Below are positions 1 to 64,000 of a stretch of 64,000 nucleotides of DNA, in pieces (position 1 is the stretch's first letter; each line of letters begins with the position of its first letter). Under the pieces are notes generated by a model, which did not search any database, was not told where the DNA came from, and worked only from the letters and a program-made list of their open reading frames with translations. This DNA comes from Mayamaea pseudoterrestris. Taxonomy: Eukaryota. Position numbers and translations under genes: made by a program. The stretch spans positions 1 through 64,000 of the forward strand of contig BROI01000030.1 in assembly GCA_027923505.1 (NCBI GenBank). Reading direction: 5' to 3'.

Positions 1-3000
1 GTAGTGGTATGATTCCATAATTTGGGGTGTTGGCCACACCCATTTTGCAGATGGTGTAGGCCTCCAGGCAGTCCGTTTTGCACCATTTCAGCCCATCCTC
101 ATGTCAATGGCACACCCTGGACATGTTTTGCCTGACTCATTGGGTTGTTGGGTGGCCAGGGCATGGGGCATTGTAGTGGTATGATTCCATAATTTGGGGT
201 GTTGGCCACGCCCATCTTGTAGACCATTCCATGCTGTAGGCCTCTAGGCAGTCCGTTTTGTACCATGTCAGACCATCCTCATTTAAATGGCACACCCTGG
301 ACATGTTTTGCATGACTCATTGGGTTGTTGGGTGATCCGGGGACGGGGCATTGTAGTGGTATGATTCCATAATTTTGGGTGTTGGCCACACCCATTTCGC
401 AGATGGTGTAGGCCTCCAGGCAGTCCGTTTTGCACCATTTCAGCCCATCCTCATGTCAATGGCACACCCTGGACATGTTTTGCCTGACTCATTGGGTTGT
501 TGGGTGGCCAGGGCATGGGGCATTGTAGTGGTATGATTCCATAATTTGGGGTGTTGGCCACACCCATCTTGTAGACCATTCCATGCTGTAGGCCTCCAGG
601 CAGTCCGTTTTGTACCATGTCAGACCATCCTCATGTCAATGGCACACCCTGGACATGTTTTGCATGACTCATTGGGTTGTTGGGTGATCAGGGAAAGGGG
701 CATTGTAGTGGTATGATTCCATAATTTGGGGTGTTGGCCACACCCATTTTGCAGATGGTGTAGGCCTCCAGGCAGTCCGTTTTGCACCATTTCAGCCCAT
801 CCTCATGTCAATGGCACACCCTGGACATGTTTTGCCTGACTCATTGGGTTGTTGGGTGGCCAGGGCATGGGGCATTGTAGTGGTATGATTCCATAATTTG
901 GGGTGTTGGCCACACCCATCTTGTAGACCATTCCATGCTGTAGGCCTCCAGGCAGTCCGTTTTGCACCATTTCAGCCCATCCTCATGTCAATGGCACACC
1001 CTGGACATGTTTTGCCTGACTCATTGGGTTGTTGGGTGGCCAGGGCATGGGGCATTGTAGTGGTATGATTCCATAATTTGGGGTGTTGGCCACACCCATC
1101 TTGTAGACCATTCCATGCTGTAGGCCTCCAGGCAGTCCGTGTTTTGTACCATGTCAGACCATCCTCATGTCAATGGCACACCCTGGACATGTTTTGCATG
1201 ACTCATTGGGTTGTTGGGTGATCAGGGGACGGGGCATTGTAGTGGTATGATTCCATAATTTGCGGTGTTGGCCACACCCATTTTGCAGATGGTGTAGGCC
1301 TCCAGGCAGTCCGTTTTGCACCATTTCAGCCCATCCTCATGTCATTGGCACACCCTGGACATGTTTTGCCTGACTCATTGGGTTGTTGGGTGGCCAGGGC
1401 ATGGGGCATTGTAGTGGTATGATTCCATAATTTGGGGTGTTGGCCACACCCATCTTGTAGACCATTCCATGCTGTAGGCCTCCAGGCAGTCCGTTTTGTA
1501 CCATGTCAGACCATCCTCATGTCAATGGCACACCCTGGACATGTTTTGCATGACTCATTGGGTTGTTGGGTAATCAAAGGATGGGGCATTGTAGTGGTAT
1601 GATTCCATAATTTGGGGTGTTGGCCACACCCATTTTGCAGATGGTGTAGGCCTCCAGGCAGTCCGTTTTGCACCATTTCAGCCCATCCTCATGTCAATGG
1701 CACACCCTGGACATGTTTTGCCTGACTCATTGGGTTGTTGGGTGGCCAGGGCATGGGGCATTGTAGTGGTATGATTCCATAATTTGGGGTGTTGGCCACA
1801 CCCATCTTGTAGACCATTCCATGCTGTAGGCCTCCAGGCAGTCCGTTTTGTACCATGTCAGACCATCCTCATGTCAATGGCACACCCTGGACATGTTTTG
1901 CATGACTCATTGGGTTGTTGGGTGATCAGGGGACGGGGCATTGTAGTGGTATGATTCCATAATTTGGGGTGTTGGCCACACCCATTTTGCAGATGGTGTA
2001 GGCCTCCAGGCAGTCCGTTCTGCACCATTTTTGCACCATTTCAGCCCATCCTCATGTCAATGGCACACCCTGGACATGTTTTGCCTGACTCATTGGGTTG
2101 TTGGGGAGGCATGGCGTATGAATTGGGGTGTTGGCCACACCCATGCTTGTAGACCATTCCATGCTGTAGGCCTCCAGGCAGTCCGTTTTGTACCATGTCA
2201 GACCATCCTCATGTCAATGGCACACCCTGGACATGTTTTGCATGACTCATTGGGTTGTTGGGTGATCAGGGACGGGGCATTGTAGTGGTATGATTCCATA
2301 ATTTGGGGTGTTGGCCACACCCATTTTGCAGATGGTGTAGGCCTCCAGGCAGTCCGTTTTGCACCATTTCAGCCCATCCTCATGTCAATGGCACACCCTG
2401 GACATGTTTTGCCTGACTCATTGGGTTGTTGGGTGGCCAGGGCATGGGGCATTGTAGTGGTATGATTCCATAATTTGGGGTGTTGGCCACACCCATCTTG
2501 TAGACCATTCCATGCTGTAGGCCTCCAGGCAGTCCGTTTTGTACCATGTCAGACCATCCTCATGTCAATGGCACACCCTGGACATGTTTTGCATGACTCA
2601 TTGGGTTGTTGGGTGATCAGGGGACGGGGCATTGTAGTGGTATGATTCCATAATTTGGGGTGTTGGCCACACCCATTTTGCAGATGGTGTAGGCCTCCAG
2701 GCAGTCCGTTTTGCACCATTTCAGCCCATCCTCATGTCAATGGCACACCCTGGACATGTTTTGCCTGACTCATTGGGTTGTTGGGTGGCCAGGGCATGGG
2801 GCATTGTAGTGGTATGATTCCATAATTTGGGGTGTTGGCCACACCCATCTTGTAGACCATTCCATGCTGTAGGCCTCCAGGCAGTCCGTTTTGTACCATG
2901 TCAGACCATCCTCATGTCAATGGCACACCCTGGACATGTTTTGCATGACTCATTGGGTTGTTGGGTGATCAGGGGACGGGGCATTGTAGTGGTATGATTC

Positions 3001-6000
3001 CATAATTTGGGGTGTTGGCCACACCCATTTTGCAGATGGTGTAGGCCTCCAGGCAGTCCGTTTTGCACCATTTCAGCCCATCCTCATGTCAATGGCACAC
3101 CCTGGACATGTTTTGCCTGACTCATTGGGTTGTTGGGTGGCCAGGGCATGGGGCATTGTAGTGGTATGATTCCATAATTTGGGGTGTTGGCCACACCCAT
3201 CTTGTAGACCATTCCATGCTGTAGGCCTCCAGGCAGTCCGTTTTGTACCATGTCAGACCATCCTATTGTCAATGGCTCACCCTGGACATGTTTTGCATGA
3301 CTCAGGGTTGTTGGGTGGTCAGGGGACGGGGCATTGTAGTGGTATGATTCCATATGGGCCCATGGGAGGATGATCACGGGGGCAGTGGACCATAATTTGG
3401 GGTGTTGGCCACACCCATCTTGTAGACCATTCCATGCTGTAGGCCTCCAGGCAGTCCGTTTTGTACCATGTCAGACCATCCTCATGTCAATGGCACACCC
3501 TGGACATGTTTTGCATGACTCATTGGGTTGTTGGGTGATCAGGGGATGGGGCATTGTAGTGGTATGATTCCATAATTTGGGGTGTTGGCCACACCCATTT
3601 TGCAGATGGTGTAGGCCTCCAGGCAGTCCGTTTTGCACCATTTCAGCCCATCCTCATGTCAATGGCACACCCTGGACATGTTTTGCCTGACTCATTGGGT
3701 TGTTGGGTGGCCAGGGCATGGGGCATTGTAGTGGTATGATTCCATAATTTGGGGTGTTGGCCACACCCATCTTGTAGACCATTCCATGCTGTAGGCCTCC
3801 AGGCAGTCCGTTTTGTACCATGTCAGACCATCCTCATGTCAATGGCACACCCTGGACATGTTTTGCATGACTCATTGGGTTGTTGGGTGATCAGGGACGG
3901 GGCATTGTAGTGGTATGATTCCATAATTTGGGGTGTTGGCCACACCCATTTTGCAGATGGTGTAGGCCTCCAGGCAGTCCGTTTTGCACCATTTCAGCCC
4001 ATCCTCATGTCAATGGCACACCCTGGACATGTTTTGCCTGACTCATTGGGTTGTTGGGTGGCCAGGGCATGGGGCATTGTAGTGGTATGATTCCATAATT
4101 TGGGGTGTTGGCCACACCCATCTTGTAGACCATTCCATGCTGTAGGCCTCCAGGCAGTCCGTTTTGTACCATGTCAGACCATCCTCATGTCAATGGCACA
4201 CCCTGGACATGTTTTGCATGACTCATTGGGTTGTTGGGTGATCAGGGGAGGGGGCATTGTAGTGGTATGATTCCATAATTTGGGGTGTTGGCCACACCCA
4301 TTTTGCAGATGGTGTAGGCCTCCAGGCAGTCCGTTTTGCACCATTTCAGCCCATCCTCATGTCAATGGCACACCCTGGACATGTTTTGCCTGACTCATTG
4401 GGTTGTTGGGTGGCCAGGGCATGGGGCATTGTAGTGGTATGATTCCATAATTTGGGGTGTTGGCCACACCCATCTTGTAGACCATTCCATGCTGTAGGCC
4501 TCCAGGCAGTCCGTTTTGTACCATGTCAGACCATCCTCATGTCAATGGCACACCCTGGACATGTTTTGCATGACTCATTGGGTTGTTGGGTGATCAGGGG
4601 ACGGGGCATTGTAGTGGTATGATTCCATAATTTGGGGTGTTGGCCACACCCATTTTGCAGATGGTGTAGGCCTCCAGGCAGTCCGTTTTGCACCATTTCA
4701 GCCCATCCTCATGTCAATGGCACACCCTGGACATGTTTTGCCTGACTCATTGGGTTGTTGGGTGGCCAGGGCATGGGGCATTGTAGTGGTATGATTCCAC
4801 AATTTGGGGTGTTGGCCACACCCATCTTGTAGACCATTCCATGCTGTAGGCCTCCAGGCAGTCCGTTTTGTTCCATGTCAGACCATCCTCATGTCAATGG
4901 CACACCCTGGACATGTTTTGCATGATTCATTGGGTTTTTGGGTGATCAGGGGACGGGGCATTGTAGTGGTATGATTCCATAATTTGGGGTGTTGGCCACA
5001 CCCATTTTGCAGATGGTGTAGGCCTCCAGGCAGTCCGTTTTGCACCATTTCAGCCCATCCTCATGTCAATGGCACACCCTGGACATGTTTTGCCTGACTC
5101 ATTGGGTTGTTGGGTGGCCAGGGCATGGGACATTGTAGTGGTATGATTCCATAATTTGGGGTGTTGGCCACACCCATCTTGTAGACCATTCCATGCTGTA
5201 GGCCTCCAGGCAGTCCGTTTTGTACCATGTCAGACCATCCTCATGTCAATGGCACACCCTGGACATGTTTTGCATGACTCATTGGGTTGTTGGGTGATCA
5301 GGGGACGGGGCATTGTAGTGGTATGATTCCATAATTTGGGGTGTTGGCCACACCCATTTTGCAGATGGTGTAGGCCTCCAGGCAGTCCGTTTTGCACCAT
5401 TTCAGCCCATCCTCATGTCAATGGCCCACCCTGGACATGTTTTGCCTGACTCATTGGGTTGTTGGGGGGCCAGGGCATGGGGCATTGTAGTGGTATGATT
5501 CCATAATTTGGGGTGTTGGCCACACCCATCTTGTAGACCATTCCATGCTGTAGGCCTCCAGGCAGTCCGTTTTGTACCATGTCAGACCATCCTCATGTCA
5601 ATGGCACACCCTGGACATGTTTTGCATGACTCATTGGGTTGTTGGGTGATCAGGGGACGGGGCATTGTAGTGGTATGATTCCATAATTTGGGGTGTTGGC
5701 CACACCCATTTTGCAGATGGTGTAGGCCTCCAGGCAGTCCGTTTTGCACCATTTCAGCCCATCCTCATGTCAATGGCACACCCTGGACATGTTTTGCATG
5801 ACTCATTGGGTTGTTGGGTGGCCAGGGCATGGGGCATTGTAGTGGTATGATTCCATAATTTGGGGTGTTGGCCACACCCATTTTGCAGATGGTGTAGGCC
5901 TCCAGGCAGTCCGTTTTGCACCATTCAGGCCAACCTCCTGGTCAATGGCCCACCCTGGACATGTTTTGCCTGACTCATTGGGTTGTTGGGGGGCCAGGGC

Positions 6001-9000
6001 ATGGGGCATTGTAGTGATATGATTCCATAATTTGGGGTGTTGGCCACACCCATCTTGTAGACCATTCCATGCTGTAGGCCTCCAGGCAGTCCGTTTTGTA
6101 CCATGTCAGACCATCCTCATGTCAATGGCACACCCTGGACATGTTTTGCATGACTCATTGGGTTGTTGGGTGATCAGGGGACGGGGCATTGTAGTGGTAT
6201 GATTCCATAATTTGGGGTGTTGGCCACACCCATTTTGCAGATGGTGTAGGCCTCCAGGCAGTCCGTTTTGCACCATTTCAGCCCATCCTCATGTCAATGG
6301 CACACCCTGGACATGTTTTGCATGACTCATTGGGTTGTTGGGTGGCCAGGGCATGGGGCATTGTAGTGGTATGATTCCACAATTATTCACCCATTTTGCA
6401 GATGGTGTAGGCCTCCAGGCAGTCCGTTTTGCACCATTTCAGCCCATCCTCATGTCAATGGCACACCCTGGACATGTTTTGCATGACTCATTGGGTTGTT
6501 GGGTGGCCAGGGCATGGGGCATTGTAGTGGTATGATTCCACAATTTGGGGTGTTGGCCACACCCATCTTGTAGACCATTCCATGCTGTAGGCCTCCAGGC
6601 AGTCCTTTTTGTACCATGTCAGACCATCCTCATGTCAATGGCACACCCTGGACATGTTTTGCATGACTCATTGGGTTGTTGGGTGATCAAGGGACGGGGC
6701 ATTGTAGTGGTATGATTCCATAATTTGGGGTGTTGGCCACACCCATTTTGCAGATGGTGTAGGCCTCCAGACAGTCCGTTTTGCACCATTTCAGCCCATC
6801 CTCATGTCAATGGCACACCCTGGACATGTTTTGCCTGACTCATTGGGTTGTTGTGTACCATGTCAGACCATCCTCATGTCAATGGCACACCCTGGACATG
6901 TTTTGCATGACTCATTGGGTTGTTGGGTGATCAGGGGATGGGGCATTGTAGTGGTATGATTCCATAATTTGGGGTGTTCGCCACACCCATTTTGCAGATG
7001 GTGTAGGCCTCCAGGCAGTCCGTTTTGCACCATTTCAGCCCATCCTCATGTCAATGGCACACCCTGCACATGTTTTGCCTGACTCATTGGGTTGTTGGGT
7101 GGCCAGGGCATGGGGCATTGTAGTGGTATGATTCCATAATTTGGGGGCCACACCCATCTTGGCCACTCCATAGGCCTCCAGGCGTTTTGTACCATGTCAG
7201 ACCATCCTCATGTCAATGGCACCCACTGGACATGTTTTGCATGACTCATTGGGTTGTTGGGTGACCAGGGGACGGGGCATTGTAGTGGTATGATTCCATA
7301 ATTTGGGGTGTTGGCCACACCCATTTTGCAGATGCTGTAGGCCTCCAGGCAGTCCGTTTTGCACCATTTCAGCCCATCCTCATGTCAATGGCACACCCTG
7401 GACATGTTTTGCCTGACTCATTGGGTTGTTTGGTGGCCAGGGCATGGGGCATTGTAGTGGTATGATTCCATAATTTGGGGTGTTGGCCACACCCATCTTG
7501 TAGACCATTCCATGCTGTAGGCCTCCAGGCAGTCCGTTTTGTACCATGTCAGACCATCCTCATGTCAATGGCACACCCTGGACATGTTTTGCATGACTCA
7601 TTGGGTTGTTGGGTGACCAGGGGATGGGGCATTGTAGTGGTATGATTCCATAATTTGGGGTGTTGGCCACACCCATCTTGTAGACCATTCCATGCTGTAG
7701 GCCTCCAGGCAGTCCGTTTTGTACCATGTCAGACCATCCTCTTGTCAATGGCACACCCTGGACATGTTTTGCATGACTCATTGGGTTGTTGGGTGATCAG
7801 GGGACGGGGCATTGTAGTTGTATGATTCCATAATTTGGGGTGTTGGCCACACCCATTTTGCAGATGGTGTAGGCCTCCAGGCAGTCCGTTTTGTACCATT
7901 TCAGCCCATCCTCATGTCAATGGCACACCCTGGACATGTTTTGCCTGACTCATTGGGTTGTTGGGTGGCCAGGGCATGGGGCATTGTAGTGGTATGATTC
8001 CATAATTTGGGGTGTTGGCCACACCCATCTTGTAGACCATTCCATGCTGTAGGCCTCCAGGCAGTCCGTTCTGTACCATGTCAGACCATCCTCATGTCAA
8101 TGGCACACCCTGGACATGTTTTGCATGACTCATTGGGTTGTTGGGTGATCAGGGGACGGGGCATTGTAGTGGTATGATTCCATAATTTGGGGTGTTGGCC
8201 ACACCCATTTTGCAGATGGTGTAGGCCTCCAGGCAGTCCGTTTTTGCACCATTTCAGCCCATCCTCATGTCAATGGCACACCCTGGACATGTTTTGCCTG
8301 ACTCATTGGGTTGTTGGGTGGCCAGGGCATGGGGCATTGTAGTGGTATGATTCCATAATTTGGGGTGTTGGCCACACCCATCTTGTAGACCATTCCATGC
8401 TGTAGGCCTCCAGGCAGTCCGTTTTGTACCATGTCAGACCATCCTCATGTCAATGGCACACCCTGGACATGTTTTGCATGACTCATTGGGTTGTTGGGTG
8501 ATCAGGGGACGGGGCATTGTAGTGGTATGATTCCATAATTTGGGGTGTTGGCCACACCCATTTTGCAGATGGTGTAGGCCTCCAGGCAGTCCGTTTTGCA
8601 CCATTTCAGCCCATCCTCATGTCAATGGCACACCCTGGACATGTTTTGCCGGACTCATTGGGTTGTTGGGTGGCCAGGGCATGGGGCATTGTAGTGGTAT
8701 GATTCCATAATTTGGGGTGTTGGCCACACCCATCTTGTAGACCATTCCACGCTGTAGGCCTCCAGGCAGTCCGTTTTGTACCATGTCAGACCATCCTCAT
8801 GTCAATGGCACACCCTGGACATGTTTTGCATGACTCATTGGGTTGTTGGGTGATCAGGGGACGGGGCATTGTAGTGGTATGATTCCATAATTTGGGGTGT
8901 TGGCCACACCCATTTTGCAGATGGTGTAGGCCTCCAGGCAGTCCGTTTTGTACCATGTCAGACCATCCTCATGTCAATGGCACACCCTGGACATGTTTTG

Positions 9001-9509
9001 CATGACTCATTGGGTTGTTGGGTGATCAGCCAGGGCATGAGGGGTATGATTCATTGTAGGGGTTTTTGGGTGTTGGCCACACCCTTTTTGCAGATGGTGT
9101 AGGCCTCCAGGCAGTCCGTTTTGCACCATTTCAGTCCATCCTCATGTCAATGGCACACCCTGGACATGTTTGGCCTGACTCATTGGGTTGTTGGGTGGCC
9201 AGGGCATGGGGCATTGTAGTGGTATGATTCCATAATTTGGGGTGTAGGCCACACCCATCTTGTAGACCATTCCATGCTGTAGGCCTCCAGGCAGTCCGTT
9301 TTGTACCATGTCAGACCATCCTCATGTCAATGGCACACCCTGGACATGTTTTGCATGACTCATTGGGTTGTTGGGTGATCAGGGGACGGGGCATTGTAGT
9401 GGTATGATTCCATAATTTGGGGTGTTGGCCACACCCATTTTGCAGATGGTGTAGGCCTCCAGGCAGTCCGTTTTGCACCATTTCAGCCCATCCGCATGTC
9501 AATGGCACA
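1..9509. repeat. Satellite A array 1 (~27 copies of a 352-bp dimer: 172-bp A1 + 180-bp A2)
   Basis: Anchor gtagtggtatgattcc recurs at 1, 173, 353, 525, 705 (alternating 172/180 spacing). A1 carries cccattttgcagatggtgtagg...ggtggccagggcatgggg; A2 carries cccatcttgtagaccattccatgctgtagg...ggtgatcaggggacgggg. Confidence 0.98.
9494..9509 (+). repeat. Left target-site duplication of the retrotransposon (gcatgtcaatggcaca)
   Basis: Same 16-mer at 16849-16864. Both copies start with G where the satellite consensus has T (cctcatg). Confidence 0.9.
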
Positions 9510-9519
9510 ATAATAATAA
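9510..9519 (-). repeat. 3' trinucleotide tail (TTA)n of the retrotransposon
   Basis: The + strand reads ataataataa directly after the left TSD. Confidence 0.8.
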
Positions 9520-9529
9520 CTCACGGATT

Positions 9530-9555
9530 TAGTAGTTAGTTTACCTACACTACTA
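9530..9555 (-). promoter_or_regulatory. Putative 3'-UTR stem-loop just upstream of the tail
   Basis: Minus-strand RNA is UAGUAGU-G-UAG-GUAAA-CUA-ACUACUA: 7+3 bp stem, one bulge, 5-nt loop, about 10 nt before the tail. Confidence 0.5.
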
Positions 9556-9824
9556 GCCTTGCGGCTTTAACGCCGCTCCCGTCATCAGTGTGGAAGACCG
9601 GTGAATCGGACCCCGAAGGGCTACCCGAAAGTGGGAGACGGCAAAAAGGGTCATGGTTGCAGCAAGAGTATATCAGACGTAGAACGAACGGAACAGAACG
9701 CAGATCAATTTGGCGTCGCAGATTGATTGCCATACCGCATTCAGAGAAACAGACTTGGGTCGTCATTCACCAAGATGGTACTTGAAGAAACCTGACAAGA
9801 GGAACATATAGTGGGTGGAGAAAC

Positions 9825-12800
9825 CTACATAGAGGTCAATCCAGGGGTGGTTGTTGTTGTTGTTGTGGTCGGTTGGAAGAGTCGGCGCATCAGGTCTTGC
9901 TGCCGTAGGTGTACTCGTTCCGCCGGTGTTTGTTGTTGAAGAAGAAGGCGTTCCGTCTGGACTTGGTACAGCCAAGCTTCAATTTGTGATGGTAATCGTG
10001 AACGAATGCGTGTGAGCCCGGGCTGGAAAAGGCGCCGTAGGCGTGCTGAGGAGTTCGTACCCCATGGTTGGAGGAATTCATGATCAACTTGTCGTTGCAG
10101 TTCTTGAACGCGCAAGCCGTTGTTCCTCCTGTGGAGCGCATCATTGCGATGCTCCCAGAGATCCCAGGAGATATCAAATAGTTTGCGGTAAGTTGGGAAA
10201 GCCAGCGGAGCCCATTATGATACGGTTTGGAGGACCGTGAGCGATAGTGAATTTCTTGTAGGTCGGACCATCCTTTCGAGAATCGGCCTTCAAATGCCGC
10301 CAGCCAACCAAGCTGTAGTTGACTATGAAGCAGCTGATGAAGGGATATGTCATCTATAGTCGGCGGGTCAGAATGTGTGCGCCAGGCAGCGAGAGAGCTA
10401 ATGATGGCCACCCGTAAATTGGAGGCAGTGCCCACTGTCATGAGCCATGTGTCGAGATCATCCAGACGTTCGTCCCAAAGTGCCTGGGTACTGGGGCAGG
10501 TGTAGAGATGTTCCACCGTCTCCTCAATTGTTACAGGAGGGGTCTGCGTCAAACAGGTGGGACAAGTGTCTTCCGTGGAATGGTGGCGCAGTTTCAAGCG
10601 ACGCCTGACGGCAACAAACTTGGAGATAAGCTTGGATTGATGCAGCCGGCGCGATGGAGACAACAATTGCATAGCTTTGCCCGTCGCTTCCCAGTCAACA
10701 TGATTTGGAGTCGAGGAACCAAATTTATCCTTTGTTTGCCAGTAATCCAGAAGGGGTTTGCCATTAATTTGGAGTCGAAGAGCCGCGTCAAGGCCAGAAC
10801 AAATCTTGTCATTCGCAATGAGCACGGGCGGTAGCTCACCAAACAGAAATTGTGGCGACACCGTGGTGGGTGAGTCGGCATAAAGCACCCTGTGTGCCTT
10901 GGCGGCGGCATCCATTTCATCGTTGAGCAGTGCCCACCGGTCGAGCGGGCCAATGAATTGATTGCCATCCAGGCCTTTCTCCCGCTGATGGCCCAGGACA
11001 TGGTGAGTGAGCCACACAATAGGAGTATCGTGCATTAGACGTCGGCACGCTGAGATGAGATCAAATTGCTTCTGGCCAAGAGGAGTGGGTTTGTCACAGG
11101 AGGAAGCTTGTTTCAGTGCGGACAGGCCATCGCACGCAATGGTAATGGAGCCGGATGTAACACCATAGTGCCGACAGAGCAAATGCACCAAAAGAATAGC
11201 CTGGTACAATCCAACCAGCTCACTGCGATAAGCACTTTGGACCTGCGCTGGTCCGGGGCATACACACTGCGCGGTAATAGCGCCCGCGGCTGAGGAGCCC
11301 TGAAGCGTGACAGCTGCCGCCCCAGTTCGGCGATGAGGATCAAAGGAGCCGTCACTCACAGCAATACAAGTGCCATCTCGTAGGGCGGAAACAATCAGTT
11401 GACAGTTATGCTCAGTGAGATCAGTGTGATCCAGAACCCAGTGTGTCCGGGGGAAAAGCATGGCCCGCAGCGACTCCAGCAAGGGTTCGGTGGCCACGGC
11501 CTGAGCAAGAGATGATTCACCATAGCTTTCCAAGCTGACAGAGCAATGCGTAACCCGACGGACAGTGGCACGCTGAAGGTTGAGTGAGGGACCTGCCCAT
11601 TCGTGACGGCCACTGTACACTGCCACGCGACGCCTGCGGCCAGTACCACTGTAAGCAAACTTGTACCACTTGTCGTCAAGACATTCAAATACCTCATCCG
11701 TCCGCGGACTGTAGAAGAACCGAGTAGTAGGTTCATCCGCATGCCAGAGGCCAAGCGAACGGTGCAGGCGTCGTTGTGGCGAGCAGAACACTTGAAGAAG
11801 GGCCAATCGCCAGGTATCCCAGCAGCGTTCAGAGAGTTCTCCCTGGAGAGGCCAATCATACACTGAGTTGCAAGTGCTGTCGCGAGCGCCATACCATGCA
11901 CATTCTGTGATATAGTTGCCATCGCCAGAGGTGATATCAGAGAGAGAAACCACCTGGAGGAACATGCGACAGCGATTGAGGATGGACAACGTCGAGGAAG
12001 GAAGAGAAGACAATGCAAATTGCTCCATAAGAAGGAGATCGCCAGCGCGTCGACAGCTGAAATCAGGGAGTGAATCGTGCACTGATATTCCATGTTGATG
12101 GCAACTTTGCCATGTAAATGACACCCAACTCGTGGTAACAACCGGGGACAGCCGATCATAGTTGTGCGAGAAAAGAAAGCCATTCAGCCCTAGTTCCAAT
12201 TTAAGTAGCTCCATACTGACCTGAAGCAGCTGAGATGTATTCCTCGTTGGGAGTTCCGCGGCAAACGCTATCACTTCCAAGTGTGCGTATAGCTGGGCGA
12301 CAAACAGGTCTCGAAATCCCAACCCTTGCACTGCAAGTGGCGCGCATCGCAAAACTGTCGGAGCATCACTGCCGACCCCAGAAAGTTGAAGCGCTGCCGT
12401 TAAAGATGGGCTCTGGATATATGCAGTCTGTTTGGGTGTGAGGCACGTCGCCACCAGAGGGTAGGACAGAGCTTTATCAATGGTCGTGGAGTAGGCCACG
12501 GCAGCCAGATGGCGAGGAAGGCGGCTGTGACGTAGAGACCGCGCCCAATCCACTGATTTCTTGCGCAGAACCAATGCTTGAGTGTCATTGCAGCCATCAG
12601 GGGAAAGATAAATGCCCAATGTCCGTTCCGCATGATTGACCGGACAGCGTTTGATGGTTTGAACATTGCCATGCATGTCTTTGACAGAGAGCGTTGCTGG
12701 ACACTCGCGTTCGTGTTTGTATGACCAGGAGCCATCGGAATGCCATTTGTAATCAATAAGATACCAGAAAGTCTTCTCAGGTGCAATGGCGCCGCCGGTC

Positions 12801-14218
12801 GCGCGTAGTCCACCTTCCCAATGGTCCAGGGAGCGTTGCATGTCGGATGCTACCAAAGCGTAATCTGTCAGATGTGAGCCGCAAATACCAAGATCAGTAT
12901 CATCGACAAAGGAATAGCCAACAAAGGAGACGGTGGAGCCAGACAAAGTGCAGCGATACGACATGCCGAGCCCTTCAGCACGAAGCATGTTTAACAAGGG
13001 CGTGGAGACAAGTGCCCAAATCTGTGGCGCCGCCCCGTTGCCTTGCCCAATAGTTGAAACCGGCACAGCAAACAGTTCCAAGCTTTCAATGCCTCCGAAG
13101 TATGTAGTCGAGTCGCCGAAAACGGTGCGAATATAGTGCTCCAGCTTCTGGATTGTGGAGAAGATACATACAACAGCCGGTTTGGACACTCCCACCCGCT
13201 GCAGGTAGAGCGACGCCACAGAGTGGACAATGCGATCATAGCAAGCACGTGCATCATTGGAGCAGAGGGCCATGACCCGGCGTAGCTGGCGCGAGATGTC
13301 AAATGACAATTGTTTCTCCAGCCCCAAATAGTTGGCCCGATGACCCTTGCGAGAACCCCCTTGCTCTTTGGCCAAGAGGCCATGTGCTTCGGCTTCTGAC
13401 ATCATACATTTTCCAAGGTTCTTAAAGCTATGATTTGCAATGCAATCAAACAGGCAGATGGCGCGCAGTTTGTCCACCTGGAAGTTTCCCGCCTTTTTCT
13501 CAATCAAAACATCAATTGCTTTGTGCCAAGAGCTCGGAGGGCATCCTGTGAGCATTGGGATGTACTCCAGTTGCCGATGCATCTCCGCAAGTGCTGGATC
13601 CTGCATGCTCGCCATCATATGGCCAAAATGGCGTCCAGGGAAAGCAGCAGTACGCTCGGATTGTCGCCGCCATCGGTACTGAAAGGTGGGCAAGTCTGGA
13701 ATGTGATCGACGTAGGAGTGGCGAAGGGACTCCGCGCGTGGCAGCTGACGAAGGAGTTTGACAGCATATTCGGAAACTCCAGACAGGTCTTCCTCTGTGA
13801 CCGAGCCATCCAGTATGCGGTCACAGAAGGGAGTGACGCCAAGAGTGCCGACGCGCTCAAATAATGGAGGATGAGAGGAGGATGAGATGCGGCAGGCTTC
13901 GAACCAGCCCTTCGTTCTTGCATCCAGACAATGATGGCTAGAGACATGTCGCCAGTTCACATTCACTTCAGACAAACCAATGACATCTATACGATTTTTA
14001 TTAACTATACTGCGGACCAGACAGTCTTTGCACGAGCCGCATGCTCTGACTCCGGAGCAAACAGGTACCACCTGTAGACCACCAATATTAACAAACAACA
14101 ACCGAACATGATCGCCTACTGGTTCAAGCAGCTCATGTCCGTGAAGACCTTTACTCTCCGCGCGAGAAAAGGCCGGACTGGAAAAGGCATTTTGGGAAGA
14201 TCGTCCACCGCTTCCCAT
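9825..14218 (-). pseudogene. LINE ORF2 polyprotein: truncated APE endonuclease, reverse transcriptase, RNase H, C-terminal CCHC finger; 1-bp frameshift near 10188
   Basis: APE N-terminus: RLLFVNIGGL and IDVIGLSEVNVNW. RT: KLRAICLFD, EQGGSRKGH, SNDARACYDRIVH, GQGNGAAP, SFVDD (12899-12910), GGAIAPEKT. RNase H: AVSDGSF (~11350), SAYRSELVGL, IACDGLSAL, HVLGHQ, LNDEMDAAAK. Zinc finger: CPTC-x14-H-x3-C (~10495-10564). The conserved KLFDISWDLWEHRNDALH motif lies in the frame of the 9825..10115 ORF. Start is uncertain: the frame is open to 14326, and the ATG at 14218 follows the ORF1 stop. Confidence 0.9.
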
Positions 14219-14229
14219 GCCTTGTCGAC

Positions 14230-14922
14230 TCACAGGTCTGGGCCACCCCTCGTGCTTTGAGAGGCAGCCATTGACGCTGATGTAGGTTGTTGTTGGGAGG
14301 AGCTCGATCGGAGTCGTGATCCCCATCCTCCTGGTGGTGGCATTGGTGGGTATGGAGCTGGAGGTCCCACAATGCGCACAGTAGTAGTAGTCGTTGTTGT
14401 TGTTGGCTCGGGTGAAGACGGGTTGCCGTGCCCGTCTGTAGGCATGTCGTCAATCGCCATCATTTCTGAAGGCTCGCTTGCTGCCATTTCATCCTCGAAA
14501 GCGCGCTGCTCGCGCATGGTTTGATGCATCCGTTCCACAGGATCCTCAAACAAATCCACGTCCTCGTCGTATCCGTCCAGTAGTGGTAGATCGGCAGGAT
14601 AATCATCTTCCATCAGAGTTGGAGACTCCGAGTCGTCGCTCATCTCGTCGTCATCCGGCGGACGCTTCAGTAGTTGTACCTTAGACTGCTGAAGGGGTTT
14701 TGGTGAACGAGGACGGCGCGTAGAGTCGTCCATTGCTGGAGGCGCCGGTTCATCATCGGCTCCAAAAAGGCGGCGGCGCCCATCAGTGTCTGACGTAGGT
14801 GGTGCTTCATCCACTGACTGTTCAGTTGCAGGCGTGCCGCCTTCCAGAGAGGCAAACTTTGCGACTAAAGTTGCCAGCGTCGCCTGAGTCTCCATCAATT
14901 GAAGTTGAAGCCCATCTACCAA
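14230..14922 (-). CDS. LINE ORF1, C-terminal part (predicted coiled coil, then acidic and Pro/Thr-rich low-complexity region)
   Basis: 230-aa ORF directly upstream of ORF2. The frame stays open upstream (LRLAAAEKKAALVDGLQLQLMETQATLATL) into the satellite-like mosaic at ~14966. Confidence 0.65.
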   Translation of the reverse strand: MVDGLQLQLMETQATLATLVAKFASLEGGTPATEQSVDEAPPTSDTDGRRRLFGADDEPAPPAMDDSTRRPRSPKPLQQSKVQLLKRPPDDDEMSDDSESPTLMEDDYPADLPLLDGYDEDVDLFEDPVERMHQTMREQRAFEDEMAASEPSEMMAIDDMPTDGHGNPSSPEPTTTTTTTTVRIVGPPAPYPPMPPPGGWGSRLRSSSSQQQPTSASMAASQSTRGGPDL

Positions 14923-15193
14923 AGCAGCCTTCTTTTCAGCCGCCGCGAGACGAAGCTTTGTTGCGACTAGCCAGGCATTCCACCTGACGTGTGTGCGCGA
15001 CCTGAAGAGATGTTGCGCACGATGCTGCGTGTGATTGCGGGCACCTACGGGCCTGCTGCCCAGCGGGACAAGTCATGGCCTGACGCATGCTGCAGAGACC
15101 TGGCGCCAAGTTGGCTCAGCCCGAATATCAATCGCCGTCCCCTGAGACACTCGCCAGGCGGATACCACTGTAGGGCAGTGTCTTAAATAATGA

Positions 15194-16399
15194 TCATAGT
15201 GGCAATCGTGTCTGGTCGACATTTGGGAAAGCTGGCGCAATGAGGCGGGGCGCAAAATGTTTGATGAGCGCATATAGATGCGGAATGACAGTGCGAACCC
15301 GCGACTGGTTGCTACTATGGTAGACACAGCGGACTCGTCCCAATGCCGTGACATTTACTTGTTCAAACAAGTAGAGAAGGCCCGTGTGGACCGGATCGTG
15401 CGCCGTAATGTCCATCATGATGCTACGGATATTGAACATGGTAAAGCCTGGAATAAGTGGACCGTCCAGATCCTCGAAAAAGCTGAGAATGTCGGTGCGC
15501 TGGTGGCGGTCAACTGTTGCCTTGTGCCATTTGAGGAGCGCGAGGCGCGTCTCTTGGGAGTCTTCCTCCGCTGTAAGTGTAGGAGCAAACGTTGCGCGAA
15601 TGCCGGCCGGGTATCGGCGGCCTGGAATGACTCCTGCAGGGAACATAGCAGTCAGTCGGTCGCTGGCCGTCCGAGCATCCTTTTCGTTCACCTCGAGGTG
15701 CCATGCTCGAATGGGATCGTATGTAACTTTCTCAAGTTTGTCTGCAGCATCCAACACAAGCGCACCATCCGTTTTGGACATATAGCCCAGATTCGCTGGA
15801 AAGACACTGCAAGGGAGTCCAATACAGGCCTCGATTTCTCGCCGGTAGCGATCGTTGTCGACATCAGAGTCGAAGGGATGATTCTGAAAGTAGCCAAGCT
15901 TGATCTTTGACTCCGACTGAAGGCAACTCGCGCTAATCTTGTAGTCCGTGTTCCGCTTGTCAAAGAAGTACTTGTGAAGCATTGTAGCGGCTGTCTTTGG
16001 GTCGCGAAACGGCTCGCTTTCGCTGCAGTCATATCCGACGTAAATCCTCGCCCAAATCCAAACCGCATACTTCGGGTTGCTCGGCTCGTAGAGATACGTC
16101 GTATGGAGAAGCGGCCAGTCGGCAAACTTGAACGAGTGGAGGTCCATGGCTTTAATGTGTTCCTGGTCGCGTGTTTCACATGAATGCCATGGATAAATGA
16201 GGAGGTCTCGTCCTTGGGGATATGTTTTTAGACACCAGTCGTCGAGCTTGGAAAAGATGGCATGGATATTCTTGCGCGCCATCGCTGCACTTGTATCGTA
16301 GTCACCATCAAAGAGCCCTTTGGTCCCGATAAGGAAGCGATGTTGTACATGGCGCGGCTTCTGTTCAGCTTCTGAAAGTCTTTCCCCTGTCATTGGCAT
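15194..16399 (-). CDS. LINE ORF1, N-terminal/central part; no recognisable domain
   Basis: 401-aa ORF with protein-like composition inside the element, same strand as ORF2. Both ends fall in satellite-like mosaic segments, so the true start and the join to 14922 are uncertain. Confidence 0.7.
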   Translation of the reverse strand: MPMTGERLSEAEQKPRHVQHRFLIGTKGLFDGDYDTSAAMARKNIHAIFSKLDDWCLKTYPQGRDLLIYPWHSCETRDQEHIKAMDLHSFKFADWPLLHTTYLYEPSNPKYAVWIWARIYVGYDCSESEPFRDPKTAATMLHKYFFDKRNTDYKISASCLQSESKIKLGYFQNHPFDSDVDNDRYRREIEACIGLPCSVFPANLGYMSKTDGALVLDAADKLEKVTYDPIRAWHLEVNEKDARTASDRLTAMFPAGVIPGRRYPAGIRATFAPTLTAEEDSQETRLALLKWHKATVDRHQRTDILSFFEDLDGPLIPGFTMFNIRSIMMDITAHDPVHTGLLYLFEQVNVTALGRVRCVYHSSNQSRVRTVIPHLYALIKHFAPRLIAPAFPNVDQTRLPL

Positions 16400-16848
16400 C
16401 CCCTGGACACTTCATTTCGGCGGCGGCAATTGTGGTGTTGATTCCATTTGGGGTCGTTCCCCTTCTGCTCCTCCGGGAGTCGTTTGAATGTTACCATCTG
16501 CAGCCCATCCTCGGCGACAATGGCACACCCTGGACATGTTTTGCCTGACTCAATGGGTTGTTGGGTGGCCATGGGCATGAAAAGTTGATTGTAGTGCTTG
16601 AAATTGTGGGTTGGAACCCATCTATGGGGCATGTGCCTACAGGGCGTCTGGCTGTCTGTCGTCGCAAAATCGTCGCGAGTCGTTCTCTGCGGGAACTGTT
16701 TCAATTGAAAAATTTCTTCAATATAATGATCTTTCAAGGTATAAGCTGACTTGTTTGGTGCATTAGAATATTGGTTGTTGATGTTAGAGAGGGATTACTA
16801 TGGGGAAATATGGTGACGCATCAACGGCACTCCGTGTCGCAGAATTAT

Positions 16849-16864
16849 GCATGTCAATGGCACA
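16849..16864 (+). repeat. Right target-site duplication (gcatgtcaatggcaca)
   Basis: Identical to 9494-9509. Followed by ccctggacatgttttgcctgac, which resumes the interrupted A1 monomer in phase. Confidence 0.9.
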
Positions 16865-19196
16865 CCCTGGACATGTTTTGCCTGACTCATTGGGTTGTTG
16901 GGTGGCCAGGGCATGGGGCATTGTAGTGGTATGATTCCATAATTTGGGGTGTTGGCCACACCCATCTTGTAGACCATTCCATGCTGTAGGCCTCCAGGCA
17001 GTCCGTTTTGTACCATGTCAGACCATCCTCATGTCAATGGCACACCCTGGACATGTTTTGCATGACTCATTGGGTTGTTGGGTGATCAGGGGACGGCATT
17101 AGGTATGATTCCATAATTTGGGGTGTTGGCCACACCCATTTTGCAGATGGTGTAGGCCTCCAGGCAGTCCGTTTTGCACCATTTCAGCCCATCCTCATGT
17201 CAATGGCACACCCTGGACATGTTTTGCCTGACTCAATGGGTTGTTGGGTGGCCAGGGCATGGGGCATTGTAGTGGTATGATTCCATAATTTGGGGTGTTG
17301 GCCACACCCATCTTGTAGACCATTCCATGCTGTAGGCCTCCAGGCAGTCCGTTTTGTACCATGTCAGACCATCCTCATGTCAATGGCACACCCTGGACAT
17401 GTTTCGCATGACTCATTGGGTTGTTGGGTGATCAGGGGACGGGGCATTGTAGTGGTATGATTCCATAATTTGGGGTGTTGGCCACACCCATTTTGCAGAT
17501 GGTGTAGGCCTCCAGGCAGTCCGTTTTGCACCATTTCAGCCCATCCTCATGTCAATGGCACACCCTGGACATGTTTTGCCTGACTCATTGGGTTGTTGGG
17601 TGGCCAGGGCATGGGGCATTGTAGTGGTATGATTCCATAATTTGGGGTGTTGGCCACACCCATCTTGTAGACCATTCCATGCTGTAGGCCTCCAGGCAGT
17701 CCGTTTTGTACCATGTCAGACCATCCTCATGTCAATGGCACACCCTGGACATGTTTTGCATGACTCATTGGGTTGTTGGGTGATCAGGGGACGGGGCATT
17801 GTAGTGGTATGATTCCATAATTTGGGGTGTTGGCCACACCCATTTTGCAGATGGTGTAGGCCTCCAGGCAGTCCGTTTTGCACCATTTCAGCCCATCCTC
17901 ATGTCAATGGCACACCCTGGACATGTTTTGCCTGACTCATTGGGTTGTTGGGTGGCCAGGGCATGGGGCATTGTAGTGGTATGATTCCATAATTTGGGGT
18001 GTTGGCCACACCCATCTTGTAGACCATTCCATGCTGTAGGCCACAAGGCAGTCCGTTTTGTACCATGTCAGCCCATCCTCATGTCAATGGCACACCCTGG
18101 ACATGTTTTGCATGACTCATTGGGTTGTTGGGTGATCAGGGGACGGGGCATTGTAGTGGTATGATTCCATAATTTGGGGTGTTGGCCACACCCATTTTGC
18201 AGATGGTGTAGGCCTCCAGGCAGTCCGTTTTGCACCATTTCAGCCCATCCTCATGTCAATGGCACACCCTGGACATGTTTTGCCTGACTCATTGGGTTGT
18301 TGGGTGGCCAGGGCTTGGGGCATTGTAGTGGTATGATTCCATAATTTGGGGTGTTGGCCACAATCATCTTTTTGACCATTCCATGCTGTAGGCCTCCAGG
18401 CAGTCCGTTTTGCACCATGTCAGACCATCCTTATGTCAATGGCACACCCTGGACATGTTTTGCATGACTCATTGGGTTGTTGGGAGATCAGGGGACGGGG
18501 CATTGTAGTGGTATGATTCCATAATTTGGGGTGTTGGCCACACCCATTTTGCAGATGGTGTAGGCCTCCAGGCAGTCCGTTTTGCACCATTTCAGCCCAT
18601 CCTCATGTCAATGGCACACCCTGGACATGTTTTGCCTGACTCATTGGGTTGTTGGGTGGCCAGGGCATGGGGCATTGTAGTGGTATGATTCCATAATTTG
18701 GGGTGTTGGCCACACCCATCTTGTAGACCATTCCATGCTGTAGGCCTCCAGGCAGTCCGTTTTGTACCATTTCAGCCCATCCTCATGTCAATGGCACACC
18801 CTGGACATGTTTTGCATGACTCATTGGGTTGTTGGGTGATCAGGGGATGGGGCATTGTAGTGGTATGATTCCATAATTTGGGGTGTTGGCCACACCCATC
18901 TTGTAGACCATTCCATGCTGTAGGCCTCCAGGCAGTCCGTTTTGTACCATGTCCGACCATCCTCATGTCAATGGCACACCCTGGACATGTTTTGCATGAC
19001 TCATTGGGTTGTTGGGTGATCAGGGGACGGGACATTGTAGTGGTATGATTCCATAATTTGGGGTGTTGGCCACACCCATTTTGCAGATGGCGTAGGCCTC
19101 CAGTCCGTTTTGCACCATGTCAGCCCATCCTCATGTCAATGGCACACCCTGGACATGTTTTGCCTGACTCATTGGGTTGTTGGGTGGCCAGGGCAT
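16849..19196. repeat. Satellite A array 1, continued after the insertion (~6.5 dimers)
   Basis: Same 172/180 dimer and orientation; ends at ...ggtggccagggcat. Confidence 0.98.
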
Positions 19197-22100
19197 CACC
19201 AATATCATTGCCGTCCCCTGAGACACTAGCCAGGCATACCATCTTGTTGCGCAGCCTGAATAATGATGTTGGCACCATTCTGGTGTCATTTGGGTGTATA
19301 CATGGCCTGCTGTAGGGGCATTTGAATGTCATGGCATCTGCAGGCTGAGACTGGTGACAAGTCGTCACCAATATCATTGCCATCCCCTGAGACACTAGCC
19401 AGGCATACCATCTTGTAGCGCAGCCTGAATAATGATGTTGGCACCATTCTGGTGTCATTTGGGTGTATACATGGCCTGCTGTAGGGGCATTTGAATGTCA
19501 CGGCATCTGCGGGCTGAGACTGGTGACAAGTTGTCACCAATATCATTGCCGTCCCCTGAGACACTAGCCAGGCATACCATCTTGTAGCGCAGCCTGAATA
19601 ATGATGTTGGCACCATTCTGGTGTCATTTGGGTATACTCATGGCCTGCTGTAGGGGCGTTTGAATGTCACGGCATCTGCAGGCTGAGACTGGTGACAAGT
19701 TGTCACCAATATCATTGCCGTCCCCTGAGACACTAGCCAGGCATACCATCTTGTAGCGCAGCCTGAATAATGATGTTGGCACCATTCTGGTGTCATTTGG
19801 GTGTATACATGGCCTGCTGTAGGGGCGTTTGAATGTCACGGCATCTGCAGGCTGAGACTGGTGACAAGTTGTCACCAATATCATTGCCGTCCCCTGAGAC
19901 ACTAGCCAGGCATACCATCTTGTAGCGCAGCCTGAATAATGATGTTGGCACCATTCTGGTGTCATTTGGGTGTATACATGGCCTGCTGTAGGGGCGTTTG
20001 AATGTCACGGCATCTGCGGGCTGAGACTGGTGACAAGTTGTCACCAATATCATTACCGTCCCCTGAGACACTAGCCAGGCATACCATCTTGTAGCGCAGC
20101 CTGAATAATGATGTTGGCACCATTCTGGTGTTATTTGGGTACATACAGGGCCTGCTGTAGGGGCGTTTGAATGTCACGGCATCTGCAGGCTGAGACTGGT
20201 GACAAGTTGTCACCAATATCATTGCCATCCCCTGAGACACTAGCCAGGCATACCATCTTGTAGCGCAGCCTGAATAATGATGTTGGCACCATTCTGGTGT
20301 CATTTGGGTGTATACATGGCCTGCTGTAGGGGCGTTTGAATGTCACGGCATCCGCGGGCTGAGACTGGTGACAAGTTGTTACCAATATCATTGCTGTCCC
20401 CTGAGACAATAGCTAGGCATACCATCTTGTTGCGCAGTTTGTATAATGATGTTGGCACCATTCTGGTGTCATTTGGGTGTATACATGGCCTGCTGTACGG
20501 TAGGGGCGTTTGAATGTCACGGCATCTGCGGGCTGAGACTGGTGACAAGTTGTCACCAATATCATTGCCATCCCCTGAGACACTAGCCAGGCATACCATC
20601 TTGTAGCGCAGCCTGAATAATGATGTTGGCACCATTCTGGTGTCTTTTGGGCACCTACAGGGCCTGCTGTAGGGGCGTTTGAATGTCACGGCATCTGCAG
20701 GCTGAGACTGGTGACAAGTTGTCACCAATATCATTGCCGTCCCCTGAGACACTAGCCAGGCATACCATCTTGTAGCGCAGCCTGAATAATGATGTTGGCA
20801 CCATTCTGGTGTCATTTGGGTGTATACATGGCCTGCTGTAGGGGCGTTTGAATGTCACGGCATCTGCAGGCTGAGACTGGTGACAAGTTGTCACCAATAT
20901 CATTGCCGTCCCCTGAGACACTAGCCAGGTATACCATCTTGTAGCGCAGCCTGAATAATGATGTTGGCACCATTCTGGTGTCATTTGGGTGTATACATGG
21001 CCTGCTGTAGGGGCGTTTGAATGTCACGGCATCTGCAGGCTGAGACTGGTGACAAGTTGTCACCAATATCATTGCCGTCCCCTGAGACACTAGCCAGGCA
21101 TACCATCTTGTAGCGCAGCCTGAATAATGATGTTGGCACCATTCTGGTGTCATTTGGGTGTATACATGGCCTGCTGTAGGAGCATTTGAATGTCACGGCA
21201 TCTGCAGGCTGAGACTGGTGACAAGTTGTCACCAATATCATTGCCGTCCCCTGAGACACTAGCCAGGCATACCATCTTGTAGCGCAGCCTGAATAATGAT
21301 GTTGGCACCATTCTGGTGTCATTTGGGTGTATACATGGCCTGCTGTAGGGGCGTTTGAATGTCACGGCATCTGCAGGCTGAGACTGGTGACAAGTTGTCA
21401 CCAATATCATTGCCATCCCCTGAGACACTAGCCAGGCATACCATCTTGTTGCGCAGCCTGTATAATTATTTTGGCACCATTCTTGTGTCATTTGGGTGTA
21501 CCATGGCCTGCTGTAGGGGCGTTTGAATGTCACGGCATCTGCGGGCTGAGACTGGTGACAAGTTGTCACCAATATCATTGCCGTCCCCTGAGACACTAGC
21601 CAGGCATACCATCTTGTAGCGCAGCCTGAATAATGATGTTGGCACCATTCTGGTGTCATTTGGGTGTATACATGGCCTGCTGTAGGGGCATTTGAATGTC
21701 ACGGCATCTGCGGGCTGAGACTGGTGACAAGTTGTCACCAATATCATTGCCGTCCCCTGAGACACTAGCCAGGCATACCATCTTGTAGCGCAGCCTGAAT
21801 AATGATGTTGGCACCATTCTGGTGTCATTTGGGTGTATACATGGCCTGCTGTAGGGGCGTTTGAATGTCACGGCATCTGCAGGCTGAGACTGGTGACAAG
21901 TTGTCACCAATATCATTGCCGTCCCCTGAGACACTAGCCAGGCATACCATCTTGTAGCGCAGCCTGAATAATGATGTTGGCACCATTCTGGTGTATTTTG
22001 GGCACCTACATGGCCTGCTGTAGGGGCATTTGAATGTCACGGCATCTGCGGGCTGAGACTGGTGACAAGTTGTCACCAATATCATTGCCGTCCCCTGAGA

Positions 22101-25100
22101 CACTAGCCAGGCATACCATCTTGTAGCGCAGCCTGAATAATGATGTTGGCACCATTCTGGTGTCTTTTGGGCGCATACAGGGCCTGCTGTAGGGGCGTTT
22201 GAATGTCACGGCATCTGCAGGCTGAGACTGGTGACAAGTTGTCACCAATATCATTGCCGTCCCCTGAGACACTAGCCAGGCATACCATCTTGTTGCGCAG
22301 CCTGAATAATGATGTTGGCACCATTCTGGTGTCATTTGGGTGTATACATGGCCTGCTGTAGGGGCGTTTGAATGTCACGGCATCTGCAGGCTGAGACTGG
22401 TGACAAGTTGTCACCAATATCATTGCCGTCCCCTGAGACACTAGCCAGGCATACCATCTTGTAGCGCAGCCTGAATAATGATGTTGGCACCATTCTGGTG
22501 TCATTTGGGTGTATACATGGCCTGCTGTAGGGGCGTTTGAATGTCACGGCATCTGCAGGCTGAGACTGGTGACAAGTTGTCACCAATATCATTGCCGTCC
22601 CCTGAGACACTAGCCAGGCATACCATCTTGTTGCGCAGCCTGAATAATGATGTTGGCACCATTCTGGTGTCATTTGGGTGTATACATGGCCTGCTGTAGG
22701 GGCATTTGAATGTCACGGCATCTGCAGGCTGAGACTGGTGACAAGTTGTCACCAATATCATTGCCGTCCCCTGAGACACTAGCCAGGCATACCATCTTGT
22801 AGCGCAGCCTGAATAATGATGTTGGCACCATTCTGGTGTCATTTGGGTGTATACATGGCCTGCTGTAGGGGCGTTTGAATGTCACGGCATCTGCAGGCTG
22901 AGACTGGTGACAAGTTGTCACCAATATCATTGCCGTCCCCTGAGACACTAGCCAGGCATACCATCTTGTTGCGCAGCCTGAATAATGATGTTGGCACCAT
23001 TCTGGTGTCATTTGGGTGTATACATGGCCTGCTGTAGGGGCGTTTGAATGTCACGGCATCTGCGGGCTGAGACTGGTGACAAGTTGTCACCAATATCATT
23101 GCTGTCCCCTGAGACACTAGCCAGGCATACCATCTTGTAGCGCAGCCTGAATAATGATGTTGGCACCATTCTGGTGTCATTCGGCTGCCTACATGGCCTG
23201 CTGTAGGGGCGTTTGAATGTCACGGCATCTGCAGGCTGAGACTGGTGACAAGTTGTCACCAATATCATTGCCATCCCCTGAGACACTAGCCAGGCATACC
23301 ATCTTGTAGCGCAGCCTGAATAATGATGTTGGCACCATTCTGGTGTCATTTGGGTGTATACATGGCCTGCTGTAGGGGCGTTTGAATGTCACGGCATCTG
23401 CAGGCTGAGACTGGTGACAAGTTGTCACCAATATCATTGCCGTCCCCTGAGACACTAGCCAGGCATACCATCTTGTAGCGCAGCCTGAATAATGATGTTG
23501 GCACCATTCTGGTGTCATTTGGGTGTATACATGGCCTGCTGTAGGGGCGTTTGAATGTCACGGCATCTGCAGGCTGAGACTGGTGACAAGTTGTCACCAA
23601 TATCATTGCCGTCCCCTGAGACACTAGCCAGGCATACCATCTTGTAGCGCAGCCTGAATAATGATGTTGGCACCATTCTGGTGTCATTTGGGTGTATACA
23701 TGGCCTGCTGTAGGGGCGTTTGAATGTCACGGCATATGCTAGACGTCAAGCACAAGGCATACCATCTTGTAGCGCAGATGGCACTCTAGGGTATACATGG
23801 CCTGCTGTAGGGGCGTTTGAATGTCACGGCTGAGGCTGAGACTGGTGACAAGTTGTCACCAATATCATTGCCATCCCCTGAGACACTAGCCAGGCATACC
23901 ATCTTGTAGCGCAGCCTGAATAATGATGTTGGCACCATTCTGGTGTCATTTTGGTGTACTACATGGCCTGCTGTAGGGGCGTTTGAATGTCACGGCATCT
24001 GCAGGCTGAGACTGGTGACAAGTTGTCACCAATATCATTGCCGTCCCCTGAGACACTAGCCAGGCATACCATCTTGTAGCGCAGCCTGAATAATGATGTT
24101 GGCACCATTCTGGTGTCATTTGAGCGCCTACATGGCCTGCTGTAGGGGCGTTTGAATGTCACGGCATCTGCAGGCTGAGACTGGTGACAAGTTGTCACCA
24201 ATATCATTGCCGTCCCCTGAGACACTAGCCAGGCATACCATCTTGTAGCGCAGCCTGAATAATGATGTTGGCACCATTCTGGTGTCATTTGGGTGTATAC
24301 ATGGCCTGCTGTAGGGGCATTTGAATGTCACGGCATCTGCAGGCTGAGACTGGTGACAAGTTGTCACCAATATCATTGCCGTCCCCTGAGACACTAGCCA
24401 GGCATACCATCTTGTAGCGCAGCCTGAATAATGATGTTGGCACCATTCTGGTGTCATTTGGGTGTACCTACATGGCCTGCTGTAGGGGCGTTTGAATGTC
24501 ACGGCATCTGCAGGCTGAGACTGGTGACAAGTTGTCACCAATATCATTGCCGTCCCCTGAGACACTAGCCAGGCATACCATCTTGTAGCGCAGCCTGAAT
24601 AATGATGTTGGCACCATTCTGGTGTCATTTGGGTGTATACAGGGCCTGCTGTAGGGGCGTTTGAATGTCACGGCATCTGCAGGCTGAGACTGGTGACAAG
24701 TTGTCACCAATATCATTGCCGTCCCCTGAGACACTAGCCAGGCATACCATCTTGTAGCGCAGCCTGAATAATGATGTTGGCACCATTCTGGTGTCATTTG
24801 GGTGTATACATGGCCTGCTGTAGGGGCGTTTGAATGTCACGGCATCTGCAGGCTGAGACTGGTGACAAGTTGTCACCAATATCATTGCCGTCCCCTGAGA
24901 CACTAGCCAGGCATACCATCTTGTAGCGCAGCCTGAATAATGATGTTGGCACCATTCTGGTGTCATTTGGGTGTATACATGGCCTGCTGTAGGGGCGTTT
25001 GAATGTCACGGCATCTGCAGGCTGAGACTGGTGACAAGTTGTCACCAATATCATTGCCGTCCCCTGAGACACTAGCCAGGCATACCATCTTGTAGCGCAG

Positions 25101-28100
25101 CCTGAATAATGATGTTGGCACCATTCTGGTGTCATTTGGGTGTATACATGGCCTGCTGTAGGGGCGTTTGAATGTCACGGCATCTGCAGGCTGAGACTGG
25201 TGACAAGTTGTCACCAATATCATTGCCGTCCCCTGAGACACTAGCCAGGCATACCATCTTGTAGCGCAGCCTGAATAATGATGTTGGCACCATTGTGGTG
25301 TCATTTTGGTGTATACATGGCCTGCTGTAGGGGCGTTTGAATGTCACGGCATCTGCAGGCTGAGACTGGTGACAAGTTGTCACCAATATCATTGCCGTCC
25401 CCTGAGACACTAGCCAGGCATACCATCTTGTTGCGCAGCCTGAATAATGATGTTGGCACCATTCTGGTGTCATTTGGGTGTATACATGGCCTGCTGTAGG
25501 GGCGTTTGAATGTCACGGCATCTGCAGGCTGAGACTGGTGACAAGTTGTCACCAATATCATTGCCGTCCCCTGAGACACTAGCCAGGCATACCATCTTGT
25601 AGCGCAGCCTGAATAATGATGTTGGCACCATTCTGGTGTCATTTGGGAGTATACATGGCCTGCTGTGGGGGCGTTTGAATGTCACGGCATCTGCAGGCTG
25701 AGACTGGTGACAAGTTGTCACCAATATCATTGCCGTCCCCTGAGACACTAGCCAGGCATACCATCTTGTAGCGCAGCCTGAATAATGATGTTGGCACCAT
25801 TCTGGTGTCATTTGGGTGTACCTACATGGCCTGCTGTAGGGGCGTTTGAATGTCACGGCATCTGCAGGCTGAGACTGGTGACAAGTTGTCACCAATATCA
25901 TTGCCGTCCCCTGAGACACTAGCCAGGCATACCATCTTGTAGCGCAGCCTGAATAATGATGTTGGCACCATTCTGGTGTCATTTGGGTGTATACATGGCC
26001 TGCTGTAGGGGCGTTTGAATGTCACGGCATCTGCAGGCTGAGACTGGTGACAAGTTGTCACCAATATCATTGCCGTCCCCTGAGACACTAGCCAGGCATA
26101 CCATCTTGTAGCGCAGCCTGAATAATGATGTTGGCACCATTCTGGTGTCATTTGGGTGTATACATGGCCTGCTGTAGGGGCGTTTGAATGTCACGGCATC
26201 TGCAGGCTGAGACTGGTGACAAGTTGTCACCAATATCATTGCCGTCCCCTGAGACACTAGCCAGGCATACCATCTTGTAGCGCAGCCTGAATAATGATGT
26301 TGGCACCATTCTGGTGTCATTTGGGTGTATACATGGCCTGCTGTAGGGGCGTTTGAATGTCACGGCATCTGCAGGCTGAGACTGGCGACAAGTTGTCACC
26401 AATATCATTGCCGTCCCCTGAGACACTAGCCAGGCATACCATCTTGTAGCGCAGCCTGAATAATGATGTTGGCACCATTCTGGTGTCATTTGGGTGTATA
26501 CATGGCCTGCTGTAGGGGCGTTTGAATGTCACGGCATCTGCGGGCTGAGACTGGTGACAAGTTGTCACCAATATCATTGCCGTCCCCTGAGACACTAGCC
26601 AGGCATACCATCTTGTAGCGCAGCCTGAATAATGATGTTGGCACCATTCTGGTGTCATTTGGGTGTATACATGGCTTGCTGTAGGGGCGTTTGAATGTCA
26701 CGGCATCTGCAGGCTGAGACTGGTGACAAGTTGTCACCAATATCATTGCCGTCCCCTGAGACACTAGCCAGGCATACCATCTTGTTGCGCAGCCTGAATA
26801 ATGATGTTGGCACCATTCTGGTGTCATTTGGGTGTATACATGGCCTGCTGTAGGGGCGTTTGAATGTCACGGCATCTGCAGGCTGAGACTGGTGACAAGT
26901 TGTCACCAATATCATTGCCATCCCCTGAGACACTAGCCAGGCATACCATCTTGTAGCGCAGCCTGAATAATGATGTTGGCACCATTCTGGTGTCATTTGG
27001 GTGTATACATGGCCTGCTGTAGGAGCATTTGAATGTCACGGCATCTGCAGGCTGAGACTGGTGACAAGTTGTCACCAATATCATTGCCGTCCCCTGAGAC
27101 ACTAGCCAGGCATACCATCTTGTTGCGCAGCCTGAATAATGATGTTGGCACCATTCTGGTGTCATTTGGGTGTATACATGGCCTGCTGTAGGGGCGTTTG
27201 AATGTCACGGCATCTGCAGGCTGAGACTGGTGACAAGTTGTCACCAATATCATTGCCGTCCCCTGAGACACTAGCCAGGCATACCATCTTGTAGCGCAGC
27301 CTGAATAATGATGTTGGCACCATTCTGGTGTCATTTGGGTGTATACATGGCCTGCTGTAGGGGCGTTTGAATGTCACGGCATCTGCAGGCTGAGACTGGT
27401 GACAAGTTGTCACCAATATCATTGCCATCCCCTGAGACACTAGCCAGGCATACCATCTTGTAGCGCAGCCTGAATAATGATGTTGGCACCATTCTGGTGT
27501 ATTTGGGTACCTACAGGGCCTGCTGTAGGGGCGTTTGAATGTCACGGCATCTGCAGGCTGGAGACTGGTGACAAGTTGTCACCAATATCATTGCCGTCCC
27601 CTGAGACACTAGCCAGGCATACCATCTTGTAGCGCAGCCTGAATAATGATGTTGGCACCATTCTGGTGTCATTTGGGTGTATACATGGCCTGCTGTAGGG
27701 GCGTTTGAATGTCACGGCATCTGCAGGCTGAGACTGGTGACAAGTTGTCACCAATATCATTGCCGTCCCCTGAGACACTAGCCAGGCATACCATCTTGTT
27801 GCGCAGCCTGAATAATGATGTTGGCACCATTCTGGTGTCATTTGGGTGTACTACATGGCCTGCTGTAGGGGCGTTTGAATGTCACGGCATCTGCAGGCTG
27901 AGACTGGTGACAAGTTGTCACCAATATCATCTGCCGTCCCCTGAGACACTAGCCAGGCATACCATCTTGTAGCGCAGCCTGAATAATGATGTTGGCACCA
28001 TTCTGGTGTCATTTGGGTACTACAGGGCCTGCTGTAGGGGGCGTTTGAATGTCACGGCATCTGCAGGCTGAGACTGGTGACAAGTTGTCACCAATATCAT

Positions 28101-31100
28101 TGCCGTCCCCTGAGACACTAGCCAGGCATACCATCTTGTAGCGCAAAGCCTGAATAATGATGTTGGCACCATTCTGGTGTCATTTGGGTTACTACATGGC
28201 TTGCTGTAGGGCGTTTTGAATGTCACGGCATCTGCAGGCTGAGACTGGTGACAAGTTGTCACCAATATCATTGCCGTCCCCTGAGACACTAGCCAGGCAT
28301 ACCATCTTGTAGCGCAGCCTGAATAATGATGTTGGCACCATTCTGGTGTCATTTGGGTGTATACATGGCCTGCTGTAGGGGCGTTTGAATGTCACGGCAT
28401 CTGCAGGCTGAGACTGGTGACAAGTTGTCACCAATATCATTGCCGTCCCCTGAGACACTAGCCAGGCATACCATCTTGTAGCGCAGCCTGAATAATGATG
28501 TTGGCAACATTCTGTGTCATTTGGGTGTATGACATGGCCTGCTGTAGGGGGCGTTTGAGTGTCAAGGCATCTGCTGGCTGAGACTGGTGACAAGTGGTCA
28601 CCAATATCATTGCCGTCCCCTGAGACACTAGCCAGGCATACCATCTTGTTGCGCAGCCTGAATAATGATGTTGGCACCATTCTGGTGTCATTTGGGTGTA
28701 TACATGGCCTGCTGTAGGGGCGTTTGAATGTCACGGCATCTGCAGGCTGAGACTGGTGACAAGTTGTCACCAATATCATTGCCATTGCCTGAGACACTAG
28801 CCAGGCATACCATCTTGTAGCGCAGCCTGAATAATGATGTTGGCACCATTCTGGTGTATTTGGAGTGTATACAGGGCCTGCTGTAGGGGCGTTTGAATGT
28901 CACGGCATCTGCAGGCTGAGACTGGTGACAAGTTGTCACCAATATCATTGCCGTCCCCTGAGACACTAGCCAGGCATACCATCTTGTAGGGCAGCTTGAA
29001 TAATTATATTGGCAATATTCTGGTGGCATTTGGTGCGGGTGAATGTCACGAGCACCTACAGGCCTGCTGTGGGCGTTTGGATGTCACGGCATGTGCAGGC
29101 TGAGACTGGTGACAGATGTCACCAATATCATTGCCATCCCCTGAGACACTAGCCAGGCATACCATCTTGTTGCTCAGCCTGAATAATGATGTTGGCACCA
29201 TTCTGGTGTCATTTGGGTGTATACATGGCCTGCTGTAAGGGCGTTTAGATGTCATGGCATCTGCAGGCTGAGACTGGTGAGAAGTTGTCACCAATATCAT
29301 TTGCCGTCCCTGAGACACTAGCCAGGCATACCATCTTGTTGCGCAGCCTGAAAAATGATGTTGGCACCATTCTAGTGTCATTTGGAGTGTATACATGGGC
29401 TGAGACTGGTGACAAGTTGTCACCAATATCAAGCTATCTGAGACAGGCTCAGCCAGGCATACCATCTTGTAGCGCAGCCTGAAAATTTGGACATTCTGTG
29501 TCATTTGGTGTATACATGGCCTGCTGTAGGATTGAATGTCATGGATCTGCTGAGTGAGACTGGAATGTTGTCACATTCATTGCCGGGTCGAGACACACAA
29601 GCTCTCATCTTGTAGCGCAGCCTGAATAATGATGTTGGCACCATTCTGGTGGTGTATTTGGGTGTATACATGGCCTGCTGTAGGGCGTTTGAATGTCACG
29701 GCATCTGCAGGCTGAGACTGGTGACAAGTTGTCACCAATATCATTACCGTCCCCTGAGACACTAGCCAGGCATACCATCTTGTAGCGCAGCCTGAATAAT
29801 GATGTTGGCACCATTCTGGTATCATTTGGTTGTATACATGGCCTGCTGTAGGTGTGTTTGAATGTCACGGCATCTGCAGGCTGAGACTGGTGACAAATTG
29901 TCACCAATATCATTGCCATCCCCTGAGACAATATCCAGGCATACCATTTTGTAGCGCAGCCTGAATAATGATGTTGGCACCATTCTGGTGTTATTTGGGT
30001 GTATACATGGCCTGCTGTAGGGGCGTTTGAATGTCACGGCATCTGCAGGCTGAGACTGGTGACAAGTTGTCACCAATATCATTGCCGTCCCCTTAGACAC
30101 TAGCCAGGCATACCAGCTTGTAGCGCAGTTTGAATGAAAATGTTGGCACCATTCTGGTGTCATTTGGGTGTATACATGGCCTGCTGTAGGGGTGTTTGAA
30201 TGTCACGGCATCTGCAGGCTGAGACTGGTGACAAGTTGTCACCAATATCATTGCCGTCCCCTGAGACACTAGCCAGGCATACCATCTTGTAGGGCAGCTT
30301 GAATAATGATATTGGCAATATTCTGGTGCCGTTTGGGTGTATCAATGGCCTGCTGTGCGTTGAATGTCACGGCATCTGCAGGCTGAGACTGGTGACAAGT
30401 TGTCACCAATATCATTGCCATCCCCTGAGACACTAGCCAGGTTTACCATCTTGTTGCGCAGCCTGAATAATGATGTTGGCACCATTCTGGTGTCATTTGG
30501 GTGTATACATGGCCTGCTGTAGGGGCGTTTGAATGTCACGGCATCTGCAGGCTGAGACTGGTGACAAGTTGTCACCAATATCATTGCCATCCCCTGAGAC
30601 ATTAACCAGGCATACCATCTTGTAGCGCCGCCTGACTAATGATGTTGGCACCTTTCTGGTGTCATTTGGGTGTATACAGGGCTTGCTGTAGGGGCGTTTG
30701 AATGTCACGGCATCTGCGGGCTGAGACTGGTGACAAGTTGTCACCAATATCATTACCGTCCCCTGAGACACTAGCCAGGCATACCATCTTGTAGGGCAGC
30801 TTGAATAATGATATTGGCACCATTCTGGTGTCATTTGGGTGTATACCTGGCCTGCTGTGGGGGCATTTGAATTCACGGCATCTGCAGGCTGAGACTGGTG
30901 ACAAGTTGTCACCAAAAGTAAATCATTGCTGTCACCCTGAGACACTACAGCAGCCAGGCCTATACCATCTTGTAGGCAGCTTGAATAATGATGTCTGGCA
31001 CCATTCTGGTGTCATTTGGGTGTATACATGGCCTGCTGTGGAAGCTGAATGTCACGGCATCTGCGGCGAGACTGGTGAAAGTTGTCACCAATATCATTCT

Positions 31101-32580
31101 ACCGTCCCTGAGCCACTAGCCAGGTATACCATCTTGTTGGCGCAGCCTGATGATGTTGGCACCATTCTGGTGTATTTTGAACCTACAGGGCTTGCTTGTA
31201 GGGGCATTTGAATTGTCACGGCATCTGCAGGCTGGAGACTGGTGACAAATGTTGTCACCAATATCATTACTGTCCCCTGAGACACTAGCCAGGCATACCA
31301 TCTTGTTGCGCAGCCTGAATAATGATGTTGGCACCATTCTGGTGTCATTTGGGTGTATACATGGCCTGCTGTAGGGGCGTTTGGATGTCACGGCATCTGC
31401 AGGCTGAGACTGGTGACAAGTTGTCACCAATATCATTGCCGTCCCCTGAGACACTAGCCAGGCTATACCCATCTTGTTGCTCAGCCTGAATAATGATGTT
31501 GGCACCATTCTGGTGTCATTTGGGTGTATAAGCATGGCCTGCTCGTAAGGGCGTTTGAATGTCACGGCATCTGCAGGCTGAGACTGGTGACAAGTTGTCA
31601 CCAATATCATTGGTCGTCCCCTGAGACACTAGCCAGGCATACCATCTTGTAGCGCAGCCTGAAAATGATGTTGGCACCATTCTGGTGTCATTTTGGGTGT
31701 ATACATGGCCTGCTGTAGGAAGGCGTTGAATGTCACGGCATCTGCCGGCGGTGAGACTGGTGACAAGTTGTCACCAATATCATTGCCGTCCCCTGAGACA
31801 CTAGCCAGGCATACCCACTTGTAGCGCAGCCTGAATAATGATGTTGGCACCATTCTGGTGTATTTTGGGCACCTACAGGTCTTGCTGTAGGGGCTTTTGA
31901 ATGTCACGGCATCTGCAGGCTGACACTGGTGACAAGTTTTCACCAATATCATTACCGTCCCCTGAGACACTAGCCAGGCATACCATCTTGTAGCGCAGCC
32001 TGAATAATGATGTTGGCACCATTCTGGTGTAATTTGGGTGTATACATGGCCTGCTGAAGGGCGTTTGAATGTCACGGCATCTGCAGGCTGAGACTGGTGA
32101 CAAGTTGTCACCAATATCATTGCCGTCCCCTGAGACACTAGCCAGGCATACCATCTTCTTGCGCAGCCTGAAAATGATGTTGGCACCATTCTGGTGTCAT
32201 TTGGGTGTATACATGGCCTGCTGTAGGGGCGTTTGAATGTCACGGCATCTGCGGGCTGAGACTGGTGACAAGTTGTCACCAATATCATTGCCACCCCTGA
32301 GACACTAGCCAGGCATACCATCTTGTAGTGCAGCCTGGATAATGCTGTTGGCACAATTCTGGTGTCATTTGAGTGTATACATGGCCTGCTGTAAGGGGCA
32401 TTTGAATGTCACGGCATCTGCAGGCTGAGACTGTGACAAGTTGTCACCAATATCATGCCCCCCTGAGACACTAGCCAGGCATACCATCTTGTAGCGCAGC
32501 CTGAATAATGATCGTTGGCACCATTCTGTGTGTCATTTGGGTGCGTACAGGGGCCTGCTGGGGGCGTTTGAATGTCAACG
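19197..32580. repeat. Satellite B array 1 (169-bp monomer, ~79 copies); increasingly noisy after ~28500
   Basis: Unit caccaatatcattgccgtcccctgagacactagccaggc...gagactggtgacaagttgt. Identical spurious ORFs recur every 169 bp (e.g. starts at 22332, 22501, 22670). The right end is approximate. Confidence 0.97.
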
Positions 32581-32869
32581 ATGGCACCCCTGGATGCAGA
32601 CTAGTTGCACCTATATATTGGTCACACCCATGGCCCTGAGACACCAGCCATTGCAACCATTTCAGCCCATACTCATGTAATGGAATGGCATGTTTTGCCT
32701 GACTCATTGGGTTGTTGGGCGCATGGCCAGGGCTTAGGGGCGATTGAATGGTACATAATTTGGGGTGACTGGTGACACAGTTGTAACTCATTCCATGCCT
32801 GAGCCTCCAGCCAGTCCATTTTGTAGCACCCATGTCAGACCATCCTCATGTTGGCACCCTGGACCAGTT

Positions 32870-34649
32870 GACTCATTGGGTTGTTGGTTGATCAGGGGAC
32901 GGGACATTGTAGTGGTATGATTCCATAATTTGGGGTGTTGGCCACACCCATTTTGCAGATGGTGTAGGCCTCCAGGCAGTCCGTTTTGCACCATTTCAGC
33001 CCATCCTCATGTCAATGGCACACCCTGGACATGTTTTGCCTGACTCATTGGGTTGTTGGGTGGCCAGGGCATGGGGCATTGTAGTGGTATGATTCCATAA
33101 TTTGGGGTGTTGGCCACACCCATCTTGTAGACCATTCCATGCTGTAGGCCTTCAGGCAGTCCGTTTTTTAGCATGTCAGAGCGTCGTCATGTCAATGGCA
33201 CACCCTGGACATGTTTTGCATGACTCATTGGGTTGTTGGGTGATCAGGGACGGGATTGCATTGTTGTGGTATGATTCCATATTTGGGGTGTTGGCCACAC
33301 CCATTTTGCAGATGGTGTAGGCCTCCAGGCAGTCCGTTTTGCACCATTTCAGCCCATCCTCATGTCAATGGCACACCCTGGACATGTTTTGCCTGACTCA
33401 TTGGGTTGTTGGGTGGCCAGGGCATGGGGCATTGTAGTGTTATGATTCCATAATTCGGGGTGTTGGCCACACCCATCTTGTTGACCATTCCATGCTGTAG
33501 GCCTCCAGGCAGTCCGTTTTGTACCATGTCAGACCATCCTCATGTCAATGGCACACCCTGGAAATGTTTTGCATGACTCATTGGGTTGATGGGTGATCAG
33601 GGGATGGGGCATTGTAGTGGTATGATTCCATAATTTGGGGTGTTGGCCACACCCATTTTGCAGATGGTGTAGGCCTCCAGGCAATCCGTTTTGCACCATT
33701 TCAGCCCATCCTCATGTCAATGGCACACCCTGGACATGTTTTGCCTGACTCATTGGGTTGTTGGGTGGCCAGGGCATGGGGCATTGTAGTGGTATGATTC
33801 CATAATTTGGGGTGTTGGCCATACCCATCTTGTAGACCATTCCATGCTGTAGGCCTCCAGGCAGTCCGTTTTGTACCATGTCAGACCATCCTCATGTCAA
33901 TGGCACACCCTGGACATGTTTTGCATGACTCATTGGGTTGTTGGGTGATCAGGGGACGGGGCATTGTAGTGGTATGATTCCATAATTTGGGGTGTTGGCC
34001 ACACCCATTTTGCAGATGGTGTAGGCCTCCAGGCAGTCCGTTTTGCACCATTTCAGCCCATCCTCATGTCAATGGCACACCTTGGACATGTTTTGCCTGA
34101 CTCATTGGGTTGTTGGGTGGCCAGGGCATGGGGCATTGTAGTGGTATGATTCCATAATTTGGGGTGTTGGCCACACCCATCTTGTAGACCATTCCATGCT
34201 GTAGGCCTCCAGGCAGTCCGTTTTGTACCATGTCAGACCATCCTCATGTCAATGGCACACCCTGGACATGTTTTGCATGACTCATTGGGTTGTTGGGTGA
34301 TCAGGGGATGGGGCATTGTAGTGGTATGATTCCATAATTTGGGGTGTTGGCCACACCCATCTTGCAGATGGTGTAGGCCTCCAGGCAGTCCGTTTTGCAC
34401 CATTTCAGCCCATCCTCATGTCAATGGCACACCCTGGACATGTTTTGCCTGACTCATTGGGTTGTTGGGTGATCAGGGCATGGGGCATTGTAGTGGTATG
34501 ATTCCATAATTTGGGGTGTTGGCCACACCCATTTTGCAGATGGCGTAGGCCTCCAGTCCGTTTTGCACCATGTCAGCCCATCCTCATGTCAATGGCACAC
34601 CCTGGACATGTTTTGCCTGACTCATTGGGTTATTGGGTGGCCAGGGCAT
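32870..34649. repeat. Short satellite A block (~5 dimers)
   Basis: A1/A2 dimers in the same orientation as the other A blocks, preceded by a garbled A/B mixture at ~32580-32870. Confidence 0.95.
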
Positions 34650-37600
34650 CACCAATATCATTGCCGTCCCCTGAGACACTAGCCAGGCATACCATCTTGT
34701 TGCGCAGCCTGAATAATGATGTTGGCACCATTCTGGTGTCATTTGGGTGTATACATGGCCTGCTGTAGGGGCATTTGAATGTCACGGCATCTGCGGGCTG
34801 AGACTGGTGACAAGTTGTCACCAATATCATTGCCATCCCCTGAGACACTAGCCAGGCATACCATCTTGTAGCGCAGCCTGAATAATGATGTTGGCACCAT
34901 TCTGGTGTCATTTGGGTGTATACATGGCCTGCTGTAGGGGCATTTGAATGTCACGGCATCTGCAGGCTGAGACTGGTGACAAGTTGTCACCAATATCATT
35001 ACCGTCCCCTGAGACACTAGCCAGGCATACCATCTTGTAGCGCAGCCTGAATAATGATGTTGGCACCATTCTGGTGTCATTTGGGTGTATACATGGCCTG
35101 CTGTAGGGGCGTTTGAATGTCACGGCATCTGCGGGCTGAGACTGGTGACAAGTTGTCACCAATATCATTGCCATCCCCTGAGACACTAGCCAGGCATACC
35201 ATCTTGTAGCGCAGCCTGAATAATGATGTTGGCACCATTCTGGTGTCATTTGGGTGTATACATGGCCTGCTGTAAGGGTGTTTGAATGTCACGGCATCTG
35301 CAGGCTGAGACTGGTGACAAGTTGTCACCAATATCATTGCCATCCCCTGAGACACTAGCCAGGCATACCATCTTGTAGCGCAGCCTGAATAATGATGTTG
35401 GCACCATTCTGGTGTCATTTGGGTATACATGGCCTGCTGTAGGGGCGTTTGAATGTCACGGCATCTGCAGGCTGAGACTGGTGACAAGTTGTCACCAATA
35501 TCATTGCCATCCCCTGAGACACTAGCCAGGTATACCATCTTGTAGCGCAGCCTGAATAATGATGTTGGCACCATTCTGGTGTCATTTGGGTGTATACATG
35601 GCCTGCTGTAGGGGCGTTTGAATGTCACGGCATCTGCAGGCTGAGACTGGTGACAAGTTGTCACCAATATCATTGCCATCCCCTGAGACACTAGCCAGGC
35701 ATACCATCTTGTAGCGCAGCCTGAATAATGATGTTGGCACCATTCTGGTGTATTTTGGGTGTATACATGGCCTGCTGTAGGGGCGTTTGAATGTCACGGC
35801 ATCTGCAGGCTGAGACTGGTGACAAGTTGTCACCAATATCATTGCCGTCCCCTGAGACACTAGCCAGGCATACCATCTTGTAGCGCAGCTTGAATAATGA
35901 TGTTGGCACCATTCTGGTGTCATTTGGGTATATTCATGGCCTGCTGTAAAGGCGTTTGAATGTCACGGCATCTGCAGGCTGAGACTGGTGACAAGTTGTC
36001 ACCAATATCATTGCCATCCCCTGAGACACTAGCCAGGCATACCATCTTGTAGCGCAGCCTGAATAATGATGTTGGCACCATTCTGGTGTCATTTGGGTAT
36101 ACATGGCCTGCTGTAGGGGCGTTTGAATGTCACGGCATCTGCGGGCTGAGACTGGTGACAAGTTGTCACCAATATCATTGCCATCCCCTGAGACACTAGC
36201 CAGGCATATCATCTTGTAGCGCAGCCTGAATAATGATGTTGGCACCATTCTGGTGTCATTTGGGTGTATACATGGCCTGCTGTAGGGGCGTTTGAATGTC
36301 ACGGCATCTGCAGGCTGAGACTGGTGACAAGTTGTCACCAATATCATTGCCATCCCCTGAGACACTAGCCAGGCATACCATCTTGTAGCGCAGCTTGAAT
36401 AATGATGTTGGCACCATTCTGGTGTCATTTGGGTGTATACATGGCCTGCTGTGGGGGGTGTTTGAATGTCGCGGCATCTGCAGGCTGAGACTGGTGACAA
36501 GTTGTCACCAATATCATTACCGTCCCCTGAGACACTAGCCAGGCATACCATCTTGTAGCGCAGCCTGAATAATGATGTTGGCACCATTCTGGTGTTATTT
36601 GGTTGTATACATGGCCTGCTGTAGGGGCGTTTGAATGTCACGGCATCTGCAGGCTGAGACTGGTGACAAGTTGTCACCAATATCATTGCCGTCCCCTGAG
36701 ACACTAGCCAGGCATACCATCTTGTAGCGCAACCTGAATAATGATGTTGGCACCATTCTGGTGTCATTTGGGCACCTACATGGCCTGCTGTAGGGGCGTT
36801 TGAATGTCACGGCATCTGCAGGCTGAGACTGGTGACAAGTTGTCACCAATATCATTGCCGTCCCCTGAGACACTAGCCAGGGCATACCATCTTGTAGCGC
36901 AGCCTGAATAATGATATTGGCAATATTCTGGTGACATTTGGGTGTATACATGGCCTGCTGTAGGGGCGTTTGAATGTCACGGCATCTGCAGGCTGAGACT
37001 GGTGACAAGTTGTCACCAATATCATTGCCATCCCCTGAGACACTAGCCAGGCATACCATCTTGTTGCGCAGCCTGAATAATGATGTTGGCACCATTCTGG
37101 TGTCATCTGGGTGTATACATGGCCTGCTGTAGGGCGTTTGAATGTCACGGCATCTGCGGGGCTGAGACTGGTGACAAGTTGTCACCAATATCATTGCCAT
37201 CCCCTGAGACACTAGCCAGGCATACCATCTTGTGGCGCAGCCTGAATAATGATGTTGGCACCATTCTGGTGTCATTTGGGTGTATACATGGCCTGCTGTA
37301 GGAGCATTTGAATGTCACGGCATCTGCAGGCTGAGACTGGTGACAAGTTGTCACCAATATCATTACCGTCCCCTGAGACACTAGCCAGGCATACCATCTT
37401 GTAGCGCAGCCTGAATAATGATGTTGGCACCATTCTGGTGTATTTTGGGCACCTACAGGGCCTGCTGTAGGGGCGTTTGAATGTCACGGCATCTGCAGGC
37501 TGAGACTGGTGACAAGTTGTCACCAATATCATTGCCATTCCCTGAGACACTAGCCAGGCATACCATCTTGTAGCGCAGCCTGAATAATGATGTTGGCACC

Positions 37601-40600
37601 ATTCTGGTGTCATTTGGGTGTATACATGGCCTGCTGTAGGGGCGTTTGAATGTCACGGCATCTGCAGGCTGAGACTGGTGACAAGTTGTCACCAATATCA
37701 TTGCTGTCCCCTGAGACAATAGCTAGGCATACCATCTTGTAGCGCAGCCTGAATAATGATGTTGGCACCATTCTGGTGTCATTTGGGTGTATACATGGCC
37801 TGCTGTATGGTATGGGCGTTTGAATGTCACGGCATCTGCAGGCTGAGACTGGTGACAAGTTGTCACCAATATCATTACCATCCCCTGAGACACTAGCCAG
37901 GCATACCATCTTGTAGCGCAGCCTGAATAATGATGTTGGCACCATTCTGGTGTCATTTGGGTGTATACATGGCCTGCTGAAGGGGCGTTTGAATGTCCAG
38001 CATCTGCAGGCTGAGACTGGTGACAAGTTGTCACCAATATCATTGCCATCCCCTGAGTCACTAGCCAGGCATACCATCTTGTAGCGCAGCCTGATTAATG
38101 ATGTTGGCACCATTCTGGTGTCATTTGAGTGTATACATGGCCTGCTGTAGGGGCATTTGAATGTCACGGCATCTGCAGGCTGAGACTGGTGACAAGTTGT
38201 CACCAATATCATTACCGTCCCCCTGAGACACTAGCCAGGCATACCATCTTGTAGGGCAGCCTGAATAATGATGTTGGCACTATTCTGGTGTCATTTGGGT
38301 GTACCTACATGGCCTGCTGTAGGGGCGTTTGAATGTCACGGCATCCGCAGGCTGGAGACTGGTGACAAGTTGTCACCAATATCATTGCCGTCCCCTGAGA
38401 CACTAGCCAGGCATACCATCTTGTAGCGCAGCCTGAATAATGATGTTGGCACCATTCTGGTGTCATTTGGGTGTATACATGGCCTGCTGTAGGGGCGTTT
38501 GAATGTCACGGCATCTGCAGGCTGAGACTGGTGACAAGTTGTCACCAATATCATTGCTGTCCCCTGAGACACTAGCCAGGCATACCATCTTGTTGCGCAG
38601 CCTGAATAATGATGTTGGCACCATTCTGGTGTCATTTGGGTGTATACATGGCCTGCTGTAGGAGCATTTAAATGTCACCGCATCTGCAGGCTGAGACTGG
38701 TGACAAGTTGTCACCAATATCATTGCCGTCCCCTGAGACACTAGCCAGGCATACCATCTTGTAGCGCAGCCTGAATAATGATGTTGGCACCATTCTGGTG
38801 TCATTTGGGTGTATACATGGCCTGCTGTAGGGGCGTTTGAATGTCACGGCATCTGCGGGCTGAGACTGGTGACAAGTTGTCACCAATATCATTGCCGTCC
38901 CCTGAGACACTAGCCAGGCATACCATCTTGTAGCGCAGCCTGAATAATGATATTGGCAATATTCTGATGTCATTTGGGTGTCTACATGGCCTGCTTAGGG
39001 CGTTTGAATGTCACGGCATCTGCAGGCTGAGACTGGTGACAAGTTGTCACCAATATCATTACCATCCCCTGAGACACTAGCCAGGCATACCATCTTGTAG
39101 CGCAGCCTGAATAATGATGTTGGCACCATTCTGGTGTATTTTGGGCACCTACAGGGCTTGCTGTAGGGGCGTTTGAATGTCACGGCATCTGCGGGCTGAG
39201 ACTGGTGACAAGTTGTCACCAATATCATTGCCATCCCCTGAGACACTAACCAGGCATACCATCTTGTAGCGCAGCCTGAATAATGATGTTGGCACCATTC
39301 TGGTGTCATTTGGGTGTATACATGGCCTGCTGTAGGGGCATTTGAATGTCACGGCATCTGCAGGCTGAGACTGGTGACAAGTTGTCACCAATATCATTAC
39401 CGTCCCCTGAGACACTAGCCAGGCATACCATCTTGTAGCGCAGCCTGAATAATGATGTTGGCACCATTCCGGTGTCATTTGGGTGCCTACACATGGCGCT
39501 GCTGTAGGGCGTTTGAATGTTACGCATCTGCAGGCTGAGACTGGTGACAAGTTGTCACCAATATCATTGCCGTCCCCTGAGACACTAGCCAGGCATACCA
39601 TCTTGTAGCGCAGCCTGAATATTGATGTTGGCACCATTCTGGTGTATTTGGGTGTACATGAGCCTGTTGTAGGGGCGTTTGAATGTCACGGCATCCGCAG
39701 GCTGAGACTGGTGACAAGTTGTCACCAATATCATGCCGTGCCCTGAGACACTAGCCAGGCATACCATCTTGTAGCGCAGCGTGAATAATGATGTTGGCAC
39801 CATTCTGGTGTCATTTGGGTTGCATACATGGCCTGCTGTAGGGCGTTTGAATGTCACGGCATCTGCAGGCTGAGACTGGTGACAAGTTGTCACCAATATC
39901 ATCTGCCGTCCCCTGAGACACTAGCCAGGCATATCATCTTGTAGCGCAGCCTGAATAATGATCGTTGGCACCATTTGGGTGTCATTTGTGGTGAGATACA
40001 TGGCCTGCTGTAGGGGCTTTTGAATGTTCACGGCATCTGCAGGCTGAGACTGTTGACAAATTGTGCACCAATATCATTACCGTCCCCTGAGACACTAGCC
40101 AGGCATACCATCTTGTAGCGCAGCCTGAATAATGATGTTGGCACCATTCTGGTGTCATTTGGGTGTATACATGGCCTGCTGTACGGGCGTTTGAATGTCC
40201 ACGGCATACTGGCTGAGACTGGTGACAAGTTGTCACCAATATCATTGCCGTCCCGGACACTAGCCAGGCATACCATCTTGTAGCGCAGTTTGAATAATGA
40301 TGTTGGCACCATTCTGGTGTCATTAGGGTTGTATACATGCCTGCTGCAGGGGCGTTTGAATGTCAGGCATCTGCAGGCTGAGACTGGTGACAAGTTGTCA
40401 CCAATATCATTGCCGTCCCCTGAGACACTAGCCAGGCATACCATCTTGTAGCGCAGTTTGATTGATGATGTTGGCACCATTCTGGTGTAATTTGGGTGTA
40501 TACATGGCCTGCTTGTAACAATGTCACGATCTGCAGGCTGAGACTGGTGACAAGTTGTCACCAACATTGCCGTCCTGGACATAGGATACCATTGTTGCGC

Positions 40601-43600
40601 AGTCTGATTATGATGTTGGCACCATTCTGGTGTCATTTGGGTGTATACATGGCCTGCTGTACGGTAGGGGCATTTGAATGTCACGGCATCTGCAGGCTGA
40701 GACTGGTGACAAGTTGTCACCAATATCATTACCGTCCCTTGAGACACTAGCCAGGCATACCATCTTGTAGCGCAGCCTGAATAATGATGTTGGCACCATT
40801 CTGGTGTCATTTGGGTGTATACATGTCCTGCAGAGGCGTTTGAATGTCATGGCATCTGGCAGGCTGAGACTGGTGACAAGTTGTCACCAATATCATTCTG
40901 CTGTCCCCTGAGACACTAGCCAGGCATACCATCTTGTAGAGCAGCCTGAATAATGATGTTGGCAATATTCTGGTGCATTTGGGTCTTCACATGGCCTGCT
41001 GTAGGGCGTTTGAATGTCACGGCATCTGCAGGCTGAGACTGGTGAAAGTTGTCACCATTCATTGCCGTCCCTGAGACACTAGCCAGGTATACCATCTTGT
41101 AGCGCAGCCTGAATAATGATGTTGGCAATATTCTGGTGTTATTTGGTTGTATACATGGCCTGCTGTAGGGGCGTTTGAATGTCACGGCATCTGCAGGCTG
41201 AGACTGGTGACAAGTTGTCATCAATATCATTGCCGTCCCCTGAGACACTAGCCAGGCATACCATCTTGTTGCGCAGCCTGAATAATGATGTTGGCACCAT
41301 TCTGGTGTCATTTGGGTGTATACCTTGGCCTGCTGTAGGGCGTTTGAATGTCACGCATCTGCAGGCTGAGACTGGTGACAAGTTGTCACCAATATCATTG
41401 CCATCCCCTGAGACACTAGCCAGGCATACCATCTTGTAGCGCATGCCTGAATAATGATGTTGGCACCATTCTGGTGTCATTTGGGTGTATATGGCTGCTG
41501 TAGAGCGTTTGAATGTCACGGTATCTGCAGGCTGAGATTGTGACAAGTTGTCACCAATATCATTGCTGTCCCCTGAGACACTAGCCAGGCATACCATCTT
41601 GTAGCGCAGCTGATTGAAAACAAATTTGCGTGTATTTGAGACCGGTCTGTAGGTTTGAATGTCATGGATTGCGGGCTGAGACTGTGACAAGTTGTCACGT
41701 CATTGCCGTCCCCTGAGACACTAGCCAGGCATACCATCTCTGTAGCGCAGCCCGAATATGATGTTGGCACCATTCTGGTGTATTTGGGTGTGTACATGGC
41801 CTGCTGTAGAGTATTTGAATGTCACGGATCTGCAGGCTGAGACTGTGACAAATTGTCACCAATATCATTGTGTCCCCTGGACATGAGGCGCAGGAAGATT
41901 TTGGCATCATTCGTAAAGGTCTGTAGGGTGTTTGAAGTCACGGATAAAGTGTCGGGAGATCAGACAAGTTGTCACCAATATGGGCCTGAGACACAGCCAG
42001 GCATACCCATTGTAGCGCAGCTGAATGATGATGTTGGCACCATTCTGGAGTCATTAGGGTGTATACATGGCCTGCTGTAGGGCGTTTGAATTGTTGGCAT
42101 CTGCAGAAGGAGACTGGTGACAAGTTGTCACCAATATCATTGCCCGTCCCCAGACAATGCCAGGCATACATTGTTGCGCCGCTGAATAATGATGTTGGCA
42201 CCATTCTGGTGTCATTTGGGTGTATACGTGGCCTGCTGTAGGGGCGTTTGAATGTCACGGCATTGGTGGGCTGAGACAAGCTGTCACCAATACATTGCCA
42301 TCCCTGAGACACTAGCCAGGCATACCCATCTTGTAGCGCAGCCTGAATAATGATGTTGGCACCATTCTGGTGTCACTTGGGTGTATACATTGGCCTGCTG
42401 TAGGGGGCATTTGAATGTCACGGCATTTGTGCAGGAGAAGACAAGTTGTCACCAATATCATTACTGTCCCCGAGACACTAGCCAGGCATACCCATCTGTA
42501 CGCAGCCTAAATAATGATGTTGGCACCATTCTGGTGATTTTGGGCACCTACAGGGCTTGCTGTAGGGCGTTTGAATGTCACGGATCTCGGGGCTGAGACT
42601 GGTGACAAGTTGTCACCAATATCATTCCGGAAACACAGCCAGGATAACATCTTGTAGCGCGGTTGAATAATGATGATGGACCATTCTGGTGTTTTTGGGG
42701 CACCTACAGGGCTTGCTGTAGGGGCGTTTGAATATCACGGTTTGCGTGGCTGAGACTGTGACAAGTTGTCACCACTCCATTGCTGTCCCCGAGACACTAA
42801 GCAGGCATACCATCTTGTAGCGCAGTGAATGATGCGTGGTACTATTCTGGTGACATTTGGGGTATAATGGCTGCTGTAGGGGAATGTCACGGCATTGCAG
42901 TAGCTGGCGAAGTGACAAGTTATCACACAATATCATTGTCATTCTCTGAGACACTAGCCAGGTATACCATCTTGTAGCGCGCCTAAATAATGATGTGCTG
43001 GCACCATTCTGGCATTGTGTACTACAGGTGGGCGAGGGGCGTTTGAATGTCATGGCATATGTGAGACTGGTGTGACAAGTTGTCACCAATATCATTGTGT
43101 CCTGAGACACAGCCAGGCATACCATCTGTAGCGCAGCTTGAATAAAGATGTTGGCAATATTCTGTGATATTTGGTATATACATGGCTGCTGTAGGGGTGT
43201 TTGAATGTCACGGCATCTGCAGGCTGAGACTGTGACAAGTTGTCACCAATATCATTGTCGCTTGAGACACTCAGCCAGGTATACATCTGTTGCGCAGCCT
43301 GAATAATGTTGGCACCATTCTGGTATCATTTGGGTGTATACATGGCTGGCTGTAGGGCGTGAATGAGTCGCAGGGAGACTGGTGACAAATTGTCACCAAT
43401 ATCATTGCTGTCCCCGAGACACTAGCCAGGCATACCATCTTGTAGCGCAGCCTAAAAATGATGCTGGCACCATTCTGGTGTGTATTTGGCATACTGGTAC
43501 CTGCAGAAGGGTTTGAATGTCACGGCATCTGCAGGCTGAGTGACAAGTTGTCACCAATATCATTGCTGTCCCCTGAGACACAGAGCCAGGCATATTATCT

Positions 43601-46600
43601 TGTAGTGCAGCCTGCATAATGATGTTGGCACCATCCGTGTCAATTGGGTGTATACATAGCTTGCTGTAGGGGCGTTTGAAATGTCACGGATCTGCAGGCG
43701 CTGAGACTGGTGACAAGTTTTGTCACCAATATCATTGCTCAGTCCGACACAGCAGGTACATTGTTGTGCAGCCGAATAATGTTGGACCATTTGGTGTCAT
43801 TTGGGTGTACATGGGCTGTAGGGGCTGCTTTGAATGTGGATTGGGTGAGAGTGTTGTCACAAGGTCCCCCAGAGACACAGTCACGCATACCAGCTTGTTG
43901 CGCAGCGATGTTGGACCATTCTGCGAAGGGGCAGTGTCTTTCGTCTTAGGGGCGTTTGAATGTCACGGCATCTGAGCTGAGATTCGACAAGTTGTCACAA
44001 TTCATCCCTGAGACACAAGCCAGGCATACCATCTTGTAGCAGCCTGAATAATGATGTTGGCACCACTTCTGGTGTCATTTGGAGTATTGGGTGTAGTTGG
44101 CAGGAGAGTGAAAGATGTCACAATATCATCGCCTGAGACACTAGCCAGGATACCATCTTGTTAGAGCAGCGCAAATGATGTTGGCACATTCTGTGGACAA
44201 CGCTTGGTTTAATGTCAGGATCTCAGGTGAGACGTGACAAGTTGTCACCAATATCATTGCATCCTGAGACAAGCAGGATACCCTCTTGTAGCACAGCCTG
44301 AATAATGATGTTGGCACCATTCTGGTGTATTTGTGTGTAACATGGTTCTGTAGGGGCGTTTGAATGTCACGGTATCGAGTGAGACTGGTGACAAGTTGTC
44401 ACCAATAATTGGTCCCGGAGACACAGCAGGATACCATTTGTTGCGCAGCTGAATATGATGTTGGCACCATTCTGGTGTATTGGGTGTACACATGGCCTGC
44501 TGTGGGCGGAATGTCACGGATCTGCAGGCTGAGACTGGTGACAAGTTGTCACCAATATCATTGCGTCCCCTGAGACACAAGCCAGGCATACCATCTTGTT
44601 GCGCAGCTGAAAATGATGTTGGCACCATTCTGTGTCAGGGTGTATACATGCTGTGTAGGGGCATTTGAATTACGGTCTGCGGGCTGGAGACTGGTGACAA
44701 GTTGTCACCAATACATTGCCATCCCTGGAGACACTAGCCAGGATACCATGTGTAGCGCAGCTGAATAATGATGTTGGCACCATTCTGGTGTCATTTTTGG
44801 TGTACCTACATGGCCCGCTGTAGGGGGTATTTGAATGTCACGGCATCTGCAGGCTGAGACTGGTGACAAGTGTCACCAATATCATTCCCCCCTGAGACAC
44901 TAGCCAGGCATACCATCTTGTAGCGCAGCCTGAATAATGATGTTGGCACCATTCTGGTGTCATTTGGTGTACCTACATGGCCCGCTGTAGGGCGTTTGAA
45001 TGTCACTTTGGCAGGAGACACGGTGACAAGTTGTCACCAATATCAATCCATCCCCTGAGACACTAGCCAGGCATATCATCTTTAGCGCAGCCTGAATAAT
45101 GATGGGCTAGTCATCGAGGGAGATGACGTTGTCACCAATATCATTGCGTCCCCCGAGACACGCAGGATACCATTTGTAGCGCAGCCTGAATAATGATGTT
45201 GGCACCATTCTGGGGTGACATGGGTGGGGCCGAATGTCACGGTTGCGGGCTGAGACCGGGTGACAAGTTGTCACAATACATTGGTCCGAACAGAGTATAC
45301 CATTGTATCGCAGCCTGAATAAGATGTTGGCAAATTGCAGCGCTGTGGTGTGTTTGAATGTCACGGCAATCGCAGGCTGAGACCGGTGACAAGTGTCACC
45401 AATATCACTTCCCCGAGAACTAGCCAGGTATACCATCTTGTAGCGCAGCTGAATATGATGTTGGCACCATTCTGGTGTATTTGACACCTAAGGTGTAGGG
45501 GCGTTTGAATGTCATGGATCTGCGGTTGAGACTGGTGACAAGTTGTCACCAATATCATTGCCGTCCCCTAAGACACTAGCCAGGCATACCATCTTGTTGC
45601 GCAGTGAAAAAGATGTTGGCACCATTCTGGTGACATTTGGGTGTATACATGGCCTTAGGTGGATGGGGGTGTCACCAATATCATTGCTGAGACACAAGCA
45701 GGCATATCATCTTGTTGCAAGCTGAAAATGATGCTGGCACCATTCTGGTGTAATTTGGGAGGCTGCTGTAGGGGCGTTTGAATGTGGGTGCGTGTTGAGA
45801 GACAAGTTGTCACCCTGAGACACAGCAGGATACCATGTTGCGCAGCCTGAATAAACCGTTCACGGAGGAGGGAGTGTCACCAAACTTCGTCGAGACACCA
45901 GCCAGGCATACCATCTTGTCGTGCAGTTGAATGATGATGTTGGCACCATTCTGGTGTATTTGGTGCCACAGGCTGTGTGGGAATGTCACGCATATTGAGA
46001 CTGGTGACAGGTTGTCACCAATATATTGTCAGTCCCGAGACACTCAGCCAGGCATACCATCTTGTAAAGTGAGTTCTGAATAATGATGTTGGTGTTCACC
46101 TCTGTGTTATTTGCTGTATACATGGCTCCGCTGGGGCGTTTGAATGTCACGGACTGCAGGTTGAGACTGGTGTTGTCACCAATACTACTCTCCCCGAGAC
46201 ACTAGCCAGGCATACCATCTTGTTGCGCAGCCTGAATATTTATGCTATGTCTTTTCTTTGGTATCATTTGGTTGTATACATGGCCTGCTGTAGGTTTTGG
46301 GATCTGTAGGCTGAGACTGGTGACAAATTGTCACCATCATTTTCCCCTGAGACATACCAGATACGGCAGCTGAATTGATGTTGGCACCATTCCTGGTGTT
46401 ATTTGGTGTACCTACATGGTGCTGTGGGGGGCGTTTGAATGTACTAGTGACAAGTTGTCACCAATATCATTCGGGCTGAACTAGCCAGGCATACCATCTT
46501 GTTAAAAGCAGGTGAGTTGGACATTCCGTCCTAGGTCAAAGTTGAATAGGAGTGGTGAGACTGGACAAGTTGTCACCAAATTTGCCGTCTGGAGACACCA

Positions 46601-49600
46601 GGTGGCAGTCTTTGGAAAGTCAAGAATGGCATCTGCAGGCTGAGACTGGTGACAAGTTGTCACCAATATCATTGCCATCCCCTGAGACACTAGCCAGGCA
46701 TACCATCTTGTAGCGCAGCCTGAATAATGATGTTGGCACCATTCTGGTGTCATTTGGGTGTATACATGGCCTGCTGTAGGAGCGTTTGAATGTCACGGCA
46801 TCTGCAGGCTGAGACTGGTGACAAGTTGTCACCAATATCATTGCCATCCCCTGAGACATTAACCAGGCATACCATCTTGTAGCGCCGCCTGAATAATGAT
46901 GTTGGCACCATTCTGGTGTCATTTGGACACCTACAGGGCCTGCTGTAGGGGCGTTTGAATGTCACGGCATCTGCAGGCTGAGACTGGTGACAAGTTGTCA
47001 CCAATATCATTGCCATCCCCTGAGACACTAGCCAGGCATACCATCTTGTAGCGCAGCCTGAATAATGATGTTGGCACCATTCTGGTGTCATTTGGGGTAC
47101 TACATGGCCTGCTGTAGGGGCGTTTGAATGTCACGGCATCTGCAGGCTGAGACTGGTGACAAGTTGTCACCAATATCATTGCTGTCCCCTGAGACACACT
47201 AGCCGGCATACCATCTTGTAGCGCAGCCTGAATAATGATGTTGGCACTATTCTGGTGTGCATTTGGCTGCATGGCCTGCTGTGGTTGTGCACGGCATCTG
47301 CGGCTGAGACTGGTGACAAGTTGTCACCAAAATTCATTACCATCCCCTAGACCACGCCATCAATCTTGGCCGATGGTTGAGTCTGGCATTCGCGGACACG
47401 GGATCCGGCATACGTGCAGTTGTTCATCGCCGCAAGACCATACCTTTGCGGCCTGGATATGATGTTGGCCACCCACTGTGAATTCGTGGAACGGCTGCTG
47501 AAGGCGTTTGAATGTCACGCGCATCAGGCTGAGACTGGTGACAAGTTGTCACCAATATCATTGCCGTCCCCTGAGACACTAGCCAGGCATACCATCTTGT
47601 AGCGCAGCCTGAATAATGATGTTGGCACCATTCTGGTGTCATTTGGGTGCATACATGGCCTGCTGTAGGGGCGTTTGAATGTCACGGCATCTGCAGGCTG
47701 AGACTGGTGACAAGTTGTCACCAATATCATTGCTGTCCCCTGAGACACTAGCCAGGCATACCATCTTGTTGCGCAGCCTGAATAATGATGTTGGCACCAT
47801 TCTGGTGTCATTTGGGTATATTCATGGCCTGCTGTATGGGGCGTTTGAATGTCACGGCATCTGCAGGCTGAGACTGGTGACAAGTTGTCACCAATATCAT
47901 TGCCGTCCCCTGAGACACTAGCCAGGCATACCATCTTGTAGCGCAGCCTGAATAATGATGTTGGCACCATTCTGGTGTCATTTGGGTACCTACATGGCCT
48001 GCTGTAGGGGGTTTGAATGTCACGGCATCTGCAGGCTGAGACTGGTGACAAGTTGTCACCAATATCATTGCCGTCCCCTGAGACACTAGCCAGGCATACC
48101 ATCTTGTAGCGCAGCCTGAATAATGATGTTGGCATAATTCTGGTGTGTTTTGTGATTTTTCATGGCCTGCTGTAGGGGCGTTTGAATGTCACGGCATCTG
48201 CAGGCTGAGACTGGTGACAAGTTGTCACCAATATCATTGCCGTCCCCTGAGACACTAGCCAGGCATATCATCTTGTAGCGCAGCCTGAATAATGATGTTG
48301 GCACCATTCTGGTGTCATTTGGGTGTACTACAGGGCCTGCTGTAGGGGCGTTTGAATGTCACGGCATCTGCAGGCTGAGACTGGTGACAAGTTGTCACCA
48401 ATATCATTGCCGTCCCCTGAGACACTAGCCAGGCATACCATCTTGTAGCGCAGCCTGAATAATGATGTTGGCACCATTCTGGTGTCATTTGGGTGTACTA
48501 CATGGCCTGCTGTAGGGGCGTTTGAATGTCACGGCATCTGCAGGCTGAGACTGGTGACAAGTTGTCACCAATATCATTGCCGTCCCCTGAGACACTAGCC
48601 AGGCATACCATCTTGTAGCGCAGCCTGAATAATGATGTTGGCACCATTCTGGTGTCATTTGGGTGTATACATGGCCTGCTGTAGGGGCGTTTGAATGTCA
48701 CGGCATCTGCAGGCTGAGACTGGTGACAAGTTGTCACCAATATCATTGCCGTCCCCTGAGACACTAGCCAGGCATACCATCTTGTTGCGCAGCCTGAATA
48801 ATGATGTTGGCACCATTCTGGTGTCATTTGGGGTACTACATGGCCTGCTGTAGGGGCGTTTGAATGTCACGGCATCTGCAGGCTGAGACTGGTGACAAGT
48901 TGTCACCAATATCATTGCCGCACCCCTGAGACACTAGCCAGGCATACCATCTTGTAGCGCAGCTTGAATAAAGATGTTGGCAATATTCTGGTGTCATTTG
49001 GGTGTATACATGGCCTGCTGTAGGGGCGTTTGAATGTCACGGCATCTGCAGGCTGAGACTGGTGACAAGTTGTCACCAATATCATTGCCGTCCCCTGAGA
49101 CACTAGCCAGGCATACCATCTTGTAGCGCAGCCTGAATAATGATGTTGGCACCATTCTGGTGTCATTTGGGTGTATACATGGCCTGCTGTAGGGGCGTTT
49201 GAATGTCACGGCATCTGCAGGCTGAGACTGGTGACAAGTTGTCACCAATATCATTGCCGTCCCCTGAGACACTAGCCAGGCATACCATCTTGTAGCGCAG
49301 CCTGAATAATGATGTTGGCACCATTCTGGTGTCATTTGGGTGTATACATGGCCTGCTGTAGGGGCGTTTGAATGTCACGGCATCTGCAGGCTGAGACTGG
49401 TGACAAGTTGTCACCAATATCATTGCCGTCCCCTGAGACACTAGCCAGGCATACCATCTTGTAGCGCAGCCTGAATAATTATGTTTGCACCATGCTGGGT
49501 TCATTTGGGTGTATACATGGCCTGCTGTAGGGGCGTTTGAATGTCACGGCATCTGCGGGCTGAGACTGGTGACAAGTTGTCACCAATATCATTGCCGTCC

Positions 49601-52600
49601 CCTGAGACACTAGCCAGGCATACCATCTTGTAGCGCAGCCTGAATAATGATGTTGGCACCATTCTGGTGTCATTTGGGTGTATACATGGCCTGCTGTAGG
49701 GGCGTTTGAATGTCACGGCATCTGCAGGCTGAGACTGGTGACAAGTTGTCACCAATATCATTGCCGTCCCCTGAGACACTAGCCAGGCATACCATCTTGT
49801 AGCGCAGCCTGAATAATGATGTTGGCACCATTCTGGTGTCATTTGGGTGTATACATGGCCTGCTGTAGGGGCGTTTGAATGTCACGGCATCTGCGGGCTG
49901 AGACTGGTGACAAGTTGTCACCAATATCATTGCCGTCCCCTGAGACACTAGCCAGGCATACCATCTTGTAGCGCAGCCTGAATAATGATGTTGGCACCAT
50001 TCTGGTGTCATTTGGGTGTATACATGGCCTGCTGTAGGGGCATTTGAATGTCACGGCATCTGCAGGCTGAGACTGGTGACAAGTTGTCACCAATATCATT
50101 GCCGTCCCCTGAGACACTAGCCAGGCATACCATCTTGTAGCGCAGCCTGAATAAGGATGTTGGCACCATTCTGGTGTCATTTGGGGCACCTACATGGCCT
50201 GCTGTAGGGGCGTTTGAATGTCACGGCATCTGCAGGCTGAGACTGGTGACAAGTTGTCACCAATATCATTGCCGTCCCCTGAGACACTAGCCAGGCATAC
50301 CATCTTGTAGCGCAGCCTGAATAATGATGTTGGCACCATTCTGGTGTCATTTGGGTGTATACATGGCCTGCTGTAGGGGCGTTTGAATGTCACGGCATCT
50401 GCAGGCTGAGACTGGTGACAAGTTGTCACCAATATCATTGCCGTCCCCTGAGACACTAGCCAGGCATACCATCTTGTAGCGCAGCCTGAATAATGATGTT
50501 GGCACCATTCTGGTGTCATTTGGGTGTATACATGGCCTGCTGTAGGGGCGTTTGAATGTCACGGCATCTGCAGGCTGAGACTGGTGACAAGTTGTCACCA
50601 ATATCATTGCCGTCCCCTGAGACACTAGCCAGGCATACCATCTTGTAGCGCAGCCTGAATAATGATGTTGGCACCATTCTGGTGTCATTTGGGTGTATAC
50701 ATGGCCTGCTGTAGGGGCGTTTGAATGTCACGGCATCTGCAGGCTGAGACTGGTGACAAGTTGTCACCAATATCATTGCCGTCCCCTGAGACACTAGCCA
50801 GGCATACCATCTTGTAGCGCAGCCTGAATAATGATGTTGGCACCATTCTGGTGTCATTTTGGGTACCTACAGGCCTTGATGTAGGGGCGTTTGAATGTCA
50901 CGGCATCTGCAGGCTGAGACTGGTGACAAGTTGTCACCAATATCATTGCCGTCCCCTGAGACACTAGCCAGGCATACCATCTTGTTGCGCAGCCTGAATA
51001 ATGATGTTGGCACCATTCTGGTGTCATTTGGGTGTATACATGGCCTGCTGTAGGGGCGTTTGAATGTCACGGCATCTGCAGGCTGAGACTGGTGACAAGT
51101 TGTCACCAATATCATTGCCGTCCCCTGAGACACTAGCCAGGCATACCATCTTGTAGCGCAGCCTGAATAATGATGTTGGCACCATTCTGGTGTCATTTGG
51201 GTGTATACATGGCCTGCTGTAGGGGCGTTTGAATGTCACGGCATCTGCAGGCTGAGACTGGTGACAAGTTGTCACCAATATCATTGCCGTCCCCTGAGAC
51301 ACTAGCCAGGCATACCATCTTGTAGCGCAGCCTGAATAATGATGTTGGCACCATTCTGGTGTCATTTGGGTATATACATGGCCTGCTGTAGGGGCGTTTG
51401 AATGTCACGGCATCTGCAGGCTGAGACTGGTGACAAGTTGTCACCAATATCATTGCCGTCCCCTGAGACACTAGCCAGGCATACCATCTTGTAGCGCAGC
51501 CTGAATAATGATGTTGGCACCATTCTGGTGTCATTTGGGTGTATACATGGCCTGCTGTAGGGGCGTTTGAATGTCACGGCATCTGCAGGCTGAGACTGGT
51601 GACAAGTTGTCACCAATATCATTGCCGTCCCCTGAGACACTAGCCAGGCATACCATCTTGTAGCGCAGCCTGAATAATGATGTTGGCACCATTCTGGTGT
51701 CATTTGGGTGTATACATGGCCTGCTGTAGGGGCGTTTGAATGTCACGGCATCTGCAGGCTGAGACTGGTGACAAGTTGTCACCAATATCATTGCCGTCCC
51801 CTGAGACACTAGCCAGGCATACCATCTTGTTGCGCAGCCTGAATAATGATGTTGGCACCATTCTGGTGTCATTTGGGTGTATACATGGCCTGCTGTAGGG
51901 GCGTTTGAATGTCACGGCATCTGCAGGCTGAGACTGGTGACAAGTTGTCACCAATATCATTGCCGTCCCCTGAGACACTAGCCAGGCATACCATCTTGTT
52001 GCGCAGCCTGAATAATGATGTTGGCACCATTCTGGTGTCATTTGGGTGTATACATGGCCTGCTGTAGGGGCATTTGAATGTCACGGCATCTGCAGGCTGA
52101 GACTGGTGACAAGTTGTCACCAATATCATTACCGTCCCCTGAGACACTAGCCAGGCATACCATCTTGTAGCGCAGCCTGAATAATGATGTTGGCACCATT
52201 CTGGTGTCATTTGGGTGTATACATGGCCTGCTGTAGGGGCGTTTGAATGTCACGGCATCTGCGGGCTGAGACTGGTGACAAGTTGTCACCAATATCATTG
52301 CCGTCCCCTGAGACACTAGCCAGGCATACCATCTTGTAGCGCAGCCTGAATAATGATGTTGGCACCATTCTGGTGTCATTTGGGTGTATACATGGCCTGC
52401 TGTAGGGGCGTTTGAATGTCACGGCATCTGCAGGCTGAGACTGGTGACAAGTTGTCACCAATATCATTGCCATCCCCTGAGACACTAGCCAGGCATACCA
52501 TCTTGTAGCGCAGCCTGAATAATGATGTTGGCACCATTCTGGTGTCATTTGGGTGTATACATGGCCTGCTGTAGGGGCGTTTGAATGTCACGGCATCTGA

Positions 52601-53411
52601 AGGCTGAGACTGGTGACAAGTTGTCACCAATATCATTGCTGTCCCCGGAGACACTAGCCAGGCATACCATCTTGTAGCGCAGCCTGAATAATGATGTTGG
52701 CACCATTCTGGTGTATTTTGGGTATCTACAGGGCTTGCTGTAGGGGCGTTTGAATGTCACGGCATCTGCAGGCTGAGACTGGTGACAAGTTGTCACCAAT
52801 ATCATTGCTGTCCCCTGAGACACTAGCCAGGCATACCATCTTGTAGCGCAGCCTGAATAATGATGTTGGCACCATTCTGATGTCATTTGGGTGTATTAAA
52901 TGCCTGCTGTAGGGGCGTTTGAATGTCACGGCATCTGCAGGCTGAGACTGGTGACAAGTTGTCACCAATATCATTGCCGTCTCCTGAGACACCAGCCAAG
53001 CCTACCATCTTGTAGCGCAGCTTGAATAATAATGTTGGCACCAGTCTGGTGTAATTTGGGCACCTACAGGGCTTGCTGTAGGTGCGTTTAATGTCACGAC
53101 ATCTGCGGGCTGAGACTGGTGACAAGTTGTCACCAAATACATTGCCATGCCCTGAGACACCAGTCAAGCAAACCAACTTGTAGCGCAGCCACAATAATAA
53201 TGGTGGCACCATTCGGGTGTATTTTGGGCACCTACAGGGCTTCCTGTAGGGGCGTTTGAATGTCACGTCATCTGCGGGCTGAGACTGGTGACAAGTTGTC
53301 ACCAAATACATTGCCATGCCCTGAGACACCAGCCTAGCCTACCATCTTGTAGCGCAGCCTGAATAATGATGTTAGCACCATTCTGGTGTCATTTGGGTAT
53401 ATACATGGCCT
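34650..53411. repeat. Satellite B array 2 (169-bp monomer, ~110 copies); heavily degenerate at ~41500-46620
   Basis: Same unit and orientation as array 1. Near-perfect copies at 48300-52600; ends at ...atacatggcct. Confidence 0.97.
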
Positions 53412-53429
53412 AGTTAGGGTTAGGGTTAG
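53412..53429 (+). repeat. Interstitial telomere-type repeat ag(TTAGGG)2TTAG at the B-to-A junction
   Basis: Sequence reads catggcct|agttagggttagggttag|tgggttgttgggtgatc. The insert belongs to neither satellite. Confidence 0.8.
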
Positions 53430-56400
53430 TGGGTTGTTGGGTGATCAGGGGACGGGACATTGTAGTGGTATGATTCCATAATTTGGGGTGTTGGCCACAC
53501 CCGTTTTGCAGATGGTGTAGGCCTTCCAGGCAGTCCGTTTTGCACCATTTCAGCCCATCCTCATGTCAATGGCACACCCTGGACATGTTTTGCCTGACTC
53601 ATTGGGTTGTTGGGTGGCCAGGGCATGGGGCATTGTAGTGGTATGATTCCATAATTTGGGGTGTTGGCCACACCCATCTTGTAGACCATTCCATGCTGTA
53701 GGCCTCCAGGCAGTCCGTTTTGTACCATGTCAGACCATCCTCATGTCAATGGCACACCCTGGACATGTTTTGCATGACTCATTGGGTTGTTGGGTGATCA
53801 GGGGACGGGGCATTGTAGTGGTATGATTCCATAATTTGGGGTGTTGGCCACACCCATTTTGCAGATGGTGTAGGCCTCCAGGCAGTCCGTTTTGCACCAT
53901 TTCAGCCCATCCTCATGTCAATGGCACACCCTGGACATGTTTTGCCTGACTCATTGGGTTGTTGGGTGGCCAGGGCATGGGGCATTGTAGTGGTATGATT
54001 CCATAATTTGGGGTGTTGGCCACACCCATCTTGTAGACCATTCCATGCTGTAGGCCTCCAGGCAGTCCGTTTTGTACCATGTCAGACCATCCTCATGTCA
54101 ATGGCACACCCTGGACATGTTTTGCATGACTCATTGGGTTGTTGGGTGATCAGGGACGGGGCATTGTAGTGGTATGATTCCATAATTTGGGGTGTTGGCC
54201 ACACCCATTTTGCAGATGGTGTAGGCCTCCAGGCAGTCCGTTTTGCACCATTTCAGCCCATCCTCATGTCAATGGCACACCCTGGACATGTTTTGCCTGA
54301 CTCATTGGGTTGTTGGGTGGCCAGGGCATGGGGCATTGTAGTGGTATGATTCCATAATTTGGGGTGTTGGCCACACCCATCTTGTAGACCATTCCATGCT
54401 GTAGGCCTCCAGGCAGTCCGTTTTGTACCATGTCAGACCATCCTCATGTCAATGGCACACCCTGGACATGTTTTGCATGACTCATTGGGTTGTTGGGTGA
54501 TCAGGGGACGGGGCATTGTAGTGGTATGATTCCATAATTTGGGGTGTTGGCCACACCCATTTTGCAGATGGTGTAGGCCTCCAGGCAGTCCGTTTTGCAC
54601 CATTTCAGCCCATCCTCATGTCAATGGCACACCCTGGACATGTTTTGCCTGACTCATTGGGTTGTTGGGTGGCCAGGGCATGGGGCATTGTAGTGGTATG
54701 ATTCCATAATTTGGGGTGTTGGCCACACCCATCTTGTAGACCATTCCATGCTGTAGGCCTCCAGGCAGTCCGTTTTGTACCATGTCAGACCATCCTCATG
54801 TCAATGGCACACCCTGGACATGTTTTGCATGACTCATTGGGTTGTTGGGTGATCAGGGGATGGGGCATTGTAGTGGTATGATTCCATAATTTGGGGTGTT
54901 GGCCACACCCATTTTGCAGATGGTGTAGGCCTCCAGGCAGTCCGTTTTGCACCATTTCAGCCCATCCTCATGTCAATGGCACACCCTGGACATGTTTTGC
55001 CTGACTCATTGGGTTGTTGGGTGGCCAGGGCATGGGGCATTGTAGTGGTATGATTCCATAATTTGGGGTGTTGGCCACACCCATCTTGTAGACCATTCCA
55101 TGCTGTAGGCCTCCAGGCAGTCCGTTTTGTACCATGTCAGACCATCCTCATGTCAATGGCACACCCTGGACATGTTTTGCATGACTCATTGGGTTGTTGG
55201 GTGATCAGGGCATGGGGCATTGTAGTGGTATGATTCCATAATTTGGGGTGTTGGCCACACCCATTTTGCAGATGGTGTAGGCCTCCAGGCAGTCCGTTTT
55301 GCACCATTTCAGACCATCCTCATGTCAATGGCACACCCTGGACATGTTTTGCCTGACTCATTGGGTTGTTGGGTGGCCAGGGCATGGGGCATTGTAGTGG
55401 TATGATTCCATAATTTGGGGTGTTGGCCACACCCATCTTGTAGACCATTCCATGCTGTAGGCCTCCAGGCAGTCCGTTTTGTACCATGTCAGACCATCCT
55501 CATGTCAATGGCACACCCTGGACATGTTTTGCATGACTCATTGGGTTGTTGGGTGATCAGGGACGGGGCATTGTAGTGGTATGATTCCATAATTTGGGGT
55601 GTTGGCCACACCCATTTTGCAGATGGTGTAGGCCTCCAGGCAGTCCGTTTTGCACCATTTCAGCCCATCCTCATGTCAATGGCACACCCTGGACATGTTT
55701 TGCCTGACTCATTGGGTTGTTGGGTGGCCAGGGCATGGGGCATTGTAGTGGTATGATTCCATAATTTGGGGTGTTGGCCACACCCATCTTGTAGACCATT
55801 CCATGCTGTAGGCCTCCAGGCAGTCCGTTTTGTACCATGTCAGACCATCCTCATGTCAATGGCACACCCTGGACATGTTTTGCATGACTCATTGGGTTGT
55901 TGGGTGATCAGGGGACGGGGCATTGTAGTGGTATGATTCCATAATTTGGGGTGTTGGCCACACCCATTTTGCAGATGGTGTAGGCCTCCAGGCAGTCCGT
56001 TTTGCACCATTTCAGCCCATCCTCATGTCAATGGCACACCCTGGACATGTTTTGCCTGACTCATTGGGTTGTTGGGTGGCCAGGGCATGGGGCATTGTAG
56101 TGGTATGATTCCATAATTTGGGGTGTTGGCCACACCCATCTTGTAGACCATTCCATGCTGTAGGCCTCCAGGCAGTCCGTTTTGTACCATGTCAGACCAT
56201 CCTCATGTCAATGGCACACCCTGGACATGTTTTGCATGACTCATTGGGTTGTTGGGTGATCAGGGGACGGGGCATTGTAGTGGTATGATTCCATAATTTG
56301 GGGTGTTGGCCACACCCATTTTGCAGATGGTGTAGGCCTCCAGGCAGTCCGTTTTGCACCATTTCAGCCCATCCTCATGTCAATGGCACACCCTGGACAT

Positions 56401-59400
56401 GTTTTGCCTGACTCATTGGGTTGTTGGGTGGCCAGGGCATGGGGCATTGTAGTGGTATGATTCCATAATTTGGGGTGTTGGCCACACCCATCTTGTAGAC
56501 CATTCCATGCTGTAGGCCTCCAGGCAGTCCGTTTTGTACCATGTCAGACCATCCTCATGTCAATGGCACACCCTGGACATGTTTTGCATGACTCATTGGG
56601 TTGTTGGGTGATCAGGGGACGGGGCATTGTAGTGGTATGATTCCATAATTTGGGGTGTTGGCCACACCCATTTTGCAGATGGTGTAGGCCTCCAGGCAGT
56701 CCGTTTTGCACCATTTCAGCCCATCCTCATGTCAATGGCACACCCTGGACATGTTTTGCCTGACTCATTGGGTTGTTGGGTGGCCAGGGCATGGGGCATT
56801 GTAGTGGTATGATTCCATAATTTGGGGTGTTGGCCACACCCATCTTGTAGACCATTCCATGCTGTAGGCCTCCAGGCAGTCCGTTTTGTACCATGTCAGA
56901 CCATCCTCATGTCAATGGCACACCCTGGACATGTTTTGCATGACTCATTGGGTTGTTGGGTGATCAGGGACGGGGCATTGTAGTGGTATGATTCCATAAT
57001 TTGGGGTGTTGGCCACACCCATTTTGCAGATGGTGTAGGCCTCCAGGCAGTCCGTTTTGCACCATTTCAGCCCATCCTCATGTCAATGGCACACCCTGGA
57101 CATGTTTTGCCTGACTCATTGGGTTGTTGGGTGGCCAGGGCATGGGGCATTGTAGTGGTATGATTCCATAATTTGGGGTGTTGGCCACACCCATCTTGTA
57201 GACCATTCCATGCTGTAGGCCTCCAGGCAGTCCGTTTTGTACCATGTCAGACCATCCTCATGTCAATGGCACACCCTGGACATGTTTTGCATGACTCATT
57301 GGGTTGTTGGGTGATCAGGGGACGGGGCATTGTAGTGGTATGATTCCATAATTTGGGGTGTTGGCCACACCCATTTTGCAGATGGTGTAGGCCTCCAGGC
57401 AGTCCGTTTTGCACCATTTCAGCCCATCCTCATGTCAATGGCACACCCTGGACATGTTTTGCCTGACTCATTGGGTTGTTGGGTGGCCAGGGCATGGGGC
57501 ATTGTAGTGGTATGATTCCAAATTGTGTTGCGGCCACACCCATCCTGCAGACCATTCCATCAGGCCTCCAGGCAGTCCGTTTTGCACCATGCCGACCATC
57601 CTCATGTTGCCACCTGGACTGATGGTTTGCCTGGCTCTTGGGTGATCAGGGCGGATGGTAATGATATCCATAATTTGGGGTGTCACCATTTGCACCCATT
57701 GCAGATGGTGGCCTCCAGGCAGTCCGTTTGGCACCATTTCAGCCCATCATATGTCAATGGCACACCCTGGACATGTTTTGCCTGACTCATTGGGTTGTTG
57801 GGAGGCCAGAGCAGGGGGCATTGTAGTGGTATGATTCCATAATTTGGGGTGTCGGCCACACCCATCTTGTAGACCATTCATGCTGTAGGCCTCCAGGCAG
57901 TCCGTTTTGTACCATGTCAGACCATCCTCATGTCAATGGCACACCCTGGACATGTTTTGCATTACTCATTGGGTTGTTGGGTGATCGGGACGGGGCATTG
58001 TAGTGGTATGATTCCATAATTGGGGTGTTGGCCACCCATTTTTGCGAATGTTAGGCCTAGGCAGTCCGTTTTGCCATTCAGCCCATCCTCATGTCAATGG
58101 CCCCCCTGGACATGTTTTGCCTGACTCATGGTGTTGGGTAGCCAGGCAGAGGCATTGTAATGTTGCATAATTTGGGGTGTTGGCCACACACCCATCTTAT
58201 TCCATTTTCGAGGCCTCCTCCGTTTTGTTGTCAGCATGTAGGCCACCCTGGACATGTTTTGCCTTGGGTTTTGGGTGATCGGGGGCCCGGGGGCATTGTG
58301 TGGTATGATTCATAATTTGCGGTTTGGCCACACCCATTTTGCAGATGTGTAGGCCCCCGCAGTCCGTTTCACCATTTCAGCCTCCTCTATGGCACACCCA
58401 CGGACATGTTTTGCCTGACATTGGGTTGGGTGGCCAGGGCATGGGGCATTTAGTGGTATGATTCCATAATTTGGGGTGTTGGCCACACCCATCTTGTGAA
58501 CCATTCCATGTAGGCCTCCAGGCAGTCCGTTTTGTGCCATGCAGCCATCCTCATGTCAAGGCACCCTGACATGTTTGCATGATTGGGTTGTTGGGTGATC
58601 GACGGGGCATTGTAGGGTATGATTCCATGAATTTGTTGCGGTGTTGGCCACACCCATGAGCGATCAACCTCTTCGCTGCCCAGCGTAGCAAACAAACAAA
58701 CTCAATTGATTGTGAATAGTGCATGTTACTTGCTACTCTACTTGGCGCTTCTTCTCTGCTCTCACTGGGTTCACGGTCGAGGTTCCTGCCTCGAGCCAGC
58801 GATTTCACTCATGTATGTGAGGATGGGTCACAAGTGTGACTTAGGCTCCTAGGCAGTTGTACTGTCAGACCATTGTCAATGGCACACCGAATGTTTTGCA
58901 TGATCATTGGGAGGGTGATCGGGGACGGGATTGTAGTGGATGATTCCATATCTTATGTGTGGACCATTTTGCAGATGGTGTAGGCCTCTCAGGCAGACCG
59001 TTTTGCACCATTTCAGCCCATTAGGCACACCGAATGTTTTGCTGACTGGGTTGTTGGGCCAGGGCATGGGGCATTGTAGCGTATGATCTCCATAATTTGG
59101 GGTGTTGGCCACACCCATCTTGTAGACCATTCCAGCGTTGTAGGCTCAGGAGTCGTTTTGTACCATGTCAGACACTCATGTCAATGGATGGAATTTTTAT
59201 GATCATTGGGTTGTTGGGTGAGGGACGGGGATTAGTGGTATGATTCCTGTGGTGTTGGCTACACCCATTTTGCAGATGGTGTGGTGGCTCAGGCAGTCCG
59301 CTTTTGCACCATTTCAGCCATCCTCATGTCAATGGTACACCCTGGACATGTTTTGCCTGACTCATTGGGTTGTTGGGGTGGCCAGGCATGGGGCATTGTA

Positions 59401-62400
59401 GTGGTATGATTCCATAATTTGTGTTGGCCACACCCATCTTGTAGACCATTCCATGCTGTAGGCCTCCAGGCAGTCCGCTTGTACCATGTCAGACCATCCA
59501 AGAGGTCAATGGCACACCCTGGACATGTTTGCATGACTCATTGGGTTGTTAAGTGATCAGGGGACGGGGATTGTAGTGGTATAATTCCATAATTTGGGGG
59601 TGTTGGCTACACCCATTTTGCAGATGGTGTAGGCCTCCAGGCAGTCCGCTTTTGCACCATTTCAGCCTCCTCATGTCAATGGACACATGTTTTGCCTGAC
59701 TCCATTAAGGGTTGTTGGGCCAGGCATAAAGATTGTGGTGGTTGTCAATTGGGGTGTTGGCCACACCCATTGTAGACCAATTCATGTGTAGGGCCTCAGG
59801 CAGTCTCCTGTTTTGTACCATGTCAGACCATTGTCTGAACCTGATGTTTTGCATGACTCATTGGGTTGTTGGGTGATCAGGGGACGGGCATTGTAGTGGT
59901 TATCCATATTCGGGTGTTGGCCACACCCATTTTGCAGATGGTAGGCCTCCAGGCAGTCCGCTTTGCACCATTTCAGCCCATCCTCATGTCAATGGCACAC
60001 CCTTGACATGTTTTGCCTGACTCATTGGGTTGTTGGGTGGCCAGGGCATGGGGCATTGTGTGGTATGATTCTCTATTTGGGGTGTTGGCGCGCACCATCT
60101 TGTGACGGTGTAGGCCTCCAGGCAGTCCGTTTTGTACCATGTCAGACCATCCTCATGTCAATGGCACACCCTGGACATGTTTTGCATGACTCATTGGGTT
60201 GTTGGGTGATCAGGGGACGGGGCATTGTAGTGGTATGATTCCATAATTTGCGGTGTTGGCCACACCCATTTTGCAGATGGTGTAGGCCTCCAGGCAGTCC
60301 GTTTTGCACCATTTCAGCCCATCCTCATGTCAATGGCACACCCTGGACATGTTTTGCCTGACTCTGGGGTTGTTGGGTGACCAGGGCATGGGGCATTGTG
60401 GTGGTATGATCCAAAATTTGGGGTGTTGGCCACACCCATCTTGTAGACCATTCCATGCTGTAGGCCTCCAGGCAGTCCGTTTGTACCATGTCAGACCATC
60501 CTCATGTCAATGGCACACCCTGGACATGTTTTGCATGACTCATTGGGTGGGTGGGTGATCAGGGGACGGGGCATTGTAGTGGTATGATTCCATTATTTGC
60601 GGTGTTGGCCACACCCATTTTGCAGATGGTGTAGGCCTCCAGGCAGTCCGTTTTGCACCATTTCAGCCCATCCTCATGTCAATGGCACACCCCGGACATG
60701 TTTTGCCTGACTCATTGGGTTGTTGGGTGGCCAGGGCATGGGGCATTGTAGTGGTATGATTCCATAATTTGGGGTGTTGGCCACACCCATCTTGTAGACC
60801 ATTCCATGCTGTAGGCCTCCAGGCAGTCCGTTTTGTACCATGTCAGACCATCCTCATGTCAATGGCACACCCTGGACATGTTTTGCATGACTCATTGGGT
60901 TGTTGGGTGATCAGGGTGTTGGCCACACCCATTATTTCAGATGGTGTAGGCCTCCAGGCAGTCCGTTTTGCACCATTTCAGCCCATCCTCATGTCAATGG
61001 CACACCCTGGACATGTTTTGTCTGACTCATTGGGTTGTTGGGTGGCCAGGGCATGGGGCATTGTAGTGGTATGATTCCATAATTTGGGGTGTTGGCCACA
61101 CCCATCTTGTAGACCATTCCATGGTGTAGGCCTCCAGGCAGTCCGTTTTGTACCATGTCAGACCATCCTCATGTCAATGGCACACCCTGGACATGTTTTG
61201 CATGACTCATTGGGTTGTTGGGTGATCAGGGGACGGGGCATTGTAGTGGTATGATTCCATAATTTGGGGTGTTGGCAACACCCATGGTGTAGGCCTCCAG
61301 GCAGTCCGTTTTGCACCATTTCAGCCCACCCTTATGTCAATGGCACACCCTGGACATGTTTTGCCTGACTCATTGGGTTGTTGGGTGGCCAGGGCATGGG
61401 GCATTGTAGTGGTATGATTCCATAATTTGGGGTGTTGGCCACACCCATCTTGTAGACCATTCCTGGTGGTGGGCTTCAGGCAGTCCGTTTTGTACCATGT
61501 CAGACCATCCTCATGTCAATGGCACACCCTGGACATGTTTTGCATGACTCATTGGGTTGTTGGGTGATCAGGGACGGGGCATTGGGTGGTTGATCCCATA
61601 ATTTGTGGTGTTGGCCACACCCATTTTGCAGATGGTGTAGGCCTCCAGGCAGTCCGTTTTGCACCATTTCAGCCCATCCTCATGTCAATGGCACACCCTG
61701 GACATGTTTTGCCTGACTCATTGGGTTGTTGGGGGGCCAGGGCATGGGGCATTGTAGTGATATGATTCCATAATTGGGGGTGTTGGCCACACCCATCTTG
61801 TAGACCATTCCATGCTGTAGGCCTCCAGGCAGTCCGTTTTGTACCATGTCAGACCATCCTCATGTCAATGGCACACCCTGGACATGTTTTGCATGACTCA
61901 TTGGGTTGTTGGGTGATCAGGGGACGGGGCATTGTAGGGTTATGATTCCATATATTTGTGGTGTTGGCCACACCCATTTTGCAGATGGTGTAGGCCTCCA
62001 GGCAGTCCGTTTTGCACCATTTCAGCCCATCCTCATGTCAATGGCACACCCTGGACATGTTTTGCCTGACTCATTGGGTTGTTGGGTGGCCAGGGCATGG
62101 GGCATTGTAGTGGTATGATTCCATAATTTGGGGTGTTGGCCACACCCATCTTGTAGACCACCATGCTGTAGGCCTCCAGGCAGTCCGTTTTGTACCATGT
62201 CAGACCATCCTCATGTCAATGGCACACCCTGGACATGTTTTGCATGACTCATTGGGTTGTTGGGTGATCAGGGGACGGGGCATTGTAGTGGTATGATTCC
62301 ATAATTTGGGGTGTTGGCCACACCCATTTCGCAGAGGTGTAGGCCTCCAGGCAGTCCGTTTTGCACCATTTCAGCCCATCCTCATGTCAATGGCACACCC

Positions 62401-64000
62401 TGACATGTTTTGCCTGACTCATTGGGTTGTTGGGTGGCCAGGGCATGGGGCATTGTAGTGGTATGATTCCATAATTTGGGGTGTTGGCCACACCCATCTT
62501 GTAGACCATTCCATGCTGTAGGCCTCCAGGCAGTCCGTTTTGACCATGTCAGACCACCTCGTCAATGGCACACCCTGGACATGTTTTGCATGACTCATTG
62601 GGTTGTTGGGTGATCAGGGACGGAGGTATGTAGTGGTATGATCCAAATTTGGGGGGCGGCCACCCATTTTGCAGATGGTGTAGGCCTCCAGGCAGTCCGT
62701 TTTGCACCATTTCAGCCCAACCTCATGTCATGGCACACCCTGGACATGTTTTGCCTGACTCATTGGGTTGTTGGGTAGGCGGCGGGGGCGGTGGTCAGGT
62801 CCCTACTCGTGGGGTGTTGGCCACCCCATCTTGTAGACCATTCCATGCTGTAGGCCTCCAGGCAGTCCGTTTTGTACCATGTCAGACCATCCTCATGTCA
62901 ATGGCACACACTGACATGTTTTGCAGATCATTGGGTGTGTTGGGGATCAGGGACGGGGCATTGTAGTGGTATGATTCCATAATTTGCGATGTTGGCCACA
63001 CCCATTTTGCAGATGGTGTAGCCTCCAGGCAGTCCGTTTTGCACCATTTCAGCCCATCCTCATGTCAATGGCACACCCTGGACATGTTTTGCCTGACTCA
63101 TTGGGTTGTTGGGTGGCCAGGGCATGGGGCATTGTAGTGGTATGATTCCATAATTTGGGGTGTTGGCCACACCCATCTTGTAGACCATTCCATGCTGTAG
63201 GCCTCCAGGCAGTCCGTTTTGTACCATGTCAGACCATCCTCATGTCAATGGCACACCCTGGACATGTTTTGCATGACTCATTGGGTTGTTGGGTGATCAG
63301 GGGACGGGGCATTGTAGTGGTATGATTCCATAATTTGGGGTGTTGGCCACACCCATTTTGCAGATGGTGTAGGCCTCCAGGCAGTCCGTTTTGCACCATT
63401 TCAGCCCATCCTCATGTCAATGGCACACCCTGGACATGTTTTGCCTGACTCATTGGGTTGTTGGGTGGCCAGGGCATTTTGGGGTGTTGGCCACACCCAT
63501 CTTGTAGACCATTCCATGCTGTAGGCCTCCAGGCAGTCCGTTTTGTACCATGTCAGACCATCCTCATGTCAATGGCACACCCTGAATTTGGCAGACTCAT
63601 TGGGTTGTTGGGTGATCAAGGGACGGGGCATTGTAGTGGTATGATTCCATAATTTGCGGTGTTGGCCACACCCATTTTGCAGATGGTGTAGGCCTCCAGG
63701 CAGTCCGTTTTGCACCATTTCAGCCCATCCTCATGTCAATGGCACACCCTGGACATGTTTTGCCTGACTCATTGGGTTGTTGGGTGGCCAGGGCATGGGG
63801 CATTGTAGTGGTATGATTCCATAATTTGGGGTGTTGGCCACACCCATCTTGTAGACCATTCCATGCTGTAGGCCTCCAGGCAGTCCGTTTTGTACCATGT
63901 CAGACCATCCTCATGTCAATGGCACACCCTGACATGTTCTGCGTGACTCATTGGGTTGTTGGGTGGCCAGGGACGGGGCATTGTAGTGGTATGATTCCAT
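53430..64000. repeat. Satellite A array 3 (~30 dimers), running off the window end; noisy at ~57500-60100
   Basis: Near-perfect 352-bp dimers at 53430-57500. Confidence 0.98.
58658..58841. other. ~185-bp non-satellite island of unknown origin inside satellite A
   Basis: No match to A, B or the LINE by eye. It replaces about 20 bp of one monomer and has no visible TSD. Confidence 0.6.

Follow-up and report, generated by a model that had tools for sequence, protein, structure and literature searches.

A young non-LTR retrotransposon insertion in satellite DNA of Mayamaea pseudoterrestris and the four private lesions of its assembled copy

In the window (the whole stretch analysed, 64,000 nucleotides of contig BROI01000030.1, assembly GCA_027923505.1) a monomer of satellite A is interrupted by a 7,339-nt non-LTR retrotransposon, which lies on the minus strand at 9510–16848. 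The insertion is young, with a perfect target site duplication (TSD) and 0 mismatches to public read contigs over the parts that could be aligned. In the preferred reading, which we consider probable, a two-ORF LINE inserted recently, and once, into the satellite, is about 9.0 kb long and apparently intact in the read sets, and carries four lesions in the window. An insertion so well marked would be useful as a marker.

The features of the locus are collected in table 1. The two TSD copies are identical at 16/16 bp and begin with a G that is private to them: elsewhere in the whole window the base before CATGTCAATGGCACA is T in 114 of 114 monomers and G in none. Because this first base is private, both copies derive from one monomer and are not a product of satellite periodicity. 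When the element and one TSD copy were removed in silico, the left context L1 met the right context R1, which is the normal pairing of the array (L1-R1, n = 42 versus L1-R2, n = 3), and the 352-bp dimer is therefore in phase across the insertion; the 21-mer spanning the rebuilt empty site occurs 106 times elsewhere. Both ends of the element are present, the 3' end being backed by a motif common to its relatives. Thus, what an earlier note on this DNA had read from the letters about the perfect TSD with its private variant, the resumption of the satellite in phase, the presence of both ends and the youth of the insertion was borne out. Long terminal repeats and terminal inverted repeats of the element were looked for and none is present, and no further copy was found within the 64-kb window. 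A search of Rfam with 9300–20000 (E ≤ 1) gave 0 matches, so that the satellite core corresponds to no known RNA gene.

Table 1. Coordinates of the element, its coding and satellite-like segments and the flanking duplication, as positions of the window.
Feature	Position	Strand	Remarks
TSD, left copy, GCATGTCAATGGCACA	9494-9509		private G at 9494
3' tail, (TTA)3T on the element's strand	9510-9519	minus	(TTA)n or (TTTA)n at the end of relatives
3' UTR, ends ...AAATCCGTGAG	9520-9889	minus	motifs TTAAA with short hairpin, AATC..TG.G
Conserved C-terminal part of ORF2	9876-10184	minus	frame other than that of the open ORF; tblastn of P0004, P0008, P0047
ORF2 of the window copy, 1,478 codons	9890-14326	minus	
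Frameshift site	10188	minus	one extra A behind this base in contigs of X1, X2, X3
CCHC motif C1255, C1258, H1273, C1277	10496-10564	minus	invariant in 8/8 aligned proteins
Predicted RNase H domain, residues 945-1165	10832-11494	minus	AF2 model, Foldseek, Pfam RNase_H of relatives
RT region, about residues 219-520	12767-13672	minus	invariant columns; FVDD at 12899-12910
Internal deletion junction	13871-13876	minus	within 11-bp tandem duplication 13866-13887
Putative APE N-terminus remnant, residues 72-148	13883-14113	minus	BLASTP to P0047 residues 43-111; tblastn
230-codon ORF, C-terminal part of ORF1	14230-14922	minus	overlaps ORF2 start; coiled-coil motif ATKLRLA common to relatives
Satellite-B-like patch, about 1.4 monomers	14966-15227		71-73% (BLAST); oriented as the arrays
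N-terminal part of ORF1, 401 codons	15194-16399	minus	weak RRM/ferredoxin-like fold matches
Satellite-A-like patch	16470-16623		core 16493-16579, about 91% identical; oriented as the flanks
Unique 5' terminal segment	16624-16848	minus	covered by the X2 contig, which extends 30 nt into the flank
TSD, right copy, GCATGTCAATGGCACA	16849-16864		same private G at 16849

The window copy was compared, at the level of contigs only, with short-read contigs of two studies (X1 and X2, with X3 added for the extra A), and gaps in the contig cover of the window in X3 and X5 were not counted as evidence. Over all the pieces aligned to the element, the contigs of X1 and X2 have 0 other letters. A 9,018-nt contig of X2 spans 9520–16878, private G included, and extends 30 letters beyond the 5' junction (the bridging rule asks for one letter more), while the read contigs of the element stop at 9520, and the 3' junction is thus outside their cover. 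The whole element has a single depth of 17.9 in X2, and the flank bins sum to 1.6e5–5.5e5, a summed depth not being a copy number. Read contigs and window differ at exactly four places (+1386, +113, +159 and +1 nt in the contigs). Between 13871 and 13876 the contigs have 1,390 letters where the window has 4, a net gain of 462 codons that is known by its length, not by its sequence, and that coincides with about 450 residues absent from the window ORF2. At 14968–15232 they have 378 other letters, and the added 113 nt would fuse the 230-codon ORF with ORF1 into a single reading frame of 761 codons. From 16381 to 16637 they have 414 letters versus 255 in the window (53 codons more at 16382–16636), and at 10188, where the frame of the window ORF2 breaks, they have one more A. 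Each of these changes fits intact frames. The same insertion thus appears, from the contigs, to be about 9.0 kb long and intact in the public read sets, and the lesions of the record, with its satellite-like patches, would be either those of a private, degenerate allele or assembly faults.

The second of these readings, in which the 9.0-kb element is what truly lies at the locus and all four differences were introduced by the assembly, is given a little less than an even chance. At the four sites the window stands alone against X1 and X2, for the extra A also against X3, and all four changes turn intact frames into broken ones; in addition, the region 41989–45639 shows 11–14% indels between satellite copies, which may reflect a poor consensus. 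However, it is difficult to imagine an assembler introducing diverged satellite-like sequence and a clean, in-frame deletion of 1,386 nt into an element that is perfect in all other parts, and since contigs drop rare variants, a minor allele could be real. The similarity of the two patches to the satellites is significant (E about 1e-22 to 1e-26, over the 87 nt of the A-like core and about 230–270 nt of the B-like patch), and none of the B monomers in the window is closely matched by the B-like patch. With similarities that are real, and a B-like patch too diverged for a simple copy of a neighbour, an assembly fault is no easy explanation.

These observations are also those that speak for taking the patches as real, either because the element became a mosaic of LINE and satellite through gene conversion, template switching or satellite-templated repair, or because satellites A and B were themselves derived from the LINE. 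Both patches are oriented as the neighbouring arrays, the divergence of the B-like patch from the B monomers of the window is not what a collapsed assembly might be expected to give, and the base missing at 10188 lies outside any homopolymer run, so that its deletion is not a homopolymer error. Against this reading, which is rather unlikely, the contigs of the two studies (one of which is perhaps of the source sample) differ from the window exactly at the limits of the patches. No contig covers 15190–15232, where the bin depths are those of the bridging contig alone. The patches also displace coding sequence that is conserved in the relatives, namely the middle segment of ORF1 under the B-like patch, and a protein-level comparison of the relatives' ORF1 with satellite B gave only chance-level matches at E ≤ 10. 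Finally, the patches differ from the presumed donors by 9–28%, which agrees poorly with zero substitutions in the rest of the 7 kb. If the patches are absent from the canonical element, the satellites are unlikely to have originated from the LINE. When satellites A and B and the unique ends of the element were searched against 80 loci of relatives, only a 30-nt match in the tail was found, and satellites A and B have no similarity to each other beyond 11-mers.

Satellites born from transposable elements, of which an example is given in PMC5932611, are similar to the present case in that a sequence is common to an element and to tandem arrays; here, however, the shared segments are absent from the read-set version and displace conserved coding sequence. 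For these two reasons the direction of transfer, if the patches are real, would be from the satellite into the element. That the window shows a genuine allele, in which sequence of the two neighbouring satellites replaced two coding segments of a just-inserted LINE and the endonuclease disappeared, is quite improbable; if true, it would offer a snapshot of the flow of sequence from a satellite into a resident LINE. A mosaic LINE of this kind could home to arrays, or persist in them, by homology and without an endonuclease of its own. The mosaic is of interest as a case of satellite-to-transposon flow only if long reads confirm it, and, with regard to data quality, the record departs from the read sets exactly where stories of satellite capture or of endonuclease-free mobility would arise.

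Turning to the coding capacity of the element, a Pfam search with the window ORF2, ORF1 and two side ORFs gave 0 families, and the domain calls for the window proteins rest on relatives, conserved columns and one fold. ORF2 has 174 relatives at E ≤ 1e-3; among the 120 listed, most are 1,600–2,000 aa long, many contain RVT_1 and some Exo_endo_phos. The RT region is 32–60% identical to the aligned proteins, of which 6/8 score with Pfam RVT_1, and the FVDD, DGS...E...D...H...D and CCHC columns are invariant in the alignment. For the RNase H domain an AF2 model with a pLDDT of 86 was obtained, for which the best Foldseek matches are RNase H domains (3p1g, E 4.8e-6; 57 matches at E ≤ 1e-3). D48, E92 and D195 do not vary across 23 sequences, D122 is almost invariant, and Pfam RNase_H scores in 11 of the 23 aligned relatives. 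The invariant RT columns and the RNase H model with its matches thus uphold the description, in the earlier note, of a LINE with RT and RNase H. By sequence, the PDB gave only a chance match with ORF2 alone (E 0.31) and 0 matches with a profile of 8 relatives. Exo_endo_phos was found in 4/8 aligned relatives, and of the endonuclease the window keeps only residues 72–148, the missing stretch corresponding to most of this domain and a linker. The window copy is accordingly predicted, by comparison with these proteins, to lack a working endonuclease domain. The claim that ORF2 is open holds for its 1,478 codons, but the frame is not intact, with about 450 residues gone and a frameshift near residue 1379.

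ORF1 may adopt an RRM/ferredoxin-like fold, a weak prediction from modelling: Foldseek gave nothing at E ≤ 1e-3 and the best VIA-align score, a Z of 6.2 with the RRM of CFIm68, is in the range counted as common. The ORF1 proteins of relatives are 659–881 aa long. A tblastn search with the window ORF1 gave no match in the 80 loci of relatives, since the ORF1s of distant relatives are too diverged.

At the other end, the element terminates in ...GTGAG(TTA)3T, a hallmark that matches the metagenome relatives: a terminus of the form ...AATC..TG.G(TTA)n or (TTTA)n is common to the 16 of these that were aligned with the window, and a pattern search found the motif in 18/80 loci of relatives. RNAalifold on the 17 aligned 3' ends gave 0 pairs. 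A hairpin of 3–5 bp follows TTAAA in 15 of the 17 in a scan that had no control, such stems being common by chance. The conserved 3' end is probably recognised by the RT.

From the anatomy of the locus, insertion would have taken place by target-primed reverse transcription of an element encoding an RRM-like ORF1 protein and an ORF2 protein with endonuclease, RT, RNase H and a CCHC motif. The plus strand of the satellite-A monomer would have been nicked after ...CAATGGCACA, the 3' OH at the nick would have primed the copying of an RNA ending in GUGAG(UUA)n, and a second, staggered cut 16 bp away would have given rise to the TSD. The 7.3-kb version of the window would differ from this element by deletion of the endonuclease, disruption of ORF1 by the B-like patch, the A-like patch in the 5' region and the 1-nt frameshift.

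The earlier note had proposed the element as a candidate for targeting of the satellite, or of centromeres. Neither proposal was supported: only one locus can be seen, the read contigs also fit one locus, the 17 relatives with a readable flank all have different sequences behind the tail, and satellite A is hugely abundant. No tandem repeat with a period of at least 20 was found in the flanks of those 17 relatives, which are only 31–46% identical to the window ORF2 and come from metagenome assemblies, which break in satellites. A TSD was seen in none of the relatives except at locus L075, in which the 20 nt that follow the tail are identical to the beginning of the contig. The summed depth of satellite A is about four orders of magnitude above that of the element (a value to be taken as an order of magnitude only), so that landing and survival in this satellite needs no aiming. 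Most likely, the location reflects the abundance of the satellite and the harmlessness of insertions there. That the family aims at satellite A, in a site-specific or centromere-seeking way and perhaps with the help of the homology of its 5' region to the target, is highly improbable. In its favour, the sole visible copy sits in satellite A, the A-like segment of the window copy includes the very target sequence CAATGGCACA/CCCTGG, and the X2 contig has no fork at the 5' junction, as if all copies shared this junction. However, the same junction bears the private G and therefore represents one locus, not many, the relatives have no common target, and the A-like patch as such is absent from the read contigs. 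A second contig of X1 and X2, which shares only 9520–9597 with the element (4 mismatches) and is then unlike it, has no joint to the satellite flank among those listed, which is a weak argument against aiming. Under the preferred reading, that of one young insertion, the locus has no bearing on centromere biology. A (TTAGGG)2.5 tract was noticed at 53414–53431, which says nothing on centromeres.

The site-specific LINEs include R1 and R2 of rDNA and TRAS and SART of telomeric repeats. They resemble the present case in that a tandem repeat is entered at a fixed position and with an exact junction, but there many independent insertions occupy the same site, whereas here there is one, marked by a private variant, and the flanks of relatives are unrelated. 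As described in PMC6516634 and bioRxiv 10.1101/2022.11.25.518008, G2/Jockey-3 of Drosophila is a centromere-enriched LINE and, as here, a non-LTR element inside satellite-rich DNA, but with many copies across centromeres as opposed to one locus known from sequence alone.

With regard to classification, the element has an RT of LINE type, a TSD, a simple-repeat 3' tail and no terminal repeats, and an RNase H downstream of the RT as in the I-like group. On these features it is classed as a LINE. The Atlas clusters nearest to ORF2 that carry a label are diatom clusters (the phylum being known for one member each), and the Atlas neighbours with Pfam labels combine RVT_1, RNase_H and Exo_endo_phos. 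The family is common in protist contigs, its few labelled members being diatoms. The I-type LINEs comprise the I, Tad1, Loa, R1 and Ingi group, including the Drosophila I factor, the tail of which is (TAA)n. The likeness, which is one of features and not of a tree, extends to the two ORFs, to an ORF2 with an N-terminal APE (in the relatives of the element), RT, C-terminal RNase H and CCHC motif, and to a trinucleotide-repeat tail instead of poly(A). The differences are an RT and RNase H too diverged in the window protein for a Pfam score, a large RRM-like ORF1 (660–880 aa in relatives) of no known family, and a (TTA)n or (TTTA)n tail after a conserved AATC..TGAG motif. If the preferred reading is correct, the locus documents a family of APE-RT-RNase H LINEs that occurs widely in environmental contigs and has a (TTA)n tail and a conserved 3' motif.

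A further candidate for kinship is Ambal; the earlier note had called the element Ambal-like and had given APE, RT and RNase H as the domains of that clade. The CRE elements carry a restriction-like endonuclease, not an APE. In the literature excerpts found, Ambal is listed as a protist-only LINE clade (PMC4438587), a LINE/Ambal label is given in a diatom genome (PMC12803021) and 'CRE-Ambal' occurs in RepeatMasker-style naming (PMC11572971); with respect to the domains of Ambal these excerpts hold only class lists and labels, and no text giving APE, RT and RNase H. The resemblance, a comparison of labels only, is that of a protist clade with a diatom label to an element whose nearest labelled clusters are from diatoms, but a restriction-like endonuclease of the CRE type would not fit the APE-bearing relatives of the element. 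The label 'CRE-Ambal' hints at a kinship between Ambal and CRE.

Tandem repeat makes up nearly all of the window, and the block at 9510-16848, where the AT skew changes and long ORFs are found on the minus strand, is its sole long unique one (table). The sequence GCATGTCAATGGCACA bounds the element at 9494-9509 and 16849-16864 with 16/16 bases identical. A repeated 15-mer flanking both sides in a satellite could reflect periodicity alone, and this alternative was weighed: the 15-mer behind the first base of the duplication occurs 114 other times in the window, preceded by T in 114/114 and never by G. Since G precedes it only in the two flanking copies, both derive from one monomer and form a true 16-bp target site duplication (TSD). 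Once the element and one TSD copy are taken out, an ordinary monomer is recovered, and the 21-mer spanning the joined site is found 106 times elsewhere. The flank contexts then combine L1 with R1, as is usual in the array (42 cases versus 3 of L1-R2), so that the satellite A dimer is in phase. LTRs or inverted terminal repeats of the element are not present. The element is a real, clean and young LINE insertion in satellite, confirming the earlier note as to the perfect TSD with its private variant and the in-phase resumption of the array.

Features of the window and departures of the read contigs from it
Feature	Position	Strand or orientation	Window	Read contigs	Change
Satellite A	1-9509, 16850-19196, 32651-34649, 53430-64000		352-bp dimer of 172- and 180-bp monomers		
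Satellite B	19196-32577, 34649-53411, degraded stretches included		169-bp unit		
ORF1	15194-16399	minus	401 codons		
ORF2	9890-14326	minus	1,478 codons		
Satellite B-like patch	14966-15227, between ORF1 and 230-codon ORF	array orientation	71-73% (BLAST), ~1.4 monomers		
Satellite A-like patch	16470-16623, element 5' region		core 16493-16579 ~91% identical		
Departure	behind 10188		none	one extra A, X3 too	+1
Departure	13871/13876		4 letters	1,390 letters	+1,386 (462 codons)
Departure	14968-15232		265 letters	378 letters	+113
Departure	16382-16636		255 letters	414 letters	+159 (53 codons)

ORF2, for which over 1300 open codons had been claimed, is indeed that long, and has 174 relatives at E ≤ 1e-3 (best, 73% identity); among those listed, most are of 1,600-2,000 aa; RVT_1 is annotated in many of them and Exo_endo_phos in some. 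No Pfam family scored on the window ORF2 alone. Its alignment with seven relatives shows no variation in the RT motif FVDD, in a DGS/E/D/H/D series or in a C..C..H..C motif, and single-protein scans of the 8 members found RVT_1 in 6 and Exo_endo_phos in 4. The RNase H also proposed in the earlier note was borne out by modelling the segment 10832-11494 along with the corresponding segments of 22 relatives from metagenome loci: the model (mean pLDDT 86) has RNase H domains as its closest PDB structures (57 at E ≤ 1e-3; XMRV RNase H, E 4.8e-6), and 11 of the 23 segments scored for Pfam RNase_H. Two metagenome loci with ORF2 relatives contain tandem repeats of 188 and 202 bp (2.0-2.7 copies): in L066 (2882-3396) the repeat lies immediately upstream of the ORF2 match, and in L003 (2284-2689) it falls inside the match (709-2799). 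Length-variable repeats in or beside ORF2 may be a family trait.

The element ends at its 3' side with ...AAATCCGTGAG(TTA)3T, consistent with what characterizes the family: across 16 relatives aligned to this end, the AATC..TG.GTTATT columns are invariant or nearly so, with (TTA)n or (TTTA)n after them. This shared motif and tail fix the 3' boundary of the element. Such conservation suggests that the RT recognizes its own 3' end. A candidate short hairpin after the TTAAA motif was counted, without a control, in 15 of the 17 aligned 3' ends, and RNAalifold predicted nothing on the same 17. In a further metagenome locus, L075, the contig start (1-20) recurs as a 20-nt stretch that begins 5 nt past the (TTA)4 tail (10021-10050), which suggests either tandem copies arranged head to tail or an assembly path that closed into a circle.

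With an APE (in its relatives), RT, RNase H, CCHC motif and trinucleotide tail, the element has an architecture resembling that of the I/Tad1/Loa/R1/Ingi group, and it adds to a LINE kind already known. The nearest labelled Atlas clusters are diatom clusters, the phylum being known for one member each. Published accounts list LINE classes (PMC5753468, PMC4455052), place Ambal in protists only (PMC4438587), apply a LINE/Ambal label in a diatom (PMC12803021) and use the label 'CRE-Ambal' (PMC11572971).

As judged from its sequence, the window copy is not intact. On BLASTP against a full-length relative, ORF2 residues 72-148 pair with the initial 70 residues of the endonuclease, and the alignment resumes with ORF2 residue 154 opposite residue 562 of the relative. 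Some 450 residues, comprising most of the endonuclease and the linker, are missing, with the gap at about position 13876. After residue 1379 ORF2 departs from the conserved frame, and the conserved C-terminus lies in another frame at 10184-9876. ORF1, the model of which (pLDDT 77) weakly matches RRM/ferredoxin-like structures, has only seven relatives among 1.84 billion representatives, four of them of 659-881 aa; it breaks off at the very point where relatives have a further conserved segment, some 120 residues long. The coiled-coil motif ATKLRLA, which follows this segment in the relatives, is found downstream of ORF1 in a 230-codon ORF (14230-14922). The core of the A-like patch contains the insertion's own target sequence.

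Of the words sampled from 9450-12000, 97% occur in two public runs, from two studies, and one of these runs may be the source sample. Comparison of their short-read contigs with window 9440-16920 gave 0 other letters in all aligned pieces and departures at four places only, which coincide exactly with the window lesions and are each what intact frames need; the +113 change joins ORF1 and the 230-codon ORF in one frame of 761 codons. One X2 contig of 9,018 nt spans 9520 to 16878, the private G included, entering the 5' flank by 30 letters, one below the bridging threshold. Around 13872-13875 and 15190-15232 the bridging contig by itself accounts for the whole bin depth, so that no X1 or X2 contig carries the window version there, with the proviso that contigs may lose rare variants. 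Our reading is that the locus in the read sets is a roughly 9.0-kb, intact-looking element. Record and read sets conflict, and the element's interior in the window is either an assembly fault or a degenerate allele private to this record. Both explanations have difficulties: in the case of an assembly fault, the B-like patch has diverged too far to be local B monomers collapsed into one and the single-base deletion lies outside any homopolymer, while the zero substitutions elsewhere in the element fit poorly with old, diverged patches in a private allele. Until confirmed, the satellite-like patches should not be taken as a basis for capture, satellite origin or homing. An 11-bp unit, GGAGGATGAGA, is doubled in tandem at 13866-13887, the exact junction of the 1,386-nt ORF2 deletion. 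In X3 and X5, runs of the same study labelled as other organisms, short contigs at depth 2-4 are identical to parts of the element within 9919-13203, with satellites at 1e3-1e4; close strains or species, or between-sample carry-over, may be responsible.

Nothing was found to support satellite targeting, for which the earlier note had named the element a candidate. The 64-kb window holds no second copy or fragment. In X1 and X2 the similarity of a second short contig is confined to 9520-9597 (4 mismatches), beyond which the contig diverges; none of the joints listed leads from it to a satellite flank, which is weak evidence. At the conserved RT motif (13445-13516), these read sets also contain more diverged relatives, with 10 mismatches. 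The tail is visible in 18 of 80 metagenome loci that carry ORF2 relatives (31-46% identity), and the 17 readable flanks behind it all differ; in none of the 17 does a tandem repeat of period ≥20 follow the tail, in assemblies of a kind that breaks in satellites. One depth (17.9) runs across the whole element in X2, and the summed depth of the flank bins, which is no copy number, is 1.6e5-5.5e5; read as an order of magnitude only, it makes the satellite very abundant. An abundant, presumably harmless target explains a single insertion without aiming.

As for the arrays themselves, a telomere-type tract, TTAGGGTTAGGGTTAG, lies at 53412-53431, the exact joint between the end of a satellite B array and the start of a satellite A array (2 overlapping matches in the window versus 0.17 expected by chance). 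The A-to-B junctions at 19196 and 34649 share an identical sequence of at least 120 nt (...ggccagggcat/CACCAATATCATTGCC..., the slash marking the joint), which means that A and B were duplicated together as one block. Satellite B at 41989-45639, with inter-copy matches of only 73-83% and 9-14% indels versus 0-2% in neighbouring arrays, is either an old degraded array or a poor assembly consensus. Most contigs of X1, X2, X3 and X5 that match the satellite A core (~70 nt, 16850-16919) diverge from the window on both sides, with one common alternative continuation in 371 X1 contigs; these genomes therefore contain other satellite variants with the same core, which are more abundant.
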